Assembly: GCA_964016885.1 (NCBI GenBank)
Contig: OZ024741.1
Location: 26,040,001 to 26,104,000, forward strand
Length of the DNA: 64,000 bases
Direction: 5' to 3'
Source: Eledone cirrhosa
Taxonomy: Eukaryota
Below, one piece after another: positions 1 through 64,000 of the stretch; the first letter of the stretch is position 1, and every line of letters starts with the position of its first letter. The notes beneath the pieces are model-generated. The model did not search any database and was not told where the DNA came from. It worked only from the letters and a program-made list of their open reading frames with translations. The position numbers and the translations under genes were made by a program.

Positions 1-3000
1 GCTACACCAACATATCTAATGTGACCACACCAACATATCTAATGTGACTACACCAGCATATCTAATGTGGCCACACCAACATATCTAATGTGGCCACACC
101 AACATATCTAATGTGACCACTCCAACATATCTAATGTGACTACACCAGCATATCTAATGTGGCCACACCAACATATCTAATGTGACTACACCAACATATC
201 TAATGTGGCCACACCAACATATCTAATGTGGCTACACCAACATATCTAATGTGACCACACCAACATATCTAATGTGGCCACACCAACATATCTAATGTGA
301 CTACACCACCATATCTAATGTGACTACACCAACATATCTAATGTGGCCACACCAACATATCTAATGTGACCACACCAACATATCTAATGTGACCACAGCA
401 ACATATCTAATGTGACTACACCAACATATCTAATGTGGCCACACCAACATATCTAATGTGACCACACCAACATATCTAATGTGACCACAGCAACATATCT
501 AATGTGACTACACCAATATATCTAATGTGACTACACCAATATATCTAATGTGACTACACCACCATATCTAATGTGACCACTCCAACATATCTAATGTGAC
601 TACACCAGCATATCTAATGTGGCCACACCAACATATCTAATGTGACCACACCACCACATCTAATGTGGCCACACCAACATATCTAATGTGGCTACACCAA
701 CATATCTAATGTGACCACACCAACATATCTAATGTGACCACACCACCACATCTAATGTGGCCACACCAACATATCTAATGTGACTACACCACCATATCTA
801 ATGTGGCCACACCAACATATCTAATGTGACCACACCACCACATCTAATGTGGCCACACCAACATATCTAATGTGACTACACCACCATATCTAATGTGACC
901 ACTCCAACATATCTAATGTGACTACACCAACATATCTAATGTGGCCACACCAACATATCTAATGTGACCACACCAACATATCTAATGTGGCCCCACCAAC
1001 ATATCTAATGTGACTACACCAACATATCTAATGTGGCCACACCAACATATCTAATGTGACCACACCAACATATCTAATGTGACCACACCAACATATCTAA
1101 TGTGGCTACACCAACATATCTAATGTGACCACACCAACATATCTAACGTGGCCACACCAACATATCTAATGTGACCCCACCAACATATCTAATGTGGCCC
1201 CACCAACATATCTAATGTGGCCACACCAACATATCTAATGTGACCACACCAACATATCTAATGTGGCCACACCAACATATCTAATGTGACTACACCACCA
1301 TATCTAATGTGACTACACCAACATATCTAATGTGGCCACACCAACATATCTAATGTGACCACACCAACATATCTAATGTGGCCACACCAACATATCTAAT
1401 GTGACTACACCAACATATCTAATGTGGCCACACCAACATATCTAATGTGACCACACCAACATATCTAATGTGACCACACCACCACATCTAATGTGGCCAC
1501 ACCAACATATCTAATGTGACCACACCAACATATCTAATGTGGCCCCACCAACATATCTAATGTGACTACACCAACATATCTAATGTGGCCACACCAACAT
1601 ATCTAATGTGACCACACCAACATATCTAATGTGACCACACCAACATATCTAATGTGGCTACACCAACATATCTAATGTGACCACACCAACATATCTAATG
1701 TGGCCACACCAACATATCTAATGTGACTACACCAACATATCTAATGTGACTACACCAACATATCTAATGTGACCACACCAACATATCTAATGTGGCTACA
1801 CCAACATATCTAATGTGACCACACCAACATATCTAATGTGGCCACACCAACATATCTAATGTGACCACACCAACATATCTAATGTGACCACACCAACATA
1901 CCTAATGTGACCACACCAACATATCTAATGTGGCTACACCAACATATCTAATGTGGCTACACCAACATATCTAATGTGACTACACCAACATATCTAATGT
2001 GACCACACCAACATATCTAATGTGGCCACACCAACATATCTAATGTGGCTACACCAACATATCTAATGTGGCTACACCAACATATCTAATGTGACCACAC
2101 CAACATATCTAATGTGGCCACACCAACATATCTAATGTGACTACACCAACATATCTAATGTGACTACACCAACATATCTAATGTGACCACACCAACATAT
2201 CTAATGTGGCCACACCAACATATCTAATGTGGCTACACCAACATATCTAATGTGGCTACACCAACATATCTAATGTGACCACACCAACATATCTAATGTG
2301 ACCACACCAACATATCTAATGTGGCCACACCAACATATCTAATGTGACCACACCACCATATCTAATGTGACTACACCAGCATATCTAATGTGGCCACACC
2401 AACATACCTAATGTGGCCACACCAACATATCTAATGTGGCCACACCAACATATCTAATGTGACTACACCAACATATCTAATGTGGCCACACCAACATATC
2501 TAATGTGACCACACCAACATATCTAATGTGGCTACACCAACATATCTAATGTGGCTACACCAACATATCTAATGTGGCCACACCAACATATCTAATGTGA
2601 CCACACCAACATATCTAATGTGACTACACCAACATATCTAATGTGGCCACACCAACATATCTAATGTGACTACACCAATATATCTAATGTGGCCACACCA
2701 ACATATCTAATTTGACCACAGCAACATATCTAATGTGACCACACCAACATATCTAATGTGGCCCCACCAACATATCTAATGTGACCACACCAACATATCT
2801 AATGTGACCACACCAACATATCTAATGTGGCTACACCAACATATCTAATGTGGCCACACCAACATATCTAATGTGACTAAACCAACATATCTAATGTGGC
2901 CACATCAACATATCTAATGTGACCACACCAACATATCTCATGTGGCCACACCAACATATCTAATGTGGCCACACCAACATATCTAATGTGACTACACCAA

Positions 3001-6000
3001 CATATCTAATGTGACTACACCAACATATCTAATGTGACTACACCAACATATCTAATGTGGCCACACCAACATATCTAATGTGACTACACCAACATTTCTA
3101 ATGTGGCCACACCAACATATCTAATGTGGCCCCACCAACATATCTAATTTAACTACACCAACATATCTAATGTGGCTACACCAACATATCTAATGTGGCC
3201 ACACCAACATATCTAATGTGGCCACAGCAACATATCTAATGTGACCACACCAACATATCTCATGTAACTACACCAACATATCTAATGTGGCCCCACCAAC
3301 ATATCTAATTTGACTACACCAACATATCTAATGTGGCTACACCAACATATCTAATGTGGCCACACCAACATATCTAATGTGACCACACCAACATATCTAA
3401 TGTGACCACACCAACATATCTAATGTGGCCACACCAACATATCTAATGTGACCACAGCAACATATCTAATGTGGCCACACCAACATATCTAATGTGGCCA
3501 CACCAACATATCTAATGTGACCACACCAACATATCTAATGTGGCCACACCAACATATCTAATGTGGCCACACCAACATATCTAATGTGGCCTCACCAACA
3601 TATCTGATGTTGCCACACCAACATATCTAATGTGACCACACCACCATATCTAATGTGACTACACCAACATATCTAATGTGGTCACACCAACATACCTAAT
3701 GTGGCCACACCAACATATCTAATGTGACTACACCACCATATCTAATGTGACTACACCAACATATCTAATGTGGCCACACCAACATATCTAATGTGACCAC
3801 ACCAACATATCTAATGTGGCCACACCAACATATCTAATGTGGTCACACCAACATATCTAATGTGACCACACCACCATATCTAATGTGGCCACACCAACAT
3901 ACCTAATGTGACCACACCACCATATCTAATGTGACTACACCAACATATCTAATGTGACCACACCAACATATCTAATGTGGCCACACCAACATACCTAATG
4001 TGACCACACCACCATATCTAATGTGACTACACCAACATATCTAATGTGACCACACCAACATATCTAATGTGGCCACACCAACATATCTAATGTGACCACA
4101 CCAACATATCTAATGTGACCACACCAACATATCTAATGTGACCACACCAACATATCTAATGTGGCTACACCAACATATCTAATGTGGCTACACCAACATA
4201 TCTAATGTGACTACACCAACATATCTAATGTGACCACACCAACATATCTAATGTGGCCACACCAACATATCTAATGTGGCTACACCAACATATCTAATGT
4301 GGCTACACCACCATATCTAATGTGACCACACCAACATATCTAATGTGGCCACACCAACATATCTAATGTGACTACACCAACATATCTAATGTGACTACAC
4401 CAACATATCTAATGTGACCACACCAACATATCTAATGTGGCTACACCAACATATCTAATGTGACCACACCAACATATCTAATGTGGCCACACCAACATAT
4501 CTAATGTGACCACACCAACATATCTAATGTGACCACACCAACATATCTAATGTGACCACACCAACATATCTAATGTGGCTACACCAACATATCTAATGTG
4601 GCTACACCAACATATCTAATGTGACTACACCAACATATCTAATGTGACCACACCAACATATCTAATGTGGCCACACCAACATATCTAATGTGGCTACACC
4701 AACATATCTAATGTGGCTACACCAACATATCTAATGTGACCACACCAACATATCTAATGTGGCCACACCAACATATCTAATGTGACTACACCAACATATC
4801 TAATGTGACTACACCAACATATCTAATGTGACCACACCAACATATCTAATGTGGCCACACCAACATATCTAATGTGGCTACACCAACATATCTAATGTGG
4901 CTACACCAACATATCTAATGTGACCACACCAACATATCTAATGTGACCACACCAACATATCTAATGTGGCCACACCAACATATCTAATGTGACTACACCA
5001 ACATATCTAATGTGACTACACCAACATATCTAATGTGACTACACCAACATATCTAATGTGGTCACACCAACATACCTAATGTGGCCACACCAACATATCT
5101 AATGTGACTACACCAATATATCTAATGTGACTACACCAACATATCTAATTTGACCACACCAACATATCTAATGTGACTACACCAACATATCTAACGTTGC
5201 CACACCAACATATCTAATGTGGCTACACCAACATATCTAATGTGACCACACCAACATATCTAATGTGACCACACCAACATATCTAATGTGGCCACACCAA
5301 CATATCTAATGTGACTACACCAACATATCTAATGTGACTACACCAACATATCTAATGTGACTACACCAACATATCTAATGTGGTCACACCAACATACCTA
5401 ATGTGGCCACACCAACATATCTAATGTGACTACACCAATATATCTAATGTGGCCACACCAACATATCTAATGTGGCCACACCAACATATCTAATGTGACC
5501 ACACCAACATATCTAATGTGGCTACACCAACATATCTAATGTGACCACACCAACATATCTAATGTGACCACACCAACATATCTAATGTGATCACACCAAC
5601 ATATCTAATGTGACCACACCAACATATCTAATGTGACCACACCAACATATCTAATGTGGCTACACCAACATATCTAATGTGGCCACACCAACATATCTAA
5701 TGTGACTACACCAACATATCTAATGTGACTACACCAACATATCTAATGTGACTACACCAACATATCTAATGTGGCCACACCAACATATCTAATGTGGCCA
5801 CACCAACATATCTAATGTGGCCACACCAACATATCTAATGTGACTACACCAACATATCTAATGTGACTACACCAACATATCTAATGTGACTACACCAACA
5901 TATCTAATGTGGCCACACCAACATATCTAATGTGACCACACCACCATATCTAATGTGGCCACACCAACATATCTAATGTGACTACACCAACATATCTAAT

Positions 6001-9000
6001 GTGACTACACCAACATATCTCATGTGGCCACACCAACATATCTAATGTGACCACACCAACATATCTAATGTGACCACACCAACATATCTAATGTGACCAC
6101 ACCAACATATCTAATGTGGCTACACCACCATAGCTAATGTGGCTACACCACCATATCTAATGTGGCCACACCACCATATCTAATGTGGCCACACCAACAT
6201 ATCTAATGTGGCCACACCACCACATCTAATGTGGCCACACCAACATATCTAATGTGACCACACCAACATATCTAATGTGGCCACACCAACATATCTAATG
6301 TGGCCACACCACCACATCTAATGTGGCCACACCAACATATCTAATGTGACCACACCAACATATCTAATGTGACCACACCAACATATCTAATGTGACCACA
6401 CCAACATTTCTAATGTGACCACACCAACATATCTAATGTGACCACACCAACATATCTAATGTGACCACACCAACATATCTAATGTGACCACAGCAACATG
6501 TCTAATGTGACCACACTAACATATCTAATGTGGCCACACCAACATATCTAATGTGACCACAGCAACATATCTAATGTGGCCACACCAACATATCTAATGT
6601 GGCCACACCAACATATCTAATGTGGCCACACCAACATATCTAATGTGACCACACCAACATATCTAATGTGGCCACACCAACATATCTAATGTGGCCACAC
6701 CAACATATCTAATGTGGCCTCACCAACATATCTAATGTTGCCACACCAACATATCTAATGTGACCACACCACCATATCTAATGTGACTACACCAACATAT
6801 CTAATGTGGTCACACCAACATACCTAATGTGGCCACACCAACATATCTAATGTGACTAGACCACCATATCTAATGTGACTACACCAACATATCTAATGTG
6901 GACACACCAACATATCTAATGTGGCCACACCAACATATCTAATGTGGTCACACCAACATATCTAATGTGACCACACCACCATATCTAATGTGGCCACACC
7001 AACATACCTAATGTGGCCACACCAACATATCTAATGTGGCCCCACCAACATATCTAATGTGACTACACCAACATATCTAATGTGGCCACACCAACATATC
7101 TAATGTGACTACACCAATATATCTAATGTGGCCACACCAACATATCTAATTTGACCACACCAACATATCTAATGTGACCACACCAACATATCTAATGTGA
7201 CCACACCAACATATCTAATGTGGCCACACCAACATATCTAATGTGGCCACACCAACATATCTAATGTGACCACACCAACATATCTAATGTGGCCACACCA
7301 ACATATCTAATGTGGCCACACCAACATATCTAATGTGGCCACACCAACATATCTAATGTGACTAAACCAACATATCTAATGTGGCCACACCAACATATCT
7401 AATGTGACTAAACCAACATATCTAATGTGACTAAACCAACATATCTAATGTGACCACACCAACATATCTAATGTGGCCACACCAACATATCTAATGTGAC
7501 CACACCAACATATCTAATGTGGCCACACCAACATATCTAATGTGGCCACACCAACATATCTAATGTGACCACAGCAACATATCTCATGTGGCCACACCAA
7601 CATATCTAACGTGACCACACCAACATATCTAATGTGGCCACACCAACATATCTAATGTGACCACACCAACATATCTAATGTGGCCACACCAACATATCTA
7701 ATGTGACCACAGCAACATATCTCATGTGGCCACACCAACATATCTAACGTGACCACACCAACATATCTAATGTGGCCACACCAACATATCTAATGTGGCC
7801 ACACCAACATATCTAATGTGACCACACCACCATATCTAATGTGACTACACCAACATATCTAATGTGGCCACACCAACATATCTAATGTGACTACACCAAC
7901 ATATCTAATGTGGCCACACCAACATATCTAATGTGGCCACACCAACATATCTAATGTGACCACACCAACATATCTAATGTGACCACACCAACATATCTAA
8001 TGTGGCTACACCACCATAGCTAATGTGGCTACACCACCATATCTAATGTGGCTACACCACCATATCTAATGTGGCCACACCAACATATCTAATGTGGCCA
8101 CACCACCACATCTAATGTGGCCACACCCACATATCTAATGTGACCACACCAACATATCTAATGTGACCACACCAACATATCTAATGTGACCACACCAACA
8201 TATCTAATGTGACTACACCAACATATCTAATGTGGCCACACCAACATATCTAATGTGACCACACCAACATATCTGATGTGACCACACCAACATATCTAAT
8301 GTGGCTACACCAACATATCTAATGTGGCCACACCAACATATCTAATGTGACTAAACCAACATATCTAATGTGGCCACACCAACATATCTAATGTGACCAC
8401 ACCAACATATCTAATGTGGCCACACCAACATATCTAATGTGACTACACCAACATATCTAATGTGACTACACCAACATATCTAATGTGACTACACCAACAT
8501 ATCTAATGTGGCCACACCAACATATCTAATGTGGCCACACCAACATATCTAATGTGGCCACACCAACATATCTAATGTGGCCACACCAACATATCTAATG
8601 TGACCACACCACCATATCTAATGTGACTACACCAACATATCTAATGTGGCCACACCAACATATCTAATGTGACTACACCAACATATCTAATGTGACCACA
8701 CCAACATATCTAATGTGACCAGACCAACATATCTAATGTGGCTACACCACCATAGCTAATGTGGCTACACCACCATATCTAATGTGGCCACACCACCATA
8801 TCTAATGTGGCCACACCAACATATCTAATGTGGCCACACCACCACATCTAATGTGGCCACACCAACATATCTAATGTGACCACACCAACATATCTAATGT
8901 GGCCACACCAACATATCTAATGTGGCCACACCACCACATCTAATGTGGCCACACCAACATATCTAATGTGACCACACCAACATATCTAATGTGACCACAC

Positions 9001-12000
9001 CAACATATCTAATGTGACCACACCAACATTTCTAATGTGACCACACCAACATATCTAATGTGACCACACCAACATATCTAATGTGACCACACCAACATAT
9101 CTAATGTGACCACAGCAACATGTCTAATGTGACCACACTAACATATCTAATGTGGCCACACCAACATATCTAATGTGACCACAGCAACATATCTAATGTG
9201 GCCACACCAACATATCTAATGTGACTACACCAACATATCTAATGTGGCCACACCAACATATCTAATGTGACCCCACCAACATATCTAATGTGACTACACC
9301 AACATATCTAATGTGACCACACCACCATATCTAATGTGGCCCCACCAACATATCTAATTTGACTACACCAACATATCTAATGTGGCTACACCAACATATC
9401 TAATGTGGCCACACCAACATATCTAATGTGACTACACCACCATATCTAATGTGACTACACCAACATATCTAATGTGGCCACACCAACATATCTAATGTGA
9501 CCACACCAACATATCTAATGTGACTACACCAACATATCTAATGTTGCCACACCAACATATCTAATGTGACTACACCAATATATCTAATGTGGCTACACCA
9601 ATATATCTAATGTGGCCACACCAACATATCTAATGTGACCACACCAACATATCTAATGTGACCACACCAACATATCTAATGTGGCCACACCAACATATCT
9701 AATGTGACCACACCAACATATCTAATGTGACCACACCAACATATCTAATGTGGCTACACCAACATATCTAATGTGGCTACACCAATATATCTAATGTGGC
9801 CACACCAACATATCTAATGTGACTAAACCAACATATCTAATGTGGCCACACCAACATATCCAATGTGACCACACCAACATATCTCATGTGGCCACACCAA
9901 CATATCTAATGTGGCCACACCAACATATCTAATGTGACCACACCAACATATCTAATGTGACCACACCAACATATCTAATGTGACCACACCAACATATCTA
10001 ATGTGACCACACCAACATATCTAATGTGACTACACCAACATATCTAATGTGACCACAGCAACATATCTAATGTGACCACAACAACATATCTAATGTGACC
10101 ACACTAACATATCTAATGTGACCACACCAACATATCTAATGTGACTACACCAATATATCTAATGTGGCCACACCAACATATCTAATGTGGCCACACCAAC
10201 ATATCTAATGTGACCAAAGCAACATATCTAATGTGACCACTCCAACATATCTAATGTGACTACACCAACATATCTAATGTGGCCACACCAACATATCTAA
10301 TGTGACCACACCAACATATCTAATGTGGCCACACCAACATATCTAATGTGGCCACACCAACATATCTAATGTGGCCACACCAACATATCTAATGTGGCCA
10401 CACCAACATATCTAATGTGACCACACCACCATATCTAATGTGACTACACCAACATATCTAATGTGACCACACCAACATATCTAATGTGGCCACACCAACA
10501 TACCTAATGTGGCCACACCAACATATCTAATGTGACTACACCACCATATCTAATGTGACTACACCAACATATCTAATGTGACCACACCAACATATCTAAT
10601 GTGGCCACACCAACATACCTAATGTGGCCACACCAACATATCTAATGTGACTACACCACCATATCTAATGTGACTACACCAACATATCTAACGTTGCCAC
10701 ACCAACATATCTAATGTGACCACACCAACATATCTAATGTGACTACACCAATATATCTAATGTGGCCCCACCAACAGATCTAACGTGACTACACCAACAT
10801 ATCTAATGTGGCCACACCAACATATCTAATGTGACCACACCACCATATCTAATGTGACCACACCACCATATCTAATGTGACCAGGCCAACATATCTAATG
10901 TGGCCCCACCCACATATCTAATGTGACTACACCAACATATCTAATGTGGTTACACCAACATATCTAATGTGGCCACACCAACATATCTAATGTGACCACA
11001 CCAACATATCTAATGTGACTACACCACCATATCTAATGTGACTACACCAACATATCTAATGTGGCCACACCAACATATCTAATGTGACCACACCACCATA
11101 TCTAATGTGACCACACCAACATATCTAATGTGGCCACACCAACATATCTAATGTGGCCACACCAACATATCTAATGTGACCACACCAACATATCTAATGT
11201 GACCACACCAACATATCTAATGTGACTACACCAATATATCTAATGTGACCACACCAACATATCTAATGTGACCACACCAACATATCTAATGTGACTACAC
11301 CAATATATCTAATGTGGCCCCACCAACATATCTAATGTGGCCACACCAATATATCTAATGTGACCACACCAACATATCTAATGTGACCACACCAACATAT
11401 CTAATGTGGCCACACCAACATATCTAATGTGGCCACACCAACATATCTAATGTGACCACACCACCATATCTAATGTGGCTACACCAACATATCTAATGTG
11501 ACCACACCAACATATCTAATGTGGCTACACCAACATATCTAATGTGACCACACCAACATATCTAATGTGACCACACCAACATATCTAATGTGGCCACACC
11601 AACATATCTAATGTGGCCACACCAACATATCTAATGTGACTACACCAACATATCTAATGTGGCCACACCAACATATCTAATGTGACTACACCAACATATC
11701 TAATGTGACCACACCACCATATCTAATGTGGCTACACCAACATATCTAATGTGACCACACCAACATATCTAATGTGACTACACCAACATATCTAATGTGA
11801 CCACACCAACATATCTAATGTGACTACACCAACATATCTAATGTGGCCACACCAACATATCTAATGTGACTACACCAGCATATCTAATGTGGCCACACCA
11901 ACATATCTAATGTAACTACGCCAACATATCTAATGTGACTACACCAACATATCTAATGTGACTACACCAACATATCTAATGTGGCCACACCAACATATCT

Positions 12001-12375
12001 AATGTGGCCACACCACCATATCTAATGTGGCCACACCAACATATCTAATGTCGCCTCGCCAATATATCTAATGTCGCCTCGCCAACATATCTAATGTGAC
12101 CACACCAACATATCTAATGTGACCACACCAACATATCTAATGTGACCACACCAACATATCTAATGTGACCACACCAACATATCTAATGTGACCACACCAA
12201 CATATCTAATGTGGCCACACCAACATATCTAATGTGGCCACACCAACATATCTAATGTGGCCACACCAACATATCTAATGTCGCCTCGCCAACATATATA
12301 ATGTGACCACACCAACATATCTAATGTGGCCACACCAACATATCTAACGTCGCCTCGCCAACATATATAATGTGA
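1..12375. repeat. 23-bp minisatellite array (ACACCAACATATCTAATGTG-R-C-Y), ~538 copies in window, extends past window start; intronic
   Basis: ACACCAACAT recurs at 4, 27, 50...; the register holds at 691 (30x23). Main variants are GCC/ACC/ACT/GCT; the last units diverge (TCGCCTCGCC). Confidence 0.98.
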
Positions 12376-12490
12376 CAAGACATGGGTCACCCCAAGGTTG
12401 TGATAAATGTCATTTACCCAAGATGTCACACAGTGGGATTGAACCCTGGATTTAATGGTTGTGAAATTGACCTATTAACCATGTAGCCCT
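12376..12490 (-). mobile_element. degenerate tRNA-derived SINE 5' portion
   Basis: GGGATTGAACCC is a reverse-complement B box; TAACCATGTAGCC is a reverse-complement A-box-like motif at tRNA-like spacing. Confidence 0.55.
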
Positions 12491-12866
12491 AGACTACAGT
12501 TAACCATGTAGCTTTACACTACAGTTAACCATGTAGCCCTACACTCCAGTTAACCATGTGATCCTCCACTCCAATTAACCATGTAGCCCTCCACTCCAGT
12601 TAATCATATAGCCCTACACTGCAGTTAACCATGTGGCACCTCACTTCAATTAACCATGTCATCCTCCACTTCAGTTAACCATGTAGCCCTACACTACAGT
12701 TAACCATGTAGTCCTCCATTACAGTTAACCATGTAGCCCTATATGACAGTTAACCATGTAACCCTAGACTACAGTTAACCATGTGGCCCTCCACTACAGT
12801 TAACCATGTGGCCCTACACTACAATAAACCATGTGTTCCTCCACTACAGTTAACCATGTAGCCCTA
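12476..12866. repeat. 25-bp tandem repeat (TAACCATGTAGCCCTACACTACAGT), ~15 copies
   Basis: TAACCATGT at 12476, 12501, 12526... Confidence 0.93.
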
Positions 12867-12972
12867 CTTAGTCTCACTCTCCCCTATCACAACTATTTAT
12901 CTTTGTTATACACCTAAACTGTTAAACCATTTGTCACTACCATCAACCATTTCCTTTCTGTTGTCTTTACAG

Positions 12973-13060
12973 TGGTTTGACCCCTGCCCAATCAGAGCTG
13001 GCTTACCTCATCAAGGCAAAATGGCTAGAATTGTATGGTGTTGACATGCACGTCGTCATT
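12973..13060 (+). CDS. EPB41L5: Yurt/EPB41L5-like FERM protein, exon (end of FERM-M): [29 protein letters not shown]
   Basis: tttacAG acceptor, GTAAGT donor; band-4.1 motif AKWLE-YGVDMH; phase 2 to 0. Confidence 0.95.
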
Positions 13061-14288
13061 GTAAGTTAATCTTTACCTTTTATTCCTCTGGGAAAGAAAA
13101 TAGGGCTTTCAACGTTTACTTCTAACGCTGTGTGTGAACAGAAGCAGTGAGCGATGGGGTAAGATGGAGTGAAGTTGTTATTGCTTTGAATCAGGTAAAA
13201 CCTCGCCAAGCAAACTTATGTCCAAAGATGTTCCAGCCATGACCACCCTGTCTTTTTCTACCTCATGGAACATTGTACATTTCAATGTATGTTTTTTGCT
13301 TAAAATGATAAGGTGCTATTTAAGGGAGATTTAGCTGCTAATAAAAAAATAGACCAGGACCAGGCAATGTGTTATGTCCTTGAGCAAGACACTTTATTTC
13401 ACGTTGCTCCTTCTACCTGGAGTTGCGACCGATAGATAGTATTAGCAATTGGAAAGACCAACGGAAACATTGTTCCCTCGGTCCGATTTGACGAAAGTCG
13501 ATCGTTCCTTTTTTTTAGCTGCTAATTCTAGTGAATATTACTACTGTATGGAGACACCCTCATTGCCTTGTCACTTTATTAACAGTAATTATCTGGGGGT
13601 TAGTTTGGAATATTAACCTTTTTGATATCAACCCAACCCATCCACTTCTGGTTTTGTAAAACAAAATCACCCATTTTAAAATATTCTTATTTAAATTCAA
13701 ATCTTTCAACATAATTTTATATAAGAAACTTTTGTTAAATTATGTTATTAATATTATCATAATAATAACGTGTAACAAAAGAACTTTGAGAAATGATATT
13801 TATATTTATATTTTTAACTGTTGGTCAATTGATAAACATTGATTGACAACTAAATTATTTATGGAAATATAAAAAAATATACTGAAGCGAAAACCAACCC
13901 AAATAGTGAGTGTGTTTTACTATGTTTTGGCAATATTAGGACAACATGGCCTTCCTCAAATATAACGATAATTTTAGTAATCTCTTTGAATTCTTCATTA
14001 ATTAAATTCCCTGCCATGTGTATCTCAGTGTTTTAAGATAGGTACACTGTATCCCTGCATGTTGCAAGAGGAGACTAAAAGGGTTAGCATCAGGAAGAGC
14101 ATCAGACTCTAAGATATTGCCTCAAAACATCACATCCAACCCATGCCAACATGAAAAAGGGGATATAAAGATGATGATGATGATGTGTATTTCATTAGAA
14201 ATATGTTAACGAAGATGTTGAACTATAATATTAACACCAGTGTTTCTAACATTTACTAAATATATCTTTTCTGTTCTCTCTGTTTCAG

Positions 14289-14377
14289 GGACGTGATGGA
14301 GACTTCTATCATCTTGGATTAACACCAAGTGGAATTCTTGTGTTTGAGAATGATGACAAAATTGGATTGTTCTTCTG
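14289..14377 (+). CDS. EPB41L5: Yurt/EPB41L5-like exon (FERM-C): [29 protein letters not shown](W)
   Basis: tttcAG / GTCAGT; LGLTPxGILVFE..KIGLFFW is characteristic of EPB41L5/4B/Yurt; phase 0 to 2. Confidence 0.95.
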
Positions 14378-14404
14378 GTCAGTTTTACTTATATATGTGA
14401 ACAC

Positions 14405-14835
14405 ATGTGGCTTAGTGGTTAGGATGTTGGACTGACAACTGTAAAGTTGTAAGTTCAGTTCCTTGAATGACCAACATGTATTCTTCAGAAAGATGCTTAA
14501 CCCTTTAGCATTTAAAATGGCCATGTCCGGCCAGAATTCTCTCACTTCTTTCTGTTTAAACCAGCCATAACTGACCACCCATACTGATGTTAAGGTATTG
14601 TTCTCAAAATAAATAACATCAAAATCTCGTAGATTCGATATTATGTGAGATAATTATGTAAGGAAAAGCCTTTACCATGAAAATATAATAGTATATATAG
14701 AGTAATGTAAATGCTGAAGGGTTAATTTCACATTGCTTTTTAAGATATGAATGGGGACCCCTATCATTAAAACACTTGAGAAACCTCTTATGAGATACAA
14801 CTTCATAGAAGGCTAACTAAACCTGCATAGGTGTA
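14405..14835 (+). mobile_element. degenerate tRNA-SINE interrupted by a TTAA MITE
   Basis: TGGCTTAGTGGTTAG A box, GTAAGTTCAGTTCC B-box-like; TTTCACATTGCT core resumes after the MITE. Confidence 0.55.
14497..14725. mobile_element. piggyBac-type MITE (TTAA-CCCTTTAGCATTTA...TAAATGCTGAAGGG-TTAA)
   Basis: TTAA target duplication, CCC/GGG termini, ~14-bp TIR; five related copies in window. Confidence 0.85.
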
Positions 14836-15300
14836 AACCATAAATTTCATTTTGTATCATGGTTAACATCCATTCTCTATCATTTGTGTTGGATATATCT
14901 TAAGCACCGTGCCTGCGCTATGTACTCAGCACACAAGGCGACCACTTATTGTGTCCTACAGACGACACCACATTGGTTTCTAGCTCTGTTTAGCTAGAAG
15001 GACATCAAGCTGTGGGAGAAATGTAAATGCATCATAAGGCTGGCGTAAAATGCTGAATACCTTGGCATCGACCTTGCTTAAGTACTATTCATCATTACTA
15101 TCATTTAACTGTTTTCCCTGACCTCTCAGGTGGGCCAGGAGTTTGCATCTTGTTTGTATAATGTTCCTACACTTTACCAAGTTCATTTTATCATGGCACC
15201 AGTACGAGGGAGGTTGTCATGTCTTTGACACAGCTGAAGAATCCTCCTGACCCTTTGTTTCGCAGGTTTACTATAGCTGGATGCCCTCCATATCATATAG

Positions 15301-15645
15301 CGTGAGTGGTCCTGTAACTCCTAAGGGAGTCGTAGGGGTGCCATATAAACATAGTGTTTCTAGGGCTCTTTTTAAACCTGGCGGAGCCCATCTCCTCTCC
15401 AGGTTTGAATACAGCAGATGTCTTCCAGAGAAGGATAGAGAGAGAGAGAGAGAGAAAATGGAAGTAAAAAAGAGATATAGAGGAAGATTGACCCCAGTAT
15501 TTGACTGGTACTTTTTTTATTGACCTCAGATGGATGAAAGGCAAAGTTGACCTTGGCAGGATTTGAACTCAGAGAGTAGAAAGCTGAAACAAATACTAGG
15601 AAGCATTCTATCTGACGTTCTAACAACTCTGCCAATTCACCGCCT
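15301..15645 (-). mobile_element. SINE (family 2) with extended 3' part, flanked by ~16-bp direct repeat CCTCC(A/C)TATCATATAG
   Basis: Shares GGATGAAAGGCAAAGTT..GGATTTGAACTCAGA with other copies; putative TSD at ~15285 and ~15643. Confidence 0.65.
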
Positions 15646-15660
15646 CCCTATCATATAGAT

Positions 15661-15792
15661 TAGGGTTTCCCAAACTTTTTCAAACGTGGAACCCTTTTTG
15701 GGTCAGAAACTTTTGGGGGAACCCCAAAGTCTAATACTGTTATCAGGGGACCCCCAGACACTCCTTTGTGGAACCTACTTTGGGAACCACTA
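15661..15792. mobile_element. hAT-Charlie-type MITE
   Basis: TIRs TAGGGTTTCCCAAA / TTTGGGAACCACTA; perfect 8-bp TSD ATATAGAT at 15653-15660 and 15793-15800. Confidence 0.85.
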
Positions 15793-15871
15793 ATATAGAT
15801 TAATGCAGTATCTGACAGTGTTTTCCTATTAAAAACTCTGTAATTCCTGTCTAACTATGTATATTTTGTAG

Positions 15872-15941
15872 GCCAAAGATTACATCACTGAATTTTAAGA
15901 ATAAGAAATTAATTCTTGTTGTTGTGGAAGATGATGACAAG
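15872..15941 (+). CDS. EPB41L5: Yurt/EPB41L5-like exon (FERM-C): (W)PKITSLNFKNKKLILVVVEDDDK
   Basis: tttgtAG / GTAAGC; completes the TG|G Trp codon; LVVVEDDD motif; phase 2 to 0. Confidence 0.95.
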
Positions 15942-16524
15942 GTAAGCGTTACTTTTATTTCTGTGCAATCAATCACTTTCACAGAGAGAAAGGTTGTACT
16001 CATGGCCCATTTTAGGGTCTCTGAGTCCAGTGGGAGTGAGGAAGGAAGCTCCTCAAACTGGGGACCTGGCTCAAATGCTTGTAAAACATTCAAAGACCAA
16101 ATTAGTATCATAGAACTTGATTAACACCATTAATTAAAGATATACATTTGTCTCATGAGTCTGATGAGTAGATTAATAATGGAGTCAGGCCCATAAATTC
16201 GATGGACAACCTTGAGCCAATCCTCTGCTGAACACACGTAACAGGTCAACACACAATAAAAATCTAACTACATGTAAACGAAACTAATTTTTCCCTAATA
16301 TTTTTTTATATATATAACCCTTGGTGGCAGAGAAAGTGGATGTTAAAACGACAATGATGATGATATATCATCATCAGCATTTAACGTCTATTAAACGATG
16401 ATGATGATGACATATCATCACGGTTGAGCTCTTGCTATTTCAATAGCTAGTTCCAGAGCAGAACTAACTGTTGAAACAGCATAAATATATATATATATAT
16501 ATATATATAGTAATAATAATAATA

Positions 16525-16690
16525 ATTGTTTCTACTTTTGGCACAAGGCCAGCAATTACCCAGTGTATTACTGGTACTTTATTTTATCGACCCCGTAAGG
16601 ATGAAAGACAAAGTTAACCTCGGCAGGATTTGAACTCAGAATGGCAAGGGCCGTAACTCTATGCATCAAAGCCTGGCGTCCGACCCTTAA
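16525..16690 (-). mobile_element. SINE family 2 copy
   Basis: TTGTTTCTACTTTTGGCACAAGGCCAGCAATT...GGATTTGAACTCAGA, near-identical to the 26035 and 26935 copies. Confidence 0.8.
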
Positions 16691-16729
16691 TAATGCTTTC
16701 TTTATTATATTTTTTATTTATTCTTTATT

Positions 16730-16762
<33 letters not shown>

Positions 16763-16764
<2 letters not shown>

Positions 16765-18700
16765 CTCCACACAAACAACTTGTTACCAGACAAACAGAAA
16801 GGATGCCGAAAGAAGTTCCGTGGTACAAAGGACCAGTTACTTATTGATAAGATGGTAATGAGGAATTGCAAGAGGAGACACACTGGTCTTGCCATGGGAT
16901 GGATAGACTACAAAAAGGCATTTGACATGGTGCCTCATTCTTGGATCACCAAAAGCCTAGAGATCTTCAAGGTGGCAGATAACATCAGACAGTTGTTGAG
17001 CAAAAGTATGAAGTCCTGGAAAACAGAGTTAACATCAGCTGGAGAATCCTTGGGAGGCGTGAAGATCAAGAGAGGTATCTTCCAGGGAGATAGTCTGTCC
17101 CCTCTGTTGTTTGTCCTTGTCCTGATGCCCCTGACCATTATACTGCGAAAAGTGAGAGCAGGATACAAGTTGGGAAAGGGAGAGCTTACCATCAATCACC
17201 TCCTCTTCGGGAAGAGTGAGAAGCAGTTGGATGTGCTTGTTGACACTGTCCGTATTTTCAGCAATGATATATGTATGCAATTTGGTATTAGTAAGTGTGG
17301 AGTCCTTATGATGAAGAGGGGTAAATTGAGCAGAAGCAACGGAATCCAGGTACCAACAGGTGAGATGATAAAGGAAATTGACACTGAAGAAGGATACAAG
17401 TATTTGGGTGTTCTGGAGGCTGATGACATCAAGAACAAAAAAATGAAGGAATTGATAAGATCTGAATACATTTGGAGAGTAAGGAGCGTATTAAAGTCAC
17501 ATCTGAACAGTAGGAATGCCATAAGTGCAGTAAATTCCCGAGCTGTGTCTATTATTACGTACAGTGCGGGAATTCTGAGATGGAATGTTGCTGAACAAAA
17601 AGAAATGGATAGGAAGACTAGGAAGCTATTGACTATCTACAACATGTTCCACAAGAGGAGTGATGTCGATAGTCTCTACTTAAGGAGATCTGAAGGTGGA
17701 AGAGGTCTTAGCATAGAGGACTATGTTCAGATGGAGAAAAAACAATCTACACAAATACGTGACTGATAGTAAGGAGCCAATGCTCAGAATTGTACTGAAG
17801 GAGAGGACAATAGACCAGGAGATGTCCAAGGAGGAAATGACAACAAGGAGAAAGAGCAGCCTTCAGGAAAAATCCCTTCATAGTACCTTCTTTGAGAAAA
17901 CTGAATTCAGAGATCCACAGACATGGAACTGGTTGAAAAGAGGAGACCTTAAAAAGGCTACAGAAGGAATGCTAATGGCTGCGCAAGAGCAGGCCCTCAA
18001 AACGAAGTGGCTGAAACACCATATTTACAAGGAGGAGGCTAGCCCACTGTGCAGGATCTGTGGAGAGAGAGAGGAGACTGTGGCACACATTATATCCGAG
18101 TGTAAACACCTAGCCCAGACTCACTATAAAGGCTGGAGACTTGATGTGATGGGCAGGGTGATCCACTGGCACCTATGCAAAGTAAACAATTTACCACATT
18201 CTGAGAAGTGGTATGAGCATAAGCCAGAGTCGGTGATAGAAAACGATCAGTTGAAGGTGCTGTGGGATTTTAGGATACAGACGGACAAGAAACTGGAACA
18301 CAATAGACCTGACCTGGTGGTTTTGGACAAGGAAAAAAGATTGTGCCTGATTGTGGATGTGGCCTGCCCATTCGACACAAGAGTGCAAGAGGAGGAGAGG
18401 GAGAAAATTAACCGATACCAGGACTTAAAGTGGGAGGTAAAAAGGATTTGGAACTGCCATGAAGTCAAAGTGGTCCCGATTGTCATAGGCGCACTAGGTA
18501 CTATCTCAAAGAGTTTCCAGGGATGGTTAAAGAAAATTGGCCCCTCCCGCTTTTTGGAACACTTCAAAAGGCATGTTTGCTGGGAACAGCAAGAACCCTC
18601 CGATACATCCTGAATATCTGAGGCTGCAGGTAGTGGCTTGATATTCATTTCAACAAACTTTCCAGTTAACTAACATCAATGACTGAGACTCAAAGAACAA
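16763..18700 (+). mobile_element. 5'-truncated, inactive Dong/R4-clade non-LTR retrotransposon (RT + CCHC + restriction-like endonuclease)
   Basis: [31 protein letters not shown]; CRIC..ETVAHIISEC knuckle; RPDLVV..IVDVACP REL motif. Frameshifts at ~17740 and ~18550. (TAA)n on both sides. Confidence 0.9.
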
Positions 18701-18782
18701 TAATAATAAATTTGAAGACTAAAATCCAAAGAGGGCTCGATAAGGATAAATATATATCAAATATATAAGAACCATAGAGCAA

Positions 18783-21098
18783 ATATTTATTAAAATAACA
18801 GATTAAAGTTTAAGCAAAGAATCGCTGCTTTCACCCTTAATGGGATCTTCTGAAACTAAAAAAAATCAATCTGTGAACACAGAAGTAAATATTTCGAAAA
18901 ACGTTGCAACTGAAGGAAGACAGGAGGACGATACTTTGGTTCGTGGAGACGTTCCTTGCCAATGAACAGAAAAAAATGAAGATAATACATCATTATTTGG
19001 AGCGGTGAGAACAATTACACACAAAGACAAAACCACGTTTATGGTATAAATGAAGTCGTAGACTATCTGGTATAAATGAAGTCGTAGACTATCTAGGAAA
19101 CTGAATGATTCTCGGCTACAGAGTTAAGAATAGTGTAAATACATTACAGAGGTTATTGAAATCAACAATAATTAAATATATACATGCACACATCCATATA
19201 CGTACATACACATGCATATGCGAAAACACCCGCCATGGGTATGCATATACAACCACGTACACAAAAGCACACGCACACATCCAAAACCCCCGCAACACCT
19301 GTACCCGCACACATACGAACGTATACACCAAATACACAAAATATATATATGTGTGCGAGTGCGTGTATACATATAATTATATAAACATATATAAATATAC
19401 ACACATAAATACGTATATAACACGCGCCACACATACCTATAGGTAAATACACATATGTTCACTAAACATACGTCAACCAAAACACAAAGTACACATATAC
19501 ACACACCCTATATACGTCCAAACCCGCATACACACACAAATACAAAATACACGTATACACACAACCACATGTACCAGTATATATAATATAATATATACAC
19601 CTATAACAAATACAAGCAAACATGCGTACGAGAAAGTATACGTACCTTCACAAAACATACAGGTAAAATATACTTACCTATACAAATAAGTAATGGTATA
19701 AACATAAAATATACTTAGCTACCACATCAAGATGTAAATTGTAAATTATCCGCGTTTAGTACGTACTATCCGTTAGGGTATAACGTGGGGCTGTAATACA
19801 GGAAAGTTTTATCAATTTATGTTTACAAGCCGAAATTGCCTCAGATTTTTTGTTTAAGATGTGGTCATTGGCGTAGAGTATTTCTAGGGCTTCAGTGGTG
19901 CAGAGGTCACATGGTCTTTTATTTCCATTATACGATCTAGCCTCAGCTAGGATCTCCCAGTGTAACCTATATTGGGTGTGGTTGTCTTTTAGACTCCAGA
20001 TATAAGCTGAGTGTGACGTCATATTCCTTCTTAAAGGGTTAAGAAAAGAATGGATATGCATGTAAAGACGCTGCTTGAATCTATTGACGGTTAACCCTAT
20101 GTAGTCCCTACAGCACGTGGATGTTTCAACCTTACATTTGTAGACAATGTTACTGGAGAGGCATTTCCTGGATAGGGGGCAGTCAACCCGATTCCTACAA
20201 TTACAGTTAGTACTAACTACAGGGTTGATCGTGTTCCTACGGTTAGGTAATTTAGCTAAATTTGACGCAGTGATGTTATGTGCAAGGTAAGGAGTCGTAG
20301 AGTAAGAAATGTTAATGGTATTTGTATTAAAAATTTTATTATGTACGTGTATTTTGCGTTTGTGTGTGTATGCAGGTTTGGACGTATGTAGGGTGTGTGT
20401 ATATGTGTACTTTGTATTTTGGTTGATGTACGTTTAGCGAACATATGTGTGTTTACCTGTAGGTATGTGTGTGTGAGCGTTATATACGTATTTGTGGGTA
20501 TATTTATATACGTTTATATAATTATATGTATACACGCACACACACACATATACATATTTTTTGTGTATTTAGTGTATACGTTCGTATGTGTGTGGGTACA
20601 GGTGTTGCGCGGGTTTTTGTATGTGTGTGCGTGTTTTCGTGTACGTGCTTGTATATGCATACCCATGGCGGGTGTTTTTGCGTATGCATGTATATGTACA
20701 TTTATGGATGCGTGCATGTATATATTTAATTATTGTTGATTTCAATAACCTCTGTAATGTATTTACATTATTCTTAACTCTGTAGCCAAGAATCAAATAG
20801 AAACCTAAATGGAATTTTAGTCTACGACTTCATTTATACCATAAACGTGGTTTTGTCTTTGTGTGTAATTGTTTTCACCGCTCCACATAATGACGTATGA
20901 TCTTCGCTTTTTTTCGTTCTTTGCCAGGGAACGTCTCCACGAACCAACGTATCGTCTTCCTGTTTTCCTTTGGTGGCAACGTTTTTCGAAATATTTACTT
21001 CTGCGTTCACAGATTGATTTTTTTAGTTTCAGAAGATCCCGTTAAGAGTGAAAGCAGCGATTTTTTGCTTAAACTTTATTCTGTTATTTTAATAAATA
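18783..21098 (-). mobile_element. Penelope-like element, 5'-truncated: GIY-YIG endonuclease fragment (~20330-19756, minus strand) with 3' region and an inverted copy of it
   Basis: Minus frame reads CNCRNRVDCPLSRKC..NIVYKC..DYIGLT..FKQRLYMH..YIWSLKD..CDLC..LNKKSE..CKH. Arms 18783-19557 and 20342-21098 are reverse complements. Confidence 0.88.
18807..18857 (-). ncRNA. type I hammerhead-ribozyme-like motif (U4A variant) in the Penelope 3' region; weaker second copy at 21025-21075 (+)
   Basis: AGUUU-CAGAAGA-UCCCAUUAAGGGU-GAAA-GCAG...UUGCU-U-AAACU; stems I, II and III pair by eye. Confidence 0.5.
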
Positions 21099-21106
21099 TA
21101 TATATA

Positions 21107-21449
21107 TCATCATCATCATCATCATTTTACATCCACTTTTCCCTGCTTGCAAGGGTGGGACGGGAACTGATTCTGGCTTGATTTCTACAGCTGGATGCGC
21201 TTCCTAACACAAACCTCATTTACAATGAGTGGTGGGTGTTTTTTTTCTGTGGGACCTACACATCCACTTTGCAGTGGAATGATATGGACCCTAGTTCCTA
21301 TCATCTCATTTCTACAGCTGAGTAAACTGGAGCAATGTGAAATAAAGTGTCTTGCTCAAGGAAACAACACATCACCCGGTCTGAGAATTGAACTCACAAC
21401 CTTTCGATTGCAAAGCCAATGCTCTAACCACTAAACCATGTGCCTCCAT
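21107..21449 (-). mobile_element. full-length tRNA-SINE (family 1)
   Basis: Reverse complement of 21787-22123; (CAT)n tail. Confidence 0.9.
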
Positions 21450-21475
21450 ATCTTTAACCCCTAAGCCATGTGCCT

Positions 21476-21527
<52 letters not shown>

Positions 21528-21786
21528 TTAGAAATGCGCCTCCGGTAAAAACTTAAAACCAAAACTGAATACTAACGAATACTTATTACTAATTTATACT
21601 TATTCCTAATTAAATTTGTCACCATTTTCTTTTCCTTTTTACTAATATATCACAATTCGTGTGTCACAACTCTATATTTTTAAATATATATATATATCAT
21701 CATTATCACAGTTTAACATCCAATTTTTCCACACTAGCATGAGATAGACGAGTTGTCCTGTTGTGGGACAAGCCATATATATAGTG

Positions 21787-22123
21787 TGGAGGCACATGGC
21801 TTAGTGGCTAGAGCATTGGCCTTGCAATCGAAAGGTTGTGAGTTCAATTCTCAGACTGGGTGATGTGTTGTTTCCTTGAACAAGACACTTTATTTCACAT
21901 TGCTCCAGTTTACTCAGCTGTAGAAATGAGATGATAGGGACTGGAGTCCCTATCATTCTACTGCAAAGTGGTCGTGTAGGTGCCACGGCAAAAACCACCC
22001 AGCACTCACTGTAAATGAGGTTGGTGTTAGGAAGGGCATCCAGCTGTAGAAATCAAGCCAGAATCAGTTCCAGTCCCACCCTTGCAAGCAGGGAAAAGCG
22101 GACGTAAAATGATGATGATGATG
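21787..22123 (+). mobile_element. full-length tRNA-SINE (family 1)
   Basis: A box TGGCTTAGTGG at 21797, B box GAGTTCAATTC at 21840, core CAAGACACTTTATTTCACATTGCTCC, (ATG)n tail. Confidence 0.9.
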
Positions 22124-22173
22124 ATATATGTGTGTGTGTGTGTGTGCCTCACTTTCACTCTCTTCCATTACAG

Positions 22174-22343
22174 GGCCGTGAACAAGAACACACCTTTTTG
22201 TTTCGCCTGCAAGACCGTAAGGCATGTAAGCACCTATGGAAGTGTGCAGTGGAACATCATGCCTTCTTCCGACTGAAAAAACCCCTAAAAGGGGCCAATG
22301 CAAGACAGAACTTCTTTAGAATGGGATCACGTTTTCGATACAG
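22174..22343 (+). CDS. EPB41L5: Yurt/EPB41L5-like exon (end of FERM-C, start of FA): [12 protein letters not shown]...[17 protein letters not shown]...[10 protein letters not shown](S)
   Basis: ttacAG / GTCAGT; diagnostic GREQEHTF and [14 protein letters not shown]; phase 0 to 2. Confidence 0.97.
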
Positions 22344-22823
22344 GTCAGTATCTGTTTATTTTTTACATATGCTTTTCCTCGCCCAAATCACAAAACCACT
22401 GACTTTTACATATTTATATATATATATATCATCAGCAGCATTTAATGTTCCTTTTCCTTGCTAGCAAGGTCTGGACAGGTTTTCACAGACTAAATTAGTA
22501 CTCAAGTGGAACTACTGACCTGTCAGATTGGTCAAGAGCTCCCCTCTTGCTTACTTGCATTCCCACAGTCAACCATGTGCTCAGGCGGGCTTGAGGCCCA
22601 CATCCCCACAGTCTACTGAGTGCATTTTATCATAGCAGCAGCACTAGATAGTTGTCATATCTTTGATACAACTGAAAAGTCCTCCCAACCCTTTGTTTGG
22701 ATAGTTTTCTACAAGCATGAAAAAACAGATGTAATAACTATGATAATTAAGCTCTGTTACCTACATAGAGCACTCTTTTTTCCTGGATTTTCCGACGGAA
22801 TTACTTCATTTATTACATAACTA

Positions 22824-22855
<32 letters not shown>

Positions 22856-22856
<1 letters not shown>

Positions 22857-23325
22857 TGGGCATGGATACATTGAAACTCCAACGTCTGGCAACTGACTTG
22901 GTAAACACCCACAAAATTATTAACCATCTTGCCAACAACAACCCTGAGTACCTTTTTGATTTCCATGTGTCTAACACACGTGGGCATGCCAACAGAGTCA
23001 GAAAACAGCACAGCTCCCATGACTTTCGGAAACATTTTTTCACGCTCGGGGTTGCTGAAGCATGGAACAAACTACCTGCATCAGTTAATGGCTGTCGAGA
23101 CACTGCATCCTTTAAAATCTCCATGCTTCCTGAGATTCGCCAACACTACACCTGATGCCCCCCCCCCCCTCCATACACACATACACACACACACACACAT
23201 GTATTTCATGACTTGCACATTGTTCATTTTCCTAACATTTGTACATTATTCTATGTACTATACATGCACCTTTGATGAGTTGTAGTGCACCTGAGCACTG
23301 TACACAATAATTTCATTATTATTCT
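22856..23325 (+). mobile_element. 3' fragment of CR1-type LINE
   Basis: LRR-type motif LQRLATDL, NTRGH, FFTLGVAEAWNKLP; same 3' UTR (GTAGTGCACCTGAGCACTGTACACAAT) as the 62775 copy. Confidence 0.88.
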
Positions 23326-23476
23326 CTATATAACAATCCTTTATGAGCGAGACAAGGTCACCTGACCCAACTTGCCTCTAAATGGGACAAACCTGTCTAA
23401 CCCATGCTAGCATGGAAGATAGACGTTAAACGATGATGATAATATATATGATGGTGGTGTATAATAAACATACATG

Positions 23477-23557
23477 TACAGGGTGTGGCAAAAATACCTC
23501 CCACATTTTAATGGTTGATCATGTAAAATATGGGAGGTTTTTCTCCCACGACCTGTA
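23477..23557. mobile_element. ~80-bp Tc1/mariner-type hairpin MITE
   Basis: TA-CAGGGTGTGG..ACCTCCCACATTTTA / TAAAATATGGGAGGT..CCACGACCTG-TA. Confidence 0.65.
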
Positions 23558-23589
23558 TCTTACGAACATTTAAAAAAAATTTTTTAAAG

Positions 23590-24865
23590 CTGAGATCATG
23601 TGACTGCTATCTCAGTAATGGTGAGAATGCCAGGCAACTCTTTCTGGATTTTTATCCACCATCGGTGACATTCACTCACTTGTTACTGAAACAAAATACA
23701 CTCAAGTTTATGTGGTTTGTTTGTGTATGAAACATTAGCTGGAGGTACTCTTATGCATATAGTGCAAATTTGACTGGTTAAAGGGATATAATTAGAAGGG
23801 ACACTAACAAGTTCAAATTCCGTCGAGGTTAACTTTGCCTTTCATCCTTACGGGGTCGGTAAAATAAAGTACCAGTAATGTACTGGGTAATTGCTGGCCT
23901 TGTGCCAAAAAGTAGAAACAATTATTATATGTTTATTATATATGCTTTCATATAGATAGCTATGATGAACCACGCTATGTTAGTGCCACTTTTAATTACC
24001 ATATGTATATTAGTGGTATATATGAAGGTACATACGATATGTTTATGCACAATAAACATAATCTCAGATCCCAAATAATAAGTGTGGAGGGGGTGGGGGG
24101 TAATTTTTCTAGGTTGTCTCCGTTGATTTTTTTTTTAAAACCAAAATTAGTCGTTTAGTTTACATATTGAGACCCCAACCAATCCTATTTATTTTATAAC
24201 GTATGGGATTTCTAGTAATGTTCTTTTTTTGTCATGTATAATGTTTTTTAATGTCTAAAGAAAATTGTTGCAGGAATGTTACCACTTAAAATAATATTTT
24301 GCCAGAGATAGATTAGCAAAATTTAATAAGTGGGTGTGTGGGGCGTGGAATAAGAGCGTAAGGGGGATGGAAAAAATCTGAAAAATTAATAAGCGAGGAG
24401 TGGATGTAATTATTCAAGACCCATGGATAGAAAAGTCATGTCACAGCTATCTCAGTAGCTATGTGAGAAAGTCACACACGTGTTTCTGAATTTTTATTTG
24501 TCATCATTTACTCATTTGGTACTGAGACAAGAATAAGTTATAGCTTATATACATACTTGCATATGAAACATAGGCTGGAAATGCTCATTTGCATATAACA
24601 CAAATTAACATCAGCAGGAGATGTTCATTTGCATGTAGTGCAAGCTTGACTGGCTAGGAGGATTAATTAACTGTAGCACTAACATAGAGTGGTTCATAAG
24701 GGGAGTATATAGGAAAGCATGTATGATATGTTTATGTATAATATACATACATGAGTTTCACTATGAATATTTTAAGCTGTGATCATGTCACAGCTATATC
24801 AGAATATCAGACACATGTTTCTGGGTTTTTAGCCATCATCAGTGATGTTTACTCACTTGGTACTA
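23590..24865. repeat. old degenerate direct repeat, 3 partial copies (~23590, ~24433, ~24775); SINE fragment at 23810-23925
   Basis: TCATGT(G/C)AC(T/A)GCTAT(C/A)TCAG...TTTCTG..TTTT..CATC..TACTCA.TTG.TACT recurs. Confidence 0.6.
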
Positions 24866-24884
24866 ATTCATTATTTTGGCCGTT

Positions 24885-25200
24885 TGTATTCGCGATTGTA
24901 TTCTTTCAGTCATTACCAAAGACTCATGACTGTAGGTAAGGGTTGGCATGAATACCGAATTGAAGATAGTGAATTTGGCTATTACACCTACCTCCCTTCT
25001 TCTGATTACTGAATGCTGAAACTGGTACATTACTGCACCAGCTCCTGAAATTCTTGTACTTATTTCAGCTTCCTGCCTTCCATCACTTGTGAATACGGCC
25101 CCAAGATACTTGAACTTCTTCAGTGGAACTCCAATCATATGTAACATGCTCTGTGCAGGCTTCCTTGAGAGGAGGAGTATCTCAGTTTTCACAGATGGTA
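24885..25200 (-). mobile_element. RTE-clade LINE fragment (post-RT region)
   Basis: KFKYLGAVFTSDGRQEAEISTRI..PTLTYSHE..MTERIQSRIQ. Confidence 0.8.
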
Positions 25201-25261
25201 TTAGGGATGTTGATAATAATTCTGATAATGATGATGATCTCTTTCATTTCTATATTAACAG

Positions 25262-25414
25262 TGGCTACACAGAGTACCAAACGGCTGCCATTAACAGAGC
25301 TCGGCGTGGCGTCAAGTTTGAGAGGAGAGCAAGTCAAAGGTATTCGAGACGGCCAACATTTGAGAGACAAGAGAAGGAGGAGGAGTTGCTCAGACGTGAT
25401 ACAGAGTCCCGAAG
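25262..25414 (+). CDS. EPB41L5: Yurt/EPB41L5-like exon (FA domain): (S)GYTEYQTAAINRARRGVKFERRASQRYSRRPTFE...
   Basis: taacAG / GTAAGT; SGxTEYQT and FERRxSxRYSRR motifs; phase 2 to 2. Confidence 0.95.
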
Positions 25415-26034
25415 GTAAGTAGAAAACAGATACAACAGCAGCCCTTCTTGTAGAGGTTTCAGTTAGAAGGGAGGGCAATACTATTGAATGCTGTCAAGAT
25501 CTCTCAGATTGGTTATAGGGAGAAAGGAAGGTATCTTCAAACTGGAGATCTGGCCTAAATGCTTGGTGCTAAAGCTGATAATGGATTCTGTCTACAATAC
25601 ATTTAGGCCAGAACAGAAAGAGCCGCAACACTGCAAGGCATCATATCTGATTTGGTAACTTTGTCAGTCAACCACTCTAGACTGATATGGTAACTTTGTC
25701 AGTCAACCACTCTAGACTAGATACTTTATCAAAAAGATAAAGATTAAATACAAAGATGGCTTCAGCTGGATTTGAACTCAGAATGCAAGGAGCTGGAATA
25801 AGTACTTTGAGTTGCAATGCTTTTGTTAATTCACCACCTTACAATTGGGTTTCATTTTCCATTTGAAATATGGTCATTCCGAAGTAAATGACTTAAATAA
25901 CGGTTGAAAAAATCGGGTAAAGTACCCCTAGAAATGGAAAAAAGTGGACAAAGCAAAGGCGCCTTGTTTAACCCTTTCATGACCATATTTCTAATAAGAA
26001 TGTATTGCCTTTCGGATTTAATTATCAAAATAAT

Positions 26035-26222
26035 TGTTTCTACTTTTGGCACAAGGCCAGCAATTATCCCAGTGTATTACTGGTACTTTATTTTATTTAC
26101 CCCGTAAGGATGAAAGGCAAAGTTAATCTCAGCAGGATTTGAACTCAGACCATAAAGGGCCGTAACTCTTTGCTACAAAGCATGACATCCGACCCTCTAC
26201 CGATACTGCCAATCCACCGCCT
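26035..26222 (-). mobile_element. SINE family 2 copy with ~18-bp TSD TTTAATTATCAAAATAAT
   Basis: Direct repeat on both sides; head GGCGGTGGATTGGCAGTATCGG on the minus strand. Confidence 0.88.
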
Positions 26223-26289
26223 TTTAATTATCAAAATAATCATGACATATGGACAGTAGCTAGAGAGGCAGGTCAAAACTGGTGAGCTA

Positions 26290-26530
26290 GACTAAGGTAA
26301 CATTTTCCTCCAGGCCACCAGGAGAACATCTGAGGGGGCAATCCCAAACAACTGCAGTACTGTCTGGTCAGGGTCCCCACAGTCACATGCTGGGCTATCT
26401 TTCATTCTCCATCGATGGAGATGATGGACTCTCCTGGTATGTGTTCTACAGATCTGATTAAAGGACACAAATTGCTTTCTTGGAAGGTCAAAGCCTGTTA
26501 GTTTAGATGTGGGGTCCTGGACGAGGTTTA
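26290..26530 (-). mobile_element. non-LTR retrotransposon C-terminal zinc-knuckle fragment
   Basis: DPT...GFDLPRKQF..LHRW..KDSPACDCGDPDQT. Confidence 0.65.
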
Positions 26531-26547
26531 ATGAAATAACTACCATT

Positions 26548-27218
26548 CCATTTAAACCGACCATATCTGACCAAAATTCTCTCACCTCTTTCTATTCAAA
26601 CCAGCTGTAATCGGCTGTTCCTACTTATGTTAAGGTTTTGTTCTCAAAATAAATATCAAAATATCGACTTGATATTATGAGAGATATGTGAGGTAAAGCC
26701 TTTACAGTGAAAATATAATAGTATATATAGAGTAATGTGAATGCTAAAGGGTTAATAACAAGAATATTTACCTACTGAAATCTGGTATGTAATAAAATTT
26801 CTGTCCAAGTTTTAAATTAAAATTTATCTCTTTAGCATTTAAACCAGCCAGAATTCTCTCTCCTCTTTCTGTTTAAACTGGCTGTAAACCGTCCACTCAT
26901 ACTGATGTTAAGGTATTGTTCTCAAAATAAATAATTGTTTCTACTTTTGGCACAAGGCCAGCAAATACCCAGTACATTACTGGTACTTTATTTTATCGAC
27001 CCCGTAAGGATGAAAGGCATAGTTAACCTTGGCTTGATTTGAACTCAGACCGTAAAGGAACGTAACTAAGCTGGAAAGCATGGCGTCCGACTATCTACCA
27101 ATACTGCAAATCCAATAAATAATATCAAAATCTCATATATTTGATGTTCCGTGAGCTAAAACCTTTACCGTGAAAATATAATAGTAAATATAGATTAATG
27201 TAAATGATAAAGGGTTAA
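26548..27218. mobile_element. two tandem piggyBac-type MITE copies (~26548-26755; ~26824-27218), the second with a nested SINE (~26935-27113)
   Basis: Both end in AAAGGG-TTAA with the same internal sequence as 14497; the SINE is flanked by AATAAATAAT repeats. Confidence 0.8.
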
Positions 27219-27292
27219 ACACATTACGTAATAAAAGCAGCATTGGGTGTGTTGCTATCATTTTTAATCATTTTTTTTCTTCTGTTATGCAG

Positions 27293-27759
27293 GCAAGTAC
27301 AGAGAGGACAAGATATTGATGGTGAAAGCAAAACTAAAGGTAGCCAGGAATCTCTGCTAAACACACGGTCCCCATCACCTATGGTAGAAACTTTGACACA
27401 GTCCCCTAAACAGAGACCTGCTGGTAAATACACCAATTCCAAAAGTAGAAACATCTCAAACAGCAGTGTCACTACTGCTACTACTACCACCACTACTACA
27501 ACTACTACTACTATGAATACTAATACTGCTACAACTACTACTGCTACTAGTGCTGTTGTTGATCCTTCAGAACAGTCACAGTCTGCTCCAATTTCTCCTT
27601 TAGAGCGTCTTGATTCTCTCATCAAAGGTGTTCAAGCTTCTGAACCTTGTCATCCACCTAAAGAGAATCTCTCCCCACCCCCTGCTGCTAAACTTACCAT
27701 CAAGAAAACACCCCAAACACCAGAGTATACTGAAGAAAAGCCGGAAGTCTCATTACAAG
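27293..27759 (+). CDS. EPB41L5: Yurt/EPB41L5-like exon, Ser/Thr/Pro-rich with poly-Thr tract
   Basis: Long polypyrimidine tract + tgcAG, donor GTGATT; open frame, phase 2 to 1, matches both neighbours. Confidence 0.85.
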
Positions 27760-27934
27760 GTGATTGTTTTGTTGATTTTTTTTTATATATATTTTTATAA
27801 CCAATTCTAATTATCATCATCATCATCATCTTTCTCCTCCTCCACTACCACCTCATCCTGCCTGTGTCATCGCCTCTGTGAGTCTCAGTGATTTGAGGTC
27901 AACTCTTACAACCTCCACCCAAGTCTAAATCTCT

Positions 27935-28162
27935 ATAACCCTTTAGCATTTAAACCGGCTATATCCGGCTGGAATTCTCTCACCTCTTTCTGTTCAAACC
28001 AGCCACAACTGGCCACTTATACTTATGTTAGGGTGTTGTTCTCAAAATAAATATCATCAAAATCTCATAAATTCGATATTATGTGAGATAATTATGTGAG
28101 CTAAATCCTTACCGTGAAAATATAATAGTAAATATAGAGTAATGTAAATGTTAAAGGGTTAA
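27935..28162. mobile_element. piggyBac-type MITE copy
   Basis: (A)TAA-CCCTTTAGCATTTA...TAAATGTTAAAGGG-TTAA. Confidence 0.85.
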
Positions 28163-28320
28163 GGTTATAATCACTAACTTAATAATGCAAAAGTTAGTTA
28201 TATTACTAAATCTCTACAAATTCTTGATTATTTTCAAAATTATTTGAAAATTATAGGCAGTCTCTTTTCTTTGGGAATATGGTGAGCAAGGGGTTAAACA
28301 TTGTCTGTTTATCATTTCAG

Positions 28321-28515
28321 AAGCGTCCGAGATTGCTGCTACTAAAATAAAAACTATTGAACAACCCAGTCATGTGCAACATATCATGAACAATGTAAAT
28401 GAACTGAAGAATAACCAGGAGAAAGTCACATCTAAGACGGCTCTTCCGATTCCTTCTGACCAAATGAAGTGCAACATCTTAAAGGCTAAACAACTTGAAG
28501 AACATGCTCATACAG
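28321..28515 (+). CDS. EPB41L5: Yurt/EPB41L5-like exon: (E)ASEIAATKIKTIEQ...PIPSDQMKCNILKAKQLEEHAHT
   Basis: atttcAG / GTAAGT; stop-free; phase 1 to 1. Confidence 0.88.
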
Positions 28516-28859
28516 GTAAGTCGTGTTGCTAGCAGCTCCAACAAAAAACAACCACCAAACAAACAACAGATCTTCTATGTGGTTGTTTGATGTGTTAGAA
28601 ATAGCAGTCAATTCTCTATATATGTTTTGACCCTGCCAGTCTGGTATTCCAGTTTCTACTACAATCTTTGACTATATCCTGCTGCACACATCTCTTCACT
28701 GCTGTTATTTACACCACTGTCTGCATCTCATACACCCTGTAAGGTTGCTAGTGGTAGGAAGGACACCAAGCTATGGAAACCATCCCAAAAAACGTTGAGA
28801 GGATGCTTCAGTTGTGTGAAGAGCATGACAACCTTATAAAGGTGTGATCTGAAGGGGAT

Positions 28860-29045
28860 TTCTGGCAGTATTGGTAGAGTGTCAGACAGCATGCTTTGTG
28901 GCATAGAGTTACGTTCTAAGTTCAAATCCCTCCAAGGCTTTCATCCTTATGGGGTCGATAAAATAAAGTACTAGTAATGTTCTGGGGTCAGTTTAATCGA
29001 CTTTCCCCTCCACAAGGCCTTGTGCTTGAATCAGAAATCCTTATT
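28860..29045 (+). mobile_element. SINE family 2, degenerate
   Basis: TGGCAGTATTGGTAGAG..GTTCAAATCCC..CATCCTTATGGGGTCGATAAAATAAAGTAC. Confidence 0.75.
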
Positions 29046-29146
29046 AATAGGTAAAGCGACCATGTAGATGTTCCTTCATTTGTTATTGTTATTTTTATTG
29101 TCTCAATTTTACCAAAATAAATTCTCTGCAATTTCTTTTCTTCCAG

Positions 29147-29177
29147 TGAAAACAGAAGTTATAACAGAATTCTTCAA
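29147..29177 (+). CDS. EPB41L5: 31-nt micro-exon (V)KTEVITEFF(K)
   Basis: Strong tttcttttcttccAG and GTAAGT; converts phase 1 to 2, as needed to join the 28515 and 29926 exons. Confidence 0.78.
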
Positions 29178-29925
29178 GTAAGTTGCCAATTGCCACTGAT
29201 TTTTTTTTTATATCAAAATATCTTTAATGCTATTTGTGTATGTATATGTATATTTGTATGAATGCATGTAAATGGATGGATCTGTCTATGTATGTGTATA
29301 TCTATCTGTGTGTTTTGTATGTCCATATATTTATGTATCTGTGTACATGTTAATGTGTGTCTGTGTGGTTGTTGTATTCCTGCATGTTTTAACAGAGCCG
29401 TCTCTAAGAAGCTGGTTTAGTTTGCACCTCTTCTGAAGTTATGGTCTTTCATTGTTAACTAACTGTAACAATGTTGTATTTTCCTGTTCACTTCTTGTGT
29501 ATGCCACTTCCTGTTAACCTTTGATGTGCCACTTCCTGTTGTGGAGCCATTTTCTTGTTACACATAACACAGTAAATGGTTGATTGAGTTGACTGAGCAA
29601 AATTTAGGAATAAATGAAGCCTGTGTCCAAGAGACAAACCTTACAGAAGGATGAAACTAAGGAATGAAGCATTTTAGAAAATCATGATACATTGCAGACG
29701 TAGGACACACAGGCTGTCCCATGTCACCAATATGGAGAAATAATTAAAAAAAAAATGTAAAGACAAGAAGGTAGAATATAGAATAATGATATATTTGTTC
29801 TGTTTTTTTTTTGTTTCGTTTTATGTGCTTTTCTATTCTTTACTTTTCTATTTTGTTTGTTCTGTATGTAAATCCTTTACCTTAAAGCATGCATTGCCAG
29901 TATTATGAAGTGGTATTCATTTCAG

Positions 29926-30087
29926 ACCTAATTCTGAGATATCCATTAATGAAAACGATGTTGTTGATGCTGCTACAACTGATACTACTACTATTACTAC
30001 TGCTACTATAAAGTCCTGTAATGAGCTACAGGAAGAACATTCCAGAGATGCCTTTTTAGCAGCCAATTCTAACTCTGATGAGAAAAG
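29926..30087 (+). CDS. EPB41L5: Yurt/EPB41L5-like exon (K)PNSEISINENDVVDAATTDTTT...NSNSDEK
   Basis: atttcAG / AG-GTATCC; open; phase 2 to 2. Confidence 0.72.
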
Positions 30088-30318
30088 GTATCCTCACACT
30101 GTTCATTTGTAAAAATCTGGCTCTAGCCTTAGACTTCAGAAGAAAAGCTCTACCAGTTGGTAACTAGCTACATAGACAACTAGCCAATTAATCACCTAGC
30201 TAACTAGCCAGCTACACACCCAAACAACTAGCCATCTAACCAGTTAGTCAGCTAACCAATTAGCCAGCTAGTCAGCTAATATTATTAATAAACCCTAACA
30301 GCTAATATTATTAACAAA

Positions 30319-30540
30319 GGGCGGTGGATTGGCAGTATCGGTAGAGGGTCGGACACCATGCTTTGCAGCAAAGAGTTACGGCCCTTTATGGTCTGATTTC
30401 AAATCCCGCTGAGGTTAACTTTGCCTTTCATCCTTACGAAGTTGATAAAATATAATACCAGTCGCGCACTGGGGTCGATTTAATCGACTTCCCCCTCCCC
30501 CAAAATTGCTGGTCTTGTGCCTATATAAGAAACCATTATT
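30319..30540 (+). mobile_element. full-length SINE family 2
   Basis: GGCGGTGGATTGGCAGTATCGG head, TTCAAATCCC B-box-like, GAAACCATTATT tail; TTATTAACAAA on both sides. Confidence 0.85.
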
Positions 30541-30669
30541 AACAAACCCTGTAACTAACAGAAAACTAATTGTGATGCTATACTAATATAACTGCTTTAA
30601 AACTTTAACATATGCTCATCCATTTTAACATATCTATGACAACTTGTTTATAAAGTGAAGTCAGATCTA

Positions 30670-31290
30670 TTACTAACAAATCCCACAGATGGTGAGACAC
30701 AGCCAGTAGTGTATTTAGAGTTTGTACCATCCAGGAGCAGTCTTTGAGTTTCCACCCCACCAACAACAAATCCTGCTGATGATAGGGTACAAGCAGGGAG
30801 GAGGTCCTTGAGTTTCCACCCCACCATGAATAAATCACATAGATGACGGGGCATAGCCAATGGTGTTAATAGAACTTGTGAAACCTGGAGGGAGGGGTTC
30901 TTAAGTTTCCATCCCACCATGAATAAATCACATAGCTGACAGGCCATAGCCAATGGTGTAGATAGGGCTTGTGAAACCTGGAGGGAGGGGTTCTTGAGTT
31001 TTGACCCATCATGAACAGGGCACAGTTAATGATGTCAGCTGGAGGGAGGTGTAGATAGGGCTTGTGAAACCTGGAGGGAGGGGTTCTTGAGTTTTGACCC
31101 ATCATGAACAGGGCACAGTTAATGATGTCAGCTGGAGGGAGGAGTTATTGAATTTTCACCCACCAAATAAATTCCACAGATGATGAAGCCCAGCCAATGG
31201 TGTATCTAGAGCTTGTGTCAACTGGAGAGAAGGTTTCTTCAGTTTCCATCCACCATGAACAAATCCTACACATATAACTAGAGTTTGTGC
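30670..31290. repeat. degenerate ~90-110-bp tandem repeat, including an exact 93-bp duplication (30955/31048)
   Basis: Recurring CTTGTGAAACCTGGAGGGAGGGGTTCTT..CCACCATGAA. Confidence 0.8.
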
Positions 31291-31684
31291 CACCTATGGC
31301 ACCCTACTATGAAATACATAGTGCTGTAGACCAAAAGCTGTTCATCTCAAAAGTGTCATCCGGGGTGAACTACACCTTCTAGCTATACTACAGGATATGG
31401 CATTAAAATGGGGTTTTCTTTTTGTTGGGGGAGGGGGAATATTATTGAGTAATCTGAATCTTGAAAGTTTTCATTAGTTCTTTCACCTTTGTTGTTGCTA
31501 ACAAATTTTAACATTGACACTTTGCTCATTATTAAACTAATTTAAATATTTACTAATTAAACTGCTTTACTACTACTGTACATCATATCCTGAAACTATG
31601 GTAAGCTTATATCTTTGTATAAGTCACATTTTTCCACTAAAATAGAATGTGATAAACTAAAATGTTATTTATCTACAGGGCCAA

Positions 31685-32215
31685 CAAAACCTCAATTCAA
31701 AATATATGGTACATTGTAAATGTTGTATGTAAAATGGTGGTGTGACTTATCTACTAGACCTACAAAACCTCAATTCAAAATATATGGTACATTGTAAATG
31801 TTGTATGTAAAATGGTGGTGTGACTTATCTACTAGACCTACAAAACCTCAATTCAAAATATATGGTATATTGTAAATGTTGTATGTAAAATGGTGGTGTG
31901 ACTTATCTACTAGACCTACAAAACCTCAATTCAAAATATATGGTATATTGTAAATGTTGTATGTAAAATGGTGGTGTGACTTATCTACTAGACCTACAAA
32001 ACCTCAATTCAAAATATATGGTATATTGTAAATGTTGTATGTAAAATGGTGGTGTGACTTATCTACTAGACCTACAAAACCTCAATTCAAAATATATGGT
32101 ATATTGTAAATGTTGTATGTAAAATGGTGGTGTGACTTATCTACTAGACCTACAAAACCTCAATTCAAAATATATGGTATATTGTAAATGTTGTATGTAA
32201 AATGGTGGTGTGACT
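31685..32215. repeat. 78-bp tandem repeat, ~6.8 near-identical copies
   Basis: CAAAACCTCAATTC at 31685, 31763, 31841, 31919, 31997, 32075, 32153. Confidence 0.97.
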
Positions 32216-33030
32216 AAGGCTGCCAAAACCTTTTTCTCAATAATACCAAAAACTGTTTCAAAAGTACTAAAATATAAAAAACATACCAAATCCAATCAAT
32301 ATAAAACTCCACAAATATTATAAAACGAAAATGTTTTACATTTACTTTATATATTTTAATTAAAAAGAAATGTCTTCTTCCACACTTTTCTTGCTGTACC
32401 AGTTTCTTGTAGTTTCAGACAAAGTTACAGTTGTGGATGTCACTTAGTGCAGTCAACATCTTACAACCTAGATCTTAACAGGGCATTTAATGTTGATGTT
32501 TTTAAAGCATGGTGATTTTTTGTTTTTATATTGTTGAGAAGAGAAAAATCTCTGCAGCTGCTGAAGAATATAGCAATGAAAGAAGTTCCATCATGAACTT
32601 AATAATGGGTAGCGATATATGTCACCACATTTTTCTTGTGAAACAAGAAACCTGTATTTCTCAAGCTCATTTTGTGCATTAAGAGATGTGTCTTGCAGAG
32701 TCAATTCCCTCCATTCTCTATTCATTTGTTGATATTGGTCTTCATGCACAAGGTTGGAAAATTTCATTGATCAATTTTGGTTTACCTTCATTAACATTGG
32801 TCGGATCAAAAGCTTCAAGTAGCTCTAAATTTGTAAACATGTCTTTGACACAACTCAAGGTTCCTCCCAACCAAAAATATCATGTAGCTAAATGATAGAT
32901 TTACATAGCACTGAGAGAAGCTGAAAACAGGAAGTTTACCATTGTTCTGCAACATGAGAATCAATGGTGTGAGATCCTCTGTATTGCAAAGCAGTGGGTC
33001 AGTGTGATTCATGGTGTCATTTAGATAAAA
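32216..33030 (-). mobile_element. degraded hAT-superfamily transposase 3' fragment
   Basis: Across frameshifts the minus strand reads QMNREWREL...RYPLL/KFMMELLSLLYSSAAAE/FSLLNNIKTK..LKTSTLNALL, a hAT C-terminal dimerization motif. Possible terminus TAAGGCTGCCAA at 32216. Confidence 0.6.
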
Positions 33031-33366
33031 GTATATTCAGAATGAAGCGCCCAGTCCCCACTATAAAGTGGTCATGTAGGTGTCGCGACAAAAAAGCGCC
33101 CAGTCCACACTGTCAAGTGATCATGTAGATGTCACAACAAAAATCACCCAGTCCACCCAGTTCTGTATGACCAAGACATGGTCATCGGACCTGGCTTGTC
33201 TCACAACTGGGCAACTCGTCTAAACCATGGTAGCATGGAAAAATGGACGTTAAACAGTGTTGATGATGATGATGGCAGACTTAGCACCACCAATCCTCAG
33301 AGAAAAGAGGCAACACAATATTACTATGGAAAGTTGCTGAATGTGTAAAGGAGATATGAATAGAAA

Positions 33367-36300
33367 TTGCCCCCAGTAGACTCAACAGAGAAACTACCTC
33401 CAGTAGACCCAACAGAGAGACTACCCCCAGTGGACCCAACAGAGAGACTACCCCCAGTGGACCCAACAGAGAGACTACCCCCAGTGGACCCAACAGAGAG
33501 ACTACCCCCCAGTGGACCCAACAGAGAAACTACCCCCAGTAGACCCAACAGAGAAACTACCTCCAGTAGACCCAACAGAGAAACTACCTCCAGTAGACCC
33601 AACAGAGAGACTACCCCCAGTAGACCCAACAGAGAGACTACCCCCAGTAGACCCAACAGAGAGACTACCCCCAGTGGACCCAACAGAGAGACTACCCCCA
33701 GTGGACCCAACAGAGAGACTACCCCCAGTGGACCCAACAGAGAGACTACCTCCAGTAGACCCAACAGAGAGACTACCCCCAGTAGACCCAACAGAGAGAC
33801 TACCCCCAGTGGACCCAACAGAGAGACTACCCCCAGTGGACCCAACAGAGAGACTACCCCCAGTGGACCCAACAGAGAGACTACCCCCAGTGGACCCAAC
33901 AGAGAGACTACCCCCAGTGGACCCAACAGAGAGACTACCCCCAGTGGACCCACCAGAGAAACTACCTCCAGTAGACCCAACAGAGAGACTACCCCCAGTA
34001 GACCCAACAGAGAGACTACCCCCAGTGGACCCAACAGAGAGACTACCCCCAGTAGACCCAACAGAGACTACCTCCAGTAGACCCAACAGAGAGACTACCC
34101 CCAGTAGACCCAACAGAGAGACTACCCCCAGTAGACCCAACAGAGAGACTACCCCCAGTGGACCCAACAGAGAGACTACCCCCAGTAGACCCAACAGAGA
34201 CTACCTCCAGTAGACCCAACAGAGAGACTACCCCCAGTAGACCCAACAGAGAGACTACCCCCAGTAGACCCAACAGAGAGACTACCCCCAGTGGACCCAA
34301 CAGAGACTACCCCCAGTAGACCCAACAAAGAGACTACCCCCAGTAGACCCAACAGAGAAACTACCCCCAGTAGACCCAACAGAGAGACTACCCCCAGTGG
34401 ACCCAACAGAGAAACTACCCCCAGTGGACCCAACAGAGAGACTACCCCCAGTAGACCCAACAGAGAAACTACCCCCAGTAGACCCAACAGAGAGACTACC
34501 CCCAGTAGACCCAACAGAGACTACCCCCAGTAGACCCAACAGAGAGACTACCCCCAGTGGACACAACAGAGAGACTACCCCCAGTAGACCCAACAGAGAG
34601 ACTACCCCCAGTAGACCCAACAGAGAGACTACCCCCAGTAGACCCAACAGAGAGACTACCCCCAGTAGACCCAACAGAGAGACTACCCCCAGTAGACCCA
34701 ATAGAGAGACTACCCCCAGTGGACCCAACAGAGAGACTACCCCCCAGTAGACCCAACAGAGAGACTACCCATAGTGGACCCAACAGAGAGACTACCCCCA
34801 GTAGACCCAACAGAGAGACTACCCATAGTGGACCCAACAGAGAGACTACCCCCAGTAGACCCAACAGAGAGACTACCCCCAGTAGACCCAACAGAGAGAC
34901 TACCCCCAGTAGACCCAACAGAGAGACTACCCCCAGTAGACCCAACAGAGAGACTACCCCCAGTGGACCCACCAGAGAGACTACCCCCAGTAGACCCAAC
35001 AGAGAGACTACCCCCAGTAGACCCAACAGAGAGACTACCCCCAGTAGACCCAACAGAGAAACTACCCCCAGTAGACCCAACAGAGAAACTACCCCCAGTA
35101 GACCCAACAGAGAGACTACCCCCAGTAGACCCAACAGAGAAACTACCCCCAGTGGACCCAACAGAGAGACTACCCCCAGTAGACCCAACAGAGAGACTAC
35201 CCCCAGTAGACCCAACAGAGAGACTACCCATAGTGGACCCAACAGAGAAACTACCCCCAGTGGACCCAACAGAGAAACTACCCCCATGTACCCAACAGAG
35301 AGACTACCCCCAGTAGACCCAACAGAGAGACTACCCATAGTGGACCCAACAGAGAAACTACCCCCAGTGGACCCAACAGAGAGACTACCCCCAGTGGACC
35401 CAACAGAGAGACTACCCCCAGTAGACCCAACAGAGAGACTACCCATAGTGGACCCACCAGAGAGACTAGACCCAACAGAGAGACTACCCCCAGTGGACCC
35501 AACAGAGAGACTACCCCCAGTGGACCCAACAGAGAGACTACCCCCAGTGGACCCAACAGAGAGACTACCCCCAGTGGACCCAACAGAGAGGCTACCCATA
35601 GTGGACCCAACAGAGAGACTACCTCCAGTAGACCCAACAGAGAGACTACCCCCAGTAGACCCAACAGAGAGACTACCCCCAGTGGACCTAACAGAGAGAC
35701 TACCCCCAGTGGACCCAACAGAGAGACTACCCCCAGTAGACCCAACAGAGAGGCTACCCATAGTGGACCCAACAGAGAGACTACCCATAGTGGACCCAAC
35801 AGAGAGACTACCCCCAGTGGACCCAACAGAGAGACTACCCCCAGTAGACCCAACAGAGAGACTACCCATAGTGGACCCAACAGAGAGACTACCCATAGTG
35901 GACCCAACAGAGAGACTACCCATAGTGGACCCAACAGAGAGACTATCCCCAGTAGACCCAACAGAGAGACTACCCCCAGTGGACCCAACAGAGAGACTAC
36001 CCCCAGTGGACCCAACAGAGAGACTACCCCCAGTAGACCCAACAGAGAGACTACCCATAGTGGACCCAACAGAGAGACTACCCATAGTGGACCCAACAGA
36101 GAGACTACCCCCAGTGGACCCAACAGAGAGACTACCCATAGTGGACCCAACAGAGAGACTACTCCCAGTGGACCCAACAGAGAGACTACCCCCAGTGGAC
36201 CCAACAGAGAAACTACCCCCAGTAGACCCAACAGAGAGACTACCCCCAGTAGACCCAACAGAGAGGCTACCCATAGTGGACCCAACAGAGAGACTACCCA

Positions 36301-36755
36301 TAGTGGACCCAACAGAGAGACTACCCCCAGTGGACCCAACAGAGAGACTACCCCCAGTAGACCCAACAGAGAGACTACCCATAGTGGACCCAACAGAGAG
36401 ACTACCCATAGTGGACCCAACAGAGAGACTACCCATAGTGGACCCAACAGAGAGACTACCCCCAGTGGACCCAACAGAGAGACTACCCCCAGTAGACCCA
36501 ACAGAGAGACTACCCATAGTGGACCCAACAGAGAGACTACCCATAGTGGACCCAACAGAGAGACTACCCATAGTGGACCCAACAGAGAGACTACCCCCAG
36601 TGGATCCAACAGAGAGACTACCCATAGTGGACCCAACAGAGAGACTACCCCCAGTAGACCCAACAGAGAGACTACCCATAGTGGACCCAACAGAGAGACT
36701 ACCCCCAGTGGACCCAACAGAGAGACTACCCCCAGTAGACCCAACAGAGAGACTA
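33367..36755. repeat. 27-bp minisatellite (GACCCAACAGAGAGACTACCCCCAGTR), ~125 copies; intronic
   Basis: Direct periodicity; 1-2 nt indels switch reading frames. Confidence 0.98.
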
Positions 36756-36977
36756 GGTATCAAAGGAAGAGAGATAAAAGATATACTTTAAACAATTCAA
36801 CATGCCTTGGCTGACAGTATATACAGAACATACTTTTTCTATTTAATCTTCTATTTCTCACTCTACCTTCTAGACTAGTGTCTGATTTGTAAATACTCTT
36901 TTCCTACTATATCAAGTGTTAAACTAATATATTTCTTCATTGTAGTGTGTTGTTTGCTTTGCTGTTTCTGTTTACTT

Positions 36978-37023
<46 letters not shown>

Positions 37024-37164
37024 TACACACACATATAATGTGTGCATGTGTAAATCTGTGAAGAATAAATATTCATGACAATATAGCATTTCAAGAAAAA
37101 AACTCAATACAAGAAGTAGAGTGTAATGGTTTATTATTAAGACTGTCATAATTTCTTATTACAG

Positions 37165-37239
37165 TGGTCAAGAAGATAACAGTCGTCTAAAGAAACCGAA
37201 ATCTATAAGTTCAACTTCGTCCACATCCAGTTGTAATGG
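37165..37239 (+). CDS. EPB41L5: 75-nt Yurt/EPB41L5-like exon (S)GQEDNSRLKKPKSISSTSSTSSCN(G)
   Basis: tttcttattacAG / GG-GTAATT; phase 2 to 2. Confidence 0.75.
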
Positions 37240-37365
37240 GTAATTATCTGACTCCTTTTTAATTTCTATTTATTGTTTGTTGGTGAGAAGATTTATGTGT
37301 ATAAGAAGGTGTGTAGCCTACTGGTCTTGTGAGTTCACGTCCTGCATTGGGTAGCAGTCAGTGGT

Positions 37366-40300
37366 AAGAAACTCTCAGGGGAGCTGGACAACAGAAGGTC
37401 TTTGGAAAAGAAACTGCCAGGAGAGCTGGACAGCAGAAGGTCTTTGAAGAAGAAACTGTCAGGAGAGCTGGCCAGCAGAAGGTCTTTGGAGAAGAAACTG
37501 CGAGGAGAGCTGGACAGCAGAAGGTCTTTGGAGAAGAAACTGCCAGGAGAGCTGGACAGCAGAAGTTCTTTGGAAAAGAAACTGTCAGGAGAGCTGGACA
37601 GCAGAAGGTCTTTGGAGAAGAAACTGCCAGGAGAACTGGACAGCAGAAGGTCTTTGGAGAAGAAACTGTCAGGAGAGCTGGACAGTAGGTCTTTGGAGAA
37701 GAAACTGCTAGGAGAGCTGGACAGCAGGTCTTTGGAAAAGAAACTGCCAGGAGAGCTGGACAGCAGAAGGTCTTCAGAGAAGAAACTGTCAGAAGAGCTG
37801 GACAGTAGAAGGTCTTCAGAGAAGAAACTGTCAGGAGAGCTGGCCAGCAGAAGGTCTTCAGAGAAGAAACTGTCAGGAGAGCTGGACAGTAGAAGACCTT
37901 CAGAGAAGAAACTGTCAGAAGAGCTGGACAGTAGAAGGTCTTTGGAGAAGAAACTGTCAGGAGAGCTGGACAGTAGAAGGTCTTCAGAGAAGAAACTGTC
38001 AGGAGAGCTGGACAGTAGAAGATCTTCAGAGAAGAAACTGTCAGGAGAGCTGGCCAGCAGAAGGTCTTTGGAGAAGAAACTGTCAGGAGAGCTGGACAGT
38101 AGAAGGTCTTCAGAGAAGAAACTGTGAGGAGAGCTGGCCCGCAGAAGGTCTTCAGAGAAGAAACTGTCGGGAGAGCTGGACAGTAGAAGATCTTCAGAGA
38201 AGAAACTGTCAGGAGAGCTGGCCAGCAGAAGATCTTCAGAGAAGAAACTGTCAGGAGAGCTGGACAGTAGAAGATCTTCAGAGAAGAAACTGTCAGGAGA
38301 GCTGGCCAGCAGAAGATCTTCAGAGAAGAAACTGTCAGGAGAGCTGGCCAGCAGAAGATCTTCAGAGAAGAAACTGTCAGGAGAGCTGGACAGTAGAAGA
38401 TCTTCAGAGAAGAAACTGTCAGGAGAGCTGGACAGTAGAAGATCTTCAGAGAAGAAACTGTCAGGAGAGCTGGACAGTAGAAGATCTTCAGAGAAGAAAC
38501 TGTCAGGAGAGCTGGACAGTAGAAGATCTTCAGAGAAGGAACTGTCAGGAGAGCTGGACAGTAGAAGATCTTCAGAGAAGAAACTGTCAGGAGAGCTGGA
38601 CAGTAGAAGATCTTCAGAGAAGAAACTGTCAGGAGAGCTGGACAGTAGAAGATCTTCAGAGAAGAAACTGTCAGGAGAGCTGGACAGTAGAAGATCTTCA
38701 GAGAAGAAACTGTCAGGAGAGCTGGCCAGCAGAAGATCTTCAGAGAAGAAACTGTCAGGAGAGCTGGACAGTAGAAGATCTTCAGAGAAGAGACTGTGAG
38801 GAGAGCTGGACAGTAGAAGATCTTCAGAGAAGAAACTGTCAGGAGAGCTGGCCAGTAGAAGGTCTTTGGAGAAGAAACTGTCAGGAGAGCTGGACAGTAG
38901 AAGATCTTCAGAGAAGAAACTGTCAGGAGAGCTGGCCAGCAGAAGATCTTCAGAGAAGAAACTGTCAGGAGAGCTGGACAGTAGAAGATCTTCAGAGAAG
39001 AAACTGTCAGGAGAGCTGGCCAGCAGAAGATCTTCAGAGAAGAAACTGTCAGGAGAGCTGGCCAGCAGAAGATCTTCAGAGAAGAAACTGTCAGGAGAGC
39101 TGGACAGTAGAAGATCTTCAGAGAAGAAACTGTCAGGAGAGCTGGACAGCAGAAGATCTTCAGAGAAGAAACTGTCAGGAGAGCTGGCCAGCAGAAGATC
39201 TTCAGAGAAGAAACTGTCAGGAGAGCTGGACAGTAGAAGATCTTCAGAGAAGAAACTGTCAGGAGAGCTGGACAGCAGAAGATCTTCAGAGAAGAAACTG
39301 TCAGGAGAGCTGGACAGTAGAAGATCTTCAGAGAAGAAACTGTCAGGAGAGCTGGACAGCAGAAGATCTTCAGAGAAGAAACTGTCAGGAGAGCTGGACA
39401 GTAGAAGATCTTCAGAGAAGAAACTGTCAGGAGAGCTGGACAGCAGAAGATCTTCAGAGAAGAAACTGTCAGGAGAGCTGGCCAGCAGAAGATCTTCAGA
39501 GAAGAAACTGTCAGGAGAGCTGGACAGTAGAAGATCTTCAGAGAAGAAACTGTCAGGAGAGCTGGCCAGCAGAAGATCTTCAGAGAAGAAACTGTCAGGA
39601 GAGCTGGACAGTAGAAGATCTTCAGAGAAGAAACTGTCAGGAGAGCTGGACAGCAGAAGATCTTCAGAGAAGAAACTGTCAGGAGAGCTGGACAGTAGAA
39701 GATCTTCAGAGAAGAAACTGTCAGGAGAGCTGGACAGCAGAAGATCTTCAGAGAAGAAACTGTCAGGAGAGCTGGCCAGCAGAAGATCTTCAGACAAGAA
39801 ACTGTCAGGAGAGCTGGACAGTAGAAGATCTTCAGAGAAGAAACTGTCAGGAGAGCTGGACAGTAGAAGATCTTCAGAGAAGAAACTGTCAGGAGAGCTG
39901 GACAGTAGAAGATCTTCAGAGAAGAAACTGTCAGGAGAGCTGGCCAGCAGAAGATCTTCAGAGAAGAAACTGTCAGGAGAGCTGGACAGTAGAAGATCTT
40001 CAGAGAAGAAACTGTGAGGAGAGCTGGACAGTAGAAGATCTTCAGAGAAGAAACTGTCAGGAGAGCTGGACAGTAGAAGATCTTCAGAGAAGAAACTGTC
40101 AGGAGAGCTGGCCAGTAGAAGGTCTTTGGAGAAGAAACTGTCAGGAGAGCTGGACAGTAGAAGATCTTCAGAGAAGAAACTGTCAGGAGAGCTGGCCAGC
40201 AGAAGATCTTCAGAGAAGAAACTGTCAGGAGAGCTGGCCAGCAGAAGATCTTCAGAGAAGAAACTGTCAGGAGAGCTGGACAGTAGAAGATCTTCAGAGA

Positions 40301-43300
40301 AGAAACTGTCAGGAGAGCTGGCCAGCAGAAGATCTTCAGAGAAGAAACTGTCAGGAGAGCTGGACAGTAGAAGATCTTCAGAGAAGAAACTGTGAGGAGA
40401 GCTGGACAGTAGAAGATCTTCAGAGAAGAAACTGTCAGGAGAGCTGGACAGTAGAAGATCTTCAGAGAAGAAACTGTCAGGAGAGCTGGCCAGTAGAAGG
40501 TCTTTGGAGAAGAAACTGTCAGGAGAGCTGGACAGTAGAAGATCTTCAGAGAAGAAACTGTCAGGAGAGCTGGACAGTAGAAGATCTTCAGAGAAGAAAC
40601 TGTCAGGAGAGCTGGACAGTAGAAGGTCTTTGGAGAAGAAACTGTCAGGAGAGCTGGACAGTAGAAGATCTTCAGAGAAGAAACTGTCAGGAGAGCTGGC
40701 CAGTAGAAGATCTTCAGAGAAGAAACTGTCAGGAGAGCTGGACAGTAGAAGATCTTCAGAGAAGAAACTGTCAGGAGAGCTGGCCAGCAGAAGATGTTCA
40801 GAGAAGAAACTGTCAGGAGAGCTGGACAGTAGAAGATCTTCAGAGAAGAAACTGTCAGGAGAGCTGGCCAGCAGAAGATCTTCAGAGAAGAAACTGTCAG
40901 GAGAGCTGGACAGTAGAAGATCTTCAGAGAAGAAACTGTCAGGAGAGCTGGACAGTAGAAGATCTTCAGAGAAGAAACTGTCAGGAGAGCTGGCCAGCAG
41001 AAGATCTTCAGAGAAGAAACTGTCAGGAGAGCTGGACAGCAGAAGATCTTCAGAGAAGAAACTGTCAGGAGAGCTGGACAGTAGAAGATCTTCAGAGAAG
41101 AAACTGTCAGGAGAGCTGGACAGTAGAAGATCTTCAGAGAAGAAACTGTCAGGAGAGCTGGACAGTAGAAGATCTTCAGAGAAGAAACTGTCAGGAGAGC
41201 TGGCCAGCAGAAGATCTTCAGAGAAGAAACTGTCAGGAGAGCTGGCCAGCAGAAGATCTTCAGAGAAGAAACTGTCAGGAGAGCTGGACAGTAGAAGATC
41301 TTCAGAGAAGAAACTGTCAGGAGAGCTGGACAGTAGAAGATCTTCAGAGAAGAAACTGTCAGGAGAGCTGGCCAGCAGAAGATCTTCAGAGAAGAAACTG
41401 TCAGGAGGGCTGGACAGTAGAAGATCTTCAGAGAAGAAACTGTCAGGAGAGCTGGACAGTAGAAGATCTTCAGAGAAGAAACTGTCAGGAGAGCTGGACA
41501 GTAGAAGATCTTCAGAGAAGAAACTGTCAGGAGAGCTGGACAGTAGAAGATCTTCAGAGAAGAAACTGTCAGGAGAGCTGGCCAGCAGAAGGTCTTTGGA
41601 GAAGAAACTGTGAGGAGAGCTGGCCAGCAGAAGGTCTTTGGAGAAGAAACTGTCAGGAGAGCTGGACAGTAGAAGATCTTCAGAGAAGAAACTGTCAGGA
41701 GAGCTGGCCAGCAGAAGATCTTCAGAGAAGAAACTGTCAGGAGTGCTGGACAGTAGAAGATCTTCAGAGAAGAAACTGTGAGGAGAGCTGGACAGTAGAA
41801 GATCTTCAGAGAAGAAACTGTCAGGAGTGCTGGACAGTAGAAGATCTTCAGAGAAGAAACTGTCAGGAGTGCTGGACAGTAGAAGATCTTCAGAGAAGAA
41901 ACTGTCAGGAGAGCTGGACAGTAGAAGATCTTCAGAGAAGAAACTGTGAGGAGAGCTGGACAGTAGAAGATCTTCAGAGAAGAAACTGTCAGGAGTGCTG
42001 GACAGTAGAAGATCTTCAGAGAAGAAACTGTGAGGAGAGCTGGCCAGCAGAAGATCTTCAGAGAAGAAACTGTCAGGAGAGCTGGACAGCAGAAGATCTT
42101 CAGAGAAGAAACTGTCAGGAGAGCTGGCCAGCAGAAGATCTTCAGAGAAGAAACTGTCAGGAGAGCTGGCCAGCAGAAGATCTTCAGAGAAGAAACTGTC
42201 AGGAGAGCTGGACAGCAGAAGATCTTCAGAGAAGAAACTGTCAGGAGAGCTGGCCAGCAGAAGATCTTCAGAGAAGAAACTGTCAAGAGAGCTGGACAGT
42301 AGAAGATCTTCAGAGAAGAAACTGTCAGGAGAGCTGGACAGCAGAAGATCTTCAGAGAAGAAACTGTCAGGAGAGCTGGCCAGCAGAAGATCTTCAGAGA
42401 AGAAACTGTCAGGAGAGCTGGCCAGCAGAAGATCTTCAGAGAAGAAACTGTCAGGAGAGCTGGACAGTAGAAGATCTTCAGAGAAGAAACTGTCAGGAGA
42501 GCTGGCCAGCAGAAGATCTTCAGAGAAGAAACTGTCAGGAGAGCTGGACAGTAGAAGATCTTCAGAGAAGAAACTGTCAGGAGAGCTGGACAGTAGAAGA
42601 TCTTCAGAGAAGAAACTGTCAGGAGAGCTGGCCAGCAGAAGATCTTCAGAGAAGAAACTGTCAGGAGAGCTGGACAGTAGAAGATCTTCAGAGAAGAAAC
42701 TGTCAGGAGAGCTGGACAGTAGAAGATCTTCAGAGAAGAAACTGTCAGGAGAGCTGGACAGTAGAAGATCTTCAGAGAAGAAACTGTCAGGAGAGCTGGC
42801 CAGCAGAAGATCTTCAGAGAAGAAACTGTCAGGAGAGCTGGACAGTAGAAGATCTTCAGAGAAGAAACTGTCAGGAGAGCTGGACAGTAGAAGATCTTCA
42901 GAGAAGAAACTGTCAGGAGAGCTGGACAGTAGAAGATCTTCAGAGAAGAAACTGTCAAGAGAGCTGGACAGTAGAAGATCTTCAGAGAAGAAACTGTCAG
43001 GAGAGCTGGACAGTAGAAGATCTTCAGAGAAGAAACTGTCAGGAGAGCTGGCCAGCAGAAGATCTTCAGAGAAGAAACTGTCAGGAGAGCTGGACAGTAG
43101 AAGATCTTCAGAGAAGAAACTGTCAGGAGAGCTGGACAGTAGAAGATCTTCAGAGAAGAAACTGTCAGGAGAGCTGGACAGTAGAAGATCTTCAGAGAAG
43201 AAATTGTCAAGAGAGCTGGACAGTAGAAGATCTTCAGAGAAGAAACTGTCAGGAGAGCTGGACAGTAGAAGATCTTCAGAGAAGAAACTGTCAGGAGAGC

Positions 43301-46300
43301 TGGACAGTAGAAGATCTTCAGAGAAGAAACTGTCAGGAGAGCTGGACAGTAGAAGATCTTCAGAGAAGAAACTGTCAGGAGAGCTGGACAGTAGAAGATC
43401 TTCAGAGAAGAAACTGTCAGGAGAGCTGGACAGTAGAAGATCTTCAGAGAAGAAACTGTCAGGAGAGCTGGACAGTAGAAGATCTTCAGAGAAGAAACTG
43501 TCAGGAGAGCTGGACAGTAGAAGATCTTCAGAGAAGAAACTGTCAGGAGAGCTGGACAGTAGAAGATCTTCAGAGAAGAAACTGTCAAGAGAGCTGGACA
43601 GTAGAAGATCTTCAGAGAAGAAACTGTCAGGAGAGCTGGACAGTAGAAGATCTTCAGAGAAGAAACTGTCAGGAGAGCTGGCCAGCAGAAGATCTTCAGA
43701 GAAGAAACTGTCAGGAGAGCTGGACAGTAGAAGATCTTCAGAGAAGAAACTGTCAGGAGAGCTGGACAGTAGAAGATCTTCAGAGAAGAAACTGTCAGGA
43801 GAGCTGGACAGTAGAAGATCTTCAGAGAAGAAACTGTCAAGAGAGCTGGACAGTAGAAGATCTTCAGAGAAGAAACTGTCAGGAGAGCTGGACAGTAGAA
43901 GATCTTCAGAGAAGAAACTGTCAGGAGAGCTGGACAGTAGAAGATCTTCAGAGAAGAAACTGTGAGGAGAGCTGGACAGTAGAAGATCTTCAGAGAAGAA
44001 ACTGTCAGGAGAGCTGGACAGTAGAAGATCTTCAGAGAAGAAACTGTCAGGAGAGCTGGCCAGCAGAAGATCTTCAGAGAAGAAACTGTCAGGAGAGCTG
44101 GACAGTAGAAGATCTTCAGAGAAGAAACTGTCAGGAGAGCTGGCCAGCAGAAGATCTTCAGAGAAGAAACTGTCAGGAGAGCTGGACAGTAGAAGATCTT
44201 CAGAGAAGAAACTGTCAGGAGAGCTGGACAGTAGAAGATCTTCAGAGAAGAAACTGTCAGGAGAGCTGGACAGTAGAAGATCTTCAGAGAAGAAACTGTC
44301 AGGAGAGCTGGACAGTAGAAGATCTTCAGAGAAGAAACTGTCAGGAGAGCTGGACAGTAGAAGATCTTCAGAGAAGAAACTGTCAGGAGAGCTGGACAGT
44401 AGAAGATCTTCAGAGAAGAAACTGTCAGGAGAGCTGGCCAGCAGAAGATCTTCAGAGAAGAAACTGTCAGGAGAGCTGGACAGTAGAAGATCTTCAGAGA
44501 AGAAACTGTCAGGAGAGCTGGACAGTAGAAGATCTTCAGAGAAGAAACTGTCAGGAGAGCTGGACAGTAGAAGATCTTCAGAGAAGAAACTGTCAGGAGA
44601 GCTGGACAGTAGAAGATCTTCAGAGAAGAAACTGTCAGGAGAGCTGGACAGTAGAAGATCTTCAGAGAAGAAACTGTCAGGAGAGCTGGACAGTAGAAGA
44701 TCTTCAGAGAAGAAACTGTCAGGAGAGCTGGACAGTAGAAGATCTTCAGAGAAGAAACTGTCAGGAGAGCTGGACAGTAGAAGATCTTCAGAGAAGAAAC
44801 TGTCAGGAGAGCTGGACAGTAGAAGATCTTCAGAGAAGAAACTGTCAGGAGAGCTGGCCAGCAGAAGATCTTCAGAGAAGAAACTGTCAGGAGAGCTGGA
44901 CAGTAGATGTTCAGAGAAGAAACTGTCAGGAGAGCTGGCCAGCAGAAGATCTTCAGAGAAGAAACTGTCAGGAGAGCTGGACAGTAGAAGATCTTCAGAG
45001 AAGAAACTGTCAGGAGAGCTGGCCAGCAGAAGATCTTCAGAGAAGAAACTGTCAGGAGAGCTGGACAGTAGAAGATCTTCAGAGAAGAAACTGTCAGGAG
45101 AGCTGGCCAGCAGAAGATCTTCAGAGAAGAAACTGTCAGGAGAGCTGGACAGTAGAAGATCTTCAGAGAAGAAACTGTCAGGAGAGCTGGACAGTAGAAG
45201 ATCTTCAGAGAAGAAACTGTCAGGACAGCTGGACAGTAGAAGATCTTCAGAGAAGAAACTGTCAGGAGAGCTGGACAGTAGAAGATCTTCAGAGAAGAAA
45301 CTGTCAGGAGAGCTGGACAGTAGAAGATCTTCAGAGAAGAAACTGTCAGGACAGCTGGACAGTAGAAGATCTTCAGAGAAGAAACTGTCAGGAGAGCTGG
45401 ACAGTAGAAGATCTTCAGAGAAGAAACTGTCAGGAGAGCTGGACAGTAGAAGATCTTCAGAGAAGAAACTGTCAGGAGAGCTGGCCAGCAGAAGATCTTC
45501 AGAGAAGAAACTGTCAGGAGAGCTGGACAGTAGAAGATGTTCAGAGAAGAAACTGTCAGGAGAGCTGGACAGTAGAAGATCTTCAGAGAAGAAACTGTCA
45601 GGAGAGCTGGACAGTAGAAGATCTTCAGAGAAGAAACTGTCAGGAGAGCTGGCCCGCAGAAGGTCTTTGGAGAAGAAACTGTCAGGAGAGCTGGCCAGCA
45701 GAAGATCTTCAGAGAAGAAACTGTCAGGAGAGCTGGACAGTAGAAGATCTTCAGAGAAGAAACTGTCAGGAGAGCTGGACAGTAGAAGATCTTCAGAGAA
45801 GAAACTGTCAGGAGAGCTGGCCAGCAGAAGATCTTCAGAGAAGAAACTGTCAGGAGAGCTGGCCAGCAGAAGATCTTCAGAGAAGAAACTGTCAGGAGAG
45901 CTGGCCAGCAGAAGATCTTCAGAGAAGAAACTGTCAGGAGAGCTGGACAGTAGAAGATCTTCAGAGAAGAAACTGTCAGGAGTGCTGGACAGTAGAAGAT
46001 CTTCAGAGAAGAAACTGTCAGGAGAGCTGGACAGCAGAAGATCTTCAGAGAAGAAACTGTCAGGAGAGCTGGCCAGCAGAAGATCTTCAGAGAAGAAACT
46101 GTCAGGAGAGCTGGACAGTAGAAGATCTTCAGAGAAGAAACTGTCAGGAGAGCTGGCCAGCAGAAGATCTTCAGAGAAGAAACTGTCAGGAGAGCTGGAC
46201 AGTAGAAGATCTTCAGAGAAGAAACTGTCAGGAGAGCTGGACAGTAGAAGATCTTCAGAGAAGAAACTGTCAGGAGAGCTGGACAGTAGAAGATCTTCAG

Positions 46301-49300
46301 AGAAGAAACTGTCAGGAGAGCTGGACAGTAGAAGATCTTCAGAGAAGAAACTGTCAGGAGAGCTGGACAGTAGAAGATCTTCAGAGAAGAAACTGTCAGG
46401 AGAGCTGGCCAGCAGAAGATCTTCAGAGAAGAAACTGTCAGGAGAGCTGGACAGTAGAAGATCTTCAGAGAAGAAACTGTCAGGAGAGCTGGACAGTAGA
46501 AGATCTTCAGAGAAGAAACTGTCAGGAGAGCTGGACAGTAGAAGATCTTCAGAGAAGAAACTGTCAGGAGAGCTGGACAGTAGAAGATCTTCAGAGAAGA
46601 AACTGTCAGGAGAGCTGGCCAGCAGAAGGTCTTTGGAGAAGAAACTGTGAGGAGAGCTGGACAGTAGAAGATCTTCAGAGAAGAAACTGTCAGGAGTGCT
46701 GGACAGTAGAAGATCTTCAGAGAAGAAACTGTCAGGAGAGCTGGACAGCAGAAGATCTTCAGAGAAGAAACTGTCAGGAGAGCTGGCCAGCAGAAGATCT
46801 TCAGAGAAGAAACTGTCAGGAGAGCTGGACAGTAGAAGATCTTCAGAGAAGAAACTGTCAGGAGAGCTGGACAGTAGAAGATCTTCAGAGAAGAAACTGT
46901 CAGGAGAGCTGGACAGTAGAAGATCTTCAGAGAAGAAACTGTCAGGAGAGCTGGCCAGCAGAAGGTCTTTGGAGAAGAAACTGTGAGGAGAGCTGGACAG
47001 TAGAAGATCTTCAGAGAAGAACTGTCAGAAGAGCTGGACAGTAGAAGATCTTCAGAGAAGAAACTGTCAGGAGAGCTGGACAGTAGAAGATCTTCAGAGA
47101 AGAAACTGTCAGGAGAGCTGGACAGTAGAAGATCTTCAGAGAAGAAACTGTCAGGAGAGCTGGCCAGCAGAAGATCTTCAGAGAAGAAACTGTCAGGAGA
47201 GCTGGACAGTAGAAGATCTTCAGAGAAGAAACTGTCAGGAGAGCTGGCCAGCAGAAGATCTTCAGAGAAGAAACTGTCAGGAGAGCTGGACAGTAGAAGA
47301 TGTTCAGAGAAGAAACTGTCACGAGAGCTGGCCAGCAGAAGATCTTCAGAGAAGAAACTGTCAGGAGAGCTGGACAGTAGAAGATCTTCAGAGAAGAAAC
47401 TGTCAGGAGAGCTGGCCAGCAGAAGATCTTCAGAGAAGAAACTGTCAGGAGAGCTGGACAGTAGAAGATCTTCAGAGAAGAAACTGTCAGGAGAGCTGGC
47501 CAGCAGAAGATCTTCAGAGAAGAAACTGTCAGGAGAGCTGGACAGTAGAAGATCTTCAGAGAAGAAACTGTCAGGAGAGCTGGCCCGCAGAAGATCTTTG
47601 GAGAAGAAACTGTCAGGAGAGCTGGCCAGCAGAAGATCTTCAGAGAAGAAACTGTCAGGAGAGCTGGCCAGCAGAAGGTCTTCAGAGAAGAAACTGTCAG
47701 GAGAGCTGGACAGTAGAAGGTCTTCAGAGAAGAAACTGTCAGGAGAGCTGGCCAGCAGAAGATCTTCAGAGAAGAAACTGTCAGGAGAGCTGGACAGTAG
47801 AAGATCTTCAGAGAAGAAACTGTCAGGAGAGCTGGACAGTAGAAGATCTTCAGAGAAGAAACTGTCAGGAGAGCTGGACAGTAGAAGATCTTCAGAGAAG
47901 AAACTGTCAGGAGAGCTGGACAGTAGAAGATCTTCAGAGAAGAAACTGTCAGGAGAGCTGGACAGTAGAAGATCTTCAGAGAAGAAACTGTCAGGAGAGC
48001 TGGACAGTAGAAGATCTTCAGAGAAGAAACTGTCAGGAGAGCTGGACAGTAGAAGATCTTCAGAGAAGAAACTGTCAGGAGAGCTGGACAGTAGAAGATC
48101 TTCAGAGAAGAAACTGTCAGGAGAGCTGGACAGTAGAAGATCTTCAGAGAAGAAACTGTCAGGAGAGCTGGACAGTAGAAGATCTTCAGAGAAGAAACTG
48201 TCAGGAGAGCTGGACAGTAGAAGGTCTTCAGAGAAGAAACTGTCAGGAGAGCTGGACAGTAGAAGATCTTCAGAGAAGAAACTGTCAGGAGAGCTGGACA
48301 GTAGAAGATCTTCAGAGAAGAAACTGTCAGGAGAGCTGGCCCGCAGAAGATCTTTGGAGAAGAAACTGTCAGGAGAGCTGGCCAGTAGAAGATCTTTGGA
48401 GAAGAAACTGTCAGGAGAGCTGGCCAGCAGAAGATCTTCAGAGAAGAAACTGTCAGGAGAGCTGGCCCGCAGAAGATCTTTGGAGAAGAAACTGTCAGGA
48501 GAGCTGGACAGTAGAAGATCTTCAGAGAAGAAACTGTCAGGAGAGCTGGCCCGCAGAAGATCTTTGGAGAAGAAACTGTCAGGAGAGCTGGACAGTAGAA
48601 GATCTTCAGAGAAGAAACTGTCAGGAGAGCTGGCCCGCAGAAGATCTTTGGAGAAGAAACTGTCAGGAGAGCTGGACAGTAGAAGATCTTCAGAGAAGAA
48701 ACTGTCAGGAGAGCTGGCCCGCAGAAGATCTTCAGAGAAGAAACTGTCAGGAGAGCTGGCCCGCAGAAGATCTTTGGAGAAGAAACTGTCAGGAGAGCTG
48801 GCCAGCAGAAGATCTTCAGAGAAGAAACTGTCAGGAGAGCTGGACAGTAGAAGATCTTCAGAGAAGAAACTGTCAGGAGAGCTGGCCAGCAGAAGATCTT
48901 CAGAGAAGAAACTGTCAGGAGAGCTGGCCCGCAGAAGATCTTTGGAGAAGAAACTGTCAGGAGAGCTGGCCAGCAGAAGATCTTCAGAGAAGAAACTGTC
49001 AGGAGAGCTGGCCCGCAGAAGATCTTTGGAGAAGAAACTGTCAGGAGAGCTGGACAGTAGAAGATCTTCAGAGAAGAAACTGTCAGGAGAGCTGGCCCGC
49101 AGAAGATCTTTGGAGAAGAAACTGTCAGGAGAGCTGGACAGTAGAAGATCTTCAGAGAAGAAACTGTCAGGAGAGCTGGCCAGCAGAAGATCTTCAGAGA
49201 AGAAACTGTCAAGAGAGCTGGACAGTAGAAGATCTTCAGAGAAGAAACTGTCAGGAGAGCTGGACAGTAGAAGATCTTCAGAGAAGAAACTGTCAGGAGA

Positions 49301-52300
49301 GCTGGACAGCAGAAGATCTTTGGAGAAGAAACTGTCAGGAGAGCTGGCCAGCAGAAGATCTTCAGAGAAGAAACTGTCAGGAGAGCTGGACAGTAGAAGA
49401 TCTTCAGAGAAGAAACTGTCAGGAGAGCTGGCCCGCAGAAGATCTTTGGAGAAGAAACTGTCAGGAGAGCTGGCCCGCAGAAGATCTTTGGAGAAGAAAC
49501 TGTCAGGAGAGCTGGACAGTAGAAGATCTTCAGAGAAGAAACTGTCAGGAGAGCTGGCCCGCAGAAGATCTTTGGAGAAGAAACTGTCAGGAGAGCTGGA
49601 CAGTAGAAGATCTTCAGAGAAGAAACTGTCAGGAGAGCTGAACAGTAGAAGATCTTCAGAGAAGAAACTGTCAGGAGAGCTGGCCAGCAGAAGATCTTCA
49701 GAGAAGAAACTGTCAGGAGAGCTGAACAGTAGAAGATCTTCAGAGAAGAAACTGTCAGGAGAGCTGGCCAGCAGAAGATCTTCAGAGAAGAAACTGTCAG
49801 GAGAGCTGGACAGTAGAAGATCTTCAGAGAAGAAACTGTCAGGAGAGCTGGACAGTAGAAGATCTTCAGAGAAGAAACTGTCAGGAGAGCTGGCCAGCAG
49901 AAGATCTTCAGAGAAGAAACTGTCAGGAGAGCTGGCCAGCAGAAGATCTTCAGAGAAGAAACTGTCAGGAGAGCTGGACAGTAGAAGATCTTCAGAGAAG
50001 AAACTGTCAGGAGAGCTGGCCAGCAGAAGATCTTCAGAGAAGAAACTGTCAGGAGAGCTGGACAGTAGAAGATCTTCAGAGAAGAAACTGTCAGGAGAGC
50101 TGGCCAGCAGAAGATCTTCAGAGAAGAAACTGTCAGGAGAGCTGGACAGTAGAAGATCTTCAGAGAAGAAACTGTCAGGAGAGCTGGCCAGCAGAAGATC
50201 TTCAGAGAAGAAACTGTCAGGAGAGCTGGACAGTAGAAGATCTTCAGAGAAGAAACTGTCAGGAGAGCTGGCCAGCAGAAGATCTTCAGAGAAGAAACTG
50301 TCAGGAGAGCTGGACAGTAGAAGATCTTCAGAGAAGAAACTGTCAGGAGAGCTGGCCAGCAGAAGATCTTCAGAGAAGAAACTGTCAGGAGAGCTGGACA
50401 GTAGAAGATCTTCAGAGAAGAAACTGTCAGGAGAGCTGGACAGTAGAAGATGTTCAGAGAAGAAACTGTCAGGACAGCTGGCCAGCAGAAGGTCTTTGGA
50501 GAAGAAACTGTCAGGAGAGCTGGACAGTAGAAGATCTTCAGAGAAGAAACTGTCAGGAGAGCTGGCCAGCAGAAGATCTTCAGAGAAGAAACTGCCAGGA
50601 GAGCTGGCCAGCAGAAGATCTTCAGAGAAGAAACTGTCAGGAGAGCTGGCCAGCAGAAGATCTTCAGAGAAGAAACTGTCAGGAGAGCTGGCCAGCAGAA
50701 GATCTTCAGAGAAGAAACTGTCAGGAGAGCTGGACAGTAGAAGATCTTCAGAGAAGAAACTGTCAGGAGAGCTGGACAGTAGAAGATCTTCAGAGAAGAA
50801 ACTGTCAGGAGAGCTGGCCCGCAGAAGATCTTTGGAGAAGAAACTGTCAAGAGAGCTGGCCAGCAGAAGATCTTCAGAGAAGAAACTGTCAGGAGAGCTG
50901 GCCAGTAGAAGATCTTCAGAGAAGAAACTGTCAGGAGAGCTGGACAGTAGAAGATCTTCAGAGAAGAAACTGTCAGGAGTGCTGGACAGTAGAAGATCTT
51001 CAGAGAAGAAACTGTCAGGAGAGCTGGACAGTAGAAGATCTTCAGAGAAGAAACTGTCAGGAGAGCTGGACAGTAGAAGATCTTCAGAGAAGAAACTGTC
51101 AGGAGAGCTGGACAGTAGAAGATCTTCAGAGAAGAAACTGTCAGCAGAGCTGGCCAGCAGAAGATCTTCAGAGAAGAAACTGTCAGGAGAGCTGGACAGT
51201 AGAAGATCTTCAGAGAAGAAACTGTCAGGAGAGCTGGACAGTAGAAGATCTTCAGAGAAGAAACTGTCAGGAGAGCTGGCCAGCAGAAGATCTTCAGAGA
51301 AGAAACTGTCAGGAGAGCTGGCCAGCAGAAGATCTTCAGAGAAGAAACTGTCAGGAGAGCTGGCCAGCAGAAGATCTTCAGAGAAGAAACTGTCAGGAGA
51401 GCTGGACAGTAGAAGATCTTCAGAGAAGAAACTGTCAGGAGAGCTGGACAGTAGAAGATCTTCAGAGAAGAAACTGTCAGGAGAGCTGGCCCGCAGAAGA
51501 TCTTTGGAGAAGAAACTGTCAGGAGAGCTGGCCAGCAGAAGATCTTCAGAGAAGAAACTGTCAGGAGAGCTGGCCAGTAGAAGATCTTCAGAGAAGAAAC
51601 TGTCAGGAGAGCTGGACAGTAGAAGATCTTCAGAGAAGAAACTGTCAGGAGTGCTGGACAGTAGAAGATCTTAAGAGAAGAAACTGTCAGGAGAGCTGGA
51701 CAGTAGAAGATCTTCAGAGAAGAAACTGTCAGGAGAGCTGGACAGTAGAAGATCTTCAGAGAAGAAACTGTCAGGAGAGCTGGACAGTAGAAGATCTTCA
51801 GAGAAGAAACTGTCAGGAGAGCTGGCCAGCAGAAGATCTTCAGAGAAGAAACTGTCAGGAGAGCTGGACAGTAGAAGATCTTCAGAGAAGAAACTGTCAG
51901 GAGAGCTGGACAGTAGAAGATCTTCAGAGAAGAAACTGTCAGGAGAGCTGGCCAGCAGAAGATCTTCAGAGAAGAAACTGTCAGGAGAGCTGGACAGTAG
52001 AAGATCTTCAGAGAAGAAACTGTCAGGAGAGCTGGACAGTAGAAGATCTTCAGAGAAGAAACTGTCAGGAGAGCTGGACAGTAGAAGATCTTCAGAGAAG
52101 AAACTGTCAGGAGAGCTGGACAGTAGAAGATCTTCAGAGAAGAAACTGTCAGGAGAGCTGGACAGTAGAAGATCTTCAGAGAAGAAACTGTCAGGAGAGC
52201 TGGACAGTAGAAGATCTTCAGAGAAGAAACTGTCAGGAGAGCTGGACAGTAGAAGATCTTCAGAGAAGAAACTGTCAGGAGAGCTGGACAGTAGAAGATC

Positions 52301-55300
52301 TTCAGAGAAGAAACTGTCAGGAGAGCTGGACAGTAGAAGATCTTCAGAGAAGAAACTGTCAGGAGAGCTGGACAGTAGAAGATCTTCAGAGAAGAAACTG
52401 TCAGGAGAACTGGACAGTAGAAGATCTTCAGAGAAGAAACTGTCAGGAGAGCTGGCCAGCAGAAGATCTTCAGAGAAGAAACTGTCAGGAGAGCTGGCCA
52501 GCAGAAGATCTTCAGAGAAGAAACTGTCAGGAGAGCTGGCCAGCAGAAGATCTTCAGAGAAGAAACTGTCAGGAGAGCTGGACAGTAGAAGATCTTCAGA
52601 GAAGAAACTGTCAGGAGTGCTGGACAGTAGAAGATCTTCAGAGAAGAAACTGTCAGGAGAGCTGGACAGTAGAAGATCTTCAGAGAAGAAACTGTCAGGA
52701 GAGCTGGACAGTAGAAGATCTTCAGAGAAGAAACTGTCAGGAGAGCTGGCCAGCAGAAGATCTTCAGAGAAGAAACTGTCAGGAGAGCTGGACAGTAGAA
52801 GATCTTCAGAGAAGAAACTGTCAGGAGAGCTGGACAGTAGAAGATCTTCAGAGAAGAAACTGTCAGGAGAGCTGGCCAGCAGAAGATCTTCAGAGAAGAA
52901 ACTGTCAGGAGAGCCGGACAGTAGAAGATCTTCAGAGAAGAAACTGTCAGGAGAGCTGGCCAGCAGAAGATCTTCAGAGAAGAAACTGTCAGGAGAGCTG
53001 GACAGTAGAAGATCTTCAGAGAAGAAACTGTCAGGAGAGCTGGCCAGCAGAAGATCTTCAGAGAAGAAACTGTCAGGAGAGCTGGACAGCAGAAGATCTT
53101 CAGAGAAGAAACTGTCAGGAGAGCTGGACAGTAGAAGATCTTCAGAGAAGAAACTGTCAGGAGAGCTGGCCAGCAGAAGATCTTCAGAGAAGAAATTGTC
53201 AGGAGAGCTGGACAGTAGAAGATCTTCAGAGAAGAAACTGTCAGGAGAGCTGGACAGTAGAAGATCTTCAGAGAAGAAACTGTCAGGAGAGCTGGACAGC
53301 AGAAGATCTTCAGAGAAGAAACTGTCAGGAGAGCTGGACAGTAGAAGATCTTCAGAGAAGAAACTGTCAGGAGAGCTGGACAGTAGAAGATCTTCAGAGA
53401 AGAAACTGTCAGGAGAGCTGGCCAGCAGAAGATCTTCAGAGAAGAAACTGTCAGGAGAGCTGGACAGTAGAAGATCTTCAGAGAAGAAACTGTCAGGAGA
53501 GCTGGACAGTAGAAGATCTTCAGAGAAGAAACTGTCAGGAGAGCTGGCCAGCAGAAGATCTTCAGAGAAGAAACTGTCAGGAGAGCTGGACAGTAGAAGA
53601 TCTTCAGAGAAGAAACTGTCAGGAGAGCTGGCCAGCAGAAGATCTTCAGAGAAGAAACTGTCAGGAGAGCTGGCCAGCAGAAGATCTTCAGAGAAGAAAC
53701 TGTCAGGAGAGCTGGACAGTAGAAGATCTTCAGAGAAGAAACTGTCAGGAGAGCTGGACAGTAGAAGATCTTCAGAGAAGAAACTGTCAGGAGAGCTGGA
53801 CAGTAGAAGATCTTCAGAGAAGAAACTGTCAGGAGAGCTGGCCAGCAGAAGATCTTCAGAGAAGAAACTGTCAGGAGAGCTGGACAGTAGAAGATCTTCA
53901 GAGAAGAAACTGTCAGGAGAGCTGGACAGTAGAAGATCTTCAGAGAAGAAACTGTCAGGAGAGCTGGACAGTAGAAGGTCTTCAGAGAAGAAACTGTCAG
54001 GAGAGCTGGACAGTAGAAGATCTTCAGAGAAGAAACTGTCAGGAGAGCTGGACAGTAGAAGATCTTCAGAGAAGAAACTGTCAGGAGAGCTGGCCAGCAG
54101 AAGATCTTCAGAGAAGAAACTGTCAGGAGAGCTGGACAGTAGAAGATCTTCAGAGAAGAAACTGTCAGGAGAGCTGGCCAGCAGAAGATCTTCAGAGAAG
54201 AAACTGTCAGGAGAGCTGGACAGTAGAAGATCTTCAGAGAAGAAACTGTCAGGAGAGCTGGACAGTAGAAGATCTTCAGAGAAGAAACTGTCAGGAGAGC
54301 TGGCCAGCAGAAGATCTTCAGAGAAGAAACTGTCAGGAGAGCTGGACAGTAGAAGATCTTCAGAGAAGAAACTGTCAGGAGAGCTGGACAGTAGAAGATC
54401 TTCAGAGAAGAAACTGTCAGGAGAGCTGGCCAGCAGAAGATCTTCAGATAAGAAACTGTCAGGAGAGCTGGCCAGCAGAAGATCTTCAGAGAAGAAACTG
54501 TCAGGAGTGCTGGACAGTAGAAGATCTTCAGAGAAGAAACTGTCAGGAGAGCTGGACAGTAGAAGATCTTCAGAGAAGAAACTGTCAGGAGAGCTGGACA
54601 GTAGAAGATCTTCAGAGAAGAAACTGTCACGAGAGCTGGACAGTAGAAGATCTTCAGAGAAGAAACTGTCAGGAGAGCTGGACAGTAGAAGATCTTCAGA
54701 GAAGAAACTGTCAGGAGAGCTGGCCAGCAGAAGATCTTCAGAGAAGAAACTGTCAGGAGAGCTGGCCAGCAGAAGATCTTCAGAGAAGAAACTGTCAGGA
54801 GAGCTGGCCAGCAGAAGATCTTCAGAGAAGAAACTGTCAGGAGAGCTGGCCAGCAGAAGATCTTCAGAGAAGAAACTGTCAGGAGAGCTGGACAGTAGAA
54901 GATCTTCAGAGAAGAAACTGTCACGAGAGCTGGACAGTAGAAGATCTTCAGAGAAGAAACTGTCAGGAGAGCTGGCCAGCAGAAGATCTTCAGAGAAGAA
55001 ACTGTCAGGAGAGCTGGACAGTAGAAGATCTTCAGAGAAGAAACTGTCAGGAGAGCTGGCCAGTAGAAGGTCTTCAGAGAAGAAACTGTCAGGAGAGCTG
55101 GACAGTAGAAGATCTTCAGAGAAGAAACTGTCACGAGAGCTGGACAGTAGAAGATCTTCAGAGAAGAAACTGTCAGGAGAGCTGGCCAGCAGAAGATCTT
55201 CAGAGAAGAAACTGTCAGGAGAGCTGGACAGTAGAAGATCTTCAGAGAAGAAACTGTCAGGAGAGCTGGACAGTAGAAGATCTTCAGAGAAGAAACTGTC

Positions 55301-57560
55301 ACGAGAGCTGGACAGTAGAAGATCTTCAGAGAAGAAACTGTCAGGAGAGCTGGCCAGCAGAAGATCTTCAGAGAAGAAACTGTCAGGAGAGCTGGCCAGC
55401 AGAAGGTCTTCAGAGAAGAAACTGTCAGGAGAGCTGGACAGTAGAAGATCTTCAGAGAAGAAACTGTCAGGAGAGCTGGCCAGCAGAAGATCTTCAGAGA
55501 AGAAACTGTCAGGAGAGCTGGACAGCAGAAGATCTTCAGAGAAGAAACTGTCAGGAGAGCTGGACAGTAGAAGATCTTCAGAGAAGAAACTGTCAGGAGA
55601 GCTGGACAGTAGAAGATCTTCAGAGAAGAAACTGTCAGGAGAGCTGGCCAGCAGAAGATCTTCAGAGAAGAAACTGTCAGGAGAGCTGGCCAGCAGAAGG
55701 TCTTCAGAGAAGAAACTGTCAGGAGAGCTGGACAGTAGAAGATCTTCAGAGAAGAAACTGTCAGGAGAGCTGGCCAGCAGAAGATCTTCAGAGAAGAAAC
55801 TGTCAGGAGAGCTGGCCAGCAGAAGATCTTCAGAGAAGAAACTGTCAGGAGAGCTGGACAGTAGAAGATCTTCAGAGAAGAAACTGTCAGGAGAGCTGGC
55901 CAGCAGAAGATCTTCAGAGAAGAAACTGTCAGGAGAGCTGGACAGTAGAAGATCTTCAGAGAAGAAACTGTCAGGAGAGCTGGCCAGCAGAAGATCTTCA
56001 GAGAAGAAACTGTCAGGAGAGCTGGCCAGCAGAAGGTCTTCAGAGAAGAAACTGTCAGGAGAGCTGGACAGTAGAAGATCTTCAGAGAAGAAACTGTCAG
56101 GAGAGCTGGCCAGCAGAAGATCTTCAGAGAAGAAACTGTCAGGAGAGCTGGACAGTAGAAGATCTTCAGAGAAGAAACTGTCAGGAGAGCTGGACAGTAG
56201 AAGATCTTCAGAGAAGAAACTGTCAGGAGAGCTGGCCAGCAGAAGATCTTCAGAGAAGAAACTGTCAGGAGAGCTGGCCAGCAGAAGGTCTTCAGAGAAG
56301 AAACTGTCAGGAGAGCTGGCCAGCAGAAGATCTTCAGAGAAGAAACTGTCAGGAGAGCTGGACAGTAGAAGATCTTCAGAGAAGAAACTGTCAGGAGAGC
56401 TGGCCAGCAGAAGATCTTCAGAGAAGAAACTGTCAGGAGAGCTGGCCAGCAGAAGATCTTCAGAGAAGAAACTGTCAGGAGAGCTGGACAGTAGAAGATC
56501 TTCAGAGAAGAAACTGTCAGGAGAGCTGGCCAGCAGAAGATCTTCAGAGAAGAAACTGTCAGGAGAGCTGGACAGTAGAAGATCTTCAGAGAAGAAACTG
56601 TCAGGAGAGCTGGACAGTAGAAGATCTTCAGAGAAGAAACTGTCAGGAGAGCTGGCCAGCAGAAGATCTTCAGAGAAGAAACTGTCAGGAGAGCTGGACA
56701 GTAGAAGATCTTCAGAGAAGAAACTGTCAGGAGAGCTGGACAGTAGAAGATCTTCAGAGAAGAAACTGTCAGGAGAGCTGGACAGTAGAAGATCTTCAGA
56801 GAAGAAACTGTCAGGAGAGCTGGCCAGCAGAAGATCTTCAGAGAAGAAACTGTCAGGAGAGCTGGACAGTAGAAGATCTTCAGAGAAGAAACTGTCAGGA
56901 GAGCTGGACAGTAGAAGATCTTCAGAGAAGAAACTGTCAGGAGAGCTGGACAGTAGAAGATCTTCAGAGAAGAAACTGTCAGGAGAGCTGGACAGTAGAA
57001 GATCTTCAGAGAAGAAACTGTCAGGAGAGCTGGACAGTAGAAGATCTTCAGAGAAGAAACTGTCAGGAGAGCTGGACAGTAGAAGATCTTCAGAGAAGAA
57101 ACTGTCAGGAGAGCTGGCCAGCAGAAGATCTTCAGAGAAGAAACTGTCAGGAGAGCTGGACAGTAGAAGATCTTCAGAGAAGAAACTGTCAGGAGAGCTG
57201 GACAGTAGAAGATCTTCAGAGAAGAAACTGTCAGGAGAGCTGACCAGCAGAAGATCTTCAGAGAAGAAACTGTCAGGAGAGCTGGCCAGCAGAAGGTCTT
57301 CAGAGAAGAAACTGTCAGGAGAGCTGGACAGTAGAAGATCTTCAGAGAAGAAACTGTCAGGAGAGCTGGCCAGCAGAAGATCTTCAGAGAAGAAACTGTC
57401 AGGAGAGCTGGACAGCAGAAGATCTTCAGAGAAGAAACTGTCAGGAGAGCTGGACAGCAGAAGATCTTCAGAGAAGAAACTGTCAGGAGAGCTGGACAGC
57501 AGAAGGTCTTCAGAGAAGAAACTGTCAGGGGAAATGGACAGCAGAAGGTCTTCGGAGAAG
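37366..57560. repeat. 42-bp satellite (GAGAAGAAACTGTCAGGAGAGCTGGACAGTAGAAGATCTTCA), ~480 copies, ~20.2 kb; intronic
   Basis: Direct periodicity; linked GACAGT/GCCAGC variants; diverged edge units. Confidence 0.99.
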
Positions 57561-57749
57561 ACCACCACCATGTGATGGACCAGTGTCCTATAAGCTCTAA
57601 CCTAATGAGACTCTGTGCTTGGGGCAAATGTTAGCCACATTTTTAATTATAAAAACATAGTTTATATATATTATCTGGATAGTGTGTATATATCCTGTAT
57701 ATATTAACTAGATAGACACATACACACACACACTCTATATATATATATA

Positions 57750-58486
57750 TGTAGCGAAATCTGTCCGCGCCTTGAACTTTGGGTGATACCTAAAGGTTAA
57801 ATCCTAGGTCAACACTCTCTTTGGTGTAGACAGGTGGATTCGTTGACTGTCCTCTCAAGGTGGGGGACAGGAAGTGACAGCTATATATAGACCATGTACA
57901 AGCAATTCCACACACAGACATCGAAGCAATAGGATATACAACTAACTATGTAAGGATTACTGCTATTAACAGATCCCTTTGGTCTACCAACAGACCCCAT
58001 GAAGTCTACAGATACACACACAGAGATTGGAACCTCTATTACTACAGACCACACTGCTGTATGCAGTTCAAAGTATTTCAGAGCTATACATACCATACTC
58101 TCTAACTAACACGGTCTAACAACTATTACCATGAATTCCAACAACAACAACAATTATCTGTAACTCGCTGTTTTAACACCAACAACAACAGACTTCAACA
58201 GCCTACACATTAACAACAAAATAATATTGTCAATCTTTGCAACTTATGGTAACTTGTTTAGTGAACCTTTTAATTGATTCACGTGAAGTAAACTATATAT
58301 AACCAAATCCTATATTCCTTATATTCTTTATATTCACGTTATTATTCCTTATATTATATTCATGTAATCTCTTCTAACAACATTGTTATTATCATAACTA
58401 AATAACCAACATATTTATTCTATACATATTACCATACTATCCATTATTTAACAATTTCTTCACATATATTTATACCATTCGTTAAA
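57750..58486 (+). mobile_element. probable solo LTR inserted in a TA microsatellite
   Basis: Starts TGTAGCGAA, ends TTCGTTAAA (imperfect inverted termini); internal CTATATATA TATA-like box; (TA)n on both sides. Confidence 0.45.
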
Positions 58487-58573
58487 TATATATATATATA
58501 TATATTAACTAGATAGACACACACACACTATATATTAACTAGACACACACACACTGTATATATTAACTAGATA

Positions 58574-58608
<35 letters not shown>

Positions 58609-58739
58609 TATATATGTGGCTAATCAGATAACTGTTCAGTAAACAACCACCTCCTAAATAAAGCCAGAATGTGGGACCTGGTCTTTATTAACTTCCCTCA
58701 TGTCCCTAGTTTAAGGCCACATCTCAGATCTTCAGAGAT

Positions 58740-58965
58740 TTCTACCAATTACAGCTGTCGTACCATTACAGACTGTTTGCAGTGGTCAGTGTCACATTTC
58801 CACCAATCACTAGTCATACCATTACACAGTTTGCAGTGGTCAGTGACCTATAATTCCACCAATCACAGCTGTCATAACATTACACACTGTTTGCAGTGGT
58901 CAGTGACTCATATTTCCACCAATCACTATCATACCATTTTAGATTGCATGGAGTGGTCAGTGAAA
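58740..58965. repeat. ~55-60-bp tandem repeat, 4 copies
   Basis: CCAATCAC..CATTACA..TTTGCAGTGGTCAGTG recurs. Confidence 0.8.
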
Positions 58966-58991
58966 CTCATTTCTTCATTATCTCTTTTCAG

Positions 58992-59082
58992 TTTTGATGT
59001 TTCCAGACCTGAAATAGGAACTGACCAGAAAAAGACAAATGAAGTTTTTGTAACAAATTCAAAAATATCGAAAATTCCTCAG
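58992..59082 (+). CDS. EPB41L5: Yurt/EPB41L5-like exon (G)FDVSRPEIGTDQKKTNEVFVTNSKISKIPQ
   Basis: tctcttttcAG / CAG-GTAAAA; phase 2 to 0. Confidence 0.78.
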
Positions 59083-59551
59083 GTAAAACTAGTTGACTTT
59101 TGTTTTTAGACATTTCTTGAAGGAAATTGTCTGATAAGGTTTAGAGGACTTTGTGTGTGTTTTTGTGCATACACATACATACAAAGATGTGTGGACATAT
59201 TACAAATCAGAGAAGTTTACATAACCCAGAAGCAGCTTTTGTTTTGTTCGATGGGAGAGAAATCTTTTGGTGAAATCTGGTTTTGAAGAGGTTTCAAACA
59301 ATTTCAAAAATCAGTCTGTTTCAAATATTAAAGAAATATTAATGGACAGTGAGTAATGATAAAGGATGTCTCCTCCTTAACACTTATTAAAAGTATGTAG
59401 CTAATATATCAGTGGAGTTATATGGCCTAGTGGTTAGAGTGTTCGACTCATGATCGTAAACTCATAGATTCAGTTCTTGGACCATATCATGTTATGTTCT
59501 TGAAAAAAAAGTCCTTTATTTCATATAGCTTCTCAAGATAGAAATCTACCA

Positions 59552-59779
59552 TTAACCCTTTAGCATTTTAACTGGCCGTAACCAGCCAGAATTCTCTTGC
59601 CTCTTTCTGTTCAAACTGACTGTAACTGGCCACTCATACTCATGTTAAGTTATTGTTATCAAAATAAATTATATCAAACTCTCATATATTCAATATTATG
59701 TGAGATATTATGTAAGATAAAGCCTTTACTGTGAAAATACAATAGTATATATAGAGTAATGTATATGCTAAAGAGTTAA
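59552..59779. mobile_element. piggyBac-type MITE inside a degenerate tRNA-SINE (head ~59413)
   Basis: TTAA-CCCTTTAGCAT...ATGCTAAAGAG-TTAA; upstream TGGCCTAGTGGTTAGAG A box. Confidence 0.8.
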
Positions 59780-60032
59780 TACTCTCACGACACCTCGTAT
59801 GAGATGCAACCTTGTAGGAGTTCAGCTAAACCTAGGTGTGAGTTTATATACCAGAAACTCTCAGGTTGAATTTTGAATAAGTTACCCACAAGTTATTGTT
59901 TAGCCCCAGATCAGTCCTGATTGAGCAGAGTTATGATCAAAAACATTCCAGCTGTGACCATCCCATATTTTTGTATATTTAGGAATTGTTGAATATGTCT
60001 TTCCATTGTTTTTGTAAAATGGTTAAGTTTTA

Positions 60033-60302
60033 ATTTGAGCTAACATGATGTAGAAGTTTCCTTTTTGAGCTAACATGATGTAGAAGTTCCCTTTTTGAGT
60101 TAACATGGCATAGAAGTTCCCTTTTTGAGTTAACATGGCATAGAAGTTCCCTTTTTGAGTTAACATGATGTAGAAGTTCCTTTTTAAGCTAACACACTGA
60201 AGAAGGTCCCTTTCTGAGCTAACACATTGTAGAAGGTCCCTTTTTGAGCTAACACATTGTAGAAGATCCCTTTTTGAGCTCACATGGTGTAGAAGTTCCT
60301 TT
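60033..60302. repeat. 30-bp tandem repeat, ~9 copies
   Basis: CTTTTTGAGCTAACATGATGTAGAAGTTCC period 30. Confidence 0.92.
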
Positions 60303-60525
60303 CATTTATCTTAGAAAAGATACATAGCCACAGGTAAGCAATCAATCTAGGCTATTTAGTGGGTTTAGAGACGTTTCTGTGGTGTATTGAGGTAAGAAAT
60401 ATATATTTTATTGCTTTCTTATGCTTTGTGGTTTCTCTTCTAAATATTGTTGGTGGTTGTTGTTGTTGTTATTGTCGTTGCTTTCTCTTTGAAATAAAAC
60501 AGTTATCTCTCTTGTGCTTTCACAG

Positions 60526-61509
60526 CGAGATTCAGCAAGAACAAAAATCTTGCTGCCTTCTGAAAAGGGGAAATCTCCACATCAAGAGGATCTATCAAGA
60601 CAGAAAGACACAGCAGGGATATTCTCTTTTCCACCCAATAGTCCCAACATGACTAACAATAATTTCGACAGGGCTTCCGTTTCCTCAAAGCCTCCTTCAG
60701 CTGAAATACTTATCAATTTCTCCCCTACTAGCAAGAATGGCAATGTTGACGATCCCCAGCCTACAGCTGCCAACTATGGAAGGAATCCATTCCGTTCTGG
60801 GAATTCCCAAATCCCTTCTCCATTGCAGAAGTCTCCCCCTTCCCAGATTCCTTCATCACAGGTGACAATCAGTAAAGCTGGTCAACAAAATATTGGCAAA
60901 ACTCATTCACAGATCCGTGTGCCATCACAGATCCCATCTTTTTCACAAGGTTCGCCACCAACTCAAATCCCTACATTCTCACAAAACTCGCCTCCAACCC
61001 ATATCCCCACCCTTTCACAGAGCTCCCCTCCCACTCAAATACCTTCACTTTCACAGAACTCCCCTCTCTCTCAGATACCTTCTCCCACATCAAATTCCAA
61101 AAATCCGTTTTACAATTCCCAAAACAAGGCTACAAACCCTTTCGTTAATGAAGACAACCAAAAAAGTCTTCCAAGATCTAAGAATCCTTTCATAAATCTG
61201 GCAAATGAAGAATCATTGTCCCAAAAGTCTAAGTTACCAGTTCTGAACGCAACCAAACCTCAAGATCTTGATTTTTCGGATAACTTCACTTCTAAGGATG
61301 CTGATCTGAATAGCTCAATAACAGCTGAACTAGATTCTATTGTTGCCAACCTTACTACTGCTGGAGAGAAAAAGATGATGCCGCCACCATCATCTTTCTC
61401 ATCGTTGTCAGGGTTACAGAAACAATCTTCTGTTCACTCATCTGAGAGTTCTTCCATTCCTCCCCCTGTCGTTCGAGTCAACAAGCCTACCAGTGATGTG
61501 ATCATCCAT
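60526..61509 (+). CDS. EPB41L5: 984-nt Yurt/EPB41L5-like exon, S/P/Q/N-rich disordered region with SxIP and NPF repeats
   Basis: tgctttcacAG / GTAAGT; 328 open codons; phase 0 to 0; internal repeats diverge mainly at synonymous sites. Confidence 0.88.
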
Positions 61510-62774
61510 GTAAGTTTCCTCATCTCCATTCAGGTTGTCAAATCTTGTACCAAATCGCTATGTTGTTCGTTCCTCCCCTCAACTTCCTTCTGTCCCTCCT
61601 CATCCTACTGTCATCTTCAGCATGGTTCTTCTAATAATAACAACTAGCTTCCTCTAACCACACTCTCAACTTCAATTGTCCATCTTGTTACTAATACATC
61701 GTCTCCAATTAAAATTAGACAAGGCATATCTCTGCTAATTACCTCCTTCTTTAATTAATTTATTAAAACTAATTACTTGTCCAGTTCTATGCATCTTGCT
61801 CTGTTTTCCAACACTCCCTTTTCTCGTTACTAAAACCTGCTAATATCCTTTACATGATGTTGTCTATATTATTGTTGTTATTTAACCCTCAACCAGCAGA
61901 CCTTTCCTAAAAAGCATTCCAGCCATGACCATCCCATTTATGTGGATGTATGTGTGTGTATGTATGTGTGTGTGTGTGGAACTATCTTGGTCTACATTAC
62001 CTAATGTATATCCTTTTCCCTTTACGAGATGGCAGTGTGTGATTTGAGGAAAGTTTTGCTGTTATTTCTAACATATCTGGAAACCCTGTTGAGGCCCTCC
62101 CACCCCTCTTTTGGGGTTTTACTGTTGCTAATGATATTTTATTCCTGTTAATGTTCTGAAAACTAAAATGGTTTTGTTATATGGTTGAGTTGAGAGAGGG
62201 AGAGTGGGGGCTGCACACTATGACACTGTTATGTCGCTGTGGTGTGACACTATGTTGTGACATTATGTTATATGGTTGAGTTGAGAGAGGGAGAGTGGGG
62301 GCTGTGATACTGTGACACTCTTACTGTAACACTATGTTGTGACGTTGTACTACAGTGATACTGTGTTGTTGTTATATTGTGCTGTTGTGACATTGTGCTG
62401 TTTTGACGCTGTAACACTGATGTTGTGCTGTTGTGACACTGTGTTGTTGTGATGGTGGAATGTCTCGCTGAAACACAATGTTGTAATACTGACATTTTTG
62501 CTGGGACATTGTATTGTTGTGATGGTGAAATGTGTTATTGTGATACTGTTTTGTTGTGTTTAAATATGGTGTTGTTGTGAGTCAATACAGTGTTGTGAGA
62601 TAAAGGTATCAAAATATTAATACTTCTACATTTGTAACATATCTGATAGATTTGTGTCTGAAGAAAGACAACACACTGCTGTGTAGGGAACTTTTATTGA
62701 CTGAAAAACACCATGGAATCTTTGGAGGAGAAAAAAGACATTTGTTTGAATTACTAACTGAAAACTGAAGTAAT

Positions 62775-64000
62775 TGTAATGATAAATAATAATGAAAATA
62801 TTGTGTACAGTGCTCAGGTGCACTACAACTCATCAAAAAGTGTATGTATAGTACATAGGGTAATGTACAAACGTCAGGAAAATGAACAGTGCATGAGTCA
62901 TGATATACACATGTGTGCATGTGTATGGAAGGGGGACATCAGGTGTAGTTTTGGCGAATTTCGGGAATCATGAGGGTTTTAAAGGATGCAGTGTCTCGGC
63001 AGCTAACAACTGATGCAGGCAGTTTGTTCCATGTTTCAGCAACTCTAAGCGTGAAAAAATGTTTCCGAAAGTCATGGGAGCTGTGCTGTTTTCTGATTTT
63101 GTAGGCATGTCCACGTGTGTTAGACACATGGAGATCAAAAAGGTGCTCAGGGTTGTTGTTGGCGAGATGGTTAATAACTTTGTGGGTGTTTACCAAGTCC
63201 GTTGCCAGACGTCGGAGCTTCAATGAATCCATGCCCAGAGTATGGTAGATGCCTGATGGAGGGTATGCGCTTGGTTGCACGTCTCTGAACAGTTTCCAGG
63301 TGGTCAATGTTCTGAGCAAGGAGTATGTGGACACTGGATTTTTCCTCCCAAAATGCATGGTGGTACACTTGTCCACAGCCAGCTTCAGTTGCCAGTCTGT
63401 GATCCATTGCTACATTGTGTCCAGGTCTGATTGTAGGAAAGAGTTGTAGATTTCAGGATCAGTCCTTTTGATTTCAGGGTACAGCTTGATGTCATCTGCA
63501 TATTTCAGTACCGTGGCATTCTTTAAGTTGGCATCTATGTCATTAATATATGCCACAAACAAAAAGGGACCAAGAACAGATCCCTGTGGTACACCAGATG
63601 ACATCTCATATGGTGAAGAATGCTGTCCTAGAAGTGTGACTACCTCTTTTCGGCTGAGAATGAAAGATTTCAACCAGTTAAAAAGATCATCCCTCACACC
63701 CATTGCAAAGAGTTTTGCCATAAGTCTTTTGTGTGGCACAGAATTAAAAGCCTTAGCGAAGTCAAGATAAACAACATCCACCCATGAGCTGCTGTCAGTG
63801 ATCCGGGTAATGTCTTCAAGGAACTCGATAAGCTGATCACAGCAGCTGGAGTTAGGGATAAATCCAAACTGCAAGGGCCGGATGAGGCTGTGAGAGCTCC
63901 AGAAGTTCCAAAGTATTTCTCTGACACAGGATTCCATCAGTTTGGCAATACAGCTAGTAAGACTGACTTGACGATAGTTGACAGGTGACGTGCAGTCGCC
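62775..64000 (-). mobile_element. CR1-clade LINE, RT domain and 3' end; inactive (stop at 63410, internal deletions); continues past window
   Basis: QFGF, YLDFAKAFNSVPH, GVPQGSVLGP, YADD, VQRRATK, TRGH, FFTLRVAETWNKLP. Confidence 0.93.

What the first reader, a model, noticed from the sequence alone, without database searches (positions are those of the whole stretch)
59068..61461. Tandem, 12-aa-periodic SxIP motif array in a Yurt/EPB41L5 homolog: candidate multivalent EB1 / microtubule plus-end tracker
Seen: SKIP (59068), SQIP (60805, 60841, 60925, 61069), TQIP (60961, 61033), THIP (60997), SKLP (61228) and SSIP (61450). Five motifs fall exactly 36 nt apart (60925-61069) in a [ST]QIP[ST][FL]SQxSPP unit free of acidic residues. 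Codons differ between copies (TCA CAG ATC CCA / ACT CAA ATC CCT / ACC CAT ATC CCC / ACT CAA ATA CCT / TCT CAG ATA CCT) while I-P is kept, which suggests protein-level constraint. Established: [ST]x[IL]P in Ser/Pro-rich disorder is the EB-binding microtubule tip-localisation signal, and nearby Ser phosphorylation switches it off. Yurt/EPB41L5 is known as a Crumbs-binding polarity and junction FERM protein, and I do not know it as a +TIP. Inference: this lineage links a membrane FERM domain to microtubule ends through up to ~10 motifs. Caveat: the repeated units carry few basic residues, which normally strengthen binding.
Basis: partly seen in the sequence, partly recalled or inferred. Interest (0 to 1): 0.75.

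Follow-up and report, generated by a model that had tools for sequence, protein, structure and literature searches.

The report
Octopus Yurt microtubule-tip and endocytic motifs
An octopus cell-polarity gene (Yurt) splices in a large exon with a conserved run of short motifs that likely bind microtubule-tip (EB) proteins, interleaved with four more widely shared motifs that likely bind endocytosis proteins, so this membrane scaffold would connect to both machineries.

Summary
All ten motifs sit at the stated coordinates, in frame, in the Yurt/EPB41L5 gene of an octopod. One exon-only, RNA-like run splices the SKIP exon to the 984-nt array exon.

The array exceeds chance and shows protein-level constraint (pN 0.23, pS 0.71). 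It is kept in four cephalopod clusters (11-13 motifs) and reappears with different, more basic spacers in oysters and scallops (9-11). 100 of 116 Yurt rows have three or fewer. SSIP 61450 is poorly conserved.

The periodic copies lack basic flanks, so each is likely a weak EB ligand; avidity is inferred. No binding was tested, and the complex predictor was unavailable.

NPF occurs in 51 of 53 long Yurt tails (molluscs, annelid, arthropods). It drops out as one block in short isoform models and is absent from nine named deuterostome sequences.

Best reading: a long Yurt isoform that likely couples the membrane to EB-decorated microtubule ends and to EH-domain trafficking proteins. This is a new variant of known motif systems; I found no paper on it in a limited library.

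The parts
12973..25414 (+). Five exons of the FERM B/C lobes and FA region of Yurt/EPB41L5: 12973-13060, 14289-14377, 15872-15941, 22174-22343, 25262-25414. Earlier FERM exons lie upstream of the window.
   Evidence: tblastn with Octopus and Argonauta proteins; AG..GT ends and open frame; FERM_C hit; X1 joint 22343-25262; tree
27293..37239 (+). Tail exons 27293-27759, 28321-28515 (with the shared QMKCNILKAK stretch and a TALP at 28437), 29147-29177, 29926-30087 (162 nt, likely a cassette) and 37165-37239
58992..59082 (+). 91-nt exon ending in K-I-S-K-I-P-Q (SKIP at 59068-59079)
   Evidence: X1 GT..AG joint to 60526; SKIP kept in 4 of 4 cephalopod clusters
60526..61509 (+). 984-nt phase 0-0 exon, 328 aa, Ser/Pro-rich and predicted disordered; holds 9 [ST]x[IL]P and 4 NPF
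   Evidence: covered end to end by one 1380-nt X1 contig; no Pfam hit; mean pLDDT 47 on a 5-row alignment
60805..60852 (+). Two SQIP motifs 36 nt apart, each with Arg or Lys 4 residues upstream
   Evidence: kept in 4 of 4 and 3 of 4 relatives
60919..61098 (+). Five 12-aa repeats (SQIP, TQIP, THIP, TQIP, SQIP), acid-free and with almost no basic residues
   Evidence: pN 0.23 vs pS 0.71; Ile 16/16, Pro 15/16 and Ser/Thr 16/16 over three octopods
61228..61239 (+). K-SKLP-V, the most canonical motif of the set
   Evidence: passes the strict context rule; SKLP in 4 of 4 relatives
61450..61461 (+). SSIP, acidic flank, poorly conserved; likely not functional
60784..60792 (+). NPF 1, just upstream of the SxIP array
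   Evidence: kept in 4 of 4 relatives
61102..61191 (+). NPF 2-4 (61102, 61135, 61183), between the repeats and SKLP
   Evidence: each kept in 4 of 4 relatives

Best explanation
This is a spliced exon of octopod Yurt/EPB41L5 whose conserved [ST]x[IL]P array likely acts as a multivalent, individually weak binding element for EB (microtubule end-binding) proteins, and whose four NPF motifs likely bind EH-domain trafficking proteins.

Proposed working: the FERM-FA head holds Yurt at the membrane and oligomerises (shown for fly and human proteins in PMC6219725, assumed here). The predicted-disordered tail would then present many SxIP motifs. The basic-flanked ones (SKIP, SKLP, and three SQIP with an upstream Arg/Lys) would give affinity; the uncharged repeats would add avidity. 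Growing microtubule ends would be caught at Yurt-rich membrane, and phosphorylation of the many Ser/Thr-Pro sites would switch this off (inferred by analogy). The NPF cluster, the more widely shared and so likely older part of the exon, would recruit Eps15/intersectin-type or EHD proteins.

Shown: motifs, splicing, gene identity, constraint, distribution. Inferred: every binding step and the cellular role.
For: Splicing: GT..AG joint and exon-only cover in run X1; open frame to the C-terminal TLTTEL. FERM and array lie in one protein in 4 database clusters, one with a member called on 28 Logan contigs of up to 5.7 kb.

Constraint: pN 0.23 vs pS 0.71 among the 5 copies. In 16 copies read off by 12-aa register, Ile is 16/16, Pro 15/16 and Ser/Thr 16/16, while no other column exceeds 13/16.

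Same motif, different spacers: 12 of 116 rows have 9 or more motifs (4 cephalopod, 4 oyster-type, 4 scallop), 4 have 4-8, and 100 have 3 or fewer. In those three groups none of seven permuted control patterns reaches the SxIP count (0-7 vs 9-13). Ser/Thr stands two before I-P in 19/22, 8/10, 37/44 and 31/45 cases against 5.8, 2.2, 10.7 and 10.0 expected. 5-7 motifs per protein pass the strict context rule in scallops, oysters, ark clam and P0006.

Partners exist in the genome: one EB locus, 6 EH matches.

Precedent: SQIP mediates EB binding in APC (stated in PMC3257584) and in Drosophila Dome, where the flanks read by hand from a primer hold no basic residue (PMC5886756). 480-kDa ankyrin-G uses 10 SxIP motifs to anchor microtubules at the membrane (PMC6839619).

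NPF: 51 of 53 tails of 450 aa or more have at least one and 39 of 53 at least two, against about 0.1 expected.
Against: Lys/Arg at x or +1 is not enriched in octopods (4 vs 4.9 expected) or P0006 (3 vs 2.6), though EB1 aptamers prefer it (PMC3967968).

Avidity is not guaranteed: in that paper 4-7 tandem copies nearly abolished the two-hybrid signal. The conserved SQIP of CK1-delta was neither necessary nor sufficient for EB1 binding in vitro.

Copies decay: SLIS in Argonauta, SQIT in P0006.

Distribution: heterodont bivalves, most gastropods, the annelid row, most arthropods and deuterostomes show chance-level counts, so the array is not needed for core Yurt function.

Statistics: motif counts and P values are not independent (kin species, isoforms, tandem duplication). 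RNA support in this species is one run of unrecorded kind, and no single contig spans FERM to array.
Confidence: 0.5

Rival explanations
1. Yurt does bind EB, but only through the few basic-flanked motifs (SKIP, SKLP, perhaps the first three SQIP). The 12-aa repeats are a redundant or spacer expansion of a unit that already held a motif.
For: The repeats fail the basic-residue rule. Copy number varies (5-6 in octopods, shorter units in P0006) and some copies decay. SKIP and SKLP are identical in 4 of 4 clusters.
Against: Ile, Pro and Ser/Thr are the best-kept columns of the repeat, with synonymous change around them. A non-basic SQIP was required for Dome-Eb1 pull-down.
Confidence: 0.22
2. The constrained [ST]xIP units bind something other than EB, for example a phospho-Ser/Thr-Pro reader, a kinase, or an unknown partner tied to the NPF trafficking role. 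LC8-type TQT repeats and SQ/TQ kinase clusters were considered (both motifs recalled, not from a call).
For: Low basic content in cephalopods; 7 SP/TP sites in the 101-aa array; the CK1-delta SQIP acts in vivo without being needed for EB1 binding in vitro.
Against: Gln, the anchor of both recalled motifs, varies (11/16) while Ile-Pro does not. Oyster and scallop arrays use K, R, N, S and G at x with basic neighbours, as EB ligands do.
Confidence: 0.15
3. The array is a neutral low-complexity expansion in a repeat-prone genome; the motifs are by-products of Ser/Pro-rich composition and tandem duplication.
For: The window is full of minisatellites, and shuffle tests overstate significance for tandem copies.
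Against: 5 motifs remain after collapsing the repeats (P=0.0007); pN is far below pS; permuted controls are not enriched; arrays with unrelated spacers occur in oysters and scallops.
Confidence: 0.1
4. The exon is not part of the Yurt mRNA (intronic open frame or mis-assembly).
Against: GT..AG joint in X1. Contig overhangs equal the neighbouring exon lengths exactly. Full-length orthologs contain FERM and array together.
Confidence: 0.03

Closest known systems
Yurt / EPB41L5 (Lulu, YMO1) FERM-FA polarity proteins (PMC6219725, first part of the text read)
   Same: FERM-N/M/C plus FA head, C-terminal TTEL, and placement in the Yurt clade with SH-aLRT 99.
   Different: The tail has 11 [ST]x[IL]P and 4 NPF. 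Nine named deuterostome sequences have 0-4 and 0. Term searches in that paper found no mention of microtubules, NPF or endocytosis. Human and Drosophila proteins were not among my rows.
480-kDa ankyrin-G (PMC6839619, passages read)
   Same: Membrane scaffold whose long isoform carries about 10 SxIP motifs; there they are shown to track plus ends and recruit microtubules to the membrane through EBs.
   Different: Unrelated head domain, experimentally proven, and a much longer tail. The Yurt array is compact, partly 12-aa periodic, poor in basic residues and interleaved with NPF motifs.
SQIP-type EB ligands: APC and Drosophila Domeless (PMC3257584, PMC5886756, passages read)
   Same: Same tetrapeptide; Dome is membrane-bound and its SQIP has non-basic flanks.
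   Different: One motif each, not an array. CK1-delta in the same paper shows that SQIP need not drive EB binding.
Multi-NPF EH-domain ligands such as epsin, Numb, MICAL-L1 and syndapin (PMC13282721, PMC3570524, passages read)
   Same: Several NPF tripeptides in a disordered tail.
   Different: Yurt did not appear in the passages of the EHD partner table that I saw. Acidic residues after NPF, which favour EHD proteins, are rare in cephalopods (3 of 12) and common in gastropods (20 of 27).

Membership tests
Yurt/EPB41L5 FERM-FA proteins | FERM N, M, C lobes followed by FA domain | tested here: met
   All four Pfam domains over cut-off in 5 of 5 full-length relatives scanned and FERM_C in the window exon. 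Window exons are 95-96% identical to octopod orthologs over 189 aa. The FERM-N exons of this genome were not located.
Yurt/EPB41L5 FERM-FA proteins | Groups with named Yurt/EPB41L5 and apart from other band 4.1 proteins | tested here: met
   Quick IQ-TREE of 52 rows: Yurt clade SH-aLRT 99, cephalopods 100, octopods 100. The careful search did not finish; the 7 outgroup rows are unnamed.
Yurt/EPB41L5 FERM-FA proteins | C-terminal T-x-L end (PDZ-binding label recalled) | tested here: met
   The spliced frame ends TLTTEL in an exon about 5.4 kb beyond the window.
Yurt/EPB41L5 FERM-FA proteins | Crumbs binding, oligomerisation, aPKC control | not testable with these tools
   Known for fly and human proteins; assumed here.
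SxIP-type EB-binding +TIPs | Core [ST]x[IL]P motif | tested here: met
   10 of 10 at the stated places plus one TALP; beyond chance.
SxIP-type EB-binding +TIPs | Motif lies in a disordered Ser/Pro-rich region | tested here: met
   Ser 19%, Pro 13%; no Pfam hit; mean pLDDT 47 with no residue at 70 or more (the shallow alignment makes this weak).
SxIP-type EB-binding +TIPs | No acidic residue in the 9-residue context | tested here: met
   8 of 10 are acid-free; SKIP (Asp +3) and SSIP (Glu -2) are not. The window layout (2 before, 3 after) is recalled from Jiang 2012, which I did not read.
SxIP-type EB-binding +TIPs | At least one basic residue next to the motif | tested here: inconclusive
   With the acid rule, 2 of 10 pass my strict layout and 4 of 10 pass the wording of PMC4834103. 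Four of the five periodic copies have no Arg/Lys nearby. Bivalve and P0006 arrays have 5-7 passing motifs.
SxIP-type EB-binding +TIPs | An EB protein with an EBH domain in the organism | tested here: met
   One PF03271 locus, 67 bits, matching human EB1/EB3 chains in the PDB.
SxIP-type EB-binding +TIPs | Motif-dependent EB binding and plus-end tracking | not testable with these tools
   Needs experiment; the complex predictor was not available.
EH-domain ligands (NPF proteins) | One or more NPF tripeptides in an unstructured tail, conserved | tested here: met
   4 NPF, each kept in 4 of 4 relatives; 51 of 53 long tails have NPF.
EH-domain ligands (NPF proteins) | Acidic residues after NPF (preference of C-terminal EHD proteins) | tested here: not met
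   1 of 4 window motifs and 3 of 12 cephalopod motifs have an acid at +1..+3 (rule). This lowers 'EHD ligand', not 'EH ligand'.
EH-domain ligands (NPF proteins) | Binding to an EH domain | not testable with these tools
   EH-domain matches exist in the genome (6); binding untested.
Multivalent LC8 (TQT) ligands | Invariant Gln anchor (recalled) | tested here: not met
   Gln 11 of 16 while Ile is 16 of 16.

The most novel reading that the evidence does not exclude
Protostome Yurt has a long isoform switched on by a cassette block that makes it an EH-domain (endocytic or recycling) adaptor. In molluscs this block has gained EB-binding SxIP arrays at least twice independently (coleoid cephalopods; oysters, scallops and kin). 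The result is a FERM polarity protein that both captures microtubule plus ends and recruits trafficking machinery at the same membrane site, an analogue of giant ankyrin-G built on a FERM head.
Probability: 0.3. Interest if true: 0.72.

Novelty: new variant of a known kind. Interest (0 to 1): 0.5.

Why it matters
Yurt/EPB41L5 limits the apical membrane and opposes Crumbs, and the work I read places its known activities in the FERM-FA head. Two clusters of short motifs in the tail give direct tests: a microtubule plus-end link in cephalopods and pteriomorph bivalves, and an EH-domain link in long isoforms across molluscs, an annelid and arthropods. The second could be tested in an insect model. 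If both hold, Yurt joins the membrane scaffolds that capture microtubule ends, and it is a case of a short-motif array expanding repeatedly. If not, it remains a well-conserved but unexplained tail. The limit on importance is that the deuterostome orthologs examined lack both features.

Tried and rejected
Complex prediction: EB dimer (O. vulgaris EBH alignment) with the 64-aa repeat peptide was not available; the queue was full twice and nothing was folded. It gives no evidence either way.

RNA runs: no RNA holder was listed. X1 was judged RNA-like only from its exon-only cover and GT..AG joints. No joint skipping the 984-nt exon was listed for X1, but the tables are cut and contigs show presence only, so skipping in this species is open; it would keep the frame.

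Other look-ups: the ESM Atlas gave no usable hit. Three look-ups of earlier findings gave nothing.

Literature: searches pairing Yurt or EPB41L5 with EB1, SxIP or NPF gave 0 papers, 0, 2 (listing only, topics unrelated), 1 (a review where EB1 occurs only in a reference title) and 11 (2 of the 10 listed were read by term search, with no such link). Two papers sought by recalled id were not held. Jiang 2012 and its supplementary candidate lists were not seen and may bear on novelty. Most subscription journals are outside the library.

Corrected along the way: my recalled 'oligomerisation domain' in the tail was wrong; the paper puts the interface in FERM-FA. A first exon model had the 91-nt exon start one base early (fixed). 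A first motif tally missed 24 insect rows through a too-narrow anchor (fixed).

Rejected: the stop-free 42-nt satellite (37366-57561) as a giant exon, since X1 contig lengths join the exons on either side and none of the 4 orthologs aligned carries it. LC8 and SQ/TQ readings, since Gln varies.
Full report
OBSERVATION. All ten motifs are at the stated coordinates with the stated codons. Nine lie in one open frame within 60526-61509; SKIP lies in a separate small exon. The 328-aa exon has 9 [ST]x[IL]P against a shuffle mean of 1.26 (0 of 20,000 shuffles reached 9). It still has 5 against 0.80 (P=0.0007) when the five periodic copies are counted once.

THE GENE. Twelve exons in the window, all AG..GT, plus a last exon about 5.4 kb beyond it, give an open frame ending TLTTEL. 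The exon's only homologs among 5,071 longer candidates were 4 clusters, all FERM-FA proteins: band 4.1-like protein 5 of Octopus bimaculoides, O. vulgaris and Argonauta, and an unnamed protein P0006 (71, 72, 57 and 43% identical). A quick tree of 52 FERM-FA rows puts the window in the Yurt/EPB41L5 clade (SH-aLRT 99), with the octopods (100) and with P0006 as sister to them (100). I read P0006 as a more distant cephalopod, which is an inference.

SPLICING. No run is on record as RNA. Run X1 covers only exons and joins 59082 to 60526 across a GT..AG intron, whereas X2-X4 cover introns too. In X1 a 2769-nt contig runs from the FERM-C exon through 28512 and 34 letters further; a 222-nt contig holds the 162-nt exon with 30 letters each side. 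The 1380-nt contig that holds SKIP and the array reaches 74 letters upstream and 229 downstream. These overhangs equal the remaining exon lengths (3+31; 74+1=75), so I infer one transcript with a 162-nt cassette. No single contig spans FERM to array. In relatives the link is direct: a 1050-aa member of P0006's cluster is called on 28 contigs of up to 5,679 nt.

CONSTRAINT ON THE ARRAY. Among the five copies, pairwise differences fall 34/22/73 on codon positions 1/2/3, and pN is 0.23 against pS 0.71 (uncorrected). I read 16 copies by 12-aa register in three octopods, leaving out O. sinensis as near-identical to O. bimaculoides. Ile was 16/16, Pro 15/16 and Ser/Thr 16/16; the best other columns were 13/16 and Gln at x was 11/16. 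The copies are related, so this shows constraint and not independent events. SKIP, SKLP, four of the seven SQIP-type motifs and all four NPF are kept in 4 of 4 relatives; three motifs are kept in 3 of 4; SSIP is poorly kept (alignment within repeats is ambiguous).

DISTRIBUTION. I took the best 120 of 1,893 FERM-FA hits and dropped 4 phosphatase fusions. Of the 116 left, 12 have 9 or more tail motifs (4 cephalopod, 4 oyster-type, 4 scallop), 4 have 4-8, and 100 have 3 or fewer. Rows include isoforms and close kin. An ark clam from the representative search has 6. The arrays use different spacers: 12 aa in octopods, shorter SQIP-SPK units in P0006, and SKIP/SRIP/SNIP/SGIP with basic neighbours in oysters and scallops. 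Seven permuted control patterns stay at 0-7 in these proteins against 9-13 for SxIP. Ser/Thr two before I-P is enriched in these groups but not in heterodont bivalves, annelid plus arthropods, or deuterostomes; gastropods show a weaker excess (14/31 vs 7.0). The tree does not resolve mollusc classes, so independent expansion against ancestral presence with loss is open.

ARE THEY EB LIGANDS? Reviews give the rule as core motif, disorder, no acidic and at least one basic neighbour (PMC9877351; PMC4834103; passages read). The exon is 19% Ser and 13% Pro, has no Pfam hit and folds with mean pLDDT 47. Eight of ten motifs are acid-free. With a strict 9-residue layout (recalled) only SKLP and THIP pass, and the other octopods have 1-2 passing motifs, near chance. 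P0006, scallops, oysters and the ark clam have 5-7 against 0.4-0.7 expected. Under the looser wording, read by hand, four pass (60805, 60841, 60925, 61228). Precedent cuts both ways. APC binds EB1 by SQIP, and Dome needs an SQIP with non-basic flanks to pull down Eb1. But the CK1-delta SQIP was dispensable in vitro, EB1 aptamers favour Arg/Lys at x and +1, and long tandem aptamers lost two-hybrid signal (PMC3967968). The genome has an EB locus.

THE NPF CLUSTER. NPF is the ligand of EH domains (PMC13282721). Of the 116 rows, 51 of 53 with tails of 450 aa or more have at least one NPF and 39 have two or more. Of 63 shorter tails, 20 have two or more and 43 have none. Shuffles give 0-0.15 per tail. 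In 6 of 7 long/short pairs (four insects, Mytilus galloprovincialis, and one cross-species Haliotis pair) one missing block holds all the NPFs; the seventh pair gave no such block. These are database gene models. Nine named deuterostome sequences have none. Human and Drosophila proteins were not examined. Acidic residues after NPF, which favour EHD proteins, occur in 3 of 12 cephalopod, 20 of 27 gastropod and 13 of 45 arthropod motifs. An Eps15/intersectin-type partner is therefore the likelier guess in octopus (inference). The genome has 6 EH matches.

MECHANISM. Shown: motifs, splicing, identity, constraint and spread. Taken from fly and human work: membrane location and FERM-FA oligomerisation (PMC6219725, first of five parts read). 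Inferred: oligomeric Yurt displays many weak and a few stronger SxIP motifs that capture EB-coated microtubule ends, tuned by phosphorylation at 7 SP/TP sites in the array, while the NPF motifs recruit EH-domain proteins. I give this 0.5. EB binding through the basic motifs alone gets 0.22, another ligand 0.15, neutral expansion 0.10 and non-exonic 0.03.

COMPARISON AND NOVELTY. It is a member of the Yurt/EPB41L5 family. It looks like an SxIP +TIP but cannot be filed as one: the basic-context test is inconclusive and binding is untested. The nearest working analogue is 480-kDa ankyrin-G (PMC6839619, passages). Five searches pairing Yurt or EPB41L5 with EB1, SxIP, NPF, EPS15 or MAPRE1 found no report of either motif set (followed up in 65, 71, 72). 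The library lacks most subscription papers, two papers sought by recalled id were not held, and the supplementary lists of the 2012 SxIP screen were not seen.

VERDICT. It is a new variant of known motif systems and is directly testable, but all binding is predicted. Interest 0.5.

Noticed in passing
window 37366-57561: A 42-nt minisatellite of about 481 copies (20 kb, 96% match) fills the intron before the SKIP exon and is stop-free in several frames for up to 3,500 codons. X1 contig lengths imply it is spliced out.
   Followed up: partly
window 4-12376, 33370-36755, 31669-32215: Further intronic minisatellites: 23 nt x 538, 27 nt x 126 and 78 nt x 7.
   Followed up: no
last coding exon, L002:6411-6596: Cephalopod Yurt lacks the C-terminal SPWxV motif (0 of 4) found in 32 of 45 other mollusc-block rows and 25 of 43 remaining rows (24 insect rows were not in that tally). 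This suggests a lost binding site.
   Followed up: partly
window about 59040-59050 and 60700-60720: Two short tail motifs, (N/S/Q)(E/D)VF and EI-I-(D/N)F, are shared by cephalopods (4 of 4) and many other mollusc-block rows (41 and 22 of 45) but almost no others (0 and 1 of 43). Ligands unknown.
   Followed up: partly
P0138 and P0202 (copepod-type Yurt rows): They carry SRLP/SRIP and SKIP motifs with basic context beside 4-5 NPF, a possible further small gain of SxIP motifs; not significant on its own.
   Followed up: partly
window 29926-30087 and 28321-28515: Both exons can be skipped in frame. X1 contig ends suggest the first is a cassette, and database isoforms lack the second.
   Followed up: partly
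window 63410-64000 (-), 16657-18613 (+), 19756-20433 (-): Mobile-element remnants in introns: a reverse transcriptase frame (RVT_1, E 2e-29) and further frames that look like non-LTR retrotransposon and nuclease pieces by eye.
   Followed up: partly
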